Shown here: piece after piece, positions 1 to 64,000 of the stretch
Position numbering within the stretch: position 1 is the stretch's first letter
Layout of the letters: the number at the start of each line of letters is the position of its first letter
NCBI GenBank assembly: GCA_016177405.1
Contig: JACOVG010000003.1
Coordinates: 32,050-96,049, forward strand
DNA length: 64,000 nucleotides
Source: Candidatus Omnitrophota bacterium
Lineage (GTDB): Bacteria; Omnitrophota; Gorgyraeia; 1-14-0-20-64-10
Direction: 5' to 3'
Notes under the pieces: generated by a model
The model's input: the letters and a program-made list of their open reading frames with translations, nothing else
What the model was told of the DNA's origin: nothing
The model's database searches: none
Made by a program: the position numbers and the translations under genes

Positions 1-1014
1 CGCGGAACCGAGATCCTGAAGAACTTTCTTTACAAGGTCTGCGGCTGTGAAGGGCGGTGGACCCCCGGCTCCTTCATCGACAGCGCCTGCGGCCAGATCC
101 GCGAAACCGTGAAGGGGGATCAGGTGATCCTGGGCCTGTCGGGCGGGGTGGATTCGTCGGTGGCGGCCCTGCTCCTGTTTAAGGCGATCGGCCCGCAGCT
201 CATTCCCATCTTCGTGGACACCGGCCTCTTGAGGAAGGGGGAGCGCGAGCAGGTGGTGAAGACCTTCAGGGATTCCTTCCGCATGGGCCTGACGGTGGTG
301 AACGCGCGGGACCGCTTCCTGAAGCGCCTGAAAGGGGTGACCGACCCCGAAGAGAAACGGCGCAGAATCGGCCGCCTCTTCGTGTCCTGTTTTGAGGAGG
401 AGGCCCGCAAGCATCCGAAGGCCAGGTTCCTGGCCCAGGGGACCCTCTATCCGGATGTGATCGAATCCCGATCGGCCCTGGGGGGGCCTTCGGCCACCAT
501 CAAGACCCACCACAACGTGGGCGGCCTGCCCAAGCGGATGAACCTGAAGCTCGTGGAGCCGCTTAGGTTCCTCTTCAAGGATGAGGTCCGGAGGATCGGC
601 AAGAGCCTGGGGCTCCCGGAGGAGATTCTGATGCGCCACCCCTTCCCGGGGCCGGGGCTGGCCGTCCGGATCTTGGGCGAGGTGACCCTGGAGCGGGTGA
701 AGCTTCTTCAGGAGGCCGACCAGCGCTTCATCGAGGAGCTCAAGGCCGGCGGCTGGTACCGCAAGGTGTGGCAGGCCTTCGCGGTCCTGCTGCCCCTGAA
801 GACGGTCGGGGTCATGGGGGACGAAAGAACCTATGAGCATGTGATCGCCTTGAGAGCGGTGGTGAGCCTGGATGGGATGACGGCCGACTGGGCCCGGCTG
901 CCCGCGGAGCTGGTGGAGCGGACGGCCAACCGCGTCGTGAACGAGGTGCGGGGAATCAACCGGGTGGTTTACGACGTCACGAGCAAGCCCCCCGGAACCA
1001 TCGAATGGGAATGA
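1..1014 (+). CDS. guaA: GMP synthase (glutamine-hydrolysing), C-terminal ATP-pyrophosphatase and dimerisation region; the 5' end lies upstream of the window
   Basis: Frame 1 is open from base 1 into ORF 109..1014. PP-loop motif [17 protein letters not shown] and the typical GMP synthase C-terminus ...[18 protein letters not shown] are present. Confidence 0.85.
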
Positions 1015-1044
1015 CGTTTTTAACACCATGGAGGTGCTGACAAA

Positions 1045-1299
1045 ATGACACACGGCGTGAGCTCGCTCTTGATCGCCGCGGCGGCCGGCTATTGGGTCTG
1101 GACGCAGGCGGGATCTCAAAAGGGGAATGCCAAGAAGCTTGGGCAGCTGCTCGGGGTCGCGATCATCGCGATCAGCCTCATCGGATCGGCCTGCAAGATT
1201 TACTACGTGGCGGCCGGCAAATCTTTTTCCGGCCGCCTTTGCCCGCCGGGAAAGGCCTGCCCGTTCGGGGTCAAACCGGAGGCCCAGGTCCAGAAGTAA
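1045..1299 (+). CDS. Small hypothetical membrane protein (84 aa, two hydrophobic helices, C-terminal CPPGKACPFG cysteine motif)
   Basis: ORF 1045..1299 is preceded by GGAGGTG about 9 nt upstream of the ATG and ends just before the true dnaE start. No recognisable family. Confidence 0.45.
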   Translation: MTHGVSSLLIAAAAGYWVWTQAGSQKGNAKKLGQLLGVAIIAISLIGSACKIYYVAAGKSFSGRLCPPGKACPFGVKPEAQVQK

Positions 1300-1313
1300 C
1301 TTTTCTGACCGCC

Positions 1314-4300
1314 ATGAAACACGCCGACTTCGTTCACCTTCACGTCCACAGCCAGTATTCCCTGCTGGACGGGGCCTGCCGGCTTGATGAGCTGGCCGAG
1401 GCGGCCAAGCGCCACCGGATGCCGGCGCTGGCCATCACCGATCACGGCAACCTCTTCGGGGCCATCGAGTTTTACGAGGCCTGCCTGAAGGCCGGGGTCA
1501 AGCCGATCATCGGGGTGGAGAGCTACATCGCCCCGGGCTCGCGCCTCACGAAGGAGGCCAAGGGGATTTCGGAGGCCTCGTATCACCTGATCCTCCTGGC
1601 CAAGAACGAAGTCGGCTACCGGAATTTGCTGAAGCTCGTCTCGGCGGCCTACACCGAGGGCTTCTACTACCGCCCCCGCATCGACAAGGAGCTTCTGGCC
1701 CGGCATTCCCAGGGGCTGATCGGTTTGTCGAGTTGTCTGCAGGGGGAGGTGAGCCATTGGATGAACCGGGGCGACCCCGCCAAGGCGATGAAGGCCGCCG
1801 ACGAGCTCTCGGTCCTGTTTCCCAAGGGAGATTTCTACCTGGAGATCCAGGATCACGGCATCGCGGACCAGCGCAAGATCATCCCGGGGATGCTGGATCT
1901 CGCCAAGAAACTGGACCTTCCGGTGGTCGCCACCAACGACCTGCATTATCTGGAGAAATCGCAGGCCCGGGCGCACGAGGCCCTCCTGTGCATCCAGACC
2001 CAGACCACCCTGGACGACCCCCAGCGCTTCCGGTTCGATACCGACGAGTTTTACTTCAAATCGCCCGAGGAGATGCAGGCCCTCTTCGCCGAGGTCCCGC
2101 AGGCCCTCCTGGCCACCCGGGAGATCGCCGAGAAGACCGACCTGAAGCTCACCTTCAACCGGCTGCACCTGCCGCAGTTCAACCCGCCCGAGGGCAAGGG
2201 CCAGGAGGTTTACCTGAAGGAGCTGGTGGAGGAGGGGTTCCAGAGGCGCTACCCGGAGGCCGCCCCCGAAGTCCGCCAGCGCCTCGCGCACGAGCTTTCC
2301 ATCATCGTGAAGACCGGCTTCACCAGCTACTTCCTGATCACCTGGGATGTGGTCCGTTACGCCAAGTCCAAGCGGATTCCGGTGGGGCCGGGCAGGGGTT
2401 CGGCCGCCGGCTCGGTGGTGAGCTACTGCCTGGGGATCACCGACCTGGACCCGATGGAGCACGACCTGATCTTCGAGCGCTTCCTCAATCCGGAGCGGCT
2501 CTCCATGCCGGACATCGACATCGACTTCTGCTACGAGCGAAGGCCCGAGGTGATCGATTACGTCGTCTCCCGGTACGGCAAGGGCAACGTGGCCCAGGTG
2601 ATCACCTTCGGGACGATGCAGGCCAAGGCGGTGGTTCGGGACGTGGCCCGCGCGATGGGCTTCAGCTATCCCGAGGCCGACCGGATCGCCAAGCTCATTC
2701 CCTTCGATCTGAACATGACGCTCAAGAAGGCCCTGGAGATGACCCCGGAGCTTGCCGGCCTCCACCGGTCGGACCCGAGGGTGAGGCAGCTCATCGAAAC
2801 CTCGTTCGTCCTGGAGGGCCTCACCCGGCACGCCTCCACCCATGCCGCCGGGGTGGTGATCGCCGACGGCGATCTGACCGACTACGTGCCCCTCTTCAAG
2901 ACGGGCGACGATCAGATCTCGACCGGCTACGCGATGGAGGCGCTGGAGAAGATCGGCCTTCTTAAAATGGATTTCCTGGGGCTTCGCAACCTCACGGTCA
3001 TCGAGGAGGCGATCCACCTGATCCGGGAGATCCAGGGGGTTCAGGTGGAGATCGAACGCCTCCCCCTGGACGACGCCAAGACCTACCACCTTCTTTGCCA
3101 GGCGGAGTCGACCGGCGTTTTCCAGCTGGAGTCGGGCGGGATGCGGGATCTCCTGCGGCGGCTCAAGCCCGGCCGGCTGCAGGATCTCACGGCCTTGCTT
3201 GCCCTTTTCCGGCCGGGCCCCATCGGCTCGGGGATGGTGGACGATTTCATCCGCCGAAAGAACGGCCAGCTGCAGGTGACCTACGACCATCCGGCCCTGG
3301 AGCCGATCCTCAAGGACACCTACGGGACCCTGGTCTTTCAGGAGCAGGTGATGCGGATCGCCCACGATCTGGCCGGCTTCACGCTGGCCCAGGCCGACCA
3401 CCTGCGCCGGGCCATGGGCAAGAAGATCCCCGAGGACATGGAGAAGATCCGCCAGGGGTTCCTCGCCGGCTGCCTCCAGCGGGGGGTGAGCCACCTGCTG
3501 GCGGAGAAGATCTTCGACAAGATCGTCTATTTTGCCGGGTACGCCTTCAACCGGGCCCACTCGGCCGCCTATGCCCTCATCTCTTACCGGACGGCCTACC
3601 TGAAGGCCCATTATCCCGTGGAGTACATGACAGCCCTCCTGACCAGCGAGCGGGACAACACCGACAAGATCGCCGAGTATGTGGAAGAGACCCGGCGGAT
3701 GGCCATCACGATCCTGCCGCCGGACGTCAACAAAAGCTTCGCCCGCTTCACCGTGGAGGGGGGGGCGATCCGTTACGGACTGCTGGGGGTGAAGAACATC
3801 GGCGAGGGGGCGATCGAGTCGATCGTTCAGGCCCGCCAGAAGCACGGTCCCTTGGAGGACCTCGTCTCGCTGTGCGAGTCGGTGGACACCCGCCTGGTCA
3901 ACCGCAAGGTGCTCGAGTCTCTCATCAAGTGCGGGGCCCTGGACGGCTTCAAGCTCCACCGCTCCCAGCTTTTAGCGGTCCTGGACCGGGTGATGGAGAT
4001 GGGCGCGGAGCGTCAAAAGGAGAGGGCCGGAGGACAGCTTTCCTTCTTCGAGGTTTTCGGGGGTTCGGGAGAGAGCCGGAGCCAGGCGCTGGAGATTCCG
4101 AATCTTCCGGAGTGGCCCAGCGAGCAGCTGCTGGCCTTTGAGAAGGGATTGCTGGGCTTCTACCTGACCGGGCATCCCCTCTCCCGGTTCAGGCCGCTGT
4201 TGTCGCTGCTGGCCCCGGTCACCACGGGAAAGCTCCGCGCCCTGATGGACGGCAGCGAGGTGACCCTGGGGGGCATGATCACGCGCCTGAAGGTGACCAC

Positions 4301-4757
4301 CACCAAAAGGGGCAACGAGCGGATGGCCATTGTCTGGCTGGAGGATTTTGAGGGGACGACCGAAGGGCTGATCTTTCCCAAGGTGCTGCCGCTGGTGGAG
4401 CAGGCCTTGAGGGTGGACACGGCCGTCTTGGCCAGCGGCCGGGTTTCCCTTCGCGAGGAAAAACCCAAATTGCTGGTGTCGGATCTTGTTTTTCTGGAGG
4501 AGGCCTGGAAAAAGAAGATTCAGGGCTTGAAGATTCGCCTGAAGTCCGATCTGGCTCGTCCGACGGTGGAGAGCCTCAAGAAGATGCTGGCCGACCACCC
4601 CGGCGAGGTTCCGGTGGAGCTTTCGGTCGGCAACGGCGGTTCGGGGGGGGTTCGGATCGCGGTGGGCAGCGCCCTGCGGGTCTCGGCCTCGGCGGAGCTG
4701 TTGACCACGCTCGTGGAGCTCCTGGGTCCGGAGGCGATCGCAGTTCGTAAGGTATAA
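1314..4757 (+). CDS. dnaE: DNA polymerase III alpha subunit
   Basis: PHP domain N-terminus MKHADFVHLHVHSQYSLLDGA, polymerase core, OB-fold tail. The track ORF starts at 1092 in the same frame, but the family N-terminus and the upstream small gene place the start at ATG 1314. Confidence 0.95.
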   Translation: MKHADFVHLHVHSQYSLLDGACRLDELAEAAKRHRMPALAITDHGNLFGAIEFYEACLKAGVKPIIGVESYIAPGSRLTKEAKGISEASYHLILLAKNEVGYRNLLKLVSAAYTEGFYYRPRIDKELLARHSQGLIGLSSCLQGEVSHWMNRGDPAKAMKAADELSVLFPKGDFYLEIQDHGIADQRKIIPGMLDLAKKLDLPVVATNDLHYLEKSQARAHEALLCIQTQTTLDDPQRFRFDTDEFYFKSPEEMQALFAEVPQALLATREIAEKTDLKLTFNRLHLPQFNPPEGKGQEVYLKELVEEGFQRRYPEAAPEVRQRLAHELSIIVKTGFTSYFLITWDVVRYAKSKRIPVGPGRGSAAGSVVSYCLGITDLDPMEHDLIFERFLNPERLSMPDIDIDFCYERRPEVIDYVVSRYGKGNVAQVITFGTMQAKAVVRDVARAMGFSYPEADRIAKLIPFDLNMTLKKALEMTPELAGLHRSDPRVRQLIETSFVLEGLTRHASTHAAGVVIADGDLTDYVPLFKTGDDQISTGYAMEALEKIGLLKMDFLGLRNLTVIEEAIHLIREIQGVQVEIERLPLDDAKTYHLLCQAESTGVFQLESGGMRDLLRRLKPGRLQDLTALLALFRPGPIGSGMVDDFIRRKNGQLQVTYDHPALEPILKDTYGTLVFQEQVMRIAHDLAGFTLAQADHLRRAMGKKIPEDMEKIRQGFLAGCLQRGVSHLLAEKIFDKIVYFAGYAFNRAHSAAYALISYRTAYLKAHYPVEYMTALLTSERDNTDKIAEYVEETRRMAITILPPDVNKSFARFTVEGGAIRYGLLGVKNIGEGAIESIVQARQKHGPLEDLVSLCESVDTRLVNRKVLESLIKCGALDGFKLHRSQLLAVLDRVMEMGAERQKERAGGQLSFFEVFGGSGESRSQALEIPNLPEWPSEQLLAFEKGLLGFYLTGHPLSRFRPLLSLLAPVTTGKLRALMDGSEVTLGGMITRLKVTTTKRGNERMAIVWLEDFEGTTEGLIFPKVLPLVEQALRVDTAVLASGRVSLREEKPKLLVSDLVFLEEAWKKKIQGLKIRLKSDLARPTVESLKKMLADHPGEVPVELSVGNGGSGGVRIAVGSALRVSASAELLTTLVELLGPEAIAVRKV

Positions 4758-4792
4758 TGACGGTTTAGTCAGCGGGAGGCCCGACGATAACG

Positions 4793-5065
4793 ATGACGAA
4801 AAAGGACATCGTGCTCAAGGTGTCAGAGGCGACCGGATTGAAGCAGTTGGATGTCAAAAGGGTCGTCCAGAAAAGTTTGGATACCCTGGTGGCCGCTTTG
4901 GCCAAGGGTGAAACGGTGGAGCTTCGGAATTTCGGCATCTTCAAGGTGAAGTCGCGCAAGGGGCGCACGGGCCGCAACCCCCGCACCGGCGAGAAGGTTC
5001 CGGTGCCGCCCAAGCGGGTGGTTGTCTTCAAGCCGGGCCTCATCATGAAGCGGGACATCCGCTGA
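4793..5065 (+). CDS. hup: HU/IHF family nucleoid-associated DNA-binding protein
   Basis: 90 aa; MTKKDIV...GFGIFKVKSRKGRTGRNPRTGEKVPVPPKRVVVFKPG arm motif; GGGAGG RBS upstream. Confidence 0.9.
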   Translation: MTKKDIVLKVSEATGLKQLDVKRVVQKSLDTLVAALAKGETVELRNFGIFKVKSRKGRTGRNPRTGEKVPVPPKRVVVFKPGLIMKRDIR

Positions 5066-5083
5066 ACTTAGGCTGATCCTCCG

Positions 5084-6355
5084 CTGAAACCCCTTCAAGC
5101 GCTCGGGGGAACGAGCGACATCTTCCCCGAAGAATCATCCCGCTGGCAGGCGGTGGAGTCCCGGGCCCGTCAGGTTCTGGAGCTCTACGGCTACCAGGAG
5201 GTGCGGACCCCCCTGATCGAAGACTCCGCGGTCTTCACCCGGTCTCTCGGGTCGGCCGAGGAGATCGTCACCAAGCAGATGTACCTCTTTCAGGACCGGG
5301 GAGGGCGGGAGGTGGCGCTGCGGCCGGAAGGAACCGCCTCGGTGGTCCGGGCCCTGATCGAGAGGGGGCTGGATAAGACGGGCGGCTTGACCCGCCTGTA
5401 TTACCTGGGCCCCATGTTCCGGGCCGAAAGGCCGCAGGCCGGCCGCCGGCGGCAGTTCCACCAGCTGGGGGTGGAGGTCTTCGGCTCGGCCAGCCCCTAT
5501 CAGGACGCGGAGGTCCTGGCGCTGTTGACGCGGCTGCTCCGGGAGGCGGGGGCGGGCGCGGCCGTCTTGAAGATCAACAACATCGGCTGCCGGCAGGACC
5601 GGCCCGAGATGGTCAAGAGGCTGAAGGAATATTTCAAGGGGCATCTCGACCACCTGTGCCAGGAGTGCAAGCTTCGGCTGGAGAAGAATCCCCTGCGGAT
5701 CTTCGACTGCAAGCAGGAAAGGTGCCGTTCCATAGCCCACGAGAGCAACAAGCCTTCCCAGTGGGCGTGCGGCGGCTGCCGGGAGCATTTTGACAAGGCG
5801 CGCCAGGCGCTGGATCTCTTGGGGATCCCTTACGAGGTGGACCACCAGATCGTCCGCGGCCTGGACTATTACACGAGGACGGTCTTTGAGGCGGTTCACG
5901 AGGGCCTAGGCGCCCAGAACGCCATCGGCGCCGGAGGCCGGTACGATGATCTGGTTGGCCAGATGGGCGGGGAGCCGGTGCCGGCCGTCGGATTCGCCCT
6001 GGGGCTGGAGAGGATCCTGATGGCCCAGGAACAGGAAGCCAAGGTTTCCGTCTCCTCGGCCAAGAGGCCCCAGGTTTTTGTGGCGACGGTGAGCCCGGCC
6101 GAGATTCCAAAGGGGCTGGCCCTGGCCGAGGCCTTGAGAGAAAAGGGAATCGCCTGCGTCAACAATGTGGACGACCGGCCGCTGAAGCGCCAGCTCGAGC
6201 AGGCCGAAAAGTGGGGCTGCGTACTGGTGGCCATTCAGGGGGAGGCCGAAAGATCCAAGAAGGTGGTGACCGTCAAGCAGATGGCCGCCCGCGCCCAAAC
6301 GGAAGTCCCGGAGGATCAATGGGTGGAGAAGGTGAAGGAGCTTCTGGCGGGATGA
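5084..6355 (+). CDS. hisS: Histidyl-tRNA synthetase (class II); apparent non-ATG (CTG) start
   Basis: ORF 5153..6355 aligns to HisRS from an internal Met. The frame is open back to the TAG at 5069..5071 and encodes LKPLQALGGTSDIFPEESSRW, the conserved HisRS N-terminus (compare E. coli [18 protein letters not shown]). The only plausible initiator is CTG at 5084. Confidence 0.85.
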   Translation: MKPLQALGGTSDIFPEESSRWQAVESRARQVLELYGYQEVRTPLIEDSAVFTRSLGSAEEIVTKQMYLFQDRGGREVALRPEGTASVVRALIERGLDKTGGLTRLYYLGPMFRAERPQAGRRRQFHQLGVEVFGSASPYQDAEVLALLTRLLREAGAGAAVLKINNIGCRQDRPEMVKRLKEYFKGHLDHLCQECKLRLEKNPLRIFDCKQERCRSIAHESNKPSQWACGGCREHFDKARQALDLLGIPYEVDHQIVRGLDYYTRTVFEAVHEGLGAQNAIGAGGRYDDLVGQMGGEPVPAVGFALGLERILMAQEQEAKVSVSSAKRPQVFVATVSPAEIPKGLALAEALREKGIACVNNVDDRPLKRQLEQAEKWGCVLVAIQGEAERSKKVVTVKQMAARAQTEVPEDQWVEKVKELLAG

Positions 6356-8112
6356 GAACGCACACCTGCGGTTCGTTGACCGAGAAAGAGGCCAACCGCG
6401 CGGTTCGCCTGTGCGGCTGGGTCCACCGGCGGCGCGACCACGGCGGGCTCATCTTCATCGATTTGAGGGACCGCTACGGGTTGACCCAGGTGGTCTTTCA
6501 TCCGGACCCCGACCCCGAGCTTCACACACGGGCCAAGGAGCTTAGGCCGGAGTTCTGCGTCGCCGTCGAGGGGACCGTCCTTCCGCGCCCGGAGGGAACC
6601 GAGAATCCGAAGCTGGCCACCGGGGCCATCGAGGTGAGGGTGTCGAAGCTGACGGTGCTCAACCCCGCCGACACGGCCCCCTTCGAGATCGCCGAAGAGG
6701 GAGATCTTTCGGAGGAGCTCCGGTACACCTACCGGTACCTGGACCTGCGCCGGGAATCCAGCTTGAAGCGGATGATCCTGCGCCACCGGGTGATCCAGGT
6801 GATGCGGCGGCTGCTGGATTCGGAGGGCTTCATCGAGGTGGAGACGCCCATCCTCACCAAATCCACCCCGGAGGGGGCGCGGGATTATCTGGTCCCCAGC
6901 CGCCTCAACCCCGGCTCCTTTTACGCCCTGCCGCAGTCGCCCCAGCTTTTCAAACAGCTTCTCATGGTGGCCGGCTTTGACCGCTACTACCAGATCGCCC
7001 GCTGCTTCAGGGACGAGGATCTCCGGGCCGACCGCCAGCCGGAGTTCACCCAGCTGGATCTGGAGATGTCCTTTGTGGACGAGGAGGCGGTCTTCTCGAT
7101 CACCGAAAGGATCTTCGAAGCGGTCTGGAGCCAGGTGGTCCAGCGCCCCCTGACGGCGCCCTTTCCAAGGATCTCCTACCGCCAGGCGATGGAGCGCTTC
7201 GGCACCGACAAGCCGGATCTCCGCTTTTCCATGGAGCTGACCGATGGGACCGATCTCTTTCGCGAGACCTCTTTCGAAAGGTTCCGGAAGACGCTCGATG
7301 AGGGCGGTGTGGTGAAATGGCTGCTGGCGCCGGGGGCGGGCGCCGCCCTAAGCGGCAAGGGGGTGGATCAGCTGACCGAGATCGCCAAGGCGAACGGGGC
7401 CGCCGGTCTGGTGACGGTCCGGATCACCCCGGAGGGTTTGGTTTGCCCGATGACCAAACATTTGGGCGAGGCGATCCTGAAGAAAGCGGTCGCGCGGGCC
7501 CAGGGCAAGACGGGGGATCTCCTGTTGCTGGTGGCCGGTCCCCCGGAGACCTCGCTGGCGAGCCTGGGCGCCTTGCGCTGTCATCTGGGCCGCGAGCTTC
7601 ACCTGATCCCCGAGGACGAGTTTGCCTTTGTCTGGGTCGTCGATTTCCCCCTCTTCCATTTCAACCCGGATCAGAAGCGCTGGGAATCGGAACACCATCC
7701 CTTCACGGCGCCCCGGCAGGAGGATCTGCCGCACCTGGCCTCGGACCCTGGGAAGGTGAGGGCGCGCTCTTACGATCTGGTGGTCAACGGCAATGAGCTG
7801 GGCTCCGGCTCCATCCGGATTCACCGCCGTGAGGTTCAGGAGAAGATCTTTGAGATTCTGGGAATGTCGGCCGCCGAGGCGCAGAGCCGTTTCGGCTTCC
7901 TGCTCACGGCCTTCCGCTTCGGAGCCCCGCCCCACGGGGGGATCGCTCCGGGGATAGACCGGCTGATCGCCCTGATCACCGGAAGCGCCTCCATCCGGGA
8001 GGTGATCGCTTTTCCGAAGACCCAGAAGGGGGTGGACCTGATGACCGGCGCCCCGGCCGAGGTGACGGAAGCCCAATTGAAGGAAGTTGGGATTGGCTTG
8101 AAGAGAAGATAA
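6352..8112 (+). CDS. aspS: Aspartyl-tRNA synthetase
   Basis: N-terminal OB anticodon-binding domain MRTHTCGSLTEKEANRAVRLCGWVHRRRDHGGLIFIDLRDRYG; class II motifs; GAPPHGGIAPGIDRL. ATG 6352 overlaps the hisS stop (ATGA). Confidence 0.95.
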   Translation: MRTHTCGSLTEKEANRAVRLCGWVHRRRDHGGLIFIDLRDRYGLTQVVFHPDPDPELHTRAKELRPEFCVAVEGTVLPRPEGTENPKLATGAIEVRVSKLTVLNPADTAPFEIAEEGDLSEELRYTYRYLDLRRESSLKRMILRHRVIQVMRRLLDSEGFIEVETPILTKSTPEGARDYLVPSRLNPGSFYALPQSPQLFKQLLMVAGFDRYYQIARCFRDEDLRADRQPEFTQLDLEMSFVDEEAVFSITERIFEAVWSQVVQRPLTAPFPRISYRQAMERFGTDKPDLRFSMELTDGTDLFRETSFERFRKTLDEGGVVKWLLAPGAGAALSGKGVDQLTEIAKANGAAGLVTVRITPEGLVCPMTKHLGEAILKKAVARAQGKTGDLLLLVAGPPETSLASLGALRCHLGRELHLIPEDEFAFVWVVDFPLFHFNPDQKRWESEHHPFTAPRQEDLPHLASDPGKVRARSYDLVVNGNELGSGSIRIHRREVQEKIFEILGMSAAEAQSRFGFLLTAFRFGAPPHGGIAPGIDRLIALITGSASIREVIAFPKTQKGVDLMTGAPAEVTEAQLKEVGIGLKRR

Positions 8113-8124
8113 ACCAAGAAGGAG

Positions 8125-8709
8125 ATGAAGATGAAACCGGTTGCTTGGAGACTGTTGACGATTCCTGTAATCCTTTCGCTCGCGGGATGCGCCCGAATCA
8201 CCTCGCAGGTGGTGGATAAGGAGCGGGTGGATCAGGAGATGGATGGGAACCGCGGTTACCTCATGGGGAAGCCCTCGGCGCCGGCGGCCCCCCGAAAGAC
8301 CAAGCGCCGGATGATCCAGACCGACATCGAGCTTCCGACGGCCAGAGAGCTTAACCCTTGGCGGGTGAGCCAGGCCCCGGCCGCGCCGGCGCCCGCCGTC
8401 CCGCCGGCCGCCCCCCTGCCCGTGGAGGACGAAGAGATCCTGGGCGAGGATTGGGAAGAGCCGGCCGTGGAGGAGGTTCAGGCGCCCGCGCCGGCCCAGC
8501 CCGCCGAGGCGGCGGTGCCCTACACCGTTGCCAAGGGAGACACCCTGGAGAAGATCGCCGCCAAATTCTACGGCGACTCCAAGAAATGGCGCAGGATCTA
8601 TGACGCCAACCGGGACACCCTCAAGGGCCCCAACCGGATTTACCCCGGACAGAAGCTCATGATTCCCGCCGACGAAAAGGGCCCGGTTTCCTCCGGAGAC
8701 CTCAAGTAG
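8125..8709 (+). CDS. LysM-domain lipoprotein (Ala/Pro-rich linker, C-terminal LysM)
   Basis: Lipobox LSLAGC after signal peptide; C-terminal YTVAKGDTLEKIAAKFYGDSKKWRRIYDANRDTLKGPNRIYPGQKLMIP is a LysM fold; AAGGAG RBS. Confidence 0.75.
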   Translation: MKMKPVAWRLLTIPVILSLAGCARITSQVVDKERVDQEMDGNRGYLMGKPSAPAAPRKTKRRMIQTDIELPTARELNPWRVSQAPAAPAPAVPPAAPLPVEDEEILGEDWEEPAVEEVQAPAPAQPAEAAVPYTVAKGDTLEKIAAKFYGDSKKWRRIYDANRDTLKGPNRIYPGQKLMIPADEKGPVSSGDLK

Positions 8710-8710
8710 G

Positions 8711-9664
8711 ATGGAGAAGGTTTTCCATCTGCTCTCGGACCACGAGGCGGTGACCCTCTTCGGGCTGCACGATGAGCACCTGAAGCTCCTGGAGGCCGGC
8801 TTCGGGGTTCAGGTGATGGCCCGGGGAAACCAGCTGACCATTTCCGGGCCGGATGGCGCTGTCACCAAGGTTTCGCGCCTTGTGGAACAGCTCCTCGAGG
8901 TCATCCGCTCGGGGCGGCACCTTCAGCGCCACGAGGTGGTCTACGCCATCCGGGCGGCGGAATCGGGCTCGGCGGCGGACCTGAAACCGATTTACATGGA
9001 TCGGATTGAGGTGCTCTCCAAGAGGCAGTTCGTCAGCCCCAGAACGAGCGGGCAGAAGGCCTACGTGGACGCGATCCGGCGCTACGACATCGTCTTCGCC
9101 ATCGGTCCGGCCGGCACCGGAAAGTCTTACCTGGCCATGGCCATGGCGGTGGACGCCTTGAAGAAACAGGAGGTCTCCCGGATCATTCTCACCCGGCCGG
9201 CGGTGGAGGCCGGCGAATCGCTGGGCTTCCTGCCGGGCACCTTCGAGGAGAAGGTCGCCCCCTATCTGCGGCCCCTCTACGACGCGCTGTACGACATGAT
9301 GGATCCCGACCGGATCGGCCGCTCCATGGAGCGGGGAATCCTGGAGGTGGCTCCCTTGGCCTACATGCGGGGCCGCACCCTGAACGATTCCTTTGTCATC
9401 CTGGACGAGGCCCAGAACTGCACCCCGGAGCAGATGAAGATGTTCCTGACGCGCCTGGGCTTTGACTCCAAGGCGGTCATCACCGGGGACATCACGCAGT
9501 CGGACCTGCCGACAGGGAAGATCTCCGGCTTGGAGCATGCCCGCGGCGCTTTGAGCAAGATCGAGGGGATCGGTTTCGTCGAGTTCCAACCCAGCGACGT
9601 GGTCCGGCATGAGCTGGTCCAGAAGATCCTCCTGGCCTACGATAATGCCAACGGAAAACCTTAA
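8711..9664 (+). CDS. phoH: PhoH-like ATPase
   Basis: Walker [17 protein letters not shown] and PhoH family conservation throughout. Confidence 0.9.
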
Positions 9665-11255
9665 GAATCCTTTCAAGCGGGAGAACCGGCTGGCCCACGG
9701 CGCGTGGTTTGCCTTGACCTGGGCGGCCCTGGCCCTCTTCCTGGGCGGTTCAGGGGAGAGGCCCTCCGCTGTCTGGCCCGAGGGGCAGGTGGCGCCTTAT
9801 ACCGTTTACTCCCCCCGGGCGTTCACTTCCTTTGAGGCGCTCCAGGAACGGAAGATTGAGCGGGGAGAGCTTCTGGTCACCAAGGGAGAGCGCTTGACGG
9901 CCGTCCAGGCGCAGCGCCTGGCGGCCTTGGCCCAGACCGGAACCTCCAAGAGGTCGTGGCCGGCGTGGCTGGGAGCGCTTCTATTTTCAAGCCTCGTGGC
10001 GGGGATCGGATGGATTTACATCGTACGCTTCGAGGCGGATCGCTTGAGGGAGCCTCTGGCCGGAGGCTTGGTCTGTTTGAGCGTGGTTTTGGTGCTGGGG
10101 CTGGCCCGGCTCATCCAGGAATCGCAGCTGGTCGCGGAATGGATTCCAACGGCCGCGGGCGCCTTCCTGATCTCGATGCTTCTTTCCCAGCGCTTGGCCA
10201 TCGCGGTGGGTCTTCTGACGGTGTGCGCGGTGGGGCTGGCGGTGGAGGCGTCCGTGCCGTGGCTGATTGCCTCCGCCCTGGGAGCCTTCGTCGGTTCCTT
10301 CGCGGGGCGCGGGATCCACCACAGGATCCATTTCTTCCGGGCCGGGGCGGTCGTGGGCCTGGCCCACGCGGGGGTCCTTCTGGCGTCCCACCTGGTGAAG
10401 GGGGACCCCCTGGCGGCCGCTTGGCCCCACGCGCTGGCCGGGATGGGCAGCGGCCTGGTTTCGGCCCTCATTGTCTTTTGCGTCCTGCCGCTGGCCGAGT
10501 CGGCCTTCGGGCTGATCACCGACGTGTCGCTGCTGGAGCTCTCGGATCTGAACCACCCTCTTTTGAAGGAGCTTTCGGTGAAGGCTCCCGGCACCTACCA
10601 CCACAGCCTGCTCGTGGCTTCACTGGCCGAGGCGGCCTCCGAGGCGGTGGGGGCCAACGCCCTTTTGGCCAGGGTCGGCTGCTACTTTCACGACGTGGGC
10701 AAGATGCTGCATCCGGAGTACTTTGTGGAGAACCAGCCCCCCGAGAGCTCCCGGCACGACGAGCTCACCCCCTCGGTGTCGACCCTGGTCATTCAAAACC
10801 ACGTGAAGGACGGCATCGAGCTGGCTCGCCGGCACCGGTTGAATCCGAGGATCATCGACTTCATTCCCGGCCACCACGGCACCGGGATCATCTATTTCTT
10901 TTACCGCCGGGCCCTGGAGGAGGTGGAGGATGAGAGCCTGCTCAAGGAGGAGCGCTTCCGCTACCCCGGGCCCAAGCCCCAGGGCCGCGAGGCGGCGGTC
11001 GCCCTCCTGGCCGATTCGGTGGAGGCGGCCACCCGGGCCTTGAAGGAGAGGACGCCGGAACGGATGGCCGAGGTGGTCCGGCGGATCGTGAACAACAAAT
11101 TCATCGACGGGCAGTTGGACGAGTGCGAGCTGACCCTGAAGGATCTCCACCGGATCACCGAAACCTTCCTCCGGGTCTTGGGCGGCATCTACCACAGCCG
11201 GGTGGAATATCCGTTGATGCCCGGCGATGAGCCGGAAACCGAGGTAGCCAGCTAG
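9645..11255 (+). CDS. pgpH: 7TM receptor with intracellular HD hydrolase domain (PgpH/YqfF-like)
   Basis: Multi-pass membrane N-terminal half; C-terminal HD motifs HHSLLVASLAEAA...YFHDVGK...GHHGTGIIYFFY; conserved phoH-HD-ybeY-dgkA neighbourhood. Confidence 0.8.
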   Translation: MPTENLKNPFKRENRLAHGAWFALTWAALALFLGGSGERPSAVWPEGQVAPYTVYSPRAFTSFEALQERKIERGELLVTKGERLTAVQAQRLAALAQTGTSKRSWPAWLGALLFSSLVAGIGWIYIVRFEADRLREPLAGGLVCLSVVLVLGLARLIQESQLVAEWIPTAAGAFLISMLLSQRLAIAVGLLTVCAVGLAVEASVPWLIASALGAFVGSFAGRGIHHRIHFFRAGAVVGLAHAGVLLASHLVKGDPLAAAWPHALAGMGSGLVSALIVFCVLPLAESAFGLITDVSLLELSDLNHPLLKELSVKAPGTYHHSLLVASLAEAASEAVGANALLARVGCYFHDVGKMLHPEYFVENQPPESSRHDELTPSVSTLVIQNHVKDGIELARRHRLNPRIIDFIPGHHGTGIIYFFYRRALEEVEDESLLKEERFRYPGPKPQGREAAVALLADSVEAATRALKERTPERMAEVVRRIVNNKFIDGQLDECELTLKDLHRITETFLRVLGGIYHSRVEYPLMPGDEPETEVAS

Positions 11256-11668
11256 TGCCGGTGGACGTGAGGCAATCACCCCGGCAGAGCCGGGTGAAGG
11301 TTCCGGAGATCCGGAGGGTGGCCGGGAGAATCTTGAAGGAGGCGGGCTGCGACTCCCAATATTTGTCGGTTTTGCTGACCGACGATGCCCGAATGGCGAA
11401 GATTCACCAAAGGTGGCTGGGAACCCTGGAGCCGACCGACGTGCTAAGCTTTTCCCAGCGGGGCCCTGCTTCTCCGGCTAAGATCTTGGGAGACGTCGCC
11501 ATCTCGGTTCAAACCGCCTTCCGGCTTCGAGGGCCCCGAGTTCGGGAGGAGGTCATCCGGTATCTGGTTCACGGGATTCTGCACCTGCTGGGTTACCGCC
11601 ACGACAAGCCCAAGGATAGGCGCCGGATGGAGCGCTTCGCCCGCCGCTTGGAAGCCTGCGCGGCATGA
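11255..11668 (+). CDS. ybeY: Endoribonuclease YbeY (rRNA maturation)
   Basis: Conserved H3xH5xH metal site HGILHLLGYRHD; size 137 aa; position after the phoH/HD gene. Confidence 0.9.
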   Translation: MPVDVRQSPRQSRVKVPEIRRVAGRILKEAGCDSQYLSVLLTDDARMAKIHQRWLGTLEPTDVLSFSQRGPASPAKILGDVAISVQTAFRLRGPRVREEVIRYLVHGILHLLGYRHDKPKDRRRMERFARRLEACAA

Positions 11669-12057
11669 CCCCGCCCCCTTATCCCAGGGGACCTTGGCAG
11701 ATTTTTTGGGCCAGCTGCCGCTATGCCCTCAAGGGCTTGCGCTTCGCCTTTATTTCCCAGCGAAGTTTCCGGATTCATCTGGCTGCGGCCTTCGGCGTTC
11801 TGGCGGGGGCCTTCCTTCTGCGGCTCGACGCCAAGGAGACGGCGCTCATCCTGGCGATGGTCACGCTGGTTCTGATGGCCGAACTGATCAACACGGCCCT
11901 GGAGGTCGTTCTCAATTTGATGGAGGCGAGAGAGCATCCGGTGGTCCGGGCGGCCAAGGATGTGGCGGCCGCTTCCGTTCTGATGGCCGTGGCCGGCGCG
12001 GCGGCGGTGGGCGTGCTGATCCTGGGCCCCAAGCTGCTGGAAAGGCTCGGGAGATAG
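11665..12057 (+). CDS. dgkA: Diacylglycerol kinase / undecaprenol kinase family membrane protein
   Basis: 130 aa, three TM helices, ALKGLRFAF...ELINTALE motifs of the DgkA family; ATGA overlap with ybeY. Confidence 0.8.
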   Translation: MTPPPYPRGPWQIFWASCRYALKGLRFAFISQRSFRIHLAAAFGVLAGAFLLRLDAKETALILAMVTLVLMAELINTALEVVLNLMEAREHPVVRAAKDVAAASVLMAVAGAAAVGVLILGPKLLERLGR

Positions 12058-12058
12058 C

Positions 12059-12706
12059 ATGATCAAGCGGCTCACGCGCAACTTCATGACCGGCTTGTTC
12101 GTCATCCTTCCGGCGGTCCTGACCTTCGGGGTTTTGAAGCTTCTCCTCGGAGGAATCGCCTCCTGGTTTGTCAATCCGCTGGTGCGGCTCATTTCTCCCT
12201 GGATCGCCCCGGGCTGGCTGACGGTCCTGGCCCGGCTGGGGATCGCGCTGGGTTTGATCGCCCTGGTTTCGTTGATCGGTTTCGGGACCCGGATTCTGCT
12301 GGTCAGCCGCCTCTTCCTCATGGGGGAGAGGCTGGTCCGCCGGGTGCCGATGGTGGGCAAGGTTTATGGGATGATCCGGGAGATTGCCGACGCCTTCAAG
12401 GGGCAAGCCCAGGGGGCCTTCACCCGGGTGGTGCTTTTGGAGTGGCCTCGCAAGGGTCTTTACGCCGTCGGTTTTGTCACCTCGGAAGGCAGGGGAGAGG
12501 TTCAGGAAAAAACCCCGGAGCATGTGGTGAACGTCTTTGTTCCAACGACCCCGAACCCCACCTCCGGGTATCTCATCCTGGCCGACCGGGAGACCCTGAT
12601 TCCTCTTTCCATGTCGGTGGAGGAGGGCTTGAAGCTGGTCATCTCCGGCGGCGTCGTGGGCCCCGCGGTCAGCCCGCCCAGGGCTGGGGCCAGTGGTGCC
12701 GCATGA
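12059..12706 (+). CDS. DUF502 family membrane protein
   Basis: N-terminal TM helices; conserved GKVYGMIREI...VVLLEWPRKGLYAVGFVT...NVFVPTTPNPTSGYLIL core typical of DUF502. Confidence 0.7.
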   Translation: MIKRLTRNFMTGLFVILPAVLTFGVLKLLLGGIASWFVNPLVRLISPWIAPGWLTVLARLGIALGLIALVSLIGFGTRILLVSRLFLMGERLVRRVPMVGKVYGMIREIADAFKGQAQGAFTRVVLLEWPRKGLYAVGFVTSEGRGEVQEKTPEHVVNVFVPTTPNPTSGYLILADRETLIPLSMSVEEGLKLVISGGVVGPAVSPPRAGASGAA

Positions 12707-13362
12707 CAAAAACCCTGGGGATCATCCTCCGCTGTCAGGAGGTGCGCGAGACGAGCGTTCTGCTGACCGCTTACACGCAGGATCTGGGCAAGATCCGGGG
12801 GCTCATGAAAGGGGTGCGGGGAGGCCGGGCGGCCGTTCCTTGGTACCTGGAGCCCTTGAGCCTCCAGTCGATGGTCATCTACGAGAGGCGGCGTTCTCCG
12901 GTGAGCCTGATTGGAAGTCTGGATCTTCTGGACGCCTTTGAGCCGGTTCGGAGGGATCTCACCCGGATCGCCCACGCCTGCTCTTTCCTGGAACGGGTGG
13001 AGGCGATGACCGAGGTGTTGGATCCCCATCCGGAGATCTTTCATTTGCTTCGCGCGGTCTTGAGGGCGATGGGCGCGGGGGCGGATCCCCGTTCCATGGC
13101 CCGGTTCCTGGAGGTTCATCTTTTGAGGGTGAGCGGTCTTCTTCCGGAGGCCGAACGCCTGCCGCTTTCTCCCGGAGGGCTTCTGACGCTCAAGCAGATT
13201 ACCTCCACCGCCCTGGAGAAGATCGCCTCCCTGCGAATGTCGGGCGCCATCGCCGGGGAATTGGCGGCGGTCCTTCGGCCCTCGTTGGAGGCGGCCGCCC
13301 AGGGGCCGCTTAAAAGCCAGAGCTTCCTCAAGGATCTTAACCTGGAGGCCCTGGCGGCATGA
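12703..13362 (+). CDS. recO: DNA repair protein RecO
   Basis: [40 protein letters not shown] is a RecO N-terminal OB fold. The track ORF 12442 is an upstream in-frame extension through DUF502; ATG 12703 overlaps the DUF502 stop. Confidence 0.75.
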
Positions 13363-14216
13363 CCCCCCCACCCGCCCTCACCTTTCAGGAATTGATCCTG
13401 CGCCTGGAAAGATTCTGGGCCGACCAGGGCTGTCTGATCGGCCAACCCTACGACATGGAGATGGGGGCCGGGACCTTCCATCCGCTGACCTTCTTCAAGG
13501 CCCTGGGAACCTCACCCTGGAAGACCGCCTTTGTGCAGCCCTGCCGGCGTCCCACGGACGGCCGCTACGCGGCCAACCCCTTGAGGGCGTCGCGCTATTA
13601 CCAGTATCAGGTGATCCTCAAACCCTCTCCGGAGGACGTCCAATCCCTCTACCTCAAAAGCCTGAAGGGGCTGGGGGTCGACCTGGCCGCTCACGATCTG
13701 CGCTTTGTGCAGGACGACTGGGAATCTCCCACCCTGGGGGCTTGGGGTTTGGGCTGGGAGGTGTGGCTCGACGGCCTGGAGGTGACCCAGTTCACCTACT
13801 TTCAGCAGGTGGGCGGCGTCGACCTTCCGGTCGTCTCGGCGGAGATCACCTACGGCCTGGAGCGGATCGCCATGTTCCTGCAGGGCAAGCTCGATCTCTA
13901 CGCCATCGCCTGGAACGGTGATCTCACCTACGGCGATCTCCACCGGCAGGATGAAGTGGAGCTGTGCCGCTACAACTTTGAGGCCTCCGATCCGGTTGTG
14001 TTGAGGCGCGATTTTGAAGAGTCGTTCGGCCAGGCGAAGAAACTTTTGGAGCAGGAGCTCCTTTTGCCCGCGTACGAAAAGCTTCTGATGGCTTCGCACG
14101 CCTTCAACGGGCTGGACGCCCGAGGGGCGGTGAGCGTCAACGAGCGGCCCACCCTGATTGCCGGGATTCGGAATCTGGCCAAGCGCTGCGCGCAAGCGTA
14201 CTTAAAAAGAGAATGA
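13359..14216 (+). CDS. glyQ: Glycyl-tRNA synthetase alpha subunit
   Basis: [36 protein letters not shown] is highly conserved GlyQ. Confidence 0.95.
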
Positions 14217-14219
14217 GTT

Positions 14220-16419
14220 ATGAGTCGTAACTTTCTTCTTGAGGTGGGCTGCGAAGAGCTTCCCTCCGAGGACCTGCCCGGGGTGCTGGACTGGGAAAGG
14301 GAAGGGCCTCGGGCGGCTGGAGGACTGGCCTCTTCCGCCGTTTCCGTCCTGTCGGACAAGAATGCCGTCTGGAAGTCGGTCCAGAGCTTCGCGACCCCCC
14401 GGCGGTTGGTCCTTCTGATCCGCGGGCTGGAGGAGAAGGTCTGCAGGGAGGAGAAGGGTCCTCCTGTTTCCGTCGCCTACGACGCGCAGGGCCGTCCCAC
14501 CCGGGCGGCCGAGGCCTTCGCGAGGCGGCACGGCCTTCCGGTTTCCAGGCTGACCCGGAAACAAACCCCCAAGGCAGAGGTGGTGGTCGCGCGGTACAGC
14601 CTTGCCGTGACAGAAGTCCTGGCGCAGGCGGTACCCCAGATGATCGAGGGGATGGTTTTTCCCAAAACGATGCGATGGGACGACTCCGGCGCGCGGTTCG
14701 CCAGGCCGGTTCGCTGGCTGCTTTGCCTTTTCGGCAAGAAGGTCATTGCCTGCTCTTTTGGCCGGGTCAAGGCAGGGAACAAGACGTGTCTCACGCGCCG
14801 CGCCGAGGATAAGCCGGTGCCGGTGACCTCGGTGGATCGTTATTTCGGCCTTATGAAGAAGGAGCGGATTCAACTGGAGCAGGGAATCCGGATTACGCCT
14901 GGAAAGGAACCCTTCACGCACCTGTTTAAGGAGCAGGTTCCTCTGAAGAAAGAGAGGCTGCAGAAAGCCCTCGAGGCGAAGGCGAAAGCCCTTTCCGGGC
15001 GGCTTTACCCCGCGGCCTCCGCGGAGTTTGAGTGGCTGCTTTCGACGGCGACCTTCCTGGCCGAGGATCCGGTGGTTCGGGAGGGTTCGTTCGAGGCGAA
15101 ATACCTGGCCCTGCCGCCGGAGGTTCTGGCCGCCTCCATGGCCAAGCATCTGAAGTTGTTCAGCGTTTATGCCGCCGATGGGAAGAGACTGCTCCCGAAA
15201 TTTCTGGCTGTCCTGGAGGGCCGGCCCGGCAAGCCCGCCACGGTCACGGCCAACCTCGAACGGATCATCGAAGCCCGTTTCAGCGACGCCAGCTTTTTCT
15301 ATGAGGAGGACACCCGCCAGCCCCTGGAGGCCAAGGTGGAGCAGCTTCGGGGGGTCGTTTTCCACGAGAAGCTGGGAACCGTCTACGAGCGCATTCCCAG
15401 AATCGAGAAACTGCTTGCGGTCATCTTGGAGGGTTCCTCCCTCTCACGCGGCCTGGGTGTGCCGCTCCTGGCCCGGATGGCCCGTTTGTGCAAGGCCGAT
15501 CTGGTTACCCAGATGGTCCGGGAGTTTCCTTCGCTTCAGGGGGTGGTGGGCGGATACTACGCTAAGCAGTCCGGAGAATCCGAGTGGGTATCTCGCGCCA
15601 TCGGCGAACATTACCGTCCGAAAAGCTTCTCGGATCCCCTGCCGGGGACTCCGCTGGGATCCTGGTTGAGCCTGGCCGACCGGCTGGACGCGCTGACGGG
15701 CTATTTCGGCGTGGGATTAAAACCGACCGGTTCGGCCGATCCCTACGCCCTGCGCCGGGCCGCGCTGGGGGCCGTGAGAATCCTGACCGATGAACGGGAG
15801 GCCTTCTCGCTCACGGGGCTGTCGGTTGACAGCCTCATCCGGGCGGGGATAGAATCGTGGGGCTCGCGGTTGACCCTGCCTGCCCAGGTGGTCCAGGAGG
15901 AGCTTCAGGCCTTTCTTAAGGAACGCTGGCTTTGGCTCGCGGGCCAGGCTCACCCCGGGGCAGGCGGGCAGTGGCTTGACGCCGTTTGGTCGCCGAACCC
16001 CGGAGATCTCATCGGCGCCTGGCGCCGGTTGGAGATGCTCCTCGGATTCCTCAAGAATCCCAAATCCAGGGAGACGGTCCTTCGGGCGGCCAAGGTGGCG
16101 GAGCGCTCCGGCCGGATGGTGCGAGCCGCTTCCGGGGAGGAGGTCCGGGGGTCGGTGGATGCCTCCCTTTTTCAGGAGCCGGTGGAGAAGGAGCTTTGGC
16201 GGCAGTGGCAGGAGCTTTCGCCGGTGTTGTCCGGCCAGCTGGCGCGTTCGGAATATCTGGCGGCGCTGGCGAGCTACGGCCGGCTGCGGGAACCGCTCCA
16301 CGCTTACTTTGAGAAGGTCTTCGTGATGGGTTCCGACCAGGCCCAGAGAATCAATCGCTTGCTTTTTTTAAAGGAGATTCATACCGCCATGGCCGGTCAT
16401 TTCGCCGATCTTTCCGAGG

Positions 16420-16436
<17 letters not shown>
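14220..16436 (+). CDS. glyS: Glycyl-tRNA synthetase beta subunit
   Basis: 738 aa directly after glyQ; [18 protein letters not shown]-terminus typical of GlyS. Confidence 0.9.
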
Positions 16437-19144
<2,708 letters not shown>

Positions 19145-19152
<8 letters not shown>

Positions 19153-19969
19153 TCCGCTCAAGCTTTACCTGAAGGACATCAAGGACATCCCGCTGTTGAC
19201 CGCGGCGGAGGAGATCACGCTTGCCCGGAGGATCAAGAGGGGAGATGCCCAGGCCCGCCGGAGGATGATCCAATCCAACCTGCGGCTCGTCATCTCCATC
19301 GCCAAGCGGTACTCTTACCTGGGGGTTCCGATCTCGGATTTGATCGAGGAGGGCAACCTCGGGCTGATGCGGGCGGTGGCCAAGTTCAACCCGGGACGGG
19401 GCTTTCGCTTCTCCACCTACGCGGCCTGGTGGATCAAGCAGTATGTCCTGCGGTCGATCGCCAACCAAGGCAAGACGGTGAGGATCCCGGTTTACATGGT
19501 GGACATCATCTCCCGCTACCGGAAGACGACGGAGCGGTTAAGCCAAAAGCTGGGCCGCCGGCCCCACGCGAACGAGATCGCCCATTCGATGAAGCTTCCG
19601 GTGGCGAAGATCCGGGAGATCGAGGGGATGCTGCTGACCCCGGCCTCGCTGGACGCCCCCCTGGGCGAGGAGGGGACCGCTCCCTTCCTGGAGGTCCTGG
19701 AAGAGCTCCAGCCCGTGAGCAAGGATGAGCTGGCCAATTTGCTGGCCCACGAGCAGGTGGAGGATCTCCTGGAGAGGCTGACCGAGCGGGAGAGGGAGAT
19801 TTTGTCGCTTCGCTACGGGCTCAAGGATGGGATCGCCTACACCCTCCTGGAGACGGCCAAGCGCGTGGGTCTGACCCGGGAGCGGGTTCGTCAGATCCAG
19901 GGCTCGGCCGAGCGCAAGCTCCACAACTTCCTGGCCAGCCAGGAGAGGGCCTCCTCCGATGGATCTTAA
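19145..19969 (+). CDS. RNA polymerase sigma factor, sigma-70 family (alternative, RpoD-like regions 1.2 to 4; 274 aa)
   Basis: Region 2 [35 protein letters not shown]; region 4 [20 protein letters not shown]. It is too short for a primary sigma; the primary rpoD is at 28081. Confidence 0.85.
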
Positions 19970-20480
19970 GACCTTCATCCGGGACGTTCCCGGCTACCCC
20001 AAACCCGGGATTGTTTTCAAGGACATCACCCCTTTGTGGAAAGATCCACGGGCCTTCCGCTTTATGGTGGATGGCCTGGTGGATCACTTTAAGGGAAAAG
20101 GGATTCAGGTGGTGGCCTCCATCGAGTCGCGCGGCTTCATCGTGGGCTCCGCGGTGGCCTTCGCCCTGGGGGCCGGTTTTGTCCCCATTCGGAAGGCCGG
20201 CAAGCTGCCCTGGAACACGGTGAAGGCCTCCTATTCCCTGGAGTACGGCGAGGCGACGTCCGAGGTCCACACCGATGCCTTCCAGCCGGGGGCGCGGGTC
20301 CTTCTGCTGGACGATCTCCTGGCCACCGGCGGCACGGCCGAGGCGGCGATGAAACTCCTGGCGGAGCTTAAGGCCGAGGTGGCGGGAATGGGCTTCATCG
20401 TGGAGCTCGGCTTCCTGAAGGGAAGGGAGAAACTTGCCCCCCTGGGGGCGGAGATCTTCTCCCTGATTCGCTACGAGTAG
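19959..20480 (+). CDS. apt: Adenine phosphoribosyltransferase
   Basis: [25 protein letters not shown] and PRPP-binding VLLLDDLLATGGTA. Confidence 0.9.
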   Translation: MDLKTFIRDVPGYPKPGIVFKDITPLWKDPRAFRFMVDGLVDHFKGKGIQVVASIESRGFIVGSAVAFALGAGFVPIRKAGKLPWNTVKASYSLEYGEATSEVHTDAFQPGARVLLLDDLLATGGTAEAAMKLLAELKAEVAGMGFIVELGFLKGREKLAPLGAEIFSLIRYE

Positions 20481-20486
20481 AAAAAA

Positions 20487-20560
20487 CGCGCCTGGGCCGA
20501 TTCGAACGGCCGGCCCCCTCCTTAGGAGTGAGGTGCTCTATCCATCTGAGCTACAGGCGC
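20487..20560 (-). tRNA. tRNA-Arg (anticodon CCT)
   Basis: Reverse complement folds as GCGCCTG-TA-GCTC-AGATGGATA-GAGC-A-CCTCA-CTCCTAA-GGAGG-GGGCC-GGCCG-TTCGAAT-CGGCC-CAGGCGC-G. Acceptor and T stems are perfect, T33 and A37 are present, and there is one A:G mismatch at the base of the anticodon stem. Confidence 0.7.
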
Positions 20561-20600
20561 AGCGTGCAATGAAACCGTTTTTATTATACACTGGTTCGCC

Positions 20601-21296
20601 ATGATTGACCTGCACATGCACACCCTGTTAAGCGACGGGGTGCTGATTCCCTCGGAGCTCGTGCGCCGGGCCCGGGTCAAGGGCTATCGCGCCCTGGCCA
20701 TCACCGACCACGTGGATGCCGGCAACGTCGAAACCCTGGTGCCGCAGCTGGTGGAGCTCTGCGAGCGGCTGAACCTTCATGCCGGGGTGGTGGTGGTGCC
20801 GGGGGTGGAGGTGACCCATGTGCCTTTACCCGATCTGGAGGCGGTTGTTGCCTCCGCGCGGGCGGCCGGGGCCCATCTCATTGTGGTTCACGGGGAAACC
20901 CTCGTGGAGCCGGTGGCGCCCGGCACCAACCGCCGCGCCCTTGAGCTGGACATCGACGTCCTGGCCCATCCGGGCTTGATCACCCGAGAAGAGGCGGCCC
21001 TGGCGGCCAGGCGGGGAATCGCCCTGGAGATTTCCTCCCGCAGGGGCCACAGCCTGTCCAACGGCCACGTGGCCCAGATGGCCGCCTTAACCGGCGCCAA
21101 GCTTATCCTTAATACCGACGCCCACGCGCCCGAAGACCTCCTGACCCTGCCGGAGGCCAAAAGGGTGGCCCAGGGAGCGGGCCTGAAGGGGGGTCAAATC
21201 GATCGGCTTTACGCCGAATCGGCCCGCTTGGTGGAAAGGGTGAGCGGCCGGCGTGTTTCCGGAAAAAATCGGCGTGTTTCCGGAAAAAAAGCTTGA
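20601..21296 (+). CDS. PHP-domain metal-dependent phosphoesterase (histidinol-phosphatase-like)
   Basis: MIDLHMHTLLSDGVLIPSELV...ALAITDHVD PHP motifs. The C-terminal tail RRVSGKNRRVSGKKA is encoded by a tandem DNA repeat. Confidence 0.8.
   Translation: MIDLHMHTLLSDGVLIPSELVRRARVKGYRALAITDHVDAGNVETLVPQLVELCERLNLHAGVVVVPGVEVTHVPLPDLEAVVASARAAGAHLIVVHGETLVEPVAPGTNRRALELDIDVLAHPGLITREEAALAARRGIALEISSRRGHSLSNGHVAQMAALTGAKLILNTDAHAPEDLLTLPEAKRVAQGAGLKGGQIDRLYAESARLVERVSGRRVSGKNRRVSGKKA
21250..21290. repeat. Two tandem copies (21-bp period) of CGGCGTGTTTCCGGAAAAAA, each containing the palindrome TTTCCGGAAA; candidate regulator-binding site upstream of the OMP promoter
   Basis: Directly visible: 21250..21269 and 21271..21290 are identical 20-mers separated by 1 nt, ending 3 nt before a TTGACA hexamer. 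Confidence 0.6.
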
Positions 21297-21321
21297 CAAC
21301 GTTGCCCCAAGCGTATTAACA
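21294..21321 (+). promoter_or_regulatory. Candidate sigma-70 promoter for the outer-membrane protein gene (TTGACA, 15-16 nt spacer, TATTAA/ATTAAC)
   Basis: Perfect -35 TTGACA at 21294..21299 and an AT-rich -10-like hexamer around 21315..21321; followed by a leader of about 180 nt. Confidence 0.4.
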
Positions 21322-21504
21322 TCTTGCAAACTTCACGAGTTGCTCTGTGGGCTTAAGTAGGGGAGCCGAGAGCCTCGCGACGTGGAGAAGGGCAGGGTAA
21401 CGGTTAACAAGGGAAGTCGTTAGCTCCCCCGACAGGAAGTGCAGCGGTTGGTTGACTTACGACAGCAGTTGATTCCATTTAAGGAAAGGGAGGGTTAAAA
21501 CACG

Positions 21505-22992
21505 ATGCGTAGATTGATACTCGTGGGACTTCTGGCGTTTGCCGTGGCCCTGGTTGGGACCGCGTACGCCGAACCCGAGAACATCAAGGTTAGCGGCGAC
21601 GTTAACCTCAAGGCAATGACCATTCACAACTACGACTTGAAGCTCAAGCAGAAGAACGAGTCCGGTCAGCTCAACGCGACAGCGGTGGCTCCGGATCCGT
21701 CCGATGACGACGACAACGTCGGGTTTCTCCTTTCCACCGTGCATCTTCAGGTGGACGCGGATCTCACCGACAACGTCTCAGCGACCGTTCAGCTCGTCAA
21801 CCAGAGACCCTGGGATGCCGAGGCGCATGCCGCCGGCCGCGACACCGACAGCATCAACATCGATCAGGCCTACGTCGTGCTGAAGGAGTTCCTCTACTCG
21901 CCCCTTACGGTCATCGCGGGGCGACAGGACATTACCTACGGCAACGGCTTCATCGTGGGAGCGGGTCTTTTGGCCGACCCCGATGGAGCGTTCGCGTCTC
22001 TTGCCGCCAACGGCGACACGAACCAGGCCCAGATGGGTCAGGAGCACAGCGACTACAACTCCTACGACGCGGTCCGGCTGATCCTCGATTTCGCGCCGAT
22101 CACGGTGGAGGGGTTGTTCTCCAAGATCAACGAGACCGGCGACGTGGGCGACGATCAGACCCTGTACGGGGCGCTGGTCAACTACAAGCTGGACCAGTGG
22201 AACGCCGAGATCGAGCCGTACTGGTTCTTCAAGAAGGACGAGGACGGCGCGGCCAACATCACGGTCAACGACGCCGTCTCGGCCAGCAACGCGGCACGGA
22301 CCTACGAGTCGAATGAGGTCCATACCACCGGTTTGCGTTTGGCCGCTTCTCCGATCGAGAATCTGTCGATCTCGGGGGAGGGGGCGCACCAGTTCGGCGA
22401 GATCACGGACACGACCCCGCAGGTCCAGACGAGGGACCGGGATGCCTGGGGCGCCAACATCGATGTCCGGTACAACTGGGTGAATGCCCCGTGGACGCCG
22501 ACCACCGGCGTGGGTTGGGTTTTCTACTCCGGTGAGGATTCGTCCCCGGCGGGCACCACAAGAAATGAGAGCGACAAGTTTAACGCCTGGGACCCGATGT
22601 TCCGCGGCTCCTTCCAGACCTACATCCAGGACTTCTTGACCGGTCAGGATGCCCCCGCGGGCCTGTACACCACGTTCGACGCCAACGACACCGCAGCCAC
22701 AACGAACCGGCACCTGTTCTATTTCGATGTGGGGTTAAAGGCGCTGGAGGATCTGACCCTCTGGGGCCGGTACACCCATGCCCGGTTCGACAAGGCACCC
22801 CGGGTTGGCCGGGATGACCATGCCGGCGACGAGGTGGACCTGAAGGCCACCTACGACTACACCGAGGATGTTCAGTTGGCCTTCTGGAGCGGTTTGTTCC
22901 TCCCCGGCAGCTACTACGACGAGGCAGATTCCAATGCCCGGGGCAACGACCTGGCGTGGACCGGAGGGGCGGCAGCCAACGTCAAGTTCTAA
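21505..22992 (+). CDS. Outer-membrane beta-barrel protein (porin-like, unknown family)
   Basis: Signal peptide MRRLILVGLLAFAVALVGTAYA; alternating amphipathic strands rich in Y/G/D/N; C-terminal ...AAANVKF with terminal Phe typical of OM beta-barrels; strong RBS GGGAGGG; own promoter and terminator. Confidence 0.75.
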   Translation: MRRLILVGLLAFAVALVGTAYAEPENIKVSGDVNLKAMTIHNYDLKLKQKNESGQLNATAVAPDPSDDDDNVGFLLSTVHLQVDADLTDNVSATVQLVNQRPWDAEAHAAGRDTDSINIDQAYVVLKEFLYSPLTVIAGRQDITYGNGFIVGAGLLADPDGAFASLAANGDTNQAQMGQEHSDYNSYDAVRLILDFAPITVEGLFSKINETGDVGDDQTLYGALVNYKLDQWNAEIEPYWFFKKDEDGAANITVNDAVSASNAARTYESNEVHTTGLRLAASPIENLSISGEGAHQFGEITDTTPQVQTRDRDAWGANIDVRYNWVNAPWTPTTGVGWVFYSGEDSSPAGTTRNESDKFNAWDPMFRGSFQTYIQDFLTGQDAPAGLYTTFDANDTAATTNRHLFYFDVGLKALEDLTLWGRYTHARFDKAPRVGRDDHAGDEVDLKATYDYTEDVQLAFWSGLFLPGSYYDEADSNARGNDLAWTGGAAANVKF

Positions 22993-23006
22993 TTTCTCGT
23001 AAGCCC

Positions 23007-23390
23007 ATGTTTCAATTGAAACCCCCGGGAGCGACCCTCCCGGGGGTTTTGTTTTTGGCCATGCTCTTGTCGGCCGGCTGCGGCGACCTCCAGGGCCGCG
23101 GCGCCTACCAGGCGCTGACCCATCCCTTTGGAACCGGCGTCCCCTTCTCCCGGGGAAGCACCCAGGACGAGGTGCTGGCCACCTGGGGAAGACCGGATCA
23201 GATCATCGCCAAGGGAAAGGATGAGCTGGGCAATCCCAAAGAGGAGTGGGTTTACACGGGCCGCTATCCAGGCATGCCGGTGGATTACGGCTACGTCTCC
23301 AAGACCCAGCGGCTTTTTTTTGAGGGGGCAAGCCTCGTTCGCTGGCAAAGCGAGGATGCCCCTGCTTCCGATTCACCCCATAACTCCTGA
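23007..23390 (+). CDS. BamE/SmpA-OmlA-like outer-membrane lipoprotein
   Basis: Signal peptide with lipobox LSAGC. Mature domain GSTQDEVLATWGRPDQIIAKGKDELGNPKEEWVYTGRY resembles the BamE fold; this family assignment is tentative. The signal-peptide codons overlap the upstream terminator hairpin. Confidence 0.55.
   Translation: MFQLKPPGATLPGVLFLAMLLSAGCGDLQGRGAYQALTHPFGTGVPFSRGSTQDEVLATWGRPDQIIAKGKDELGNPKEEWVYTGRYPGMPVDYGYVSKTQRLFFEGASLVRWQSEDAPASDSPHNS
23021..23058 (+). terminator. Rho-independent terminator after the OMP gene
   Basis: CCCCCGGGAG-cgacc-CTCCCGGGGG followed by TTTTGTTTTT. Confidence 0.7.
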
Positions 23391-23402
23391 CCAGATCTTC
23401 CG

Positions 23403-24143
23403 TTGAAAATCCGCGCGTACGTCCCATCGAATCTTTTGCGTCCAGGCGAGGCGAGGCTTGACCGGCGACAATCCCACCACCTGTCGCGCGTCCTGCGCGT
23501 CGCGCGGGGCAGCCCCATCGAGGTTTTTGACGGTCAGGGAACGGTGGGGCAGGCCGAGGTCCTTCAGGCAAGCCGTGAGGAGGTGATTCTTAGGGTGGAA
23601 GCAGCGGCGAGGGTCCCCGCTCCCGCCCCCAGTCTGGTTCTCGCGGCGGCCCTGGTTCAGGGAGGGAGGTTTGACCAGATCGTGGATCAGGCGACCCAGC
23701 TGGGGGCTTCGGAAATCATCCCTCTGGTCAGCGCGCGAACCGTGGTCAAGCCCGGCGCGGACCGCCGGCAAGCCCTGATCTCCCGTTTTCGCCAGATCGC
23801 GTTGGAGGCCTGCAGGCAGTCGGGCGTCAATCACCTCCCGGTCATTCACCCGGTGACCGATTTCAAGAAGCTGATTCCCGCGCTGGCCGACTGCGATCTG
23901 GTGGTCTTGGGCGCTTTGACGGGTGAGAGGGAGCCCCTCGCGCCCCTGTTGAGCCGAAGGCCTATGAGGCGCCTGCTTCTTTTGATCGGTCCCGAGGGGG
24001 ATTTTACCCCGGAGGAGATCGGCCAGGCCCGGAAGGCCGGGGCCCGCCCCTTCTCGATTGCTCCCAACGTTCTGCGCTGCGAAACCGCCGCGGCGGCGGC
24101 CCTTGGCGTGATCGCTTACTTGCTTCAGGAGCGCTCCCCCTGA
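23403..24143 (+). CDS. rsmE: 16S rRNA (uracil1498-N3)-methyltransferase RsmE
   Basis: TTG start. N-terminal PUA-like HHLSRVLRVARGSPIEVFDGQG; C-terminal SPOUT domain LLLLIGPEGDFTPEEI. Confidence 0.85.
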   Translation: MKIRAYVPSNLLRPGEARLDRRQSHHLSRVLRVARGSPIEVFDGQGTVGQAEVLQASREEVILRVEAAARVPAPAPSLVLAAALVQGGRFDQIVDQATQLGASEIIPLVSARTVVKPGADRRQALISRFRQIALEACRQSGVNHLPVIHPVTDFKKLIPALADCDLVVLGALTGEREPLAPLLSRRPMRRLLLLIGPEGDFTPEEIGQARKAGARPFSIAPNVLRCETAAAAALGVIAYLLQERSP

Positions 24144-24235
24144 AAAGCCTTCAAAAAAATTGCCTTGCGCCCTTGACAAAATGACACAAAATCAGCCATA
24201 GTTGAGGTGGAAGGACAAATTGAGTATTTGGCACC

Positions 24236-24320
24236 GCCGATAAGGGCAAACCACCGGTAACGGTGGGACGCAAAGCCACAGATCCGCCAAAGATCGTTGG
24301 CGGACAGCTGGGTTGCCAAA
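24236..24320 (+). promoter_or_regulatory. c-di-GMP-I (GEMM) riboswitch aptamer
   Basis: AGGGCAAACC-[CACCGGTAACGGTG hairpin with GNRA loop GTAA]-GGGACGCAAAGCC-[CCGCCAAagatcgTTGGCGG hairpin]-ACAGCTGGGTTGCC matches the Vc2 GEMM core (GGCAAACC...GGGACGCAAAGCC...GGGGUUACC) and its P1 pairing GGCAAACC/GGTTGCC. Confidence 0.7.
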
Positions 24321-24338
24321 GGGTGCGAAGGACGACGC

Positions 24339-24380
24339 CTTAAGGCCAAGCGAGTGGTGCCTTAAGGCGTTTTGTGTTAA
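24339..24380 (+). terminator. Intrinsic terminator (likely expression platform of the riboswitch)
   Basis: GCCTTAAGG-ccaagcgagtggtg-CCTTAAGGC followed by GTTTTGTGTT, 25 nt before the ORF at 24405. Confidence 0.6.
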
Positions 24381-24404
24381 CAAACGAAATGGAGGATATC
24401 TCTC

Positions 24405-24725
24405 ATGAAAACACCCACCGAGCTTCAGGCGAAGCAGGCCCACCGGGTCGTCACCTTCCTGGACAGGGCCCAAGTCGATTTCCTGGACAAGCTGGGCAAG
24501 GATGCCCTCTTTTCCACAGGGGTTAAGTTCCCAAGGACGCGGGTGATCTCCGCCCTGATCGATCTGCTGCGCAAGGCCAATGTCAGCGGCGAGGGCCTTC
24601 GGTCCGATCAGGAACTGGAAGAGCGCCTCATCCGAAAGCTGCGGAGCTCCACGCCGGAGATTCAGCGGCTGGCAGGCGAACTGACCGGAGGATCCCATGA
24701 GAATCCCGCTCGATTACGGGGATAA
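24405..24725 (+). CDS. Hypothetical protein (106 aa), first gene downstream of the c-di-GMP riboswitch
   Basis: ORF with GGAGGAT RBS just upstream; no family recognised (possibly a small alpha-helical DNA- or protein-binding protein). Confidence 0.6.
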   Translation: MKTPTELQAKQAHRVVTFLDRAQVDFLDKLGKDALFSTGVKFPRTRVISALIDLLRKANVSGEGLRSDQELEERLIRKLRSSTPEIQRLAGELTGGSHENPARLRG

Positions 24726-24911
24726 TTTTCCCGTCTTGTCGTCCGGCCGCTGGAACCCCTCTGTTCCCTGGAGGTTTCCCCAGGTGGAGGTGGTTGTGAG
24801 GCGCAGGCCGCTGGCGGGTTGGATGCTCCCGTGGCTTATGCTGGGGCTGGGAATGACCCTGGGGGCCCTGGGGGTGATTTGGCTGGTTTGACGCCTTAGA
24901 GGGTAAAGGGA

Positions 24912-25655
24912 ATGCCTTTCAGGCTGGATACACCTTTTTATCCCATTCCCGGGCCGCAGCCGGAGGCCGCCTTCGGCGCGGTGTTGGAGATCCTTCTTAA
25001 GACCCGCCTCAAGCTTCACCTCGAAAGCGACCGCGCGGGTTCCGATGAGGATGTGAACGCCTATCTGGCGGGGCTCTTGGTTTCTTACATCGATCCCCGG
25101 TACCTCACGGCCGTTTCCCAGGTTCTTTCCCGTCATGAGGTGGATGTCTTTCATGCCGTCTGCGGGGCCCGCGAGAATTATCAGGTTTACTGGATCTACA
25201 AGGTCAACGCGGACGACGAGCTGGTCCACCTGGGGGTCTTTGACAGCCGCTGGCAAAACGAGCAGGCCAGGCTCCACCGCATGAAGCGGTATTACACCTT
25301 TGCCTCGGATTACCAGCGTCGGATTTATGGCAAACCGACCGCGGTGGGAGAAATCGAGCAAAAGCTTTCCGATCAATCCGAACGTTACCTTGCCATCCTC
25401 ACCGGAGCCCGGAACGACTACCTGCACATGGCCAAGACGCTTGGGGGACAGGAGCTCCTGGAGATCGAGGAGGGCCTTGCGAGGTTCGAGCAGGAGCTGC
25501 CCCGGCGGACCAAGATGGATGAGTTTTTGGATGCTTATGCCAAGTGGCTTTCGGGCGAGAAGAGCCCGGAGGCCCGAACCAGGATCTTGAGCCTCGCCGA
25601 GGAGCTGAAGGGCTTGGACCCCAGCTTTCCCAAGGAACGCCTTCCAGGTCTATAG
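24912..25655 (+). CDS. Hypothetical protein (247 aa)
   Basis: Clean ORF with GGGTAAAGGGAATG RBS context; no recognisable motifs; it lies in the same putative riboswitch-controlled unit. Confidence 0.55.
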   Translation: MPFRLDTPFYPIPGPQPEAAFGAVLEILLKTRLKLHLESDRAGSDEDVNAYLAGLLVSYIDPRYLTAVSQVLSRHEVDVFHAVCGARENYQVYWIYKVNADDELVHLGVFDSRWQNEQARLHRMKRYYTFASDYQRRIYGKPTAVGEIEQKLSDQSERYLAILTGARNDYLHMAKTLGGQELLEIEEGLARFEQELPRRTKMDEFLDAYAKWLSGEKSPEARTRILSLAEELKGLDPSFPKERLPGL

Positions 25656-25709
25656 ATTAGGTATCACGAAAATTTAGTTAAATATTTTATCCCCTTTCCT
25701 TGACGACTC

Positions 25710-25738
25710 CATTCTCACAAAGTATACTTGATGAGATC
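25710..25738 (+). promoter_or_regulatory. Candidate sigma-70 promoter of the cvpA-dnaG-rpoD operon
   Basis: TTGACG (25710..25715), 17-nt spacer, TATACT (25733..25738), inside a rare AT-rich intergenic stretch. Confidence 0.5.
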
Positions 25739-25752
25739 AGGTCGAATATCTT

Positions 25753-26286
25753 ATGAGCGGAGTCATCTTGCCTCGGTTTAATTGGGTGGACATCTTTTCC
25801 CTCGTCCTGTTTGTCCGTATGGGGTACATGGGCTTTAAGCTTGGCCTGGGAGAAGAGCTGGTCAAGCTGACGGCCCTGGCCGCCGGATTGATGGCGGGGT
25901 TGAGGTATGGTTCTTGGGCGGGGGGGTGGCTGGCCCAGAAGAGCTTCTTGACGGAGGAATGGGCGAGCGCCGTCAGCCTGGCCGTGATCTTGGGTATTTG
26001 CTACTGGGGTATGCGGAGGCTTCTTTCGCTGGCGGTGCGCTTGGTTTCGGTGAGCTTCCAGGAGCCGCTGGGTTGCTGGGGAGGTTTGGTTGCCGGGTTG
26101 GCCAGGGCAGGGTTGGTGATTTCATTGGTTCTGATCGGCCTTCAGGGGCTTCCCTCGCCGTACTTGAGCGCAGCGATTCAGGAGCGCTCCCTGGCGGGGA
26201 GCTCTTTGACGCGGGTGGCCCCGGCGGTCTACGGAACCCTGGCGCCCTTTTTCAAGCGCTTGGGACTGGTTTTTCGAGGAGGCTGA
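25753..26286 (+). CDS. cvpA: CvpA-family membrane protein
   Basis: Four TM helices; N-terminal NWVDIFSLVLFVRMGYMGFKLGL typical of the CvpA/colicin V production family. Confidence 0.7.
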   Translation: MSGVILPRFNWVDIFSLVLFVRMGYMGFKLGLGEELVKLTALAAGLMAGLRYGSWAGGWLAQKSFLTEEWASAVSLAVILGICYWGMRRLLSLAVRLVSVSFQEPLGCWGGLVAGLARAGLVISLVLIGLQGLPSPYLSAAIQERSLAGSSLTRVAPAVYGTLAPFFKRLGLVFRGG

Positions 26287-28076
26287 TGGGAATCCCGGCC
26301 AGCACGCTGGAACAGATCGGGCAGCGCCTGGATCTTGTGGAGGTGATCGGCGGCTTCGTTTCCTTAAAGAGGTCGGGCCGGAATTTCAAGGGGCTGTGCC
26401 CGTTTCATCCGGAGAAGAGCCCCTCCTTTATGGTTTACCCGGCCAAGCAGTTTTTCATTTGCTACGGGTGCGGAGCGGGAGGAGACCTCATTACCTTTGT
26501 GATGCGGCACGAGCATATGGAATTCAAGGAAGCGGTTCAGGTTCTGGCGGAGAAGGCCGGGATTCAGGTCTCCTTCACCACAGGGGGGCCTTCCTTGGCC
26601 AATCGGCCCCTTTATCAGGCCCATGAGACCGCCGCCGCCTTCTACCATGAAAAGTTGACGGCCTCTCCGGAGGGAGAACCGGCCCGGGCGTATCTTGCCC
26701 ACCGGGGTTTGACGCCCGAAACCTGGAAGGCGCTCCGATTGGGCTTTGCCCTCAACCGCTGGGATGGGTTGTTGACCCACGCGCGGGAGCAGGGCATGGA
26801 CCCCTCCCTTCTGGAGCGGTCGGGCTTGGCGGTCCGCCGGGAAGGCGGCGAAGAGGCCTGGTACGACCGGTTCCGAAACCGGGTTCTCTTTCCCATTTGG
26901 GACCAGCGGGGACGGGTGATCGCTTTTGGCGGAAGGGTTCTTGGGGAGGAGTCCGGACCCAAATACCTGAACTCCCCGGAGACGGAATTGTACGTCAAGG
27001 GCCGGCTGCTTTACGGGTTCCACCTGGCCTCCTCCGCCATCCGGGAGAAGGATTTGGGCATCGTGGTGGAGGGTTACATGGATTTCGCGAGCCTCTACCA
27101 GGCCGGGATCCGCAACATCGTCGCCTCGATGGGGACGAGCCTCACCCCGGAGCAGGTGCAGCTCATTCGGCGGCTGACCCGGCATGTGGTGATGATTTAC
27201 GATGGGGATTACGCCGGCGAGATGGCCACCCTTCGAGGGTTGGATCTTTTCCTGGAGGCCGAGATGCGGGTCAAGGTGGTCGGCTTGCCCAGCGGTTTGG
27301 ACCCGGACACCTTTTTGGCCCAGGCGGGGCTTGAGGAGATGCTCCGGACGATTCGGCAGTCGCAGGACCTCTTTGACTATAAGCTGGGTCTGCTCACCCG
27401 GCGCTATGACCCCAAGGACCTTCAGGGCCGGATTCGGATTTCGGAGGAGATGCTGCCCACGATCAAACGGGTCACCAACGCGATTGAGCGGGGCGAGTAC
27501 GTGAAGCGCTTGAGCGAGGTTTTGCGCGTGGCCGAGACGCTCATCTGGAGTGAGCTGGGCCGGGTGCGCAAGGAGGGCTCCGCCGCCCCCCGCGGGGCCG
27601 CTCGGCCGGAGAAGGTTCAGCCGGCCGCGGGCATGACCGTCGAGGAATCCCTGGCGGGCCTGCTTCTGGAAGAGCCTGGCCGGGTTCGGCAAGTTGAGGA
27701 GAGGCTCCCCCTGGAAGCGTTCCAGGACGCCCACGTCCGAGAAATCCTTTCCCGCTTGCGGCAGATGAGCCAAAGCGGAGCGATTCCGCCGGACGGCCGG
27801 ACCTTTCTGGCCAGCCTTCCCCGGGAAGATTCGGGAGCCTGGGAAGGCCGGATCGCCCGCTGGCTGGCGTGGGCCGATTTGGTGGTCGACAAGGAAGGCA
27901 CCCTCGAGGAGCTTTTGGGCAAGGTGAAGGAGGGGCAAGTTCGTTCTTCCCTGGAGGCCCTCCAGGTCTCCATCCGGCAGGCCGAGGCCCAGGGCCAGGA
28001 GAGGGAGACGGCTCAATTGATCGCGCAGTACAACACGCTCATGAAGTCGCGCTTAAGCGGAAAAGGAGTAGCCTAA
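26286..28076 (+). CDS. dnaG: DNA primase
   Basis: Zinc-binding [30 protein letters not shown]; [15 protein letters not shown]...IYDGDYAG. The track ORF 25914 is an in-frame upstream extension; ATG 26286 overlaps the cvpA stop. Confidence 0.95.
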
Positions 28077-28080
28077 GGTT

Positions 28081-29712
28081 ATGCCCCGCGCAGCCAAAAA
28101 GAATCCGCGCACGATGCGGCACATGGATGAATTAAAGAAATTGATCGCCCTGGGCAAGGAGAAGGGCCACCTGACCTATGAGGAGGTGAACAACCTCCTG
28201 CCCGAGGACGTCACCTCCTCCGAGGAGATCGAGGAGGTCCTCACGATCTTAGGCAGCGAGAACATCGAGATCGTGGACGACGAGGAGCCCTCCAAGGCCG
28301 GACTGGCCGAATCGGAGCCGGCCGAAGCGCCGGAGGCCGCCTCCGAAGAGAAGGCGGAGGAGCCCTCCGAGGAGGAGGCCGAACCGGCCCGCTCCTCCTT
28401 GCCGGTGGATGATCCGGTGCGGATGTACCTTCGGCAGATGGGCCAGATCCCTCTTCTTTCCAGGGAGAGCGAGCTCAAGTTGGCCAAGGAGATCAAGGAG
28501 GCCGAGGTCCACTTTCGGGAGGTCGTCTTCGCTTCGGTCCTTGCCCAACGGGAGATCTTTGCCTTGGTGGATCGGATCAAGGCCAAGGAGGTCAATCCGG
28601 AGGAGTACGTCACCGAGGATTTCAAGCGGAAGGAGCGGCTCGGTCCCAAGATGGCGCGGCTGGCGGCCAAGGCGCAGGCCACCCGCTCTATCCCCAAGCG
28701 GAACCAGCACCTCCTTCAGATGCGCTTCATGAGCCCCGTGGTGGGAGAGATTGCCAAGAAGCTCAAGAGGGCGGTGGCCGAATACGACCGCTTGATCCGG
28801 GAGACCGACCGGGTGAAGGCCAAGGGAGGCACGGGGGTGCGCCAGAAGGTCAAGGCGCTCCGGAAGAATCTTCTCAAGGTTCAGAAGACTTTGGGTCAGC
28901 CCCGCAAGGAGCTGGAGGAGCTTCTCCTCAATCTCAAGAAGCGCGAGGCCGTCTACATCCGGGCGAAGCGCGCCCTGGTGGAGGCCAACCTTCGGCTTGT
29001 GGTGTCCATCGCCAAGAAGTACACCAACCGGGGGCTGTCGTTCCTGGACCTGATCCAGGAGGGGAACATCGGCCTGATGAAGGCGGTGGACAAATTTGAG
29101 TATGAGCGAGGATACAAATTCTCCACCTACGCGACCTGGTGGATCCGCCAAGCGATCACGCGGGCCATCGCCGACCAGGCCCGGACCATCCGGATCCCGG
29201 TTCACATGACCGAAACGATCAACAAGCTGATCCGGGTTTCCCGGCAGCTGGTCCAGGAAAACGGCAAGGAACCGAACCCCGAGGAGATTGCCTACGAGAT
29301 GCGGATGCCGGTGGATCGGGTGCGGGGTATCTTGAAAATCGCCCAGGAGCCGATTTCCCTTCAGACCCCCATCGGGGATGACGGCGACACCCACTTCGGC
29401 GATTTCATCGAGGACAAGAGAGCCGTTTCTCCGGCCAACGCCACCGCCCACGCGATGCTCAAGGAGCAGATGGAGTCGGTTCTGGAGACCTTGACCGAGC
29501 GGGAGGGGCAGGTTCTGAAGCTGCGCTTTGGAATTGGCGACGGCTATCCCCGGACCCTGGAGGAGGTGGGCTCGATCTTTAAGGTCACGCGCGAGCGGGT
29601 CCGGCAGATTGAAGCCAAGGCCTTAAGGAAGCTGCGTCACCCCATCCGCTCCCGCCGCCTGAAGTCCTTCCTGGAGCTGGGGGCCTTAAGCGAAGAGCGC
29701 GGCTGGCTGTAA
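28081..29712 (+). CDS. rpoD: RNA polymerase primary sigma factor
   Basis: 543 aa; region 1.1 acidic tract; region 2 to 4 motifs [56 protein letters not shown]; classic dnaG-rpoD linkage. Confidence 0.95.
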
Positions 29713-29716
29713 TTCT

Positions 29717-29789
29717 TGGGCCCGCCTGGATTCGAACCAGGGACCAACTCATTATGAGTGAGCTGCTCTAACCGCTGAGCTACGGGCCC
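29717..29789 (-). tRNA. tRNA-Met (anticodon CAT; elongator type, could also be the lysidine-modified tRNA-Ile2)
   Basis: Reverse complement folds as GGGCCCG-TA-GCTC-AGCGGTTA-GAGC-A-GCTCA-CTCATAA-TGAGT-TGGTC-CCTGG-TTCGAAT-CCAGG-CGGGCCC-A. The 1:72 pair is G:C, so it is not an initiator. Confidence 0.8.
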
Positions 29790-29909
29790 GCGGTCCTTTT
29801 GCCTTCCGTATTATAAAGCAAGCCGCCCGCTTTACCCCTTCCTTTCCGCACGCTTCTCCCGTAGAATAGAATTTCTGACTTCTTCCTCTGGAGGAGGGGG
29901 CATGTTCAT

Positions 29910-29987
29910 TGGGCGCATAGCTCAGCCCGGTTAGAGCGCTACGCTCACATCGTAGAGGTCACAGGTTCAAGTCCTGTTGCGCCCACC
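29910..29987 (+). tRNA. tRNA-Val (anticodon CAC), 3' CCA encoded
   Basis: Folds as GGGCGCA-TA-GCTC-AGCCCGGTTA-GAGC-G-CTACG-CTCACAT-CGTAG-AGGTC-ACAGG-TTCAAGT-CCTGT-TGCGCCC-A-CCA. Confidence 0.8.
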
Positions 29988-29995
29988 AGCTTTGA

Positions 29996-30739
29996 GTGGC
30001 GACGGAGACCATGGCGACAGCGTCGATTACCGATCAGATGAAACTGCTCCTTAAGCTTCAGGAGCTGGATGCCGAACTTTACAGCCGGCGCCGGGAGCTT
30101 TCTCTCAAGCCTCAACAAGCGGCCCGCCTGAAGGAGGAATTCGAGGGGCTTAAAGGGGATGTCCGGAAGGCCCAGGAGGAGCTCAAGGCGGCCGAGGTCA
30201 AGCGCAACCAGTTGGAGATGGAGCTGGGGCAGAAGGAAGGCAGTTTAAAGAAGTTCCAGGGCCAGCTTTTCACCGTCAAGACGAACAAGGAATATGCCGC
30301 CTTGCAGAAGGAGATCGAGGGCTTCAAGGCGGATCAGTCGGTCTTGGAGGAGGAGATCCTCAAGCTCATGGAGGAGGCCGACCGGAAGAAGGGAAGGCTC
30401 ACCGCCGAACAGGAGGTGCTGAAGGGGCAGGAGAAAGCCTTGGAGGAAAAGCTGAACCGGCTGGAGCAGGAGAAGAAAACCCTGGAGGATTCCGTCCAGC
30501 GGCTGGAAGCTGATCGGGGCTCGTGGGCGGCTCAAGTGGACCGGAAGATCCTGGGCCGCTACGAGCGGATTCTGGAGAACAAAGAAGGGCTGGCCCTGGT
30601 TCCCGTGCGCGGAGGCGCCTGCGGGGGTTGTCACATGGTGCTTCCGCCCCAAATGCTCAACGAAATCCACCTGGGCGAGCGGCTGATCACCTGCGAGTCT
30701 TGCGCCCGGATCCTCATCCTTGAGTCCCCGCCCTCCTAA
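29996..30739 (+). CDS. Coiled-coil protein with C-terminal C4 zinc ribbon (COG1579-like)
   Basis: Long heptad-rich N-terminal region; C-terminal GGACGGCHMVLP...CESCARIL zinc ribbon; this family is typically found next to RNase H genes. Confidence 0.75.
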   Translation: MATETMATASITDQMKLLLKLQELDAELYSRRRELSLKPQQAARLKEEFEGLKGDVRKAQEELKAAEVKRNQLEMELGQKEGSLKKFQGQLFTVKTNKEYAALQKEIEGFKADQSVLEEEILKLMEEADRKKGRLTAEQEVLKGQEKALEEKLNRLEQEKKTLEDSVQRLEADRGSWAAQVDRKILGRYERILENKEGLALVPVRGGACGGCHMVLPPQMLNEIHLGERLITCESCARILILESPPS

Positions 30740-31244
30740 GCAGTTGGCTGCGCCCCATCGTTCCTTAAGCGTCTTGCACTTGGCCATCGACGGAGCTTCC
30801 CGGGGCAATCCAGGCCCCTCGGGGGTGGGCGTTGTGGTGACCGATTCCCAGGGGCGGCCGGTCAAGAAGATCTCCCTTTATTTGGGTTTGGCCACCAACA
30901 ATGTGGCCGAATCGGTGGCCTTGATTGTGGCCCTTCAGGAAGCCCTCCAGCGCGGCGCCCGTCAGGTCGAGGTGAGAACCGACAGCCAGCTTTTGAGCCG
31001 GCAGGTCCTGGGCGATTACCGGGTCAAGGATCAGGTCCTTGGTTGGCTGCACGTCATCATCCGGAATCTGATCGGGGGTTTCCAAGGGTTCAACATCCTG
31101 CATGTTCCCAGAACCCAGAACCGCCTGGCCGACCGGCTGGCGGGCCAAGCCATTACCGAAGCCATCCGGCAGGGAACCGCGCCCAAGAAGAGAGCGGCCC
31201 CGCCCGCCGCCGGCTCGCTGCTTCAGTCCACCTTCTGGGCCTAA
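30720..31244 (+). CDS. rnhA: Ribonuclease HI
   Basis: LAIDGASRGNPGPSGVGVVV (compare E. coli TDGSCLGNPGPGGYG), TNNVAESVALIVAL, VEVRTDSQLL catalytic DEDD motifs. Confidence 0.85.
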   Translation: MSPRPPKQLAAPHRSLSVLHLAIDGASRGNPGPSGVGVVVTDSQGRPVKKISLYLGLATNNVAESVALIVALQEALQRGARQVEVRTDSQLLSRQVLGDYRVKDQVLGWLHVIIRNLIGGFQGFNILHVPRTQNRLADRLAGQAITEAIRQGTAPKKRAAPPAAGSLLQSTFWA

Positions 31245-31263
31245 AAGCGATATAATCATTATG

Positions 31264-31625
31264 GGAAGAGCAGGCCGGATGGTCGCCCGCCAACGTTCTT
31301 TGGCGGGAGGAAAGTCCGGACTCCCAAGGGCAGCGGAGTGGGTAACACCCATCCCCCGCGAGGGGAGGATCAGAGCCACAGAGACGAGTCTCCGCCAGAG
31401 ATCTTTGGCGGAGGGTGAAACGGGCAATCTCTCCGCGGAGCAAGACCAAGCAGACCTTGCCGATCAGCGGCCCGCTGGATGGAGCGTAAATTCACTCCGG
31501 GCAGGGCGGGTAGGTCGCACAGATTCTCCGCCGCAAGGCGGGGAACCAGAGGAATGACCATCTCCCCGCCAATGTACTTTGGCGGGGAACAGAATCCGGC
31601 TTATAGGCCTGTCTCTTCCCAACCG
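31264..31625 (+). ncRNA. rnpB: RNase P RNA, bacterial type A
   Basis: GGAAAGTCCGGACTCC, AGGGCAGCGGAGTGGGTAACACCCATCC, AGGGTGAAACGGG, AGCAAGACCAAGCAG, ACAGAATCCGGCTTATAGGCC universal motifs; P1 formed by GGGAAGAGCAGGCC (31263..31276) and GGCCTGTCTCTTCCC (31606..31620); perfect TATAAT at 31251..31256. Confidence 0.85.
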
Positions 31626-31681
31626 CAATCTTGGATTCGCCGCTTGACGCGGATCAAAAGGCTCTGGTAAGCTAGCCCAAG

Positions 31682-32188
31682 ATGAAAAAATTTACTGGCC
31701 TGGCGGGGATCGTCTGCCTCGCCTTCTTGTTATCGGGTTGCGCGTCGATGACGACGTACGCCAAGCCCGACGCCCCCTGGGCCTCCATCCGCCGGATCGG
31801 GGTGCTCACCTTTTCCACGCCGTCAGAAAATCCGGTGCATCGAACGGTGGTGACCCAGCTCTTCACCCAGGAGCTCCGGCGCCAGCTCTTTGGTGATGTG
31901 GTTGAGATCCCGCTCACGCCTGCCGAAACCCTGACCTTCAAATCCCTGGCGAGCCTTTATCAGGTGGACGCGGTCTTCGCGGGGTCCGTGGACGAGTCGG
32001 AGACCGCGACGGTCCACGTCCGCCTGGTCGATTGCGCCACAGAGGAGCTGCTTTGGTCGTCGGCCTATCTGGTGGGCCGGGGTGCCGAGGCCTTTCCGTT
32101 TCGAACGGTCCATCAGCAATTCCACCGGGCCTTTCGAAAGATGATCCGCGACTTCGCCCTTCGGCGCGGTTTCATCCCGTCCTCGTAA
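31682..32188 (+). CDS. Hypothetical lipoprotein (168 aa)
   Basis: Signal peptide and lipobox LLSGC; no family recognised. Confidence 0.6.
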   Translation: MKKFTGLAGIVCLAFLLSGCASMTTYAKPDAPWASIRRIGVLTFSTPSENPVHRTVVTQLFTQELRRQLFGDVVEIPLTPAETLTFKSLASLYQVDAVFAGSVDESETATVHVRLVDCATEELLWSSAYLVGRGAEAFPFRTVHQQFHRAFRKMIRDFALRRGFIPSS

Positions 32189-32242
32189 AGTTCTGAAGTT
32201 TTCCCGCTGCTGATCTTCTGAAGCTTCGCTCTTCTCCAAATA

Positions 32243-32260
32243 CCCCAGTCCTGGGGTTTT
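32243..32260 (+). terminator. Weak intrinsic terminator after the lipoprotein gene
   Basis: CCCCA-gtcc-TGGGG followed by TTTT. The stem is only 5 bp. Confidence 0.35.
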
Positions 32261-32312
32261 CACCTGCTGTATCCACCAGCCCTTGCCCATGAAAAATTTC
32301 CCATTTTTCCCC

Positions 32313-32341
32313 TTGACAAGAATTGATGAAGTGGGTACACT
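32313..32341 (+). promoter_or_regulatory. Candidate sigma-70 promoter of the dcw cluster (mraZ promoter)
   Basis: TTGACA (32313..32318), 17-nt spacer, TACACT (32336..32341). Confidence 0.5.
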
Positions 32342-32348
32342 TGCATCT

Positions 32349-32373
32349 GTGTGGAAGAAAGTGGAGGGAAGTG
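32349..32373 (+). promoter_or_regulatory. Three direct GTGGA repeats at exact 10-bp spacing; candidate MraZ operator
   Basis: GTGGA at 32349, 32359 and 32369, plus GTGGG at 32331 in the spacer, immediately downstream of the -10. MraZ proteins are known to bind triple direct repeats of GTGG(G/T)-like boxes at 10-bp phasing in their own promoters. Confidence 0.5.
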
Positions 32374-32494
32374 GAGAGCTTGGTTGTGGATGCCGTCGGG
32401 TTTGCCTTTATCGGGGAGCCCCCTACGGGGGAGAGGCGATCGAGCGCGGGGGATAGGCCCTTGCGCCAGAAGGCGCATCCACAACCCTCATGAC

Positions 32495-32545
32495 GCGAAG
32501 GGGCGGTCGGCAAGTTAAGCCGGCTGCCCCCTTCGCATTTTTGTG
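32495..32545 (+). terminator. Terminator-like or attenuator hairpin in the mraZ leader
   Basis: GCGAAGGGGC...(21-nt loop with inner hairpin)...GCCCCCTTCGC followed by ATTTTTG, ending about 18 nt before the mraZ start. Confidence 0.45.
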
Positions 32546-32562
32546 GAGAGCATAGCGGTTAA

Positions 32563-33000
32563 ATGTTCTACGGGGAGCACGAGCACACGATCGATCGCAA
32601 GGGCAGGCTCATCATCCCCTCCCGGTTCCGGGAGGTGATGAAGGAGCACTACATCGACCGCTTCGTCGTGACCCGCGGCCTGGACGGCTGCCTTTTTCTC
32701 TTCACGGAAGAGGAGTGGCGCGCCCAGGAGAACCGATTTCGCGGCCTCTCCTTCACCAAGGCCGAGGCGCGCACGTTCAACCGCATTTATTTTTCCGGCG
32801 CTTCGGAGTTGACCTGTGACCGGCAGGGAAGGGTGTTGCTGCCGGAGTACTTGAGGGATTTTGCCGGAATCAAACGGGATGTGATGCTGGTGGGCGTCTC
32901 CAACCGGATTGAGATCTGGGGCAAGGAGGCGTGGCAGAAGTTTTACGGCCAATACCGGGAATCTTACGAGGAGATTGCCGAGAAACTTCTGCCCGAGTAA
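32563..33000 (+). CDS. mraZ: Transcriptional regulator MraZ
   Basis: MFYGEHEHTIDRKGRLIIPSRFRE...DRQGRVLLPEYLR; duplicated SpoVT/AbrB-like halves diagnostic of MraZ. Confidence 0.9.
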   Translation: MFYGEHEHTIDRKGRLIIPSRFREVMKEHYIDRFVVTRGLDGCLFLFTEEEWRAQENRFRGLSFTKAEARTFNRIYFSGASELTCDRQGRVLLPEYLRDFAGIKRDVMLVGVSNRIEIWGKEAWQKFYGQYRESYEEIAEKLLPE

Positions 33001-33004
33001 GCGA

Positions 33005-33892
33005 TTGGATTGGGTTCACGAACCGGTCCTGACCCAAGAGGTCGTGGACGGCTTGAGCCCGGGGCCGAAAGCGGTGGTGTTGGACATGACCGTGGGCTTG
33101 GGCGGTCATGCGGAGGCGCTCTTAAAGCGGATGGGCCCCAGCGGATTCCTGATCGGTGTCGATCGGGACGCGCAGGCTCTGGAAGAAGCGCGTAAAAGGC
33201 TAAAACCTTACGCCGGACAGATGAAACTCTTGAAGGGTTCCTTCGGGCAAGCGGCTTTGCTTCTTGACCAAGCCGGCCAGGAAGCGGTGGACGCCGTCTT
33301 GTTCGATCTGGGTGTTTCCTCCATGCAGCTGGCGAAGGCCGATCGCGGCTTCTCCTTTTTGCGTGAAGGGCCTCTCGACATGCGGATGGACGCGGACCAA
33401 TCCTTGACCGCTTGGGAAATCGTCAACCGGGCCTCGCCCAGAGAACTTGTCGAGATTCTTCAGGCCTTCGGTCAGGAGCGTTGGTGCCACCGGATTTCCA
33501 GGGCCCTCGTCAGGGCCAGGCCCATCACTTCCACCACGGCGCTGGCCGAGGTGATCCGAAGGGCCTACCCGGCCTGGGCCCGGCGGGAGCGGATCGACCC
33601 GGCCACCCGCGCCTTCCAGGCCATCCGGATCGCCGTGAACGATGAGCTGGGGGAGCTGGAGCGGGGGCTTCACGGACTGCTGGACCGGGTCAAGCCGGAC
33701 GGCCGGATCGCGGTCATCGCTTATCACTCCCTGGAGGACCGCCGGGTCAAAGAGACCTTCCGGACCTGGGCCCGGGAGGCGAGGGTGGAGCTCGCGACCC
33801 GCAAACCCATCGCCCCTTCCCAGGAGGAGGTCGCCCGAAATCCAAGAAGCCGTTCGGCCCGCCTGCGGATCGCCCGGAGGATAGCGGGATGA
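33005..33892 (+). CDS. rsmH: 16S rRNA (cytosine1402-N4)-methyltransferase RsmH (MraW)
   Basis: HEPVLTQEVVDGLSP...VLDMTVGLGGHAEALL...FDLGVSSMQL motifs. TTG at 33005 is the first possible start after the mraZ stop; the track ORF 32909 overlaps mraZ. Confidence 0.9.
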   Translation: MDWVHEPVLTQEVVDGLSPGPKAVVLDMTVGLGGHAEALLKRMGPSGFLIGVDRDAQALEEARKRLKPYAGQMKLLKGSFGQAALLLDQAGQEAVDAVLFDLGVSSMQLAKADRGFSFLREGPLDMRMDADQSLTAWEIVNRASPRELVEILQAFGQERWCHRISRALVRARPITSTTALAEVIRRAYPAWARRERIDPATRAFQAIRIAVNDELGELERGLHGLLDRVKPDGRIAVIAYHSLEDRRVKETFRTWAREARVELATRKPIAPSQEEVARNPRSRSARLRIARRIAG

Positions 33893-34275
33893 AGAGGTTT
33901 GCCGCGACGCTTTCCTTGCTGACCGTCTTGGCCTTGTTCCACGTTCAAATGGGTGTGGGCCTGATCGCCCTGGGTTACCGGGTGGAGGCCCTCCATCGGC
34001 AACGGGAGCAGCTCCTTGACCTTCACCGGGTGCTCCAATACAATGTTTTAACGCTGCGCTCGCCCGCCATCATCAGCGGGCGGCTGAAAAGGCAAGCCAT
34101 TGAGCTGGTGGCGCCTCAAGAGGTGGAGGTTCTGCAGCGCCAAGAAACGAAGGTCCCGTCTTTATCCCAAGCGGTTTCTTTAAGAGGCGCAGCTCCCTCC
34201 AAGTGGGGCAGGTGGTTTGAGAACGTTTATCGTTTCGCCGCGTCTTTGTTGGAGGCAAGATTTAGGTTAGACTAG
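33889..34275 (+). CDS. ftsL: Cell division protein FtsL
   Basis: 128 aa, single N-terminal TM helix then a coiled-coil; position between rsmH and ftsI. Confidence 0.7.
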   Translation: MKRFAATLSLLTVLALFHVQMGVGLIALGYRVEALHRQREQLLDLHRVLQYNVLTLRSPAIISGRLKRQAIELVAPQEVEVLQRQETKVPSLSQAVSLRGAAPSKWGRWFENVYRFAASLLEARFRLD

Positions 34276-34276
34276 C

Positions 34277-35980
34277 GTGCTGACCGCGACACAAAAGAAC
34301 CGTGTCGCGCTGACCATCACGGCCTTGCTCGTGATTGCCCTCGGTGTCGCGGCGCGTCTGTTCTGGCTCCAGATCCTCCATCCCCAGCATTGGGTGACCC
34401 TCGCCCGGCGCCAGCACTGGACCGTTCTTGAGCTGCCGGCCACCCGGGGCCAGATCCTCGACCGGCACGAGAGGACTTTGGCCACCTCCATCCGGTTGAC
34501 CTCGGTCTTTGCCGACCCCCGCCACGTGAAGAACCCCCTGCTGACGGCGAGAAAGCTTTCCCCCCTTCTGTCGGTGCCGGTGGACCGTTTGATGACCAAG
34601 CTCTCCCAAAAGAACCGGGGCTTCGTGTGGCTGGCCCGGCGGATACCCAACCAGGCCGCCGCCCAAATTCGAAGCCTCAAACTCCAGGGCGTGGAGGTGA
34701 TGAAGGAGTCGCAGCGGGTTTACCCCCAAGGATATCTGGCCAGCCACCTGTTGGGCTTCGCGGGCCTGGATTCCAAGGGTCTGGAGGGTTTGGAGCTGGC
34801 CTTTGACAAGGTTCTCCAGGGTCAAGCGGGATGGCGGTGGCTCTCCCGAGATGCTCGGCGCAGACCGCTCATGACCTGGGGGGCCGCGGAGGTTGCCCCC
34901 CGCGACGGGCTGGAGCTTGTCCTCACCCTCGACACCACCCTTCAATTTGTGGCCGAGCAGGCGCTGGAGAAGGCCTTCCGAAAGTCCCGGGCCCAAGGGG
35001 GCTCGATTGTCGTGATGAACCCGGCCACGGGGGAGATCCTGGCCCTGGCCAATCGCCCCACCTTTGACCCTAACCAATTCGGCCAGGGGCATCCGGAAAT
35101 CCGGCGCAACCGGGCCATCACCGATACCTTTGAGCCCGGCTCCGTCTTCAAGATCGTCACCGCGGCCGTGGCCCTGGGGAAGGGATTGGTGACTCCCGGG
35201 GATTCCTTTTATTGCGAGCAGGGGGCTTTTCGGGTTTCCGGGGGACATGTCCTGCACGATTACCACCCTTACGGCAGGCTCACCTTTCGGGAGGTGATCA
35301 CGCACTCCAGCAACATAGGAACCGTCAAGGTCGCGATGAAGATAGGTCCTCAAGCCCTGTACGATGGGATTCGGGCCTTCGGTTTCGGGGTGCCGACAGG
35401 AATAGAGCTTCCCGGAGAGGTGGGAGGCACCGCCCGGCCGCCCAGCCAATGGTCCAAGCTGTCGATCACGGCCATCCCGATGGGGCAGGAGGTCACGGTG
35501 ACGGCGCTGCAGCTGGCCCAGGGGATGAGCGTTCTGGCCAACGGCGGGTATCTGGTGAAGCCCTGGCTGGTGAAGGAGATCCGGCATCCCGATGGAACGG
35601 CGGTCAAGAGGTTTCAGCCGACGCCGGTTCGGAAGGTCCTGGAAGAGAAGGTGGCCCACACCTTGAAGGAGATCTTGGCCGGCGTCGTGGAGGAAGGGAC
35701 CGGGAAGATGGCCCAGGTGGCCGGGATTCGAACGGCCGGCAAGACCGGGACGGCCCAAAAGGTGGATCCCAACGGCACCTATTCCCAGAGCCGTTACGTC
35801 GCCTCCTTCGTCGGTTTCGCCCCCGTGGAGGATCCGAAGCTGGTGATCGCGGTGATCTTGGATGAGCCCCAGCCGATCCATTTCGGAGGCGTGGTTTCGG
35901 CGCCGGTTTTCCGGGAGGTGGTTGGACAGAGCTTGGGTTATCTCGAGGAAGAGAATCTTCAGCTGGCTTCCCGCCCATGA
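34277..35980 (+). CDS. ftsI: Peptidoglycan D,D-transpeptidase FtsI (PBP3 class)
   Basis: GTG start; TM anchor; transpeptidase SxxK (SVFK), SSN (SSNIG), KTG (KTGTA) motifs. Confidence 0.9.
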   Translation: MLTATQKNRVALTITALLVIALGVAARLFWLQILHPQHWVTLARRQHWTVLELPATRGQILDRHERTLATSIRLTSVFADPRHVKNPLLTARKLSPLLSVPVDRLMTKLSQKNRGFVWLARRIPNQAAAQIRSLKLQGVEVMKESQRVYPQGYLASHLLGFAGLDSKGLEGLELAFDKVLQGQAGWRWLSRDARRRPLMTWGAAEVAPRDGLELVLTLDTTLQFVAEQALEKAFRKSRAQGGSIVVMNPATGEILALANRPTFDPNQFGQGHPEIRRNRAITDTFEPGSVFKIVTAAVALGKGLVTPGDSFYCEQGAFRVSGGHVLHDYHPYGRLTFREVITHSSNIGTVKVAMKIGPQALYDGIRAFGFGVPTGIELPGEVGGTARPPSQWSKLSITAIPMGQEVTVTALQLAQGMSVLANGGYLVKPWLVKEIRHPDGTAVKRFQPTPVRKVLEEKVAHTLKEILAGVVEEGTGKMAQVAGIRTAGKTGTAQKVDPNGTYSQSRYVASFVGFAPVEDPKLVIAVILDEPQPIHFGGVVSAPVFREVVGQSLGYLEEENLQLASRP

Positions 35981-37473
35981 GCGGACCGGCGGCGGCCCGT
36001 TGGTTCCTGCCTGACCTGCTGAAGGCCGCCTCGGCCGCCCCCGCCGGCGTTTCCATCCCGGAGCTTCCCGTTCAAGACTTGACCGACGATTCGCGCGAGG
36101 TCGGCCCCGGAGCCCTTTTTGTCGCCGTCCGCGGACCCGTGGAGGATGGGCATCGTTTTGTGGGGCAGGCCGCGGCCCGGGGCGCCGCGGCGGTCCTGGT
36201 GGAAGAGGAGCAGGGGGTTCCCGCCGGCGTTGTTCAGATCCGGGTGGACTCCACCCGAAAGCTCCTGGGACCCTTGGCGCAAGCCTTCTGGGGAGATCCA
36301 AGCAAAAGGCTGCGCCTGGTGGGGGTGACCGGGACGAACGGCAAGTCGACGGTGACGGCGCTGATTCGGCATCTGCTTGAATCGGCGGGGTATCCCTGCG
36401 GGTTGATCGGGACCGTCTCTTACCGCGCGGGGGGTAGGCAATACCCCTCCGGGAACACGACCCCGGGCGCCGTCCGGCTGGGCGAGCTGCTTTCCGAGAT
36501 GGTCAAGGCCAAGCAGGTGGCCGCCGCTCTGGAGGTTTCTTCCCATGCCTTGGAACAGGGACGGACCGACGGGATCCGCTGGACCTGCGGGGTTTTCACC
36601 AACTTGAACCCCGAGCACTTGGATTATCACCGGACGCTCGCGGCTTATCGAAAGGTGAAGCTCAAGCTTTTTGAGGCTCTGCCGGCCGGAGCCTCGGCGG
36701 TGATCAACGCGGACGATCCATCCTCCCGGGCCTTTGGCCAGGCCACGAAGGCTTCGGTTTTGACCTTCGGGTTAAACCAGCGGGCGGACTTCATGGCCCT
36801 GAAATGGACCGTTTCTTGGGAGGGGACCGCCTGCGAGCTGAAAACGCCCGAAGGGGAATTCTCTCTTCAGACCCCCTTGGCCGGCCGGCACAACGTGGAA
36901 AACCTTCTGGCCGCGCTGGCCGCCGTGACCAGCCTCAAGATTCCGCTGTCGGAGATCCTGCCGGCCGTCCGGACCTTCACCGGTGTTCCCGGCAGGCTCG
37001 AGCGGGTGGATTCCGGGGAGGGCCTGCCGGTTTGGGTGGATTATGCCCACACCGAGGTTGCCCTGCGATCGGTTCTGACGGCCCTGAAGGAGATGACCCG
37101 CCGGAAGATCCTGGTGGTTTTTGGATGCGGGGGAGACCGGGACCGGAGCAAACGTCCCCGCATGGGGGAGGTTGCCGCCGCGCTCGCCGATCGGGTGATC
37201 GTGACCTCCGATAACCCTCGCTCCGAAGATCCCGGCGCCATCGCCCAGGAGATCGCGGAGGGTTTAAAAGCAGGGCCTGCCCCCTTTGAGGTCGTTCTGG
37301 ACCGGAGGGAGGCGATCCGCTTGGCCCTGACGGCCGTCGAAGAGGAGTGGGTGGTGCTCATCGCCGGGAAAGGGCACGAAAGAGAACAGCTGGTTGGGCC
37401 AAGAAGGATTCCCTTTGACGATCGGGAAGTGGTTCGGCAGTTGTTGGGCTTGAAGACAGCAGCCGCGCGATGA
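35977..37473 (+). CDS. murE: UDP-N-acetylmuramoyl-L-alanyl-D-glutamate--2,6-diaminopimelate ligase
   Basis: P-loop GVTGTNGKSTV; DNPR motif (SDNPRSEDP) indicating meso-DAP specificity. Confidence 0.95.
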   Translation: MSGPAAARWFLPDLLKAASAAPAGVSIPELPVQDLTDDSREVGPGALFVAVRGPVEDGHRFVGQAAARGAAAVLVEEEQGVPAGVVQIRVDSTRKLLGPLAQAFWGDPSKRLRLVGVTGTNGKSTVTALIRHLLESAGYPCGLIGTVSYRAGGRQYPSGNTTPGAVRLGELLSEMVKAKQVAAALEVSSHALEQGRTDGIRWTCGVFTNLNPEHLDYHRTLAAYRKVKLKLFEALPAGASAVINADDPSSRAFGQATKASVLTFGLNQRADFMALKWTVSWEGTACELKTPEGEFSLQTPLAGRHNVENLLAALAAVTSLKIPLSEILPAVRTFTGVPGRLERVDSGEGLPVWVDYAHTEVALRSVLTALKEMTRRKILVVFGCGGDRDRSKRPRMGEVAAALADRVIVTSDNPRSEDPGAIAQEIAEGLKAGPAPFEVVLDRREAIRLALTAVEEEWVVLIAGKGHEREQLVGPRRIPFDDREVVRQLLGLKTAAAR

Positions 37474-38846
37474 ACGAAGCGCTCACCTTCACCGCCCGCG
37501 AGATCCTCTCGGCCGCCGGGGCCAAACCGGAGGGTCTATCGGGACCGGACGTCCGGGGGATCTCCATTGACACGAGGACCATCAAGCCCGGAGAGCTTTT
37601 CGTGGCCATCCGCGGCAAGCGTTTTGACGGGCATGATTTCATTCCGGAAGCCTTTCAAAGAGGGGCGGCGGCCGCCTTGGTGGACGGCCGGGAGATCCGG
37701 GCGCCAGGATGCCTCTACCGGGCCGCCGATACGCTGAAGGCCTTGGGGGATCTGGCCCGATTTCACCGGGACCGGTTCAACCTGCCGGTGGCCGCCATCA
37801 CCGGTTCAAGCGGCAAGACCACCACCAAGGAGATGACGCGCCACCTGCTGTCGGCCAAGGCGGAGGTCTTGGCCGCGCCCGGGACCCAGAACAACCAGGT
37901 GGGGGTGCCCCTGACCCTCTTTCGCCTGACCGCGGAACCCTGGGCCGCGGTCTTGGAGCTTGGCACCAACCAATGGGGGGAGATCGGCCGCCTCACCGAA
38001 ATCTCCCGTCCCACGGTGGGGGTTTGTCTCAACATCGGGAGGGCTCACCTCAAGACCTTCGGCGACCTGGCGGGGGTTCTTCGAGCCAAGGGTGAACTTT
38101 GGGAAAAGCTGGATTCCGGCGCCGGTTTGGTCCTGAACGCCGACGATCCTCTCTTGTGGGAGACCGGGCGCCGGTTGAACCGGAGGATCCTCTGGTTCGG
38201 CTGCCGGCCGGAGGCCGATGTCCGGGCCGACCGGATCGCCGAGGAGGGCTGGACCACGCGGGCCAGGATCAACGGAAAGTGGAAGCTGGCCTTGCCCCTG
38301 CCTGGCCGCCACAATCTGATGAACGCCTTGGCCGCCCTGACCTGCGCGCAAGCCCTGGGGATGGATCTTCAGCCTTGCCTGGAGCGCCTCTCGTCGATGG
38401 CACCCATCCCGGGCCGGCTGGCCGCCAGAGAGGTCGAGGGCTGCCTATTTCTTGACGATACCTACAACGCCAACCCCGACTCCTTTCACGCGGCCCTCGA
38501 GGTTTTGAAGGCCATCCCGGCATCCGGCAGGCGGGTGGTGGTCTGCGGCGATATGCTGGAGCAGGGCAAGGCGGCGGCCGGTCTCCACGCCGAGCTGGGC
38601 CGCCGGATCGCCGCCTCGGGGGTCGAGGCCTTGGCGGCGGTGGGGCCCAGGGGCGGCGATCTGGTGGAGGCGGCCCGGCAGGAGGGGTTGCCCCCGGAAA
38701 AGAGCTGGCGCTTTAAGAGCGCCTGGGAAGCGGGCGAGTTTTTGTTGGGATTCTTGAAGGCGGGAGACGTCGTTTTGGTCAAGGGCTCCCGCGGGATGAA
38801 AATGGAAGAGGTTCTGGAATGCTTCTGTACCTCCTTGCCCCGTTAA
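37470..38846 (+). CDS. murF: UDP-N-acetylmuramoyl-tripeptide--D-alanyl-D-alanine ligase
   Basis: AITGSSGKTTTKEM P-loop; Mur ligase middle and C domains. Confidence 0.9.
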   Translation: MNEALTFTAREILSAAGAKPEGLSGPDVRGISIDTRTIKPGELFVAIRGKRFDGHDFIPEAFQRGAAAALVDGREIRAPGCLYRAADTLKALGDLARFHRDRFNLPVAAITGSSGKTTTKEMTRHLLSAKAEVLAAPGTQNNQVGVPLTLFRLTAEPWAAVLELGTNQWGEIGRLTEISRPTVGVCLNIGRAHLKTFGDLAGVLRAKGELWEKLDSGAGLVLNADDPLLWETGRRLNRRILWFGCRPEADVRADRIAEEGWTTRARINGKWKLALPLPGRHNLMNALAALTCAQALGMDLQPCLERLSSMAPIPGRLAAREVEGCLFLDDTYNANPDSFHAALEVLKAIPASGRRVVVCGDMLEQGKAAAGLHAELGRRIAASGVEALAAVGPRGGDLVEAARQEGLPPEKSWRFKSAWEAGEFLLGFLKAGDVVLVKGSRGMKMEEVLECFCTSLPR

Positions 38847-39910
38847 GGGACTGGTGGTTCGGTTTCAACGTTTTTCGATACATCACCTTCCGGATGGCCA
38901 TGGCCAGCCTCACCGCTTTCCTGATCACCCTTTGGGCGGCGCCCCGGGTGATCCGCTGGTTGACCGAGCTTAAGGCGGGCCAGCCGGTCCGGGATGAAAA
39001 GGAGGTGGGCGGGCTGTATCCGCTTCACCGGCACAAGGCCGGGACGCCGACCATGGGAGGGTTGTTGATTCTGCTTTCCCTGGTGGGCTCGACCCTCTTG
39101 TGGGGCGACCTGCTGAACCGGCAGGTCTTGGCGGCCCTGGGGGTGACGGCGGCCTTGGGCGGGCTGGGGTTCTGGGACGATTGGACCAAGCTGCGGCGCT
39201 CCACGAGCCAGGGGGTGAGCGCCAGGACCAAGCTCCTGTGGCAGGCGGTGACCGCCGGGCTGTTGATGGCTGTGGTGCTGACCGATCCGTGGTACTCGAC
39301 CTTTTTGGAGGTGCCCTTTGTGAAGGGGCCGGGGGTTGATCTGGGGGGATGGTACCTCCTCCTTGGATTTCTTGTTCTTTCGGGAAGCTCCAACGCCGTG
39401 AACCTGGCGGACGGCTTGGATGGTCTGGCGATCGGCTGCACCACGATGATCGCGCTTGCCTTCACCGTGATGAGCTACCTGGCGGGGCACAGCGTCCTGG
39501 CCGACTATCTCCTGATCTCCCACGTCCCCGGGACGGGGGAGCTGGCCGTTTTTTGCGCGGCCCTGGTGGGAGCCGGAATGGGTTTCCTCTGGTACAACGC
39601 TCATCCGGCTTGCCTCTTCATGGGGGACACCGGAAGCCTGGCGATCGGAGGGGCCCTGGGAACGGTGGCCCTCCTCATCAAGAAAGAGCTCTTGCTGGTT
39701 ATAGTCGGCGGGATCTTTGTGGCGGAGGCCCTTTCGGTGATCCTCCAGGTGGCCTCCTTTCGAACCACCGGGCGGCGGATCTTCCGGATGGCCCCTCTGC
39801 ACCACCATTTCCAGCTCAAGGGAATCCCGGAGACCCAGGTGACGATCCGGATGTGGATCGTCGCGGCGATCCTGGCGCTCGTTTCTTTAAGCACCCTGAA
39901 GCTGCGATGA
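38819..39910 (+). CDS. mraY: Phospho-N-acetylmuramoyl-pentapeptide transferase
   Basis: 10 TM helices; NAVNLADGLDGLA and FMGDTGSLAIGGALG motifs. Confidence 0.95.
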   Translation: MLLYLLAPLRDWWFGFNVFRYITFRMAMASLTAFLITLWAAPRVIRWLTELKAGQPVRDEKEVGGLYPLHRHKAGTPTMGGLLILLSLVGSTLLWGDLLNRQVLAALGVTAALGGLGFWDDWTKLRRSTSQGVSARTKLLWQAVTAGLLMAVVLTDPWYSTFLEVPFVKGPGVDLGGWYLLLGFLVLSGSSNAVNLADGLDGLAIGCTTMIALAFTVMSYLAGHSVLADYLLISHVPGTGELAVFCAALVGAGMGFLWYNAHPACLFMGDTGSLAIGGALGTVALLIKKELLLVIVGGIFVAEALSVILQVASFRTTGRRIFRMAPLHHHFQLKGIPETQVTIRMWIVAAILALVSLSTLKLR

Positions 39911-41289
39911 CCCCCCTCTTGCCGGTCCTGCGGCCGGGCCCCGGGACGCCCGTTGCCGTGGTGGGATTGGCCCGAAGCGGCGCGGCCGCCGCCCGGTGGC
40001 TTTGCCAATTGGGTTGCCTGGTGCGGGTCACGGAGCTCGCGGCGGACAGCGCCCTGCGCCAGACCGCGGACGAACTCAAGGCTCTCGGGGCGCTGGTGGA
40101 GCTGGGGAGGCACAGCCGGGATTTCATCGCGGGCTCGAGGCTCGTCGTGGCAAGCCCCGGCGTTCCTCCCCAGAGCCCGCCGCTTCAATGGGCGAGGAGG
40201 GAAGGGATTCCGGTGGTCGGAGAGCTGGAGCTGGCCAGCTGGTATTGCCCGGGAAAGATCGTCGCGGTGACAGGCAGCAACGGAAAATCAACCGTCACCA
40301 CCCTTTTGGGCGAGATTCTTCGCCGCGCCGGGGTGGAGGCGGTGGTGGCCGGCAACATTGGGAACCCCTTCTGCGGCGAGCTTGGCCGGCTCAACCCTGG
40401 GACGGTGGTGGTGCTGGAGGTGAGCTCCTTTCAACTGGAAAGCTCCCTTTCATTTCATCCGGACGTGGCCTGCCTGCTGAACCTGACCACCAATCACCTG
40501 GATCGCCATAAGAGCCTCGCGGCTTACCGGGCGGCGAAGGCCAAGCTGTTTGCCCATCAGGGCAGACAAAGCAGCGCGTGTCTGAACGCGGACGATGAAG
40601 GCAGCGCCTCTTTTGCCCGGGAGGCCGCCGGAGCCGTGGCCTGGTTCAGCCGGCGCCGGAAGGTGGCGGGGGCCCATCTGGCCGGCGGTTGGCTCACCTT
40701 GAATTTGCCGAACCTTTCGGGTCCCATCTGCCGGCGCGAGAGCCTGGCGAGGAAGGGGCCGCATCATGAGGAGAACGCCCTCGCGGCGAGCTGTCTGGCC
40801 GGGCTGCTGGGTGTCGCGCCTGCGGTCTCGGGGGAGGTCCTTCAGCGTTTTCAGGGCTTGGCGCACCGTCAAGAGGTGGTGGCGGTTCTCCGGGGAGTGA
40901 CCTTCGTGAACGACTCCAAGGCGACCACCGTCTCGGCGGGGATCCGGGCGATCGAGGCGGCTCCCTCCCGGGTGGTTCTGATTGCCGGCGGTCGGGACAA
41001 GGGGAGCGACTTCTCCGTCCTTCGACCGCTTCGCGGGAAGATCAAGGCGGTGGTGGCCATCGGCGAGGACGGCCCGAAGATCCGCCGGGCCCTGAAGGGG
41101 TTCGTCCCCTCTCACCGGTCGGACAGCCTGCGGGGGGCGGTTCAGGCCGCTTTTGGAATGGCCCGCGAGGGGGAGTGGGTGCTGCTGTCTCCCATGTGCA
41201 CCAGCTTCGACATGTTCCGCGATTTTGAGGATCGGGGCGCTCATTTTGTGAAGGCGGTCGCCGAGCTCTCGAACGAATGCGTTCCTTAA
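39907..41289 (+). CDS. murD: UDP-N-acetylmuramoylalanine--D-glutamate ligase
   Basis: VAVVGLARSGAAAARWL Rossmann N-domain; VTGSNGKSTVTTLL P-loop. ATG 39907 overlaps the mraY stop; the track ORF 39349 is an in-frame extension. Confidence 0.9.
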   Translation: MTPLLPVLRPGPGTPVAVVGLARSGAAAARWLCQLGCLVRVTELAADSALRQTADELKALGALVELGRHSRDFIAGSRLVVASPGVPPQSPPLQWARREGIPVVGELELASWYCPGKIVAVTGSNGKSTVTTLLGEILRRAGVEAVVAGNIGNPFCGELGRLNPGTVVVLEVSSFQLESSLSFHPDVACLLNLTTNHLDRHKSLAAYRAAKAKLFAHQGRQSSACLNADDEGSASFAREAAGAVAWFSRRRKVAGAHLAGGWLTLNLPNLSGPICRRESLARKGPHHEENALAASCLAGLLGVAPAVSGEVLQRFQGLAHRQEVVAVLRGVTFVNDSKATTVSAGIRAIEAAPSRVVLIAGGRDKGSDFSVLRPLRGKIKAVVAIGEDGPKIRRALKGFVPSHRSDSLRGAVQAAFGMAREGEWVLLSPMCTSFDMFRDFEDRGAHFVKAVAELSNECVP

Positions 41290-42371
41290 GAAGACGGTTT
41301 CTTTCGCTGCTGGCGATCCTTCTGGCGGTGGGGGTGGTGATGGTTTATTCCACCTCCGCGATCTACTGCAGCCAGGAGCACGGCGACCCGGCCTATTTCC
41401 TCAAGCGCCATCTGGCCTATCTGGCGGTCGGGATCGTCCTGTTCCTCTGGGTGTTGAGCCTGGACCCGGACCGGATCCGGCGCTGGGTGAAGCCCCTGCT
41501 GGTCTTGACCCTGGTGAGCCTGGTGGTGGTTCTGCTGCCGGGGCTGGGGCGGAGGGTTTCGGGAGCCAGCCGGTGGTTCCGCGTCGGGTCGTTCAGCTTT
41601 CAGCCCTCCGAGATGGCCCAGGTGGCGGTGATCCTGTACCTGGCCGATGTCCTGACCCGGAAGGGGCATACCATCACGAGCTTCTTCCGGGGTGTGGTGC
41701 CTCCCCTGCTGGTGCTGGGGCTTACCCTGGGGCTCATTCTGGTCGAGCCCGATTTGGGAACGGCGGTGGCCTTGGCGGTGGTGGCGCTGGTCCTTTTCTT
41801 TATCGCCGGGGTCAAGCCAAAGGTTCTGCTGGGTCTTTTCCTGGCGGCCCTGCCGGCGGTGGCGGGGCTGATCCTCATGAAGCCGTACCGGGTGCGCCGG
41901 ATCTTGTCGTACCTCAATCCCTGGGCCGATCCGGAGGGGTCCGGCTTTCAGCTCATTCAGTCCCTGGTGGCTTTGGGATCGGGCGGCTGGATCGGATTGG
42001 GCTTGGGGGAGTCGCGGCAGAAGCTCTTCTACTTGCCGGCGGCCCACACCGATTTCATCTTCGCCGTGATGGGCGAGGAGCTGGGATTCCTGGGGGCGAG
42101 CGTCATCCTCGCGGCGCTGGGGCTTCTTATCTTTTACGGCGTGCGAATCGCCATGACCGCCACCGATTCGTTCGGCACCTTCGCGGGGATCGGCTTCATG
42201 ACCTTGATCGCCCTGGAAAGCCTGGTCCACGTCGCGGTGAACCTGGGGGTCATCCCGACCAAGGGCTTGCCCCTTCCTTTCATCAGCTACGGCGGGACGG
42301 CCCTGGTGGCCAACCTGGTGAGCATGGCGCTTCTGCTCAACCTCTGCCGTCCCCGCGGGGTGGGGGAGTGA
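41277..42371 (+). CDS. ftsW: Peptidoglycan glycosyltransferase FtsW (SEDS family)
   Basis: 10-TM SEDS protein with PESGFQ and DFIFAVMGEELGFLG motifs; position between murD and murG. Confidence 0.9.
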   Translation: MRSLRRRFLSLLAILLAVGVVMVYSTSAIYCSQEHGDPAYFLKRHLAYLAVGIVLFLWVLSLDPDRIRRWVKPLLVLTLVSLVVVLLPGLGRRVSGASRWFRVGSFSFQPSEMAQVAVILYLADVLTRKGHTITSFFRGVVPPLLVLGLTLGLILVEPDLGTAVALAVVALVLFFIAGVKPKVLLGLFLAALPAVAGLILMKPYRVRRILSYLNPWADPEGSGFQLIQSLVALGSGGWIGLGLGESRQKLFYLPAAHTDFIFAVMGEELGFLGASVILAALGLLIFYGVRIAMTATDSFGTFAGIGFMTLIALESLVHVAVNLGVIPTKGLPLPFISYGGTALVANLVSMALLLNLCRPRGVGE

Positions 42372-43468
42372 AGACGCTGATACTGGCGGGGGGGTCGGGA
42401 GGGCATCTGATTCCGGCCTTGGCGCTGGGCGAGCATCTGGGACGGCAGGGCGAGTGCCTCTTGGTGAGCACCCAGCGCCCGGTGGATCAGATCCTCCGGA
42501 CCCAAACGTCCCTCCGGTGGGAGACGACGCCCCTGGAACCCTTCACGCCCCTGTCCCGGTGGCTCTCGGTCCGGCATTGGGCCCGCCAGCTCTCGGCGGC
42601 CTGGCGGATGCTGGGGGTCTTGAGACGGACGCGGCCTGACGTGGTGGTGGGATTCGGAGGATATCCCAGCCTGGTCGGGATGGTCCTGGCGCGGGCGGCC
42701 GGTTTTCCGACCGTTTTGCACGAGGCCAACGTGGTCCCCGGGCGGGCCAATCGGTGGCTTTCCCGCTGGGTGGACGCCGTGGCGGTCTCCTTTCCGGAAA
42801 CCCGGCAGGGATTATCGGCCAGGGCCGTGGTGGAGGTGACCGGAAATCCCCTGCGGCCGGGGCTTCGGGAGGCGGATCCGGCCCGGGCCCGGCGCTTCTT
42901 TGGGCTGGATGAAACCCGGCCCGTTCTTCTGGTCATGGGCGGTTCCCAGGGTTCCCGGGCGGTCAATCAACTGGTCCTGGCGATGTGGGAGGGGCAGGCG
43001 GCCGCCTTCCGGCAGGGCTGGCAGGTTCTTCACGTCGCGGGCTGCGATCACCGGCCGGCGGTGGAGGGGGCGTATCGGCGCCTGGGCATGAATTCCAAGG
43101 TCTTTGGTTTTCTTCAGGAGATGCCGATGGCCTTGGCCTGCGCCGCGTTAAGCATCTCCAGGGCCGGGGCCACGGCCGTCTCGGAGCTGGCGGCCTGCCA
43201 GGTTCCGGCGATCTTGATACCCTATCCCCACGCGCAGGCGCACCAGCGCTCCAACGCCCAATGGATGCGGGACTTAGGCGGCGCGGTGATTTTGGAAGAG
43301 GCGGGGCTTAAGCCCGGCCGCCTGGCGCGAGAATTTCAGGACCTCGCGGGCGATCCCAGCCGGCGGCAGCGGATGCGGCAAGCCCTGAAGGGCGCCTCCC
43401 AAGACAACGCCGTGGAGGCGCTGGCTTCCTTGGCCCGGCGAATGGCCGATGGAGGGGCGGGGGGGTGA
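42368..43468 (+). CDS. murG: UDP-N-acetylglucosamine--N-acetylmuramyl-(pentapeptide) pyrophosphoryl-undecaprenol N-acetylglucosamine transferase
   Basis: GTG start overlapping the ftsW stop; LILAGGSGGHLIPALAL G-loop; C-terminal GT-B domain. Confidence 0.9.
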   Translation: MKTLILAGGSGGHLIPALALGEHLGRQGECLLVSTQRPVDQILRTQTSLRWETTPLEPFTPLSRWLSVRHWARQLSAAWRMLGVLRRTRPDVVVGFGGYPSLVGMVLARAAGFPTVLHEANVVPGRANRWLSRWVDAVAVSFPETRQGLSARAVVEVTGNPLRPGLREADPARARRFFGLDETRPVLLVMGGSQGSRAVNQLVLAMWEGQAAAFRQGWQVLHVAGCDHRPAVEGAYRRLGMNSKVFGFLQEMPMALACAALSISRAGATAVSELAACQVPAILIPYPHAQAHQRSNAQWMRDLGGAVILEEAGLKPGRLAREFQDLAGDPSRRQRMRQALKGASQDNAVEALASLARRMADGGAGG

Positions 43469-44829
43469 GAAGCCATCTGATCGGGGTGGGGGGGATCGGC
43501 ATGAGCGCCATCGCCCGGCTGCTTCTTGCCTTGGGCGAGGAGGTTTCCGGATCCGATCTTCATGGAAACGGGCTCTTTGAAAAGATGCGGCAGGGGGGCG
43601 CTTGCCTTCGGGTCGGGCACCGCGCTCGCCACATTCGAGGCGCCGATCGGGTGATCTACTCTTCCAGCGTTTCGGCCGGCAATCCCGAGCTGAAGGAGGC
43701 CCGAAATCAGGGGCTGCCGGTTTTTCATAGAGGCCAGATGATCGCCAGCTTGCTGAAGGACAAGAAGATTGTGGCGGTCACCGGAGCGCACGGGAAGAGC
43801 ACCACCACCGCGCTGTCCGCCTCGCTTCTGGTCCGGGCCGGCCTCGACCCCACGGTTTTGCTGGGGGCCGAGGTGGAGACCCTGGGAGGCAACGCGAGGC
43901 TGGGCCGCGGGCGCTACGCGGTGATCGAGGCGGACGATTCGGACGCCTCTTTGCTCTGGCTTGAGCCGCGGGTGGCGATCGTCACCAATGTGGATGAGGA
44001 GCATCTGGATTATTTTCGGAACCGGGGGGAGATCCTGGAGACGTACGGGGCTTTCCTCGCGCGCGTTGCCGACGGCGGCGCGGTGATCGGCTGCGCGGAT
44101 GACCCGGGGGTGATGGCGCTCCTTAAGGTCTGCGGTTTACGCGCGGTCACCTATGGGCTTTCGCGAACCGCCCGATTCCACGCGCGGGCCATCGAGTCCC
44201 GCCCCGGGGGGAGCCGGTTCCTCTGTTTTGAATCCGGCCGGTCCCTGGGCCGGATGGAGCTTAAGATCCCGGGGCTCCACAACGTCGTCAACGCCCTGGC
44301 CGCCGCGGCGCTGGGACGGCTTTTGGGGATTGAGATCCGGAGGATCCAGGAAACGCTCGCGGCCTTCACGGGAGCCAAGCGCCGGTTCGAGATCCAGGGG
44401 GAGGTGGACGGCATCCTGGTGGTGGAGGATTACGCCCACCACCCGGCCGAGATCCGGTCGACCCTTCAGGCGGCGCGGACGTGGAAGGAAAGAAGGATCC
44501 GCTGCGTCTTCCAGCCCCACCGGTACAGCCGGACCCGCCACCTGTTTGACCCCTTCTGCCAGGCGCTGGCGCTGGCCGATCAGGTGGCGCTGGTGCCCAT
44601 CTACGCGGCGTCGGAGGAGCCCTTGGAGGGGATTGCCAGCGACAAGCTGGTTCAGGGAATTCAGGCCCAGGGCGGCCGCGCGGCCTTTTTTCAGGAACCG
44701 GAGGAGCTCTTCGCGCGGTGGACGGCCGATGCCCGGCCGGGGGACCTCTTCCTCTTTATGGGGGCGGGCAGCATCGGGGGCTGGGCCGGGCGTTTTCTGA
44801 CGGCCTTGCGGGAGAGACGGGGAACCTAG
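43465..44829 (+). CDS. murC: UDP-N-acetylmuramate--L-alanine ligase
   Basis: HLIGVGGIGMSAIARLL; VTGAHGKSTTTAL P-loop. Confidence 0.9.
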   Translation: MRSHLIGVGGIGMSAIARLLLALGEEVSGSDLHGNGLFEKMRQGGACLRVGHRARHIRGADRVIYSSSVSAGNPELKEARNQGLPVFHRGQMIASLLKDKKIVAVTGAHGKSTTTALSASLLVRAGLDPTVLLGAEVETLGGNARLGRGRYAVIEADDSDASLLWLEPRVAIVTNVDEEHLDYFRNRGEILETYGAFLARVADGGAVIGCADDPGVMALLKVCGLRAVTYGLSRTARFHARAIESRPGGSRFLCFESGRSLGRMELKIPGLHNVVNALAAAALGRLLGIEIRRIQETLAAFTGAKRRFEIQGEVDGILVVEDYAHHPAEIRSTLQAARTWKERRIRCVFQPHRYSRTRHLFDPFCQALALADQVALVPIYAASEEPLEGIASDKLVQGIQAQGGRAAFFQEPEELFARWTADARPGDLFLFMGAGSIGGWAGRFLTALRERRGT

Positions 44830-45795
44830 GTGACTCCCGCGCCGATCGACCAGAAACTTCGCGGCGAGCTTCGAGCCCTCCTGGGGCCCAAGGTCCGGTT
44901 CGAGGAGCCGATGCGTTCGCACACCAGCTTCCACATCGGAGGCCCGGCGCAAATCTGGGCCGAACCGGCGAACCCCCAGGTTCTTCTCTCGTTGCTGGGC
45001 TTGGCCCGCCAGAACGGTCTTCCGGTTACCCCGGTGGGCGGCGGGGCCAACCTCCTGGTGGCCGATGACGGAATTCCAGGCCTGGTGATCCATCCCGCCG
45101 GGCCGGGATTTCAAGGGTTGACCCGGACCGAATCGGGCCTGCGGGTCGGGGCCGGGGTCTCCATCGAGAAGCTGATCCGCGCGACCCTCCGGGAGGGTCT
45201 GGCCGGCGTGGAGTTCTTGGCCGGCGTGCCCGGAAAGATGGGAGGGGCCATCCGGATGAATGCCGGCACCCACGACGAAGAGGGGGTGGTCCGCTCGATC
45301 TCCGATGCGGCCGACGCCATCACCACCGTAGGAGCCGAAGGACGGACTCAAACCCTTTCCAATCGCGAGGCGGATTTCCGCTATCGGTCCAGCGGCTTGG
45401 CCGGGCAGATCGTGACGGAGGCTCACCTCTCGCTTTCACCGGACGACCCCTCGGCCATCGAGGGGCGGGTCAAAGCGCTTTGGGCCCTGAAGCGCAGGAC
45501 GCAGGATTGGACCGCCCCTTCCGCCGGCTGCATCTTCAAGAACCCCGCGCCGGGGGCGCCGGCGGCAGGCTGGATGATTGACCGGGCGGGGCTCAAAGGG
45601 TTTCGGGTCGGCGGGGCGATGGTCTCGCCCATCCACGCCAACTTCATGATCAATTGCGGCAATGCCAGCGCGCGCGATGTCTTCGCCCTGATCGACGAGG
45701 CGGCCGGCCGCGTCGAAAAGATGTTTCAGGTCCGCCTGGAGCTCGAGGTCCAGGTTCTTCCCAGGGATGGGGGCTCCCATGATTCCCTCGCTTAA
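44830..45795 (+). CDS. murB: UDP-N-acetylenolpyruvoylglucosamine reductase
   Basis: FAD-binding HTSFHIGGPAQ...GGGANLLV and the C-terminal MurB domain. Confidence 0.9.
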   Translation: MTPAPIDQKLRGELRALLGPKVRFEEPMRSHTSFHIGGPAQIWAEPANPQVLLSLLGLARQNGLPVTPVGGGANLLVADDGIPGLVIHPAGPGFQGLTRTESGLRVGAGVSIEKLIRATLREGLAGVEFLAGVPGKMGGAIRMNAGTHDEEGVVRSISDAADAITTVGAEGRTQTLSNREADFRYRSSGLAGQIVTEAHLSLSPDDPSAIEGRVKALWALKRRTQDWTAPSAGCIFKNPAPGAPAAGWMIDRAGLKGFRVGGAMVSPIHANFMINCGNASARDVFALIDEAAGRVEKMFQVRLELEVQVLPRDGGSHDSLA

Positions 45796-46696
45796 GAAGC
45801 CGGTCGGCGTCCTGTGCGGGGGCCCCTCGGGGGAGCGGGAGATCTCCCTCAAAAGCGGGCAGGCCATCCACGAGGCCCTCCTTTCCTTGGGCCTGCCGTC
45901 CCTTCTCTTGGAATTGTCCCGGCGCCCTTCGGAGATTCCGGGACAGATCATCCGGGCACCCATGGCCTGCGCCTTCATCGCGCTGCATGGGGCTTTCGGA
46001 GAGGACGGAAAGATTCAGACCCTCTTGGGCCGCTTGAGGATTCCCTACACCGGCAGCCGGCCGACCGCCTGCCGCTTGGGAATGGACAAATGGGGCTCCC
46101 GCGGGCGCTGGACCCGGAAGGGGGTTCCGGTTCCGGAGACGGTTCGGGTGAATCTGCCGGGGAGACTGCCCGGCCTCGGCGGCCTCCGGTTTCCGGTTGT
46201 GGTCAAACCCCAGGCCCAGGGTTCCTCTTTGGGGATCAGCCTGGTGGATCGGCCGCGGAATCTCCGGCGGGCCATTCGGGAGGCCGCCTCCTTCGGGGGA
46301 GGGGTTTTGATCGAGGAGTATCTGGCCGGCAGCGAGTTCACCGTGGGCATCCTGGAAGACAAGGCCCTTCCCGTGGTTCAGGTGGTTCCGAAAAGACGCT
46401 TCTACGATTTCACGGCCAAATACACCCAGGGGCAGACCGATTATCGGGTTCCGGCGCCCATCCCCGCGCCGCAGGCCCGGCGGGCCCAGCGGCTCGCCCT
46501 CCGGGCTCACCGGGCGCTGGGATGCCGTTCCTTTTGCCGGGTGGACATGATTTGGGTGAAGGACAGGGGTCCGGTTCTCCTGGAGCTGAACACGATGCCG
46601 GGGATGACCCCCTTGAGCTTGCTGCCTAAGGCGGCCCGCGTGAGCGGGATCGATTTCGCCCAACTGTGTCTTAGGATGTTGGCCTCCGCGTGGTAA
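45767..46696 (+). CDS. ddl: D-alanine--D-alanine ligase
   Basis: VGVLCGGPSGEREISLKSGQAI N-domain; ATP-grasp VVVKPQAQGSSLGISLV...EEYLAGSEFTVGIL; C-terminal LELNTMPGMT. Confidence 0.9.
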   Translation: MGAPMIPSLKKPVGVLCGGPSGEREISLKSGQAIHEALLSLGLPSLLLELSRRPSEIPGQIIRAPMACAFIALHGAFGEDGKIQTLLGRLRIPYTGSRPTACRLGMDKWGSRGRWTRKGVPVPETVRVNLPGRLPGLGGLRFPVVVKPQAQGSSLGISLVDRPRNLRRAIREAASFGGGVLIEEYLAGSEFTVGILEDKALPVVQVVPKRRFYDFTAKYTQGQTDYRVPAPIPAPQARRAQRLALRAHRALGCRSFCRVDMIWVKDRGPVLLELNTMPGMTPLSLLPKAARVSGIDFAQLCLRMLASAW

Positions 46697-46709
46697 ACTG
46701 CTTCAAGCC

Positions 46710-47483
46710 ATGAGCTTAAAGGGGTCCAGGCGGGGAGCCATCTTGTCCGTTTCCCTGGTTTCGGGGGCGGCCCTTTTTTTGGCTTTTCAGGGCGTGGTTC
46801 GCGCGGCGCTTCAGGCGTCGGTTTTCCGGGTTGACGAAGTGGAGGCGGCCTTCTCGTTGGATCCCAGGATTCCGGCCAGGCGCTACCGCCTGACGCCGCC
46901 CACCTCGATTTTTCATCTGGATCTGCGGGCGGTTCATAAGGTTCTTCAGGCCAGGCACCCGACGATGGAGGTGGAGGAGGTCCGCCGGCTCCTGCCCAAC
47001 CGCCTGCAGGCCCGTTTGGTCCCCCGAAAACCGGCGGCCCAGCTCGCGGCCGGATCGGGCTACTACCTTGTTTCCGACGAAGGGGTCGTCCTGACCTCGG
47101 CGCGGCCCGTGGCCTGGCCTCATCAGGTGGTGGTTTCGCTGGAGGTGATGAAGGGAACCTTTCGGGTGGGACAGGCCGTGAGGAGCCCCTCCCTGTTTCA
47201 GGCGATGGAGGTCCTGGGGAGGGTTCGGGCCAGGGGAGGGCTGGCGGGGCACGGGTTAAACCTCTTGGAGGTCAAGGCAGGGCAGATGAATCTCTTTCTC
47301 GATTCCGGGCTTGAGGTCCGGTTGAATTCCCGCCATCCCGAAATCGGTTTGGACCGCCTGGCGCAGCTTTTGGAAAGGCAAGATCCGCTCTTGGAGGGGG
47401 CGCGCTACGTTGACCTTCGTTTTTCAGATCCGGTGATCGCCCGGGGCAAGGGTGCCGGAGGCCTGCGCGTGAGCCGCCGGTGA
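46710..47483 (+). CDS. ftsQ: Cell division protein FtsQ/DivIB
   Basis: Single TM helix then POTRA-like region; position between ddl and ftsA. Confidence 0.75.
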   Translation: MSLKGSRRGAILSVSLVSGAALFLAFQGVVRAALQASVFRVDEVEAAFSLDPRIPARRYRLTPPTSIFHLDLRAVHKVLQARHPTMEVEEVRRLLPNRLQARLVPRKPAAQLAAGSGYYLVSDEGVVLTSARPVAWPHQVVVSLEVMKGTFRVGQAVRSPSLFQAMEVLGRVRARGGLAGHGLNLLEVKAGQMNLFLDSGLEVRLNSRHPEIGLDRLAQLLERQDPLLEGARYVDLRFSDPVIARGKGAGGLRVSRR

Positions 47484-48706
47484 AACCCTCTCCGGCGTGG
47501 CTGGCCGCCTTTCAGCTGGGGACGCGTCAGTTCATGGCCGCCCTGGGACGCAGCGACCGCCCCGGCCACCTGAAGCTTCAAGCGGTGGAATCGGTTCCGG
47601 CGGCCGGAATCCACCAGGGAGCGTTGAGCGATCCGGCCGAGTGCGCCGACACCGTTTCCCGCCTGGTCCGTCAATTGGACGAGCGCCAAGGGATCCGGCT
47701 CTCGAAGGTCCTGGCGGCCGCTTACGGCAATCAGGTCAGGAGCCAGAACGCGGCGGCCTGCGTGCCCATCCTGGAGCCGGAGGTGGGGGTCAGCGCCCGC
47801 GATGTGGAGCGGGCCGTCAGCACCTGCCGCTCTTTGGGCCTGGATTACGACCGGCAGATCCTGCATCTGTTCACCCAGGGCTTCTCGGTGGACGGGCAGT
47901 CGGGGGTCAAGAATCCGGTGGGCCTTTTCGGAACCAAGCTGACGGCCCATCTGCATCTGGTGACCGGGCTGTCCTCGGGGCTGTCCAGCCTCCACCGCGT
48001 TTTCAACCGGGCGGGGCTGGAGGCGGAGGAGCTGGTCATGCCGGGCCTGGCGGCGGCCGAAGCGGTCTTGTCGGATCTGGACCGGGACCTGGGAGTGGTT
48101 TTGATCGCCATCGGCGAGACCTTCACCGAGGCGGTTCTCTTCGGTGAGGGATCCGCCCGGGAGATGATTCTTTTCCCTTGGGGGACCGACCCGCTGGCCT
48201 CCGCTTTGAGCCGGAACCTGAAGCTGCCCTGGGCGGCGGCCGATCAGCTCTTGGCCCAGCTGGGCTCCCTGGAGGAGCTTCCCCAGTGGACCTCGGTGCC
48301 CCTGCGAATCACCGCCGGTTCGCTGGTTCGGACCTTCCCCCAGGGGCAGGTTGCTTCCTGGGTCACCGCGCGCGCCAAAGAGTTCCTGAAGCAGTTGGCG
48401 GCGCGGCTGGAGGAGAGGCCCTACTTCCGGGAAGCCTCCTCCGGGATCGTGATGGTGGGTCCCCTGGCCCACGTCGGCGGTTTTCTGGAGCTGGCCGAGG
48501 AGGTCTTCAACGTGCCGGTTCGGATCGGGAACATCCGGGAGGTGGAGGTGGATCCCGGTGTCAGCCTGAAGCCTTCCCACGCCGCCCTGGTGGGTCTTCT
48601 GCGCTGCGGGATGAAGCGCCGGGCCTCTTCAGCCATTCCGGCCCCCCAGCGCCCCTGGGGATTGATCTCCCATCGAGTCCGCAAGGTTCTCGAAGAATAT
48701 TTCTGA
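47480..48706 (+). CDS. ftsA: Cell division protein FtsA
   Basis: Actin-like ATPase fold; C-terminal amphipathic membrane-targeting helix ...ISHRVRKVLEEYF. Confidence 0.9.
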   Translation: MKPSPAWLAAFQLGTRQFMAALGRSDRPGHLKLQAVESVPAAGIHQGALSDPAECADTVSRLVRQLDERQGIRLSKVLAAAYGNQVRSQNAAACVPILEPEVGVSARDVERAVSTCRSLGLDYDRQILHLFTQGFSVDGQSGVKNPVGLFGTKLTAHLHLVTGLSSGLSSLHRVFNRAGLEAEELVMPGLAAAEAVLSDLDRDLGVVLIAIGETFTEAVLFGEGSAREMILFPWGTDPLASALSRNLKLPWAAADQLLAQLGSLEELPQWTSVPLRITAGSLVRTFPQGQVASWVTARAKEFLKQLAARLEERPYFREASSGIVMVGPLAHVGGFLELAEEVFNVPVRIGNIREVEVDPGVSLKPSHAALVGLLRCGMKRRASSAIPAPQRPWGLISHRVRKVLEEYF

Positions 48707-49376
48707 TTTCAGCGCCCGCCTGGAAAGCGTCCGATCCAGGATCGCCTCCGCTTGTCTTAGGGCCGGGCGGGATCCCCAGTCGGTTCGGCTGATCGCTGTC
48801 ACCAAGGGCGTTGCCGCGGATCGCATTCTGGAAGCCGCGGCCTGCGGGGTGAAGGAGATCGGCGAGAACCGGGTCCAGGAAGCGGCCGAAAAAAAAGCCT
48901 CCTTGGCGCGGGAGGTTCGCTGGCATATGATAGGTCATCTCCAGCGCAACAAGGCGAAGCTCGCGGTCGAGCTCTTTGACGAGATTCACTCGGTCGACTC
49001 CCCGGAGCTCGTGAAGGCGCTGGACCGGTGCGCCGCCAAGCCCCTGGGGCTTCTGGTCCAGGTGAATCTGGCGGCGGACCCGGGCCAGCACGGCTGCCGG
49101 CCGGAAGAGGCGCGGACGCTGGCCGAGGCGGTCCTGGCCTCAAACCATCTGAAGCTTTCCGGTTTGATGACCCTGGCGCCCTGGGACTGTGATCCGGAGG
49201 CGGCGAGGGTCTTCTTCAGAGAGCTTCGCCTTTTGCGGGATGATCTGGCGGGAAAGCTGGGCCAGGGGCCGCTTCATTTGTCCATGGGAATGAGCCACGA
49301 TTTTGAGGCGGCGGTGGAAGAGGGGGCCACGATGGTGCGGATTGGCACGGCCATTTTTGGAGCGCGAAATCCATGA
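48699..49376 (+). CDS. yggS: PLP-binding YggS/PROSC family protein (alanine-racemase fold); apparent ATT start
   Basis: Track ORF 48849..49376 is only the C-terminal 175 aa. The frame is open back to the TGA at 48663 and encodes ...SDFSARLESVRSRIASACLRAGRDPQSVRLIAVTKGVAADRILEAAACGVKEIGENRVQE, the conserved YggS N-terminus including the PLP lysine. No ATG, GTG or TTG is available, so ATT 48699 or ATC 48672 must initiate. Confidence 0.8.
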   Translation: MSDFSARLESVRSRIASACLRAGRDPQSVRLIAVTKGVAADRILEAAACGVKEIGENRVQEAAEKKASLAREVRWHMIGHLQRNKAKLAVELFDEIHSVDSPELVKALDRCAAKPLGLLVQVNLAADPGQHGCRPEEARTLAEAVLASNHLKLSGLMTLAPWDCDPEAARVFFRELRLLRDDLAGKLGQGPLHLSMGMSHDFEAAVEEGATMVRIGTAIFGARNP

Positions 49377-50179
49377 CGCTGGGTGTCATCGGCTGCGGGA
49401 ACATGGGCCGCGCCCTGATTCAGGGGGTGGTCAAAAGCCGCCGGATGAGTCCCCGGCGGCTCATCGGCTGGGACCCTGACCAGGCCCGGTTGAGGGCCAT
49501 CGTCCGATCGAACGGGATCGTGCGGGCCTCTTCGAACCTTGATCTGACCCGCCGGGCGAAGGCCGTTTTGCTGGCGGTCAAGCCGCAGCAGATGGACCAG
49601 GTCTTGCGCGAGATCCGGCCCGGGGCCAAGCGGGGCAAGCTCGTCATCTCCATCGCCGCGGGGGTTCCCATCCGCCGGATTCAGAGGGCGCTGGGACCCG
49701 GGGCGCGGGTGATCCGGGTGATGCCCAACACCCCGGCCCTGGTGGGCCAGGGAATGGCCGGAATCTCGGCCGGGCGCGGGGTGACCCGGGCCGACCTCCG
49801 TTTCGCCCGGAGGATCTTCGAGGCGGCGGGGCAGGCCATCGAGATTCCGGAGGCCTGGATGGACGCGGTGACCGCCCTAAGCGGTTCCGGACCGGCTTAC
49901 TTCTTTTTCCTGATGGAGGCGATGATCGAGGCGGGGGTGAAGCTCGGTCTTTCCCGCCAAGCGGCCCAGCGATTGGTGAAGGCCACGGCGGCGGGGGCCG
50001 CTGCCCTGGCCCTGGCCGGCCCCCAGCCGCCCCGGAAGCTCCGCCGGCAGGTCACCTCCAAGGGAGGGACCACCGAGGCGGCCTTCCGCGTTTTCAAGAA
50101 GAGGGGGCTCGCCGCCATCTTGCGCGCCGGGATCTTCGCCGCCTGCCGCCGGGCCCGGCAGCTTTCCCGGGGGAGGTGA
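49373..50179 (+). CDS. proC: Pyrroline-5-carboxylate reductase
   Basis: LGVIGCGNMGRALIQGV Rossmann motif; P5CR C-terminal dimerisation domain with GGTTEAA. Confidence 0.9.
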   Translation: MTLGVIGCGNMGRALIQGVVKSRRMSPRRLIGWDPDQARLRAIVRSNGIVRASSNLDLTRRAKAVLLAVKPQQMDQVLREIRPGAKRGKLVISIAAGVPIRRIQRALGPGARVIRVMPNTPALVGQGMAGISAGRGVTRADLRFARRIFEAAGQAIEIPEAWMDAVTALSGSGPAYFFFLMEAMIEAGVKLGLSRQAAQRLVKATAAGAAALALAGPQPPRKLRRQVTSKGGTTEAAFRVFKKRGLAAILRAGIFAACRRARQLSRGR

Positions 50180-50186
50180 GCCGGCC

Positions 50187-50483
50187 GTGTTTGTGATGGG
50201 GAATCTCTTTTCGACGGCCGCCTACGTGGTGAACACCGGGCTTACCATCTACACGTGGATGGTCATCCTTCGGGTGCTGGTGAGCTGGGTCTCTCCGGAT
50301 CCCTTCAATCCGATCGTTGTTTTCCTGGGCCGGACAACCGAGCCCTTTTTGGCTCTTTTCAGAAGGGTCATTCCGCCCATCGGCATGATCGACCTGTCGC
50401 CGGTCGTGGCGCTGCTGGTCCTGCAGGCGGCCCAGCACTTCCTGGTGAGGACCCTGCTGGATCTTTCCTTGAGACTTCGGTAG
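50187..50483 (+). CDS. yggT: YggT-family membrane protein
   Basis: 98 aa, two TM helices; VLVSWVSPDPFNPIVVFL...PPIGMIDLSPVVALLVL matches the YggT/Ycf19 family. Confidence 0.7.
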   Translation: MFVMGNLFSTAAYVVNTGLTIYTWMVILRVLVSWVSPDPFNPIVVFLGRTTEPFLALFRRVIPPIGMIDLSPVVALLVLQAAQHFLVRTLLDLSLRLR

Positions 50484-50492
50484 GAGGGCGGC

Positions 50493-51311
50493 ATGAGCTT
50501 ATGGGAGCAGATTCAAGAGGCGGTGGGCGCGATTCGTTCCCGGGTGAATCTGGAGCCCTCGGTGGCGGTGATTTTGGGCACCGGCCTCGGAGGTTTCGGC
50601 GGCGAGATCGAAGGCTCGAAGGCGCTGGCCTATGCCGAGATCCCGCACTTTCCCCGTTCGACGGTGGCCGGGCACAAGGGCCAGCTGGTCTTCGGGCGGG
50701 TGCAGGGCAAACCCGCGGTCGTGATGGAGGGCCGCTTTCACGTCTACGAGGGCTATTCCGCGCAGGAGGTGACCTTCCCCGTGCGGGTGATGAAGGCCCT
50801 GGGGGCCGAAACCCTGGTCGTCTCCAACGCGGCCGGAGGGCTCAACGCCGATTTCTCCGCCGGCGATCTGATGGCGATCACCGACCACGTGAACCTTATG
50901 GGGGTCAATCCCCTGATCGGACCCAACGACGAGCGCCTGGGGGAGCGCTTCCCGGACATGTCCTCGCCTTACGACCCGCGGCTTATGGAAGCGGCCCTCG
51001 CGATCGCCCGGAGGGAAAAGATTCCCCTGCGCCAGGGGGTTTACGCGGCGGTGGCGGGGCCCAACCTGGAGACCAAAGCCGAGTACCGGTTCCTGCGGGG
51101 AATCGGCGCCGACGCGGTGGGGATGTCCACGGTGCCGGAGGTTCTGGCGGCGGTCCACGCCAAGATGCGGGTTTTCGCGGTCAGCTGTATCACCGACCTT
51201 TGCATCCCGGAAACCTTGAAGCCGGCCTCGCTGGAGGAGATCCTGAAGGTGGCGCGAAAGGCGGAGCCCCGCCTGACGGCCCTCATTTCCCGCCTCATCG
51301 AAAAGATCTGA
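50493..51311 (+). CDS. Purine nucleoside phosphorylase (PNP-I family, PunA-like)
   Basis: VAVILGTGLGG...HFPRSTVAGHKGQLVFG...VVMEGRFHVYEGY...MSTVPEV motifs. Confidence 0.8.
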   Translation: MSLWEQIQEAVGAIRSRVNLEPSVAVILGTGLGGFGGEIEGSKALAYAEIPHFPRSTVAGHKGQLVFGRVQGKPAVVMEGRFHVYEGYSAQEVTFPVRVMKALGAETLVVSNAAGGLNADFSAGDLMAITDHVNLMGVNPLIGPNDERLGERFPDMSSPYDPRLMEAALAIARREKIPLRQGVYAAVAGPNLETKAEYRFLRGIGADAVGMSTVPEVLAAVHAKMRVFAVSCITDLCIPETLKPASLEEILKVARKAEPRLTALISRLIEKI

Positions 51312-54142
51312 TGGTTCCACCCGCCGATTACAAGGCCACCCTCAATCTTCCCAAGAGCGCCTTTCCCATGAAGGGGAACCTCCCGGCCACCGAGCCCGCG
51401 ATCCTGGGGCGATGGGAGGCGCAAGGCCTTTACGAAAAGATCCTGGCCCGGCGCCAGGGGGCTCCCGCCTTCATCCTTCACGACGGCCCACCCTACGCCA
51501 ACGGGGACATCCACATGGGGCATGCCCTCAACAAGACCCTCAAGGACTTCATCGTGCGCTTTGAGAACCTGAAGGGACGGCGGGCCCCCTACCTGCCCGG
51601 GTGGGACTGCCACGGCCTGCCCATCGAGTACGCCCTCATGAGGGAGCTCGCGGTCACCAAGCACGAGGTGGACACCGTGGAGTTCCGGCGAAAGGCCAGG
51701 GAATACGCGAAGAAATTCGTCGGGATTCAGCGCGAGCAGTTTAAAAGGCTCGGGGCCATGGGCCAGTGGGAAGATCCGTACCTGACCCTGGCGCCGGGCT
51801 ACGTGCAGGCAGCCCTGACGGTCTTGAAGAGGCTGACCGAGGAGGGCTTTGTCTACCGCGACAGGCGCCCGGTCAACTGGTGCTGGTCCTGCGAGACCGC
51901 CTTGGCCGAGGCCGAGGTGGAGTACGAGAAGCATGCCTCGCCGTCGGTCTACGTGAAGTTCCCGCTGACCGCGGAGTCGGCCAGAAAGCAGGGCGGCATC
52001 GAGCCGGGCGCCGGCCGGGGCACGTACCTCGTGATCTGGACCACCACCCCCTGGACCCTGATGGGCAACACGGCGGTGGCGGTTCATCCGGATTTCGAGT
52101 ATGCCGTCTGCCAGGCCGGCCCCAACGAGGAATGGGTGGTGGCCGCGGATTTGCCGCCGCATTCCGCGCGGGCGCTGGGGTGGGAAAAGAAATCCTTAAA
52201 TATCAAACGGACCCTCCGCGGCAGGGAGCTGGAGGGATGGGCCTATGAGCATCCCTTGGGCATCAGGCAGGGGCGGGTGGTTCTGGCCGATTATGTCACG
52301 CGGGAGGATGGAACCGGGCTCGTTCACACCGCGCCCGGCTTCGGCGCGGAGGACTACCTGACAGGGAAGAAATACGGTTTGGAGGTGCTGGCTCCGGTCG
52401 ATTCCCAGGGCCGTTTTGCCGGCCTGCCGAAAGCGGCCGAACGGTTTAATGGCTGCCAGGTTCAAGAGACCAATCCGGCCGTCATCGAGGAGCTTCGGGA
52501 GCTCGGCGCTCTGGCGGCGCCCGCGGCCCAGGTGGAGCACGACTACCCGCACTGCTGGCGCTGCCATACGCCGATCATCTTCCGGGCCACCGATCAATGG
52601 TTTCTGCGCGTCGAGCACCAGGGCCTGCGCGAGAAGCTCGCGAGGGTCATCGCTTCCTCGGTCCAATGGATCCCGCCCGAGGGCCGGGAGAGGATTCTGG
52701 GAATGGTCAAAACCCGGCCCGATTGGTGCCTCTCCCGACAGCGGTTGTGGGGGATCCCGGTCCCCGCCCTGGAATGCGTTTCCTGCGGCGAGGGGCTCCT
52801 GCACCCGGAGGTGATCGAGCGCTTCGCCGCCGCCATCGGCAGCGACCCGGAGGGTTCGGACCGGTGGTTCACCGAACCCGTCAGCCGGTGGCTGCCCCAG
52901 GGGCTGGCCTGCTCCAAGTGTAAGAGGAGGGAATTCAAGGCCGGCCGGGACATCCTGGACGTCTGGTTCGATTCTGGCGTCAGCCACGAGGCGGTCCTGG
53001 CCCGGCGCGAGGGGCTTTCGCGGCCGGCCGACCTTTACCTGGAGGGGTCCGACCAGCACCGGGGATGGTTTCAGGTGTCGCTGATCACGGCGGTCGCCTT
53101 GAACGGCCAGGCCCCCTACCGGGGGGTCCTGACCCACGGTTTTGTGGTGGACGGCCAAGGGCGGAAGATGTCCAAATCCCTGGGCAACGTCATGGCCCCC
53201 CAGGAGGTGGTTTCCTCGCTGGGGGCCGATGTCCTGCGGCTGTGGGCGGCCTCTTCCGATTACCGGGAGGACATCCGGCTTTCTCCCGTGATCTTGAATC
53301 AGGCGGCGGAGGTCTACCGGAAGATCCGGAACACCCTGCGCTTCGCTCTTTCCAACCTGTCCGACTTCAACCCGTCGGATCTGGTCCCTTTTGAGAGAAT
53401 GGAGGGCTTGGACCGCTGGCTGATGATTCAGCTTCGGCGCGTGACCGAAGAGGCGACGCGGGACTACGAGACCTTCTCCTTTCACAAGGTGGTCAAGGCG
53501 ATCCATGAGTTCTGCACCGTCACCTTGTCGAACTTCTATCTGGACGTCGTGAAGGACTGTCTCTACACCGAGGCCTCGGCCGATTCCAAGCGCCGCTCGG
53601 TTCAATCGGCCCTCTGGCGCGCCAGCGAGACCCTCCTCCTGCTTTTGGCCCCCCTGATTCCCATGACGGCGGAGGAGGCTTGGGGGGCCCTGCCCGGCAA
53701 GGGCGAGTCGATTCACCTGCAGGACTGGCCCGATCCCAAGAACCTGCCGGAGGATCCGAATCTGGAGCGGCAGTGGCAGCGGCTGCTCGCCTTGAGGGAC
53801 CAGGCGATGAAGGCTCTGGAGGAGGCCCGCTCCCAGGGGCTGATCGGCGATTCGCTTCAGGCGCGCCTGACCTTGAAGGTGGAGGAAGAGGGGCTTTGGG
53901 ATTTCCTGAAGGGCAGGGAGGAGGACCTTAAGCTGGCGTGCCTGGTGTCGGATCTGCGCCTGGTGAAGGAGAAGGGCTTGGGGGCGCCGTGCCGGATGGA
54001 GATTGCCAAGGCGGAGGGGACCAAATGCCAGCGTTGCTGGAGGTATGAGGCCACGGTGGGCTCCTCAAAGGCGCACCCGGGCCTTTGCCGGCGCTGTCTG
54101 ACGGTCGTCGAGAAACTGCTTTGCGGTGGCAGTACTGGCTGA
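51311..54142 (+). CDS. ileS: Isoleucyl-tRNA synthetase (type 1, C-terminal zinc finger)
   Basis: HMGHALNKTLKD (HIGH), KMSKSLGN, C-terminal CQRCWRY...CRRC. ATG 51311 overlaps the PNP stop; the track ORF 50255 is a 352-codon in-frame extension. Confidence 0.95.
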   Translation: MVPPADYKATLNLPKSAFPMKGNLPATEPAILGRWEAQGLYEKILARRQGAPAFILHDGPPYANGDIHMGHALNKTLKDFIVRFENLKGRRAPYLPGWDCHGLPIEYALMRELAVTKHEVDTVEFRRKAREYAKKFVGIQREQFKRLGAMGQWEDPYLTLAPGYVQAALTVLKRLTEEGFVYRDRRPVNWCWSCETALAEAEVEYEKHASPSVYVKFPLTAESARKQGGIEPGAGRGTYLVIWTTTPWTLMGNTAVAVHPDFEYAVCQAGPNEEWVVAADLPPHSARALGWEKKSLNIKRTLRGRELEGWAYEHPLGIRQGRVVLADYVTREDGTGLVHTAPGFGAEDYLTGKKYGLEVLAPVDSQGRFAGLPKAAERFNGCQVQETNPAVIEELRELGALAAPAAQVEHDYPHCWRCHTPIIFRATDQWFLRVEHQGLREKLARVIASSVQWIPPEGRERILGMVKTRPDWCLSRQRLWGIPVPALECVSCGEGLLHPEVIERFAAAIGSDPEGSDRWFTEPVSRWLPQGLACSKCKRREFKAGRDILDVWFDSGVSHEAVLARREGLSRPADLYLEGSDQHRGWFQVSLITAVALNGQAPYRGVLTHGFVVDGQGRKMSKSLGNVMAPQEVVSSLGADVLRLWAASSDYREDIRLSPVILNQAAEVYRKIRNTLRFALSNLSDFNPSDLVPFERMEGLDRWLMIQLRRVTEEATRDYETFSFHKVVKAIHEFCTVTLSNFYLDVVKDCLYTEASADSKRRSVQSALWRASETLLLLLAPLIPMTAEEAWGALPGKGESIHLQDWPDPKNLPEDPNLERQWQRLLALRDQAMKALEEARSQGLIGDSLQARLTLKVEEEGLWDFLKGREEDLKLACLVSDLRLVKEKGLGAPCRMEIAKAEGTKCQRCWRYEATVGSSKAHPGLCRRCLTVVEKLLCGGSTG

Positions 54143-54164
54143 TATAATTTAACCTCTTACGAAG

Positions 54165-54569
54165 ATGACAAAACCCGATTTGGCCCGATACAAAAAGCTC
54201 CTCTTGAAGAAGAAGGAGGAGGTCCTTCAGGCGATGAAGCACATCGCGAAGGACACCCTAAGCCAGTCCCAGCGGGAGGCGTCCGGAGACCTTTCCGGCT
54301 ACACCTTCCACATGGCCGATACCGCCACCGACAGCTACGACCGGGAATTCTCCCTGGGGCTGGCCACGAACGCCCAGAAGATCCTCTACGAGATCGAAGA
54401 GGCGCTCAAGAGGGTCAAGGAGAAGGGGTTCGGCAGCTGCTTGACCTGCGGCAAGGCCATCAACCGCAAGCGCTTGACCGCCATTCCGTACGCCAGCCTT
54501 TGCATCGCTTGCCAGGCCGTTGAGGAGACCAAGCGCCGGGCCTCCGGACCTCCGGCCGAATCGGCCTAG
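54165..54569 (+). CDS. DksA/TraR-family C4 zinc-finger protein
   Basis: N-terminal coiled-coil; C-terminal CLTCGKAINRKRLTAIPYASLCIACQ four-Cys finger. Confidence 0.75.
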   Translation: MTKPDLARYKKLLLKKKEEVLQAMKHIAKDTLSQSQREASGDLSGYTFHMADTATDSYDREFSLGLATNAQKILYEIEEALKRVKEKGFGSCLTCGKAINRKRLTAIPYASLCIACQAVEETKRRASGPPAESA

Positions 54570-54578
54570 CGGCCTCCT

Positions 54579-55019
54579 TTGCCCTTTTACATCCTGGGCT
54601 TGGCCTTGGGGGTGGTCTTGGCGGATCAGATCACCAAGGCCTGGGCCCTGCAAGCCTTGTCGGAGCTTCCCACCCGGCCGATCGTGCCGGGGATCTTCCA
54701 CCTGACCCTCATCCAGAATCCCGGGGTGGCCTTCGGGTTGTTCAGCGGCCAGCCCCTCCCGGTGGCGCTGGGCACGACCGGGATTCTCTTTTGGCTCATC
54801 TGGTCATCCCTGAAGAACCGCCACACCGAGGGGGCGAGCAGCGCCCTGCCGCTGGGGCTCATCTTGGGGGGCGCCATGGGCAACCTGATGGACCGGATCC
54901 GGCTGGGCGGCGTGGTGGACTTCTTGGACTTCAGGATCTGGCCGGTCTTCAATGTGGCCGATAGCTGCATCACGATCGGCGCCGCCCTCATGGCCTTAAG
55001 CCTTATCAGGAAGAAATAG
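54579..55019 (+). CDS. lspA: Lipoprotein signal peptidase (signal peptidase II)
   Basis: TTG start; NPGVAFGL and FNVADSCITIGA catalytic motifs; ileS-lspA linkage. Confidence 0.9.
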   Translation: MPFYILGLALGVVLADQITKAWALQALSELPTRPIVPGIFHLTLIQNPGVAFGLFSGQPLPVALGTTGILFWLIWSSLKNRHTEGASSALPLGLILGGAMGNLMDRIRLGGVVDFLDFRIWPVFNVADSCITIGAALMALSLIRKK

Positions 55020-55023
55020 CCCG

Positions 55024-55754
55024 ATGCACCCCGTTCTCTTTCAATGGGGGCCGCTTACCCTCCACAGCTACGGCCTGATGCTGGCGATCGGATTTTTAAG
55101 CGCCCTTCAACTGGCCCTCCGGCGCGCCAGAGAGCTTTCGATCGACCCGGCGGTGGTTCAAAATCTGGCCTTCCTTGTCCTGGGCTTCGGGATCGCCGGG
55201 GCCCGCGCCGCCTACGTTCTTCTTTTCTGGGAGATGTTCCGGGGCAATCCCCTGGAGATCCTCCGGCTGGATCACGGAGGGTTGATTTTCTACGGCGGGC
55301 TGGCGCTCGGGGTCCCGGCGGGGCTTGTTTACCTGAAGGGAAAGGGGCTTTTGAGCTGGCGGATGGTGGACCTGGTGATTCCGCCGCTTACGCTGGCGCA
55401 CGCGATCGGCCGCGTCGGCTGTTTCTTAAACGGCTGTTGTTACGGCGAGCCCTTCCTGGGCCCCTGGGCGGTTGTTTTTCCACCGGAGGGGATCCCGCGC
55501 CACCCCACCCAGCTTTACGAGAGCGGCTTTCTGCTTATCCTGTTTTTGGGTCTCAAGCGGCTGGAAAGAAGCGGCCCCCGGCCGGGGGCGGTCGCCCTGA
55601 CCTACGGTTTCCTCTATGGGGCCTGGCGTTTCGGGGTGGAGTTCCTTCGCGGGGACAACGCCAGGGGGGCCTGGGGGCTGACGGCCTTCCAATGGGCAAG
55701 CGTTCCGTTGATCGTCCTCTGCGGATGGATGCTGGCAAGGCGAGTCATGAGAGG

Positions 55755-55758
<4 letters not shown>
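55024..55758 (+). CDS. lgt: Phosphatidylglycerol--prolipoprotein diacylglyceryl transferase
   Basis: GPLTLHSYGLMLAIGF N-terminus; Lgt signature HAIGRVGCFLNGCCYGEP. Confidence 0.9.
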
Positions 55759-56666
<908 letters not shown>

Positions 56667-56715
56667 AAAATATCATCTCCTTGCATTGATTTCGCGCCCC
56701 TTACAGGGTAACCTT

Positions 56716-59700
56716 ATGGTTGATATCCCGATGACAGATAACCCGATGGCACCCGGAAAGTTTTTTATTTTGCGCCGTTTCTTAGCCCTTTGGCTAATCC
56801 TGGGCCTCGCCCTGCCCAATTCCGCTTCGGCCCTTCGTCCGCAGAATGCCGGAATGGAAGAGGGCTCCGCCACCAACTCCCAATTGGAGCGCGTCCTCCG
56901 AGGCACATCGGTCCTTCCCGCTGTTTCCCCCGGCGCCGGGCTGGAGGAGGGGCGGGCTTCAAGGGCGACGAGTCTTCGCGCTTTTCTCAACCAACACTTC
57001 AAAACTGATGACAAGAGAGATTTGGTATACCGAATGCGCGCTCTCCTCGAACACTCGTCTGAAGCTACGGATTACCAATCATTCCTGAAAGATCTGGCAG
57101 GGATTGCCATAGTTTTGGGCCACGGGAGTAGTCTGGATCCCGCTTCGATCGAATTTTCCAATGACTTTGAGAGATGGCTGAACTCCCTAGATGAACAACG
57201 TCGGAACCCTGGTGAAGAAGATTCCTATGGTGTCTGGGAAAGAGATTCCCTCAGGTTCCTCCAGGCACTAGGGCCGACGTTAGAGATATTTGCAAAAGGC
57301 GAGGGAAGCCAAAGGGCCGATTTTGCAAGTGTCGCGTCTCAATTTAAGCTGTCCGAAGAGGAGCTTCAGGAGCTTGTCAACCGCGTCCAAGCGGCCATCA
57401 GATACGATGCCGCCAAGCCCGACGCTGGGCTGGAGGAGGAACTTCTTAAACTTGCCAAAGAGCTGGAGGGAAGGCTTCTGGAGCAGGTGGAGAAGGAGCC
57501 GAAGCTTGAGGGGTTGCGCGAGAACCTCAAGGAGTGGGGCATAAATTTAAAGGACACGACGGTTCTCCTCGGAATTCACCTGGGCGCGAACGTTCTAGGA
57601 TCTAGTTCTCCGCCCATGCTGAATCATCTCTTGAACGAATTTGGGCCGGTCCGCAAGGCCTTGGGGGATCGGAAGATTGTGCATCTGCCATTTAACGTGC
57701 CGGGAACTCCCAACCCGAGCGATCCGCTAAGCGATATCCAGAAAATCCTTCCTGCCATTTTGAAAAATCCCAGGTTCGCTCTGGCAACCTTCACCGAGCC
57801 CCACAAGGGGGTCCCGGTTCAATTGGACTGGGTTAATGAGCGGGAAGAAGAGACCGGGTCTAACCCCTCCGTGACCTTCGTCTTGCTTGAGCGAGACCCC
57901 AAGGGACAGGTTAAGACGGTTGGAATGAACGGCGACGGCCCCGCCTTTTTGATCGAGGTCGAGAGGGCGTGGGGCCCCCAGGGGGGCCAGCAAGGCGGGG
58001 TGGCTGGTAAGAATGTTGTTCTGGGTGCTGGCGGCTTGGGGATCTCGCTGGTTTCAACGATGCTCAATCTTCCCCCTGCGGATCGACCGGCCAGGATCGT
58101 TCTAACGGAGGTTCCGGGTAAGCTTGCCAAGGCCAAAGAGACCCTAGAAGAGCTTCTCTCGGCGCCTGAGCTGAAGCTTTCAGACGCACAAAAGGCGCAG
58201 GTCATCCTTCTCTCCGCCACAGACCCTAACGTCACGCTAGAAATCAAACAGGCGGACTGGCTGGTGGACGCCACGGGTCTTGGCACAGATCCTCTGAAGC
58301 CCGAGGAGACGCCTCTGCCAGATCCCTCGGTTTTCTCTCAGATGAAACCGGACGCCAATATTTTGCAGGCACCCTATCGGGACAAGGAGGGTAGGCCGGT
58401 ACTAACCCGATTGATCCGCGATGCCTATTCCCAAGGGATTCCCACCCATCGGCTTCACAACGGGTTGAGACTGGCCGCCCGCAGTGCTGCCCTAGAGGTT
58501 GCCTGGCTGGTCAAGCGGCTTACCGGCAAGGAGATTGACGTGGAGATGCTGTATCAAGAGACCTGCAGGTATATCCACGATGACCTTGGCATGAGAGAGG
58601 CAAAAGAACTCCTCCGGTCGCTTCCCTCCCACCAGGCCGGTTTGGAGGAGGGATGGCCCGGCCGCGTTGCCTACAAATTGCTCGGTCTGGTTGTGGAGGA
58701 TCCTCACGCTTGGGTCAAGGGGCTTCGCCGCCAGCATCTGGAGCGACAGCTTAAACACCGGGATCCAACTGTCAGACGTGACGCTGCCTCTGCCCTTGGC
58801 GAGATGAAGGATCTCCGAACTATCCCTGCCCTTATTAAAGCCCTGAAAAACCCCGATCCATTTGTCCGTCGCATCGCTGCCAATGTTCTTAAAAAGATGC
58901 ACCGGGATCCTCAAGTTGGCTCTGCCCTTCTTATTGAAGCCCTGAAAGATCCCGATCCAGATATCCGCAAGGGCATTGCCTTTGTCCTTGGCAGTATTAT
59001 AAGAGACCGCCAATCTATCCCCACTCTCATCAAAGTCCTGAAAGAAGACGGCGACTCAGGTGTACGAGAATCCGCTGCCTATGCCCTTCTAGAGATTACT
59101 GGGGTTCGCGTATTGCATTATGCGTACAACCCCTACAGCGCTGGGAGTAAAACCGTTGTTTCCCAAGCACCCCCTAAGTACCCAGAAGCCGTCACCCTCC
59201 TACAGTCCGCAGCAAGAGAGACTCAAGATCCTGCTGTTCGGTTTACCATTTCCTGGATCCTCGAACAGTTCCAACCCAATGGGCTTAAGCAGGGGGCAAA
59301 GCTTATTACAGATGTACTTTCCAATGCCCAGAAGGAAAGGTTCGAAAACCTGCCTGGGGTCTCTGTGCGGGACCATTCTTGGATGAAACGAAAAGTTAAC
59401 CAAATCGTCTTTCCCCCCTTTGGAGATTGGGCACCTCTTCAGGAACTCTTGAAAACGTCAGGCATCAATCCCTACGCGACCCGCCTTCAATTAACGAGCA
59501 GCGCCTGGCTGGAGGGCGACCGGGTCAAATATGGAACCATCCTTGTTCTGCTGGCCAGAGCCACCCCGGTTCTGTGGCATGCCTCCTATTTCCGTGCCGA
59601 TGTGAGGGCGCATGACATTCCCCCCATCGTTGGCCCTGTGCTTGCAGGGGCCACCGGGGGACCCCGCGTGTATCGCACCGACCGCCTCATCGGCCACCTG

Positions 59701-62700
59701 GGTCATTTCGAGGAGATGAAGGCCTTCTTCCTTTTGGACTGGGCCCAGTCCCAGCTTCAGCGTCGGCAGGCAGGTAAGGAGCCGTTAATCCCATTCGAAA
59801 AAGAAGCTGCCGACCTTTATCAAATTCTTCCAGGTGTTCTGCAGGGGGTCTTTCTAGGCAAACGCATTTCCCGCCAAGGGGTGGATCAATTTATTAAGAT
59901 TGGAGAGAGATACAAGATTCCGCCTCTTAACAATGAGGACCTCAAGGCCCTCAACCAACTCTTTGTCGGAAAGGATTCTCTCTCCCTAGAGGACATCCTC
60001 CAACCTGTCTGGCGGCTCAGTAAACCCAATGAGCATGACCGTTTTGAACCTGACGCCGAGGAAAATGCCCGGGCCTGGATGGCCCTTCTGGTCCTTGAGG
60101 CCATGAAAGTGAGATACCCCGACCTTCAGAAAAAAGCGGCCGATCAACTCGAGGAAATCCTCGGAAAACTCCTAATCCTCTACCTCCATTCCTCTACAAG
60201 CCCCTCGGCCCTTCCACAAGCTCCTGGTACCCCCGCCGGGCTGGAGGAGGGGAAGATTGACCCGGCGGTGAGGGGAGCGCTCCGCGACGCGTTTGCGGGT
60301 GAGGAGATGGACGTTTCGGCGCGAGCCAATATCCTTGGCGATCAATTTCTTTCGCTTGAACCAACCCAGAAGAAGGAGCTTCTCTCTTGGCTCATCCTGT
60401 TGGGGTACTCGAAGCCAGAGGCAAGTGAAGTATTTGCCGAGATGCTGATTAACCCGTCGTCACCTCAACTGCCTGAAGCCATCCTGGAGGTAATCCTGTC
60501 GGATATCTCCGACTCTATGCTCGTGGCGGCGGCTCAACCCTCCGGCAAGGCGTTTGAGACGACGCTGCCCTACCACGTGGGAGATCTTGTTTATGCCATC
60601 CATCCGGATGAAAAGAGAGAAGCGGCGGAGAAGGTCATGCTGCTTGAGATGACGAGGAAGAGTAAGAAGAAGGATTCCCGTTTCTATGTGCTAGGCAGCC
60701 ATATTCTGCTTAATCGGCTCTCACATTTACATACCGTTGAAACGTCACGGCGCCAATGGTTTGATCAAGCCATCTATGTTCTGCCCGGCCTTTTGTCGGA
60801 AGCGATCCTTCAATGGAGGGGCCAGCTTTACTTAATGGCAACTGAATCCTACCGTTCTTATCTTCACAGTGGAGTGCCCCTCTTGCCCCATATGCAGATC
60901 TTTTCTATCCTCTCTATGCTGGAGAGCACCTTGTTGCAACATCAAAGCTTCTTGGAGGCGGGTCGGCTTTCGCTCGATCTGTCGGTAGATCCAGAGACAC
61001 GTGCGCTCAGCGTAAGATTAATCGAGGAGAAAAGAGAGGCCCTTAAGACGGACTTCTCAAGAATGGATGGTTATTTTTCTACCCTTGCGGAAGAGGTCGA
61101 AACCTACCTGACTCAAAACCTAAAAAACCGAGGCAGCATTCATCTGAAACGGGAGCTGTTGGGCTTTTTGGTGAGGATGGATGAACGTTATATAGACCTG
61201 TTGAGGGCCGTAGGAAAGAGCCCCGAAGGGATTTCTCCCTTTCAGGAGAGGATCAGCCAGAGGCAGGCAGAAATCGAACAGATAGACCAAAAGGTGCTGC
61301 AGGTTCTAGGCCTCGCCGCTGGGCTGGAGGAGGTGGAGCCGAACGAGACGCTCCTTATCCGCTGGCTTAATATGCATGAAGCCTTGTTGAATGAGAAGTC
61401 CAACAATAAAGATAGCCTCTCACAGGCCAATGAACTTCAGGCCCAGTTGTTTGCTCGAACGACAAGTTTGGAGGCAGGGATGGGCTTGCTCCGCTACATC
61501 CACAATCACCTGCTTTTGGGCAATTTTTTGTTGATGAATAATTATCGTCAGCGCCAAGCGATAGGGGATCGTTTGGTGGACGTGGTGCTTCAGATAGCAG
61601 AAAACCATAAAAACGATATCCCCTTATTGGAACAGGCCGAAGTGGTCAGCAAGGCACTCCAAGTAACGTTATGGTCTGGACAGTCTATACATATACGCGC
61701 CATGACTACGAGAATGGTAATTCAAACTTTACTGAAAAACGCTAGGGAGACTGAACAGGAGCCGCCGCCCGACGCCGGGCTGGAGGAGTGGGGTGCGGAT
61801 GTGTGGGATCGTCTCTACGAAATTGCAGAGGTGCCTGCTGTGAAACAGCTGCTCAAATCCATCCTGTATCCAATCCCGTGGGAAGAGGGATATATTCAAA
61901 TAGAAGCTGCGGATTCGGATATCACCGAAAACTGGGGAAAGATTGTCGAGGCCTTATCGGATAGCAAGGATCTTCAAGAAACGGCCTCCGTTTTTCAGAC
62001 AAAAGTGTTCAAACCTTACCAGATTTACGGGACGCTGCTTTACGACAATGACAAAGAAGAGGGCGTCCTTTTCATCGGAGGCAGCGGTATCGGGAAAACT
62101 GGTCTAGCCGTTTCGGTACTTGACTTCCCCAAACGAGGAGGGAGACCACAAACCGACCGCTGGGATGTGATGGGCGATGACACCCTCATTGGATTCATGG
62201 ATGAGGGGAAGCTTTACGTGGGACACAATCCTTCCGCAGACGTTAATCACCTGAACTACGCCAATGGATACGTCCTTGGTCAATGGGACTTTTCAGAAGG
62301 ATTTGTTCCTGTTGGACGCGTTTTCATCATGACCGAAAGCAATGACAAAGGGGACAAGCAGAGTGTGGGAGATTTTGTTTTGGACTTGATGAGCACCAAA
62401 GAAGAGAAAGCGTTTTTACCTCCGGATATGTTACAGGCGCTCAACACGCTTCCTTCCACGCGCCTGCCTGTCCCAGACCAGGCGGACCTTCAATGGTATA
62501 AGGAGCATGCCAAACCGATTGTGGAGGCATCCGGGCTGGAGGAGGGGGACGCGAAAGAACTGCGGGCGTCATTGTTGGCGCTGTGGGAGGAGATAAGGGG
62601 GCCGGTGGAAGAGATCGACACAAACGCAGGGATGCTCTTAGGTTTCCTGGAAGCAGGCAAAGAGCCTCGCGAATTTGTAAAGCAGGCGGCGGGAAAGACG

Positions 62701-63564
62701 ATCACTTCGAAGCTGGAAACCATCCTGGCGGCCGCCAAGCCGCGCTCAAAGGAGAGCCATTCCTTCAACGCCGTCATGGCGCACAAGGTCAACAATTTGC
62801 TTACTGGAATAGTCGGCTATGCCGATCTTTACTCCATAGCGAAGGATATCGAGGGTCGTAAGAAGAGGATGGAGCAGGTCAGAGATGGCCTCCGGGATCT
62901 AGCTAATTTCTTTACCGACGTTGGCAAAATGCCCGATGCGGAGCTTGTTAAACTGGCACAGGATGCTTTGGTGCTTAGCAGGGGAGGGATTCTCCAGACG
63001 GCCCAATCGTCTCCCGTTGTGCCGGCGCAGCCTCCCGCGACGGGCTTGGAGGAGATGACAGCGGAGAAACGAGTGACGGGATGGTACGAGGGGCTGACCA
63101 AAGAAGGGACAGGACAGGTGGCCGACGAGAAGCTCATGCTTCACTTGATGCCTGGTGAGGAATCGTTCGTGGTGGAGGTAAAAGACCAGCCGCCGGTTAC
63201 GGTGATCTATCGCGAGAAGGGGATGGAACTGCAGGCAGAGTTAGTGGATACGGTTGGAGGGGAGAACATTCGGGATTTGCCAGAAGGACCAGCCGATGTG
63301 GAGCTCCTTCTTCGCAAGGCCGATCCCCATGCCATTGTCCTTCTGAAGCCTGATTCAAGAATAACTGTTCCATCGGATGTGAAGATTCCGGTTCTCATTC
63401 TCCCGGCGGCGAAAGCGGCAGAGTTGACTGCCCATGAATTGAGCGCCATCGCGGCCGAAATTCATCGAAACGCCGGGTTCCACGGATACCTCTACCGGGT
63501 GAGCGACATCACCCGCGCTGGCCTCGAGGAAAACAAGTCCGCCGTTGTCCTGCACATGGCCTAA
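56716..63564 (+). CDS. Giant (about 2280 aa) secreted or membrane-anchored multidomain protein of unknown function
   Basis: Uninterrupted 6.8-kb frame in an AT-richer stretch. N-terminus MVDIPMTDNPMAPGKFFILRRFLALWLILGLALPNSASA/LRP is a Sec signal with an ASA cleavage site. Four PBS-lyase-type HEAT repeats (about 58735..59100), GxGxxG loop VLGAGGLG (58021..58050), HprK-like P-loop LFIGGSGIGKTG...MGDD (about 62070..62200), HisKA-like H-box MAHKVNNLLTGIVGYADL (62778..62830). About ten copies of an (A/P/T)-G-L-E-E motif. Start codon uncertain (ATG 56716, 56731 or 56746; TTG 56686). Confidence 0.8.
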   Translation: MVDIPMTDNPMAPGKFFILRRFLALWLILGLALPNSASALRPQNAGMEEGSATNSQLERVLRGTSVLPAVSPGAGLEEGRASRATSLRAFLNQHFKTDDKRDLVYRMRALLEHSSEATDYQSFLKDLAGIAIVLGHGSSLDPASIEFSNDFERWLNSLDEQRRNPGEEDSYGVWERDSLRFLQALGPTLEIFAKGEGSQRADFASVASQFKLSEEELQELVNRVQAAIRYDAAKPDAGLEEELLKLAKELEGRLLEQVEKEPKLEGLRENLKEWGINLKDTTVLLGIHLGANVLGSSSPPMLNHLLNEFGPVRKALGDRKIVHLPFNVPGTPNPSDPLSDIQKILPAILKNPRFALATFTEPHKGVPVQLDWVNEREEETGSNPSVTFVLLERDPKGQVKTVGMNGDGPAFLIEVERAWGPQGGQQGGVAGKNVVLGAGGLGISLVSTMLNLPPADRPARIVLTEVPGKLAKAKETLEELLSAPELKLSDAQKAQVILLSATDPNVTLEIKQADWLVDATGLGTDPLKPEETPLPDPSVFSQMKPDANILQAPYRDKEGRPVLTRLIRDAYSQGIPTHRLHNGLRLAARSAALEVAWLVKRLTGKEIDVEMLYQETCRYIHDDLGMREAKELLRSLPSHQAGLEEGWPGRVAYKLLGLVVEDPHAWVKGLRRQHLERQLKHRDPTVRRDAASALGEMKDLRTIPALIKALKNPDPFVRRIAANVLKKMHRDPQVGSALLIEALKDPDPDIRKGIAFVLGSIIRDRQSIPTLIKVLKEDGDSGVRESAAYALLEITGVRVLHYAYNPYSAGSKTVVSQAPPKYPEAVTLLQSAARETQDPAVRFTISWILEQFQPNGLKQGAKLITDVLSNAQKERFENLPGVSVRDHSWMKRKVNQIVFPPFGDWAPLQELLKTSGINPYATRLQLTSSAWLEGDRVKYGTILVLLARATPVLWHASYFRADVRAHDIPPIVGPVLAGATGGPRVYRTDRLIGHLGHFEEMKAFFLLDWAQSQLQRRQAGKEPLIPFEKEAADLYQILPGVLQGVFLGKRISRQGVDQFIKIGERYKIPPLNNEDLKALNQLFVGKDSLSLEDILQPVWRLSKPNEHDRFEPDAEENARAWMALLVLEAMKVRYPDLQKKAADQLEEILGKLLILYLHSSTSPSALPQAPGTPAGLEEGKIDPAVRGALRDAFAGEEMDVSARANILGDQFLSLEPTQKKELLSWLILLGYSKPEASEVFAEMLINPSSPQLPEAILEVILSDISDSMLVAAAQPSGKAFETTLPYHVGDLVYAIHPDEKREAAEKVMLLEMTRKSKKKDSRFYVLGSHILLNRLSHLHTVETSRRQWFDQAIYVLPGLLSEAILQWRGQLYLMATESYRSYLHSGVPLLPHMQIFSILSMLESTLLQHQSFLEAGRLSLDLSVDPETRALSVRLIEEKREALKTDFSRMDGYFSTLAEEVETYLTQNLKNRGSIHLKRELLGFLVRMDERYIDLLRAVGKSPEGISPFQERISQRQAEIEQIDQKVLQVLGLAAGLEEVEPNETLLIRWLNMHEALLNEKSNNKDSLSQANELQAQLFARTTSLEAGMGLLRYIHNHLLLGNFLLMNNYRQRQAIGDRLVDVVLQIAENHKNDIPLLEQAEVVSKALQVTLWSGQSIHIRAMTTRMVIQTLLKNARETEQEPPPDAGLEEWGADVWDRLYEIAEVPAVKQLLKSILYPIPWEEGYIQIEAADSDITENWGKIVEALSDSKDLQETASVFQTKVFKPYQIYGTLLYDNDKEEGVLFIGGSGIGKTGLAVSVLDFPKRGGRPQTDRWDVMGDDTLIGFMDEGKLYVGHNPSADVNHLNYANGYVLGQWDFSEGFVPVGRVFIMTESNDKGDKQSVGDFVLDLMSTKEEKAFLPPDMLQALNTLPSTRLPVPDQADLQWYKEHAKPIVEASGLEEGDAKELRASLLALWEEIRGPVEEIDTNAGMLLGFLEAGKEPREFVKQAAGKTITSKLETILAAAKPRSKESHSFNAVMAHKVNNLLTGIVGYADLYSIAKDIEGRKKRMEQVRDGLRDLANFFTDVGKMPDAELVKLAQDALVLSRGGILQTAQSSPVVPAQPPATGLEEMTAEKRVTGWYEGLTKEGTGQVADEKLMLHLMPGEESFVVEVKDQPPVTVIYREKGMELQAELVDTVGGENIRDLPEGPADVELLLRKADPHAIVLLKPDSRITVPSDVKIPVLILPAAKAAELTAHELSAIAAEIHRNAGFHGYLYRVSDITRAGLEENKSAVVLHMA

Positions 63565-63590
63565 AAGGCCAACCCTTCGCACGGTGATTA

Positions 63591-63625
63591 AGGGGTGCCA
63601 GGTTAAAACCTGGCACCCCTTTCTG
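63591..63625 (+). terminator. Rho-independent terminator after the giant gene
   Basis: AGGGGTGCCAGG-ttaaaa-CCTGGCACCCCT followed by TTCTGCTT. Confidence 0.65.
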
Positions 63626-63676
63626 CTTAGAAAAATGGTTGCAAGTTTAGATTTTCGTGATAGACTCTACCCAAAA

Positions 63677-64000
63677 TGCCTATGCCTAAGTTGAGCATCA
63701 GGAGCATGGTTTTGATCGGGGCGCTCGGGGTGATGACGATCGCCTCGGTTCAACTTTGGGTGGGCCGGAATTCCGAGAAGGCCAAGAGGATCTGGGCCGA
63801 GGATCAGCTTCGCAAGATCACGGCGGCCAAGGAGGAGCTCGAGGAAGAGAAGGAAGAGCTCACCAAGGCCAAGGAGGCGCTCGCGGCCCAGGTCGGCGAC
63901 TTGACGAGCCAGGCCAAGGCGATCTCCGATCAATTGGCCTCCGAGAAGCGGGCCCGCGAATCCCTCACCTCCGAGCTGGCCAAGGTCCGGGACGAGGCGG
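63677..64000 (+). CDS. Hypothetical membrane-anchored coiled-coil protein, 3'-partial (runs off the window)
   Basis: ATG 63677; MPMPKLSIRSMVLIGALGVMTIASVQLWVG (TM helix) followed by the heptad-rich EDQLRKITAAKEELEEEKEELTKAKEALAAQV...; no stop before the window end. Confidence 0.5.

Follow-up and report, generated by a model that had tools for sequence, protein, structure and literature searches.

The window analysed here is a stretch of 64,000 nucleotides from an uncultured member of Candidatus Omnitrophota, a phylum whose signalling is readable from sequence only. A promoter, an aptamer and a terminator lie in it directly upstream of a conserved three-gene unit, and the gene order around them is itself conserved: a gene for a small exported-looking protein, rsmE, the promoter-aptamer-terminator unit, ORF1, ORF-M, ORF2 and cvpA. 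In the window, cvpA, dnaG and rpoD (25753-29712) directly follow the riboswitch-controlled unit; two tRNAs (29717-29985) and then RNase P RNA (31267-31620, 201.8 bits) come after them. The main features are as follows.

24173-24202, forward strand: sigma-70-like promoter, with a -35 box TTGACA (24173-24178), an 18-nt spacer and a -10 box CATAGT (24197-24202); 10 of 12 consensus positions match
24230-24327, forward strand: functional aptamer, made up of the Rfam limits plus the outer P1 helix
24236-24321, forward strand: c-di-GMP-I aptamer in its Rfam limits (RF03167, 63.9 bits)
24334-24380, forward strand: intrinsic terminator, with a 13-bp stem of GACGCCUUAAGGC (24334-24346) and GCCUUAAGGCGUU (24359-24371) and the U-rich tail UUUUGUGUU; conserved in 34 of 34 leaders
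24405-24725, forward strand: ORF1, 106 aa, a highly conserved small protein and the first controlled gene, with the ribosome-binding site GAGGA at 24392-24396
24697-24891, forward strand: ORF-M, 64 aa, overlapping the end of ORF1, with about 37 conserved N-terminal residues and a hydrophobic C-terminus
24912-25655, forward strand: ORF2, 247 aa, all-helical, the last gene of the three-gene unit

A c-di-GMP-I (GEMM) riboswitch had been proposed at this position in a first-pass annotation. The best Rfam model for 24236-24321 on the forward strand (cmscan, gathering threshold) is RF03167, a member of clan CL00126, which scores 63.9 bits (cut-off 59, E = 9e-13) and is aligned over model positions 1-80 of 80; two further models of the clan also score at least their own cut-offs, at lower values, the score on display being that of RF03167 only. 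The clan's gathering score is thus reached and the proposal stands, the comparison of the covariance-model score with the Rfam threshold giving no refutation. No other riboswitch in the 64 kb matches at Rfam gathering thresholds. With a purpose-built covariance model (R1) the aptamer scores 103.8 bits. Its leader contains the GGCAAACC...GGGACGCAAAGCC core, of which GGGACGCAAAGCC had been pointed out as the GEMM signature, and folds far more stably than shuffled sequence (z = -4.8). The proposal is confirmed by the Rfam score, the core and the fold stability, together with the P2 and P3 hairpins, the terminator and the promoter-like site; as far as sequence can tell, the element is a genuine class-I c-di-GMP riboswitch with a terminator, belonging to a well-known class in a poorly studied phylum.

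An alignment of ORF2 served to fetch homologous loci, 49 from genomes and 80 from metagenomes. Of 18 Omnitrophota genome loci, 13 have an Rfam clan hit 750-900 nt upstream of ORF2, and 12 of these 13 were used to build the covariance model. The model finds 35 leaders (34 distinct sequences), all on the coding strand, upstream of ORF1 and in Omnitrophota-type loci; the promoter-aptamer-terminator unit precedes ORF1 in 35 related Candidatus Omnitrophota loci. Beside the distantly related ORF2 homologs from Eisenbacteria and other phyla (L019-L049, L085-L129) the same model found no aptamer, and the more distant loci that lack ORF1 lack the aptamer as well.

Four strands and hairpins make up the aptamer.

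24230-24239, forward strand: 5' strand of P1, the switching sequence "a" (GGCACCGCCG), which has two alternative partners, the P1 3' strand and the top of the terminator hairpin
24246-24271, forward strand: P2 (P1b in the Vc2 literature), with the pairs G24246-C24271 and C24247-G24270 and the hairpin 24251-24256/24261-24266
24274-24314, forward strand: P3 (P2 in the Vc2 literature), 24274-24290 with 24297-24314, ending in the tip hairpin UCCGCCAA..UUGGCGGA
24317-24326, forward strand: 3' strand of P1 ("a'"), with C24317 pairing G24239 and GGUGC (24322-24326) pairing GCACC (24231-24235)

The P2 hairpin CCACCG/CGGUGG carries the GNRA loop that had been described for it, GUAA at 24257-24260; most homologs have GYAA, GAAA or GCGA in its place. 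In c-di-GMP-I riboswitches such a loop docks into a receptor in P3. C24269, in the P2 region, is the equivalent of C44. The P3 hairpin expected to follow P2 is present at 24274-24314 and its pairs covary; it contains a bulged A (24278) and two unpaired residues, A24306 and G24307, the latter equivalent to G83. The earlier description of P1 has to be replaced. Its supposed strands, AGGGCAAACC and GGGTTGCC, correspond to J1/2 plus the base of P2 and to the P3 3' strand plus J3/1, respectively: GC at 24246-47 pairs with GC at 24270-71 at the base of P2, and GGGUU is part of the P3 3' strand. The actual P1 consists of the pair G24239-C24317 and the outer helix GCACC/GGUGC (24231-24235/24322-24326). 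A pairing close to the earlier P1, of GGC 24245-47 with GCC 24315-17, was returned by RNAalifold from the raw MAFFT alignment; it was rejected because these columns are invariant and the Rfam consensus pairs the GC with the GC of GACGC.

In the 35-sequence alignment (A3), which was fitted to the structure of the model, 96% of the P2/P3 cells are paired and 14 of the 23 pairs show changes on both sides (4 of 6 in the P2 hairpin, 10 of 13 in P3). None of 500 shuffles reaches the observed pairing and double changes, and sliding the partners by 1-3 columns lowers pairing to 26-44%. For outer P1, the cognate strands have a mean energy of -8.3 kcal/mol versus -6.5 kcal/mol for non-cognate ones, a mean reached by 0 of 5000 permutations; the variants across leaders include GCACC/GGUGC, GGUUCC/GGACC, GAUCC/GGAUC-like and GGGCC/GGUCC. 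All three helices covary in the homologous leaders, and this check, which the first-pass annotation had put forward, likewise yields no refutation.

The tip of P3 belongs to a recurrent type of GC hairpin. Hairpins of the form CCGCCA-N8-(T)TGGCGG occur five times in the window versus 0.15 expected, at 24284-24303, 31287-31306, 31392-31411 and 31566-31585, and also at 42583-42607; P3 of the riboswitch ends in one of them, and three sit at the ends of helices in the RNase P RNA (31267-31620). A GAUC-containing loop is shared by two of the CCGCCA-type hairpins (AAAGATCGTT and AGAGATCTTT). In the homologous loci the density of CCGCC..GGCGG hairpins is about 12-fold higher within the aptamers than in their flanks, and these hairpins are inserted within P2 (L002, L005, L050), in the P2-P3 gap (L006) or at the P3 tip (the window, L011, L063, L064). 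They may represent a small mobile hairpin or a common module for protein binding or stabilisation that is restricted to the structured RNAs of the lineage. In many Omnitrophota loci a near-identical hairpin, CCGCCAGnGATCCTGGCGG, with a GATC loop, precedes the riboswitch by about 1.2 kb, in front of the small gene located before rsmE (L016:2022, L014:1568, L017:1989, L079:291, L004:1751, L003:1946, L064:324, L077:504 and L009:1895).

The class of the aptamer is reflected by three residues of its ligand pocket.

24245, forward strand: equivalent of G20 (Vc2 numbering), which contacts one ligand guanine (PMC11705072); G in 34 of 35 homologs
24272, forward strand: equivalent of A47, which intercalates between both ligand bases; A in 35 of 35 homologs, with G as the RF03167 consensus
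24316, forward strand: equivalent of C92, which forms a Watson-Crick pair with the other ligand guanine (PMC11705072); C in 35 of 35 homologs

In Vc2, C92 adjoins the G14 pair of P1a, G20 adjoins G21 of P1b, and C44 and G83 form a tertiary pair (PMC11705072). The pocket of the window aptamer is G24245/A24272/C24316, and the same G/A/C combination is found in 34 of the 35 homologous leaders. RF03167, which ranks first among the clan models for the window (63.9 bits) as well as for 10 of the 13 homologous genome loci, is the GGC variant class, a name that we take, from the consensus and the name itself, to denote positions 20, 47 and 92. That the element belongs to this class and senses a ligand other than c-di-GMP is nevertheless very improbable. 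The RF03167 consensus reads GACGC-G-AA (GACGCGAA), as against GACGC-A-AA in the window; the window and 35 of 35 homologs share GACGCAAA, so that A, not G, directly follows the P2-closing GC in all of them, and A24272 is a mismatch to the model column in which the consensus has G. Moreover, RF01051 is the best model for three homologs (L011 with 60.9 bits, L002 and L006; its cut-off is 35), and the c-di-GMP-I clan models recognise the same sequences according to a published survey (PMC9943018). Because of the G/A/C pocket, the top rank of RF01051 in these three homologs and the shared targets of the clan models, the window element is filed as a canonical c-di-GMP-I aptamer with a G20/A47/C92 pocket and not as a GGC variant, with c-di-GMP as its predicted ligand; judged by these residues, the top Rfam label "GGC" is misleading for it.

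The identical fold of 3',3'-cGAMP sensors of the GEMM-Ib type also raises that molecule as a ligand in place of c-di-GMP, as does the A found at position 20 of one homolog (L069). The window and the other 34 of the 35 homologs have G there, however, and the ORF1 domain occurs fused to PilZ, a c-di-GMP receptor domain, so a cGAMP sensor appears most improbable and c-di-GMP is retained as the presumed ligand. As to the single deviating leader (L069:494-630), its A instead of G at position 20 is the change typical of 3',3'-cGAMP-sensing GEMM-Ib, while a close relative, L072, has G there.

Upstream of the aptamer, the -35 box TTGACA that had been reported at 24172 exists, at 24173-24178. Promoter-like sites number two in the region versus 0.1 expected, and transcription is predicted to start near 24209. 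A motif, cccTTGACAaaTTGACAca...CCAtcCTT, lies upstream of the homologous leaders at an equal distance. The promoter region (24160-24205 in the window; L001-L017 and L050-L096) is conserved well beyond the hexamers: the conserved part comprises cccTTGACAaaTTGACAca with a direct repeat of TTGACA and includes TTGACAaaTTGACA, and in many homologs it is flanked by an inverted repeat, TGGCAC...GTGCCA, with the first transcribed bases, uGGaAGgACAAU, conserved too. The window copy of this extended motif is more degenerate than those of the homologs. The extended region may be an operator, perhaps an autoregulatory one.

Downstream of the aptamer, a hairpin followed by a T-run (-19 to -33 kcal/mol) begins 5-12 nt after P1 in 34 of 34 distinct leaders, and its arms are conserved in sequence (acGCCUGrrGG...CCUUCAGGCGUUUU). 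The hairpin of the window alone has about -20.7 kcal/mol. A strong terminator had been placed about 20 nt downstream; it is there, at a spacing of about 8 nt from the P1 3' strand or 13 nt from the Rfam hit. The suggested attenuation of transcription is supported by the presence of the terminator in 34 of 34 distinct leaders together with a covarying antiterminator, which is described below. It might be argued that the aptamer is a relic and that the terminator is a constitutive attenuator or simply terminates the upstream rsmE, which ends at 24143, about 190 nt before it; the terminator state is indeed thermodynamically favoured in all leaders. This explanation is hardly credible in view of the conserved promoter that lies between rsmE and the aptamer, the invariant pocket, the compensatory changes in the helices, an antiterminator that covaries though ORF2 is only 42-60% identical, and the absence of the aptamer from the distant loci without ORF1. 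A working, terminator-coupled riboswitch is thus the preferred reading.

The predicted antiterminator consists of two nested helices.

24351-24361, forward strand: 3' strand of antiterminator helix 1 (AT1), "a''" (CGAGUGGUGCC), located in the terminator's loop and upper 3' arm, pairing with 24230-24239
24315-24346, forward strand: antiterminator helix 2 (AT2), in which the 5' arm of the terminator (24333-24346) is the partner of 24315-24327 (J3/1 plus the P1 3' strand)

AT1 (24230-24239/24351-24361) has 10 bp and one bulge, with a duplex energy of -18.5 kcal/mol. AT2 is formed by the pairs GCC/GGC, AGGGUG/CGCCUU and CG/CG; it is part of the fold of lowest free energy when the transcript ends at 24361, and has equivalents in the truncated folds of most homologs. 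With transcripts cut just 3' of the AT1 element, the long-range helix AT1 is part of the minimum-free-energy fold in 28 of 34 leaders and absent from 6. It appears only in folds that include the terminator apex, and folds cut within the terminator loop gave no evidence of a classical antiterminator, in which the 3' half of the aptamer pairs with only the 5' arm of the terminator. In the minimum-free-energy folds of the window, P1 is kept in transcripts up to about 24353 and the nested antiterminator is present at 24361, with P2 and P3 intact. Use of the 5' strand of P1 over a distance of about 120 nt is rarer among antiterminators than use of the 3' strand only.

The pairing of AT1 is specific to the sequence type of a leader. 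With its own terminator hairpin, the 5' segment of P1 (15 nt) forms a duplex of -14.7 kcal/mol on average, as compared with -10.95 for hairpins of other sequence types and -9.9 kcal/mol when the segment is shuffled, and 0 of 5000 permutations reach the cognate mean, a statistic that is inflated by related sequences. Within one sequence type, non-cognate pairs (-14.1) and cognate pairs (-14.7) are almost equal. Covariation of the two strands can be followed from UACCAGUGA/UCACUGGUA (L003), UCCCGUGAC/GUCACGGGA (L078), UGCCAGUG/CACUGGCA (L067) and CCACUGAC/GUCAGUGG (L013) to GGCACCGC/GUGGUGCC in the window.

At full length, the aptamer plus terminator of the window has -73.6 kcal/mol versus -69.0 for the antiterminator state, a gap of 4.6 kcal/mol, and the terminator still forms when P1 is forced in folding. 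Since the equilibrium favours aptamer plus terminator in every leader (median 9.3, up to 23 kcal/mol; more than 15 kcal/mol in several), readthrough would depend on kinetic trapping. In the ligand-free RNA, P1 would be weak, with 5 bp plus 1-2 bp, and as the terminator region is being transcribed both of its strands could be captured in the nested two-helix antiterminator: 24230-24239 would pair with 24351-24361 and 24315-24327 with 24333-24346, allowing readthrough into ORF1. Binding of c-di-GMP at the three-helix junction would lock P1 and leave both terminator arms free, whereupon the 13-bp terminator would form and transcription would stop near 24372-24380.

The first-pass annotation gave no direction for the switch. 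OFF is suggested because the switching sequences are the two strands of P1, a helix that is stabilised by the ligand and whose length is critical for binding in Vc2 (PMC11705072). The ligand and the kinetic order of folding are predictions, and the direction of the switch, which follows from these two, is likewise a prediction; OFF is the direction that we consider reasonably likely. With an ON switch, the aptamer and the ligand would be unchanged and binding of c-di-GMP would prevent termination. Both ON and OFF types of c-di-GMP-I riboswitch are generally known, and for the homologs fused to PilZ it is intuitive that a receptor be made when its ligand is abundant. Against this direction, P1 and the terminator stem do not overlap, being separated by a linker of 5-12 nt in all leaders; the full terminator forms even with P1 forced; complementarity to the terminator resides in the two strands of P1, both of which are sequestered by the ligand; and no conserved element was found that disrupts the terminator specifically in the bound state. 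An ON switch is therefore rather unlikely, and the locus is probably best described as a canonical c-di-GMP-I riboswitch in the leader of the ORF1-ORF-M-ORF2 operon, terminator-based and most likely OFF.

The operon had been described as one of unknown genes; the controlled genes indeed belong to no known family, and ORF1 gives no Pfam, NCBIfam or PDB sequence match. The identity of ORF1 across the clade (68-82%) is far above that of ORF2 (42-62%). An AlphaFold monomer model of ORF1 is unusable (pLDDT 51). A ribbon-helix-helix fold was considered for ORF1 and received no statistical support, hhalign against nine ribbon-helix-helix proteins giving a probability of 0.1-0.3%. ORF-M gives tblastn hits in 46 loci, each time between ORF1 and ORF2, and the locus-tag numbering of the metagenome-assembled genome leaves one tag free between these two genes; ORF-M (24697-24891) is a gene easily missed in annotation. 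Homologs of ORF2 are annotated only as hypothetical proteins of Candidatus Omnitrophica, among them a 100%-identical protein, HYS41_00475, and no informative structural neighbour was found for ORF2.

A profile search with ORF1 among 1.84 billion representatives retrieves 205 clusters, most of them of 80-120 aa and about thirty of 183-262 aa. Among 18 homologs of at least 165 aa (including P0250, P0274, P0290, P0299, P0316, P0311, P0363 and P0375), a Pfam scan identifies a C-terminal PilZ domain in 12, a receiver domain followed by a C-terminal ORF1 domain in 3, and no second domain in 3. The RxxxR and [D/N]xSxxG motifs are present in each of the five ORF1-PilZ sequences that were read. Seven further loci, six with ORF1-PilZ fusions (L130-L135) and one with a distant stand-alone ORF1 homolog (L136), all have an aptamer and terminator directly upstream of the ORF1-domain gene, with a G/A/C pocket and 62-82 bits in the purpose-built model; L130 scores 63.3 bits with RF03167 and has rsmE 3.4 kb upstream, and rsmE lies upstream in the window too. 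A pattern search for GGDEF found none in the window, which at a size of 64 kb is uninformative.

The ORF1 domain hence occurs in three forms: stand-alone with a predicted OFF riboswitch in this Omnitrophota clade, fused to PilZ with a riboswitch in other uncultured bacteria, and as the C-terminal output of receiver proteins. From this distribution it appears to serve signalling proteins as an output module and to have two independent ties to c-di-GMP, by the PilZ fusions and by the riboswitch upstream, including that of the PilZ-fusion genes. As a tentative proposal, for which the chances are somewhat less than even, the domain of about 75 residues (HRVVTFLDRxQVDFLDKLGKDALFSTGxK..RT.IIsALI) would be an undescribed two-level c-di-GMP output module, and the antiterminator an unusual one that consumes both P1 strands. 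If this is true, and if activity resides in the apo form, the ORF1 module would be shut off by c-di-GMP at the transcriptional as well as the post-translational level.

In uncultured Candidatus Omnitrophota, a c-di-GMP riboswitch names members of a regulon. Here it points to the PilZ- and receiver-linked ORF1 family as a concrete candidate for a new c-di-GMP effector. The locus also illustrates that clan competition in Rfam can label canonical c-di-GMP-I aptamers as the GGC variant, which would mislead automated annotation of ligand specificity. What goes beyond an ordinary member of the class is this mislabelling, the predicted antiterminator on both P1 strands, and the riboswitch link to a new domain family associated with PilZ and receiver domains.

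The window aptamer resembles the c-di-GMP-I reference (RF01051; Vc2 of Vibrio cholerae) in its three-helix junction, the GNRA tetraloop of P2, the GGCAAACC...GACGCAAAGCC core, and the equivalents of the pocket residues G20/A47/C92 and of C44 and G83. It differs from the reference in its Omnitrophota setting, in J1/2, where AAAGGC or AAGGGC takes the place of CAGGGC, in a short, interrupted P1 and in a variable P3 tip, which often has extra CCGCC..GGCGG hairpins. Vc2 is usually described as working without an adjacent intrinsic terminator. With respect to the GGC variant (RF03167), the sequence is very close to the consensus of this top model, whereas position 47 is A, not G; with the c-AMP-GMP (3',3'-cGAMP, GEMM-Ib) riboswitches that occur in Geobacter, the window aptamer shares the fold, whereas position 20 is G, not A, except in the homolog L069. 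Cd1 of Clostridioides difficile and Bc1/Bc2 of Bacillus thuringiensis are terminator-coupled OFF c-di-GMP-I riboswitches of Firmicutes (PMC11218506, PMC4933901). As in these, the terminator of the window lies directly 3' of the aptamer and the ligand is predicted to raise termination; unlike them, the predicted antiterminator consists of two nested helices on both P1 strands, with the P1 5' strand reaching to the terminator apex, and the controlled genes are unrelated.

Follow-up and report, generated by a model that had tools for sequence, protein, structure and literature searches.

A short GLEE peptide recurs at the module junctions of a predicted exported mosaic protein family in Omnitrophota

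What is a peptide of the form AGLEE, scattered in ten copies along one very long reading frame, doing there? The frame lies in the 64-kb stretch of DNA analyzed here (the window):

56716..63564, + strand: gene of a predicted exported mosaic protein; translation gives 2,282 aa (ORF list, translation)

An earlier note had listed ten G[LM]EE copies in this frame, and all ten are present within a few bases of where it placed them. The glycine codons of copies 1-5 are at nt 56851, 56938, 57427, 58639, and 60238 (aa 46, 75, 238, 642, and 1175), and those of copies 6-10 at nt 61321, 61777, 62533, 63043, and 63520 (aa 1536, 1688, 1940, 2110, and 2269). Composition predicts 0.16 copies instead of ten; when the residues were shuffled 5,000 times, the average was 0.16 and the highest count 3. 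The copies are separated by 29, 163, 404, 533, 361, 152, 252, 170, and 159 aa, a spacing as irregular as described. Self-BLAST of the protein revealed no internal similarity even at E<=10. Thus, no tandem unit underlies the motif, in agreement with the proposal that this is no simple tandem repeat, and the shuffles together with the lack of internal repeats rule out chance or low complexity as its source. The remaining window contains five G[LM]EE (ORFs of at least about 50 aa, six frames), two of them in Pfam-identified genes (GlyS at 14424 and DnaG at 27327), which is about the chance level.

A database entry with 100% identity carries the name 'MAG: HEAT repeat domain-containing protein [Candidatus Omnitrophica bacterium]'. 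The start annotated by NCBI (56854; 2,236 aa) is a Met within the first motif copy, so that the leader is lost. In-frame alternative starts are TTG 56686, ATG 56731, and ATG 56746. An upstream start is more likely than 56854, because the leader is kept in eight relatives. It comprises two features:

56746..56832, + strand: signal-peptide-like segment MAPGKFFILRR-FLALWLILGLAL-PNSASA (Kyte-Doolittle scan; LPxPxxA followed by LR in relatives)
56833..56949, + strand: conserved leader with ALR, 4 aa, A-GMEE, 25 aa, A-GLEE, containing copies 1 and 2 (8-protein alignment)

A strong hydrophobic segment (aa 15-40) is preceded by K/RR and followed by ASA and then LR. The pattern LPxPxxA followed by LR is also found in the eight relatives, and a signal peptide cut after ASA is predicted. 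In a 19-residue Kyte-Doolittle scan, only this segment and one borderline window (start aa 434, 1.71) exceeded 1.7; the latter falls in a GxGxxG stretch of module M2 (see below). Cysteine occurs once in 2,282 aa and makes up 0-0.24% of the residues across the family, versus 1.07% for ten of the window's housekeeping genes. The lone strong N-terminal hydrophobic segment and the near-absence of Cys argue for export, as the earlier note had suggested by calling the protein secreted. The gene itself is chromosomal, its neighbors being ileS, a pseudouridine synthase gene, and a cell-division cluster.

Behind the signal segment, an alignment of the leaders of eight proteins, dominated by 50 designed variants of the window's own leader, shows A-L-R, G-x-E-E, L, and G-x-E-E as invariant. 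By phmmer, aa 15-80 align with the N-termini of six relatives (P0003, P0006, P0008, P0012, P0014, and P0015). The leader common to the family thus consists of a signal peptide, ALR, GLEE, about 10-27 aa, and a second GLEE (copies 13-31 aa apart, G-[LMA]-E-E). It is present at aa 11-78 of the window's protein and in P0003, P0006, P0008, P0010, P0012/P0015, P0013, and P0014. In the protein L002:572-2098, the signal segment and ALR are followed by the first GLEE, with the next copy 157 aa away.

How far does the motif extend beyond this gene? A full HMMER search of 1.84 billion representatives detected 12 distant relatives, each matching exactly one module; all that carry a source name come from groundwater Candidatus Omnitrophota. 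A word-indexed search with the whole protein returned the identical entry, one HEAT-only match, and nothing else. Among the relatives, P0003 contains 9 motif copies (0.06 expected), P0013 contains 8 (0.11 expected), and P0006, P0008, and P0014 contain 4 each (0.03-0.07 expected). Overall, relatives with strict copies have 1-9 each, versus 0.01-0.11 expected, and two relatives have none. At locus L002 (24 kb), all 8 G[LMV]EE are inside two family genes. The motif had been presented as a feature of a giant protein. It does occur in one of 2,282 aa, but it is also found in relatives of 300-1,700 aa and is therefore family-wide rather than tied to size.

In the 58 instances from the family, positions -4 and -3 are most often Pro (14/58 and 13/58), in line with the Pro/Ala-rich lead-in noticed at the outset; Ala is the commonest at -2 (20/58), and A, T, or S occupies -1 in 50 of the 58. 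The statement that the motif is known from no described family also stands: a literature search for it gave nothing relevant, and no family, model, or paper describing it was found. We infer from these sequences a small, apparently undescribed Omnitrophota family ('ALR-GLEE'), defined by the leader and by [A/S/T]-G-[L>V,A,M]-E-E at each module junction, where Pro-rich sequence usually precedes it. A leader profile (8 real leaders plus the 50 designed variants) gave no match at E<=1, and a search with an alignment of module M8 gave none either. Neither result bears on family size, since the candidates were probably lost at the word step. The C-terminal half detected no relative among genome contigs. 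The DNA pattern GLEExWxxxxW[ND][RH]xY was found on the P0015 contig alone (Candidatus Omnitrophota bacterium nzgw285), and a metagenome scan recovered P0003 and P0006 again and no others.

Copies 3-10 and the modules that could be characterized are arranged as follows:

57424..57438, + strand: copy 3, D-AGLEE-E, M1/M2 junction (G[LM]EE match in translation)
58636..58650, + strand: copy 4, Q-AGLEE-G, M2/M3 junction (G[LM]EE match in translation)
58738..59115, + strand: HEAT repeats (aa 675-800) in M3 (Pfam HEAT_2, E=8e-27; PDB alphaRep/HEAT matches, aa 675-800)
60235..60249, + strand: copy 5, P-AGLEE-G, M3/M4 junction (G[LM]EE match in translation)
61318..61332, + strand: copy 6, A-AGLEE-V, putative M4/M5 junction, without Pro-rich lead-in (G[LM]EE match)
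61774..61788, + strand: copy 7, D-AGLEE-W, M5/M6 junction (AF2 model; M6 alignment)
61789..62532, + strand: M6, HPr kinase/phosphorylase-like P-loop domain with N-terminal helical subdomain (AF2, Foldseek)
62530..62544, + strand: copy 8, A-SGLEE-G, M6/M7 junction (two AF2 models; M6 alignment)
62545..63042, + strand: M7, long helical bundle with a HisKA-like H-box (aa ~2017-2057)
63040..63054, + strand: copy 9, A-TGLEE-M, M7/M8 junction (AF2 model; M8 homologues)
63055..63561, + strand: M8, C-terminal alpha/beta domain common to most family members (homologues; AF2)
63517..63531, + strand: copy 10, R-AGLEE-N, 10 aa before the stop codon (AF2 model; M8 homologues)

Pfam was scanned at E<=0.01 for the whole protein and at E<=5 for single modules. 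When the separate modules were compared with Pfam, NCBIfam, and PDB sequences, HEAT alone was above threshold (HEAT_2, 93.8 bits; cutoff, 27.7). The database name 'HEAT repeat' thus fits one module (about 5% of the protein), not the whole. M1 (159 aa) has no match, M2 looks Rossmann-like by eye from its GxGxxG, M3 combines the HEAT repeats with an unknown region, and M4 and M5 are helical unknowns. The AF2 model of M6 (pLDDT 70, pTM 0.72) retrieved HprK/P structures from the PDB with Foldseek (1kkm, 1kkl, and 2qmh; E ~1e-7); its homologues are in P0003, P0006, P0008, and P0012/P0015. The HisKA-like stretch of M7 is below the Pfam threshold. M8 has no Pfam or NCBIfam match and no significant PDB match. 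Its homologues are in P0004, P0005, P0007, P0009-P0011, P0013, and P0014 (E 1e-10 to 1e-22 with aa 2114-2282), and in L002:572-2098. The block-mean pLDDT of its model is mostly 83-94 and lower at the N-terminal edge and in a hairpin loop. A C-terminal domain of about 150 aa closes most relatives; M8 is present in 10 of 14 members and absent from P0003, P0006, P0008, and P0015.

Homologue blocks, Pfam placement, and AlphaFold all bear out the core of the earlier reading, a short linear motif at module boundaries. M6 and M8 homologues were aligned separately. The phmmer blocks of M6 start at aa 1682-1688 and end at aa 1936-1947, with motifs at 1688 and 1940; those of M8 start at aa 2099-2138, with a motif at 2110. 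In five of the five proteins containing M6, the module has GLEE, or one of the close variants GVEE, GLEH, GLEA, and GQEE, on both sides. This bracketing does not depend on module order: M6 stands first among the modules of P0006 and P0015 and last in P0008, and it is internal in the window's protein. In the alignment of five M6 homologues, G, L, and E of copy 7 are invariant, and the position of copy 8 reads GLEE, GVEE, GLEA, or GQEE. Similarly, M8 is preceded by GLEE, GVEE, or GAEE (the copy 9 position) in all nine aligned proteins having that boundary. The position of copy 10 is more degenerate (GLEE, GVEE, GAEE, GAEQ, ALER, or absent). For copies 3-6, there are no homologues, apart from a weak phmmer block to P0013 that begins at copy 5 in both proteins.

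A location inside HEAT helices would have spoken against linkers. However, the HEAT repeats at aa 675-800 sit between the copies at 642 and 1175, and no Pfam match straddles a motif copy anywhere in the family. The domains found between copies are HEAT, TPR, NAGPA, IMPase, sigma-70, HATPase_c, HisKA, and FHA. In P0008, a sigma-70-family region (~aa 146-328, TIGR02937 match) lies between copies 53 and 452, and HATPase_c (1050-1168) directly precedes copy 1184; in P0006, the module delimited by copies 752 and 1100 is taken up by an IMPase domain. Judging by such matches, the family modules look like whole proteins.

The structural models, which rest on shallow alignments (5 and 9 sequences; pLDDT 70-77) and in which disorder is a proxy, place copies 7-10 all in coil. 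Copy 7 is in coil of pLDDT<50, with the first helix two residues later. Copy 8 forms a break between two helices, with low pLDDT, in both models, and copy 9 is in the middle of a 45-residue segment of pLDDT ~30 (model residues 167-211). Copy 10 lies in the loop joining the last two beta-strands of M8. Thus, of the four modelled copies, two are in low-confidence linkers, one is at a helix break, and one is in a hairpin loop; copy 10 is within the folded M8, not in a linker as the earlier note would lead one to expect. These data show that the motif is real, conserved in the family, and located at junctions, in coil.

Does selection act on the peptide or on its nucleotides? In the second case, the conserved GGGCTGGAGGAGG would work at the DNA or RNA level, be it as an internal start site, a Shine-Dalgarno-like pause, or a recombination signal resembling Chi; GCTGGAGG differs at one position from E. 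coli Chi, GCTGGTGG. The motif codons do deviate from the gene's own usage (GAG 18/20 versus 59%, p=0.003; CTG 6/9 versus 23%, p=0.007; GGG 6/10 versus 29%, p=0.04). However, they are mostly those preferred by the genome (in ileS, GAG 81% and CTG 45%), GGG being the exception (25% in ileS), and preferred codons are what is expected at functionally important residues. GGAGG is frequent in the window (346 copies on the + strand), neither avoided nor special; by eye, no start codon at RBS-suited spacing was seen in the 45 nt downstream of each copy; and GGGCTGGAGGAG occurs once elsewhere in the 64 kb, unlike a genome-wide Chi site. Family members from other genomes vary the motif codons (GAA/GAG, CTG/TTG/TTA, and GGG/GGC/GGT), indicating selection on the peptide, not the DNA. 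A nucleotide-level element is therefore disfavored, and we regard it as highly improbable.

As a peptide, the motif is probably a sequence-specific recognition site. Our favored reading, which we hold tentatively, is that the protein is an exported polyprotein of regulator- and kinase-like effectors and that the motif is a candidate cleavage site for its processing. In this reading, eight unrelated modules, enzyme-like in part, are joined in one cysteine-poor mosaic protein with predicted Sec export; the motif occupies flexible segments and travels with modules that are reshuffled between paralogues. After export, a dedicated endopeptidase would remove the leader and separate the modules. Against this, a cut at copy 10 would, in the AF2 model, take off the last strand of M8, and a strict protease might reject the degenerate junctions GLEH, GLEA, and GQEE.

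No protease module was found in any family member scanned, and no conserved protease gene adjoins the family genes at four loci (this window, L002, L004, and L006). This speaks against cleavage and for an assembly without it, in which a partner would bind the exposed GLEE of the linkers and the chain would be folded back, oligomerized, or kept at the surface as one polypeptide. Candidate partners are the family's own M8, HEAT or TPR modules, prey proteins, and components of secretion or surface anchoring. Motif placement and conservation speak for such docking exactly as they do for cleavage, and the family contains peptide-binding scaffolds (HEAT here, TPR in P0005). In addition, M8 accompanies the motif in the 10 members mentioned and bears its own copy in an exposed hairpin loop, as might be expected if M8 recognized the motif in cis or in trans. 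However, neither a binding pocket nor conserved polar residues were identified in M8, whose invariant columns are only G, L, and G, and the four members without M8 still carry the motif. We consider docking rather unlikely.

Another explanation draws on the history of the family: each family gene starts with the leader, and the internal copies would be remnants of leaders from fused genes that exchanged modules. They would be kept mainly as a clean flexible break and helix start, with shared words of 12-19 nt perhaps easing recombination. Inside P0013, two copies follow each other closely (NAGLEEEMAQVLGRLASGLEEG, aa 273 and 288), similar to the N-terminal leader doublet. At the spoIID-X-queA locus, the positional orthologues P0013 (L006) and P0015 (L004) have no common module, indicating rapid module turnover. 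Moreover, 6 of the 10 junctions here have exact DNA words of 12-19 nt in common (GCCGGGCTGGAGGAGG), and a helix starts directly after two copies. Yet a relic should decay, and G-x-E-E persists where the modules are 25-35% identical and the neighboring linker residues vary freely. Copy 9 is no helix start but sits amid 45 disordered residues, the housekeeping proteins of the same genome have no preference for the motif, and 12-19 nt is short for homologous recombination and differs in DNA between genomes. An origin as relic or hinge is unlikely in our view.

The Glu-Glu pair could also be modified after translation, for instance by methyl-esterification or, as another option, glutamylation. The chemoreceptor CheR/CheB consensus has a first half like [ASTG]-[ASTG]-x-x-E-E, and the A at -2, A/S/T at -1, and x-x-E-E of the motif fit this half. 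Related long proteins may also contain methyltransferase-like modules, as hinted by a weak, below-threshold CheR/Methyltransf match in P0002 and a SAM-binding-like motif seen by eye in P0008. However, the motif does not conserve the second half, which calls for small residues at positions +3/+4 behind EE; chemoreceptor sites lie in long coiled coils and GLEE in Pro-rich coil; and the predicted location of the proteins, outside the cytoplasm, would keep them from SAM. Modification is accordingly a very remote candidate.

Three types of site were rejected on their sequence context: a prepilin-peptidase site (no hydrophobic segment follows the motif), a sortase/exosortase-type sorting signal (the motif is not C-terminal), and a chemoreceptor methylation site (the motif is not in a coiled coil).

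Could the favored reading, a cleavage site, hold beyond this family? Lineage-specific 'punctuation' peptides, read by a dedicated co-evolving protease or receptor, might be a general grammar of long Omnitrophota proteins; we regard this as conceivable though doubtful. Independently exported proteins would have been fused into single ORFs, with the modules separated or arranged outside the cell, and the ALR-GLEE clade would use GLEE and that of P0002 (GCA_028717645.1) SSP[V/L]. P0002 (3,730 aa) contains 14 SSP[VLM], versus 0.17 expected, between HEAT, HATPase_c, and methyltransferase domains, and a signal-peptide-like segment comes after each of two of them.

Proteins of Omnitrophota are among the longest on record and may act as one chain or as many cut products; the main study gives their cleavage points as unknown. 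If the punctuation view is true, the cleavage map of the giant proteins could be read from sequence. The protein of 2.3 kaa offers a small, tractable relative with the same conserved peptide at its module junctions. A conserved peptide that moves with modules yields a hypothesis for proteomics, namely protein ends at the motif, and a sequence rule for cutting such proteins into modules for structure prediction. Leader and motif together give a handle on the whole exported set and, by co-occurrence, on a reader enzyme or receptor. Even as a mere hinge, the motif would be a new family signature for proteins named just 'HEAT repeat' or 'TPR'.

Several known systems use short sequences in similar positions. 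Viral polyproteins join unrelated proteins in one ORF, with repeated short sites for a protease that they encode themselves. Here, too, concatenated functional units are split by a repeated short sequence, but the gene is chromosomal and contains no recognizable protease. In polymorphic toxins, VENN in CdiA and PxxxxDPxGL in Rhs mark the module-exchange point, a single boundary before one C-terminal toxin, with the cognate immunity gene downstream. Both systems place a short conserved peptide where variable modules of exported proteins are exchanged. In contrast to the toxins, the motif described here is at junctions throughout (10 copies), the modules are not recognizable toxins, and no immunity-like pattern of small genes was seen at the loci examined. 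MARTX toxins of Vibrio and relatives are large exported mosaics with effector modules that are shuffled from strain to strain and freed by cleavage in unstructured linkers. Their hallmarks are RTX/glycine-rich repeats, a type I secretion signal at the C-terminus, and a built-in cysteine protease that cleaves behind Leu and needs no strict motif. The protein in the window is likewise a large exported mosaic, as far as predicted, with reshuffled modules. It differs in its N-terminal Sec-type leader and strict five-residue motif, and Pfam scans revealed none of the three MARTX hallmarks in it, with neither RTX/glycine-rich repeats nor Peptidase_C80 among the matches (whole protein, E<=0.01; modules, E<=5).

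The cyanobactin protease PatA cuts after GLEAS (PMC4282754). PatE precursors carry several cassettes, each behind a short conserved recognition sequence that is chemically similar, G-L-E-A-S there and G-L-E-E-x here. Their cassettes are core peptides of 6-8 residues, versus folded modules of 150-530 residues in the present protein. No PatA/PatG-type S8 subtilisin was found among the scanned window genes or the called genes of L002, L004, L006, and L008, and no other cyanobactin genes were seen in the window or related loci. The likeness is one of form only, but it provides a formal precedent for a protease site of the G-L-E-x-x type.

Closest in source are the giant Omnitrophota proteins named 'Archaeovorins' (West-Roberts et al. 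2023, bioRxiv 10.1101/2023.11.21.568195), and 'multi-enzyme metabolic clusters' have been described from the same phylum (bioRxiv 10.64898/2026.06.07.730766). Text searches of these two preprints found no junction motif, linker, or conserved leader. Compared by description, Archaeovorins are far larger (10-150 kaa) and have many transmembrane helices, whereas the protein studied here has 2.3 kaa and one N-terminal hydrophobic segment; they also contain C39/S8 peptidase or SecA-like domains, none of which was found here in Pfam scans. On the other hand, they belong to the same phylum, combine HEAT with histidine-kinase, kinase, methyltransferase, and regulator-type domains, and are predicted to be exported or membrane-associated. 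The corresponding traits of the window's protein are its Omnitrophota source, HEAT, the HPrK-like fold, the sub-threshold HisKA-like stretch, and the signal segment. For Archaeovorins, too, post-translational cleavage into several products is suspected (bioRxiv 10.1101/2023.11.21.568195; 10.64898/2026.06.07.730766).

Ten G[LM]EE motifs were found in the giant protein, at aa 46, 75, 238, 642, 1175, 1536, 1688, 1940, 2110 and 2269 (copies 1 to 10), the positions read in the earlier note. By chance, 0.16 were expected, and 5,000 shuffles yielded a maximum of 3. The rest of the 64-kb window contains five (ORFs of at least about 50 aa, six frames), two of them in genes identified by Pfam, GlyS and DnaG. 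Self-comparison of the giant protein revealed no internal repeats. Thus, as the note had proposed, this is not a simple tandem repeat, and the motif stands as a short element on its own, flanked by unrelated sequences, and is not the conserved part of some longer repeat. The Pro/Ala-rich lead-in was also recovered: in a logo of 58 motif instances, Pro was favoured at -4 and -3, Ala at -2, and A, T or S at -1. The second motif position was L in 47 instances and otherwise V, A or M, with no preference beyond E-E; G, E-E and the L/V/A/M class were imposed by the collecting pattern.

The gene lies downstream of housekeeping genes on the same strand (a cell-wall/division cluster, proC, ileS and a pseudouridine synthase gene). 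Features located in the window were as follows.

Features of the window
56686-63564, + strand: single ORF of the giant protein, 2,282 aa from the ATG at 56716
31267-31620, + strand: RNase P RNA, bacterial class A (201.8 bits)
29911-29988, + strand: tRNA-Val(CAC)
29717-29789, - strand: tRNA-Met(CAT)
20486-20561, - strand: tRNA-Arg(CCT)

Rfam matched the c-di-GMP-I-GGC riboswitch variant at 24236-24321 (+ strand; 63.9 bits, gathering score 59), and Pfam gave no match for the 247-aa + strand ORF downstream of it (24912-25655). The mechanical ORFs of IleS (50255-54142, 1,295 aa) and the pseudouridine synthase (55044-56666, 540 aa) begin with long stretches lacking a domain match, the catalytic domain starting at residue 383 and the S4 domain at residue 259, respectively; either translation really begins further into each ORF, or both proteins are unusually extended at the N terminus. 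For the giant protein, no clear Shine-Dalgarno sequence precedes any candidate start (56686, 56716, 56731 or 56746). The identical public protein, [quoted passage not shown], is annotated from Met47, inside copy 1 (2,236 aa), which removes a signal-peptide-like leader (56716-56853) that relatives conserve. In window positions 56000-64000, G+C content is 52-58% inside the gene vs 63-67% in flanking housekeeping genes, and codon usage also differs (GAG 59% vs 81% in ileS). These differences could be due to foreign origin or to relaxed or different constraint.

Six motif copies have GCC GGG CTG GAG GAG G in common, and pairs of junctions share exact 12-19-nt words. The motif codons are significantly biased among synonyms relative to the gene's own usage, which pointed to a possible Shine-Dalgarno-like or Chi-like element. 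However, the favoured codons are mostly those preferred in the genome (in ileS, GAG 81% and CTG 45%; GGG, at 25%, is the exception), GGAGG is a common word, occurring 346 times on the + strand of the window, and relatives in other genomes use varied codons (GGC GGG CTG GAA GAG, GCC GGG TTA GAG GAG, GGA TTG GAA GAG). Selection therefore acts on the peptide, and we consider a nucleotide-level role highly improbable.

A word-indexed search with the whole giant protein returned the identical entry and one HEAT-only match (P0002), and nothing else. When 1.84 billion representatives were searched in full by HMMER, with the C-terminal 1,108 aa as query, 12 distant relatives (P0003-P0014) were obtained. 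The family, here called ALR-GLEE, is small. Each aligned to a single module of the giant protein (M1 to M8 from the N terminus).

HMMER relatives by module
M6 (aa ~1683-1944): four relatives
M7: one relative
M8 (aa ~2101-2279): seven relatives

Most relatives carry the motif far above chance (P0003, nine copies vs 0.06 expected; P0013, eight vs 0.11; P0006, P0008 and P0014, four each), whereas P0007 and P0011 have GAEE/GAEQ variants only. Complete members share a leader consisting of a signal peptide ending in LPxPxxA, L-R, 2-10 residues, GLEE, about 10-27 residues, often including L-x-x-x-L-G, and a second GLEE. The M8 domain forms the C terminus in 10 of 14 family members. On the contig of P0006, 8 kb upstream, a second family gene (L002:572-2098) encodes 508 aa with a FALRAAGLEEN leader, three GLEE copies and an M8-like C terminus, so that several family genes per genome are possible. 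All eight G[LMV]EE of this 24-kb locus fall in its two family genes. Members with source names are from Candidatus Omnitrophota or Omnitrophica, sampled in groundwater metagenomes. Cysteine is extremely rare (one in the giant protein; 0-0.24% across the family, compared with 1.07% in ten housekeeping proteins encoded in the window), and the giant protein has one N-terminal hydrophobic segment only, with basic residues ahead of it. Judged from sequence, these two properties are consistent with export.

The motif is thus conserved and specific to the family, and it occupies flexible junctions in these mosaic, presumably exported proteins. Homology blocks in phmmer begin and finish at the motif, as expected if it marks module boundaries. 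In an alignment of M6 from five proteins, G-L-E at the N-terminal end and G-x-E at the C-terminal end do not vary, although this module directly follows the leader in P0006 and P0015 (a further relative), is last in P0008 and is internal in P0003 and the giant protein. GLEE, GVEE or GAEE precedes M8 in all members where the boundary is present. Domains recognised by Pfam or NCBIfam (HEAT, TPR, NAGPA, inositol monophosphatase, HATPase_c, HisKA, FHA) all lie between motif copies, as does a sigma-70-family region that covers regions 2 and 4.

The four copies covered by AlphaFold models all fall in coil, copy 10 within a domain instead of a linker. The models were built from shallow alignments (aa 1670-1960, five sequences, pLDDT 70, pTM 0.72; aa 1925-2282, nine sequences, pLDDT 77). 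Copy 7 is in a coil with pLDDT<50, two residues ahead of the first helix; copy 8 is in a low-confidence break between helices in both models; and copy 9 is midway through a 45-residue stretch with pLDDT ~30. Copy 10 is in a loop joining the last two strands of folded M8. Copies 3-6, for which no homologues were found, probably mark junctions by analogy with the other copies.

The predicted structure of M6 has the fold of an HPr kinase/phosphorylase catalytic domain (Foldseek E ~1e-7), M7 is a predicted helical bundle with a HisKA-like H-box under the Pfam threshold, and M3 contains HEAT repeats. Although M2 contains a GxGxxG stretch, nothing matched it significantly; searches of Pfam, NCBIfam and the PDB with M1, M4, M5 and M8 gave no match. 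Modules in relatives include sigma-factor, histidine-kinase, phosphatase, TPR and FHA types. P0013 (L006:1578-4736) and P0015 (L004:7281-10685) occupy the same locus in two Omnitrophota genomes, between spoIID and queA, with a hexapeptide-repeat gene next in order. All-against-all BLAST detected no similarity between them, and by eye they share the leader pattern only. This indicates quick module gain and loss while leader and junction peptide persist, and module turnover looks concentrated at this locus, as in a hot spot. P0013 also has an internal doublet (aa 273-292, NAGLEEEMAQVLGRLASGLEEG) resembling the N-terminal leader doublet, e.g., SGMEENLANALGRTSGLEES in P0015, and thus has the look of an old leader left in place by a gene fusion.

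We infer that the motif is read by something sequence-specific. Our first-ranked but tentative candidate is a processing protease, which would cut at the motif, each junction being a candidate site. The motif is present at every junction and twice just behind the signal peptide, an extended Pro-rich stretch leads up to it, small residues occupying -1 and -3 relative to Leu, and the modules resemble proteins that could stand alone. Recognition sites that recur and have similar chemistry are also known elsewhere: PatA cleaves after GLEAS (PMC4282754). However, no recognisable protease was found in any family member scanned or beside four loci (the window, L002, L004 and L006), copy 10 is predicted to be within a folded domain, and the motif is degenerate at some junctions. 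Less likely than processing are docking at the motif without cleavage and, next in rank, a motif that is a hinge or fusion relic; modification of the motif Glu is very improbable.

P0002 (L001:10001-21193; GCA_028717645.1, contig JAQUNK010000013.1), a 3,730-aa Omnitrophica protein with 45% G+C in gene and genome, has punctuation of another kind, the peptide SSP[V/L/M] (14 copies vs 0.17 expected), which separates HEAT, HATPase_c and methyltransferase-like regions. Many copies are paired as SSPL-x-APQK-x-G-x-SSPV, and in two cases a hydrophobic segment resembling a signal peptide comes after the pair. The motif codons are strongly biased to TCG CCG (TCG 12/28 vs 9% background; CCG 12/14 vs 40%). 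Lineage-specific punctuation may thus be more general in Omnitrophota.

Pfam and NCBIfam contain no model for leader, motif or M8, and full-text literature searches retrieved no paper mentioning the motif, in line with the note, which recognised it from no described family. Two studies of long Omnitrophota proteins (West-Roberts et al. 2023, bioRxiv 10.1101/2023.11.21.568195; bioRxiv 10.64898/2026.06.07.730766) do not mention junction motifs or linkers, and the main one states that cleavage points are unknown. MARTX toxins, cyanobactin precursors, polymorphic-toxin boundary motifs and viral polyproteins are the closest analogues in logic, but the giant protein lacks what defines each of them. 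We therefore file it as a modular exported polyprotein-like protein that is a member of none of these systems.

Follow-up and report, generated by a model that had tools for sequence, protein, structure and literature searches.

Long proteins that combine signal peptides and HEAT repeats with a large number of unrelated Pfam domains have been described from Omnitrophota ('Archaeovorins', West-Roberts et al. 2023 preprint; 2026 preprint); the 2023 study deals with a size class of >30,000 aa, and the 2026 catalogue starts at 10,000 aa. Their HEAT repeats have been read as assembly surfaces, and it is stated as open whether these proteins persist as one chain or as cleaved pieces, the authors having no information on cleavage points. 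Mosaic exported long proteins of Omnitrophota are already described, and the mixture of kinase-type modules and a signal peptide that an earlier note on the present DNA had called an odd combination is a known pattern among them. The protein analysed here is encoded in a 64-kb window (the whole stretch of DNA that was analysed) from an uncultured Candidatus Omnitrophota bacterium and is made up of approximately nine unrelated modules with GLEE motifs between them (Table 1). Our account as a whole, to which we give about an even chance of being right, is that of a Sec-exported beads-on-a-string protein composed of cassette modules, in which the GLEE junctions are putative recognition or processing sites. 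Multi-module chains that are cut at short recurring sites are known from MARTX toxins and from picornavirus 3C sites.

Table 1. Coordinates of the gene and of the features discussed in the text (positions in the window; ↓, predicted cleavage site)
Feature	Positions	Strand	Basis or remark
Gene, 2,272-aa modular protein	56746..63564	+	Uninterrupted ORF; likely start ATG at 56746
Predicted Sec-type leader: basic n-region, 12-residue hydrophobic core, ASA↓LRP	56746..56832	+	Kyte-Doolittle peak; conservation
Junction motif 1 (AGMEEG)	56851..56862	+	
Junction motif 2 (AGLEEG)	56938..56949	+	
Junction motif 3 (PDAGLEE)	57427..57438	+	
VLGAGGLG, GxGxxG-like string inside 400-aa module 3	58018..58041	+	String match; no Pfam ThiF/Rossmann match
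Junction motif 4 (AGLEEG)	58639..58650	+	
HEAT repeats, about four	58732..59115 (aa 683-810)	+	Pfam
Junction motif 5 (PAGLEEG)	60238..60249	+	
Junction motif 6 (AGLEEV)	61321..61332	+	
Module 7, GLEE to GLEE, 252 aa: helical N-terminal subdomain and predicted HprK/P (PEPCK-type) P-loop domain	61777..62544	+	
Junction motif 7	61777..61788	+	First 12 nt of module 7
Walker A loop GGSGIGKT	62077..62100	+	Read from sequence; aligns with GDSGIGKS of HprK
WDVMGDD strand	62161..62181	+	Aligned with RLVADD of HprK/P
Junction motif 8 (SGLEEG)	62533..62544	+	
Module 8, all-helical, with HisKA-like H-box	62545..63042	+	AF2 helices only, low confidence
H-box-like string SFNAVMAHKVNNLLTGIVGYADL	62761..62829	+	His codon 62782..62784
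Junction motif 9 (TGLEEM)	63043..63054	+	
Module 9, C-terminal, mixed beta/alpha	63055..63519	+	No Pfam match; low-confidence model
Junction motif 10 (AGLEEN)	63520..63531	+	Ten residues ahead of the stop codon
Terminator-like hairpin, 14-bp stem, then UUUCUGCUU	63590..63621	+	dG -29.4 kcal/mol, z = -5.3

The ORF spans positions 56686..63564 of the forward strand (2,292 codons) and offers, besides the ATG that we take as the likely start, possible ATGs at 56716 and 56731. The resulting protein of ~250 kDa agrees with the size given in the earlier note. It is identical to NCBI MBI1952617.1, annotated as 'HEAT repeat domain-containing protein [Candidatus Omnitrophica bacterium]', where the start is placed at 56854, the Met of AGMEEG, and the leader is left out. 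When searched as a whole, the protein matches only itself and one HEAT-repeat protein. The N-terminal segment missing from the NCBI model, KFFILRRFLALWLILGLALPNSASA followed by LRP, is the sole strongly hydrophobic stretch of the whole protein on the Kyte-Doolittle scale. Its layout, with K25, R30 and R31 followed by FLALWLILGLAL and then A-S-A↓L, is that of an SPase I substrate (basic n-region, core of 7-15 residues, small residues at positions -3 and -1). P0003, P0004, P0005, P0008, P0009, P0010 and L003b all keep the AxA↓LR(P) pattern, and identity to the leaders of six called proteins and one L003 ORF is 31-51% across the core and the AxA↓LRP site. Since these relatives have a single Arg, the Tat route is argued against. 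Sequence form and conservation thus support a Sec signal with predicted cleavage at ASA↓LRP, as the earlier note had proposed for this large protein, and the NCBI start codon is probably wrong, stripping a conserved export signal.

Ten in-frame sites of the [A/S/T]-G-L-E-E type (G[LM]EE) are present in the protein versus 0.17 expected, at the ends of Pro/Ala-rich linkers and at module borders, while one further copy only is found elsewhere in the window in all six frames. The motif is common to six other proteins, five of which carry the same leader (AxA↓LRP, then GLEE), and the total comes to 33 sites in seven proteins versus <0.5 expected. Ahead of unrelated folds, Gly and Glu-Glu are each present in 33/33 sites and Leu in 31/33. 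After the leader there are two junctions with only 13-29 residues between them, and the final junction is followed, both in this protein and in P0003, by a tail of just 10-12 residues. Since the codons of the motif differ freely among the relatives, selection acts on it at the protein level. An alternative identity as a DNA or RNA element, whether a Shine-Dalgarno-like GGAGGAG or a sequence whose reverse complement encodes SSSP (P0002), was rejected because codon choice is free in the relatives as well as in P0002. In both AF2 models (module 7, and modules 8-9) GLEE opens the first helix, and its conservation might therefore be partly structural, as a helix N-cap; the module 8/9 junction falls in a stretch predicted to be disordered. 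Neither the junction motif nor the conserved leader is mentioned in the 2023 and 2026 preprints on Omnitrophota long proteins. The earlier note, for its part, did not list GLEE, the organiser of the whole protein.

The modules between these junctions appear to fold independently. One of them is the HEAT array, for which three families were tested (PF13646, PF02985 and PF03130), with a score above cut-off and several tandem repeats taken as a positive result. The four PBS-lyase HEAT repeats described earlier were confirmed, with scores of 93.7 bits for HEAT_2 (E = 8.4e-27), 52.6 bits for HEAT in four stretches (E = 2.3e-14) and 32.1 bits for HEAT_PBS (PF03130; E = 1e-7). The GxGxxG loop that had been read in VLGAGGLG fared differently, since aa 252-655 gave no ThiF (PF00899) or Rossmann match in Pfam at E <= 10.

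A cassette-like distribution is best seen for the HprK-like module, which is present, bounded by GLEE on either side, in four more proteins that bear the leader and have otherwise unrelated modules. Its neighbours there include sigma-70 r2/r4, HATPase_c, FHA, NAGPA, methyltransferase and phosphatase domains, together with an inositol-monophosphatase-like partner domain that scores just under its Pfam cut-off. In BLAST, similarity to P0004, P0005 and P0008 begins and ends within a few residues of GLEE, with the exception of one P0004 similarity that starts 27 residues upstream of the motif, and the P0003 alignment runs ~40 residues past the second junction. The only other regions shared are the leaders of P0004 and P0008, which match more weakly. 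These findings show that the modules behave as cassettes in a small census, with five relatives found through the module and two through the leader. Two further candidates were discarded: P0006 (E = 1.2e-5), judged spurious as a relative because the match is spread over five short segments of a repeat protein, and a shared C-terminal sorting-type module, suspected by eye, which had no BLAST support.

Module 7 holds the P-loop string EGVLFIGGSGIGKTG, which begins at aa 1792 (62059); this and the other strings flagged in the earlier note are all present, in a single frame and where it had placed them. The AF2 model (pLDDT 77, pTM 0.78) forms a single compact unit, and its confidence is low at the two GLEE motifs only. 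In a Foldseek search with this model, the top 19 matches were all HprK/P (E 1e-6 to 1e-4), PEPCK came next, and no classical P-loop NTPase was found in the top 50. Similarly, hhalign against verified HprK gave 87% probability (E = 3.8e-6) over 47 columns that include Walker A and the xxDD strand, where GGSGIGKT and VMGDD pair with GDSGIGKS and LVADD. Curated profiles scored far below their cut-offs, with 11.3 bits for Hpr_kinase_C (PF07475; cut-off 33.3, best relative 16.3 bits) and 10.4 bits for TIGR00679 (cut-off 240). Sub-threshold HprK matches are consistent in four of the five family members, and one member has a faint match to TIGR04352 (E = 0.062). The likeness to the HprK C-terminal domain that had been noted earlier thus held for the fold, through the model and hhalign, and failed in Pfam, the test that the note itself had named. 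EIRGLGII, the ExRGxGI(I/L) signature loop that is invariant in three solved HprK sequences, is not recognisable in module 7, where hhalign stops before it and the matching region (residues 157-169 of the module) is variable and of low confidence.

The module 7 family is very small: a search of 1.84 billion representative proteins yielded five relatives, and a scan of GTDB representative genomes no match to the P-loop cassette. PDB sequence searches with the P-loop profile and with a homologue segment returned generic P-loop matches only, and the five-sequence family alignment was too divergent for pattern scanning. Four of the five members have an intact Walker A and DD strand, at an overall identity of just 28-34%. 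Both are lost in P0007/P0008, showing that the module can survive without catalysis. The modelled structure supports the placing of module 7, as a divergent member, in the HprK/P-PEPCK P-loop fold. Given this fold and the retained catalytic motifs, a kinase role is plausible, and the module would most likely bind nucleotide or pyrophosphate and phosphorylate a protein or peptide hydroxyl.

In module 8, SFNAVMAHKVNN begins at aa 2026 (62761), 234 aa past the P-loop. HisKA (PF00512) scored 20.7 bits (E = 4.3e-4) on the isolated module and 14.6 bits on the whole protein, with a cut-off of 26.9. In the HisKA acceptor motif an acidic residue comes directly after the His (H-E/D-x-x-N/T), whereas module 8 reads AHKVNN, with His and Asn(+4) kept and Lys at +1. 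AF2 run on the single sequence predicted two 27-residue helices (pLDDT 40-80), and Foldseek with this low-confidence model found generic helical bundles only (E > 0.03). The H-box had no match among PDB histidine kinases and no alignment with HK853. The histidine-kinase H-box of the earlier note was therefore not established, and a role as a HisKA acceptor is unproven; its remark that the HATPase boxes are missing was correct, with no HATPase_c match anywhere in the protein at Pfam E <= 10. Tentatively, module 8 seems less likely to be an autokinase than a relic or a helix for dimerisation or of the phosphotransfer type.

In the account that we favour, a beads-on-a-string precursor would be exported by Sec and its leader removed at ASA↓LRP. 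A Pro/Ala-rich linker ending in [A/S/T]-G-L-E-E precedes each module, and the last junction lies ten residues from the C-terminus. One and the same factor would read all the junctions, most likely a protease cutting the exported precursor into modules. We infer that the junctions serve for processing or recognition. A more specific version, that a bacterial polyprotein system cuts at them and at lineage equivalents (e.g., SSP[L/V] of another Omnitrophota protein) to release reshuffled effector modules, an HprK-fold kinase among them, we consider unlikely. No gene for a protease or other common partner adjoins the genes at the loci examined, and the two GLEE genes of L003 have efflux and ABC transporter genes as neighbours. 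A linked retropepsin-like protease two genes upstream of P0010 was rejected, since neither the window nor the other loci contain a counterpart. An exported ATP-dependent kinase would have no obvious ATP supply, which weighs against this account.

It is conceivable that the chain is never cut and serves as a surface or periplasmic scaffold, in which GLEE would be a structural hinge (a Gly cap and an acidic first helical turn) free of any recognition. A helix cap has no need of Gly and Glu-Glu at every site and Leu at nearly every one before unrelated folds, however, and a hinge would be useless after the last module, where only the short tail follows, here and in P0003. The closely spaced pair of junctions behind the leader also argues against it. 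We nevertheless regard a scaffold as only somewhat unlikely, because GLEE begins a helix in both models, the HEAT repeats would suit such a role (and are taken as assembly surfaces in the literature on these proteins), and no gene-linked protease was found. Far less room is left for a cytoplasmic multi-domain signalling protein that starts at Met57 with the hydrophobic N-terminus untranslated. Although the NCBI model begins at the Met of AGMEEG, no candidate ATG is preceded by a strong Shine-Dalgarno sequence, and kinase-like and H-box modules are types typical of the cytoplasm, the frame is open from 56686 and the leader is present in six other called proteins and one L003 ORF, a degree of conservation unexpected for untranslated DNA. 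We hold this to be highly improbable.

Export bears in turn on whether the kinase features are functional, since we know of no ATP outside the cytoplasm. They might be relics, module 7 being a binding pseudo-enzyme and the H-box a chance likeness of an amphipathic helix. This would fit the HprK and HisKA scores under their Pfam cut-offs, the Lys in place of an acidic residue after His, the failure of the H-box to match PDB histidine kinases or align with HK853, the lack of HATPase_c and the loss of Walker A and the DD pair in P0007/P0008. What makes it distinctly improbable in our judgement is the retention of Walker A and the DD strand in four of five members that are otherwise so divergent, together with the HisKA E-value on the isolated module. 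Moreover, HprK/P can use pyrophosphate, and ATP is therefore not strictly needed.

How do these modules compare with known systems? The predicted fold of module 7 is that of HPr kinase/phosphorylase (PF07475, TIGR00679; PDB 1ko7, 1jb1, 1knx), with which it shares, in the hhalign alignment, Walker A, the next helix, the hydrophobic strand leading to Asp-Asp and the following hairpin, at an identity of only 13-16% and below every curated cut-off. The N-terminal domain of HprK/P is MurE-like, whereas the N-terminal part of module 7 is helical, and HprK/P works in the cytoplasm as a hexamer that regulates carbon catabolite control, whereas module 7 sits in a mosaic protein that is exported. The HprK-like kinases of peptide biosynthesis clusters (TIGR04352, HprK_rel_A) are divergent and have substrates other than HPr; compared to these HprK-related kinases outside carbon control, module 7 has no significant match and no peptide-cluster context, and is one module of a long protein. 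It would extend the HprK/P fold to a very rare new family in an extracytoplasmic modular context. Module 8 resembles HisKA/DHp domains in AHxxNNxLTxIxGYAxL on a predicted long helix with a second long helix after it, and differs in having Lys for Glu/Asp after His, Leu for the helix Pro and no catalytic ATPase domain in the same protein.

At the level of the whole chain, the likeness to MARTX toxins and viral polyproteins is a functional analogy only. Protease domains and translocation repeats are lacking here, as is any sequence relationship, and cleavage is hypothetical; the features in common are unrelated modules, unstructured linkers with a short motif, and reshuffling between relatives. 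The Omnitrophota long proteins are closer, sharing the phylum label, signal peptide, HEAT repeats and many cytoplasm-type enzyme and signalling domains per chain, although at 2,272 aa the present protein is far under their size classes and has neither TM helices past the leader nor C39/S8 peptidase domains. For these proteins, a GLEE motif at module borders offers a concrete, checkable hypothesis on the question of one chain versus cleaved pieces, as well as a rule for splitting them into units for structure prediction. If the junctions are indeed cleavage sites, they would supply the missing 'cleavage points' of the long and giant proteins of Omnitrophota.

All the strings quoted in the earlier note were found in one frame of a single long open reading frame (ORF), whose features are collected in the table below; the HEAT repeats were the only one of these features to give a significant Pfam result. 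The encoded 2,272-residue protein (the modular protein) is identical to NCBI MBI1952617.1, which comes from a metagenome-assembled genome of Candidatus Omnitrophica and is labelled "HEAT repeat domain-containing protein". The window around the gene is ordinary chromosome, with dnaE, hisS, aspS, glyQS, ppdK, dnaG, rpoD, a cell-division cluster and proC, and a strong hairpin lies 3' of the stop codon. The gene (56686..63564) is compositionally atypical compared to its surroundings, with GC and GC3 below those of its neighbours. Its main modules have a GC of 0.49-0.58 and a GC3 of 0.54-0.67, versus about 0.65 and 0.67-0.91, respectively, in the flanking ileS, lspA and rluD (50255..56666). The ileS-containing ORF stays open for ~380 codons (50255..51400), which have no Pfam hit, before the first IleRS domain match; this is either an N-terminal extension or merely an open frame ahead of the true start.

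Features of the modular-protein gene and its upstream neighbourhood
Feature	Position	Strand	Basis or remark
Long single ORF	56686..63564	+	encloses the flagged stretch
ileS, dksA-like gene, lspA, lgt, rluD	immediately upstream of the gene		
Ten junctions, 12 nt each	56851, 56938, 57427, 58639, 60238, 61321, 61777, 62533, 63043, 63520	+	
VLGAGGLG string	58018	+	string search in ORF frame
HEAT repeats	58732..59115	+	Pfam HEAT_2, E = 8.4e-27
P-loop string	62059	+	string search; aa 1792 of ORF
WDVMGDD	62161	+	string search
H-box-like string	62761	+	string search; 234 residues after P-loop

The sole strongly hydrophobic stretch of the protein is N-terminal, where a basic n-region and a 12-residue core are followed by ASA↓LRP. 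A leader with AxA↓LR(P) is also found in P0003, P0004, P0005 and P0008 (relatives through the P-loop module), in P0009 and P0010, and in one further gene on contig L003, which means that the leader is translated and subject to selection. The NCBI entry begins at Met57 of the ORF and leaves out the leader (56746..56853), and these sequence comparisons suggest that its start codon is probably mis-annotated. The leaders of the relatives have just one Arg, a point in favour of Sec over Tat. The Sec signal proposed in the earlier note is supported by both form and conservation. P0010 (L004 10001..10375) and P0009 (L005 6105..6410) are short proteins found with the leader profile, and both lie within ~55-80 bases of where their contigs stop, as though assemblies tended to break there or close by.

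The most interesting element of the protein, absent from the earlier note, is a junction motif, [A/S/T]-G-(L/M)-E-E (GLEE), which occurs 10 times in frame versus 0.17 expected; a six-frame translation of the whole window gives only one further copy. The modules that the junctions delimit are about 150 to 530 residues long; two of the junctions closely follow the leader, and the last is ten residues short of the C-terminus. The stretches before them are often Pro/Ala-rich, above background at 5 of the 10. When relatives are included, there are 33 sites in seven proteins (<0.5 expected), with the consensus [P/S/G]-[P/x]-[A/D/T]-[A/T/S]-G-L-E-E; five of the six other proteins have the leader, and four have the P-loop cassette. 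Codons vary freely at the motif in relatives, pointing to selection on the protein level. In the gene itself, six of the ten junctions share 12 identical nucleotides, GGGCTGGAGGAG (P about 1e-7 given the gene's own codon usage). These form DNA repeat family D1 (56929..62552), often with GCC or GCT just before, and such uniform junction DNA could possibly provide microhomology for cassette exchange. Degenerate junction DNA at 59497..59525, in the 533-aa module 4 and ~130 residues past the HEAT repeats, encodes SSAWLEGD and may be a decayed junction or due to chance.

Similarity among GLEE proteins is limited to the leader and the P-loop module, and the borders of the P-loop similarity fall a few residues from the flanking GLEE, except in P0004, where it starts 27 residues upstream, and P0003, where it overruns by ~40. 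The other modules differ between the proteins and include, in P0005, HATPase_c, sigma-70 regions 2 and 4 and a weak match of methyltransferase type that stays under threshold; P0008 has FHA domains, and in P0004 an inositol-monophosphatase-like domain occurs alongside a phosphodiester glycosidase. These findings show that the modules are shuffled cassettes. In P0005, the sigma-70 regions come immediately after the Sec-type leader, and an internal twin-arginine (Tat) signal-like segment (452-510, SRRRFLKVAAATAKAVGAA) lies ~30 residues past a GLEE junction, with a match to the Tat-signal family UCR_Fe-S_N of Pfam below cut-off (E = 0.0037). L003, a 29-kb metagenome contig of 66% GC, encodes two different leader-plus-GLEE proteins (413..1948 and 9827..14311) with efflux and ABC transporter genes in between, so several copies per genome can occur.

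The earlier note had likened the P-loop segment, which lies in module 7 (61777..62544), to HPr kinase/phosphorylase (HprK/P). In direct profile searches the segment passed no curated threshold, Hpr_kinase_C scoring 11.3 bits over 22 residues versus a cut-off of 33.3. Searching 1.84 billion representative proteins with HMMER, we recovered only five usable relatives of the 256-residue segment (28-34% identity). Scanned singly, four of the five members matched HprK, more than matched any other family, with best E values of 0.0011 (Pfam) and 0.0029 (NCBIfam), every match being sub-threshold. Structure prediction from the alignment of all five sequences gave a reasonably confident model (pLDDT 77, pTM 0.78), whose best 19 solved-structure matches were all HPr kinase/phosphorylase (E 1e-6 to 1e-4; TM-scores of 0.33-0.63 relative to target). 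PEP carboxykinase, a known structural relative of HprK, ranked directly after, and no classical P-loop NTPase was in the top 50. Against a profile of true HprK sequences, taken from the PDB search output and then aligned, hhalign matched the module 7 family with 87% probability (E = 3.8e-6) over 47 columns that span Walker A, the next helix, the strand ending in Asp-Asp and the following hairpin. Unlike HprK, module 7 is helical on the N-terminal side of the P-loop domain, and no counterpart to the signature loop EIRGLGII was matched; in one relative, P0007/P0008, Walker A and the Asp pair are both lost. Module 7 is thus predicted to be a divergent HprK/P-fold domain with the core catalytic motifs, outside the curated family; the proposed likeness holds for fold and profile alignment but does not reach Pfam or NCBIfam thresholds. 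By analogy with HprK/P, and because Walker A and Asp-Asp are retained, it would most likely bind nucleotide or pyrophosphate and transfer phosphate onto a protein or peptide hydroxyl. HprK/P can use pyrophosphate. Since ATP is, to our knowledge, lacking outside the cytoplasm, module 7 would have to use another donor, work within another cell or be non-catalytic.

The H-box in module 8 (62545..63042) stays below the HisKA cut-off of 26.9 bits, with a score of 14.6 when the full-length protein is scanned and 20.7 (E = 4.3e-4) when the module is scanned alone. Lys directly follows the His, in place of Glu or Asp. BLASTP against the verified HK853 DHp gave no match, and solved-structure searches matched no histidine kinase. 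The single-sequence model, of low confidence (pLDDT 47), is all-helical; the string falls on a helix of 27 residues, with another of that length after it, and the solved structures that the model resembles are generic helical bundles. The assignment of the string to HisKA is not established, though the resemblance may be real; the most fitting description of module 8 is a helical module, one helix of which may be DHp-derived. "Orphan" was the correct term, the protein being without an ATPase domain (no Pfam match to HATPase_c at E <= 10).

Two observations lead us to infer that the junction motif serves for recognition, with proteolytic processing as its most likely purpose: it is invariant before unrelated folds, and it also follows both the leader and the last module. 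The main rival is that the junction is purely structural, acting as a hinge and helix cap, and no protease gene common to the gene's window and the relatives' loci was found that would support processing. In another Omnitrophica genome, a retropepsin-like aspartic protease gene (L004 8779..9222) lies two genes upstream of P0010; it has no counterpart in the window or the other loci and may be a coincidence.

P0002, a 3,730-residue Omnitrophica protein (GCA_028717645.1, L001 10001..21193) with HEAT and HATPase_c, is related to the modular protein via HEAT repeats only. It is likewise punctuated, by SSP[L/V/M], with 15 copies versus 0.9 expected and varied codons, and junction motifs may therefore be lineage-specific. 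Two hydrophobic segments within the protein look like signals and are preceded by paired copies of this motif at a spacing of 12 residues.

A literature text search for the junction motif found nothing relevant. Two preprints (West-Roberts et al. 2023, on 'Archaeovorins', and a 2026 preprint on Omnitrophota multi-enzyme long proteins) describe Omnitrophota long proteins that combine many unrelated Pfam domains, including cytoplasm-type enzymes predicted to be extracellular, with HEAT repeats and with membrane helices or signal peptides. Their authors pose cleavage as a question and state that they lacked information on cleavage points; linkers, junction motifs and HprK are all unmentioned in both. 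According to these preprints, joining signalling modules to a signal peptide, which the earlier note called an odd combination, is not odd for the phylum; its observation is confirmed and its interpretation supported in part. We regard the gene as a small representative of the Omnitrophota long-protein class, with the same mosaic and signal peptide; in its case a conserved junction marks the module borders.
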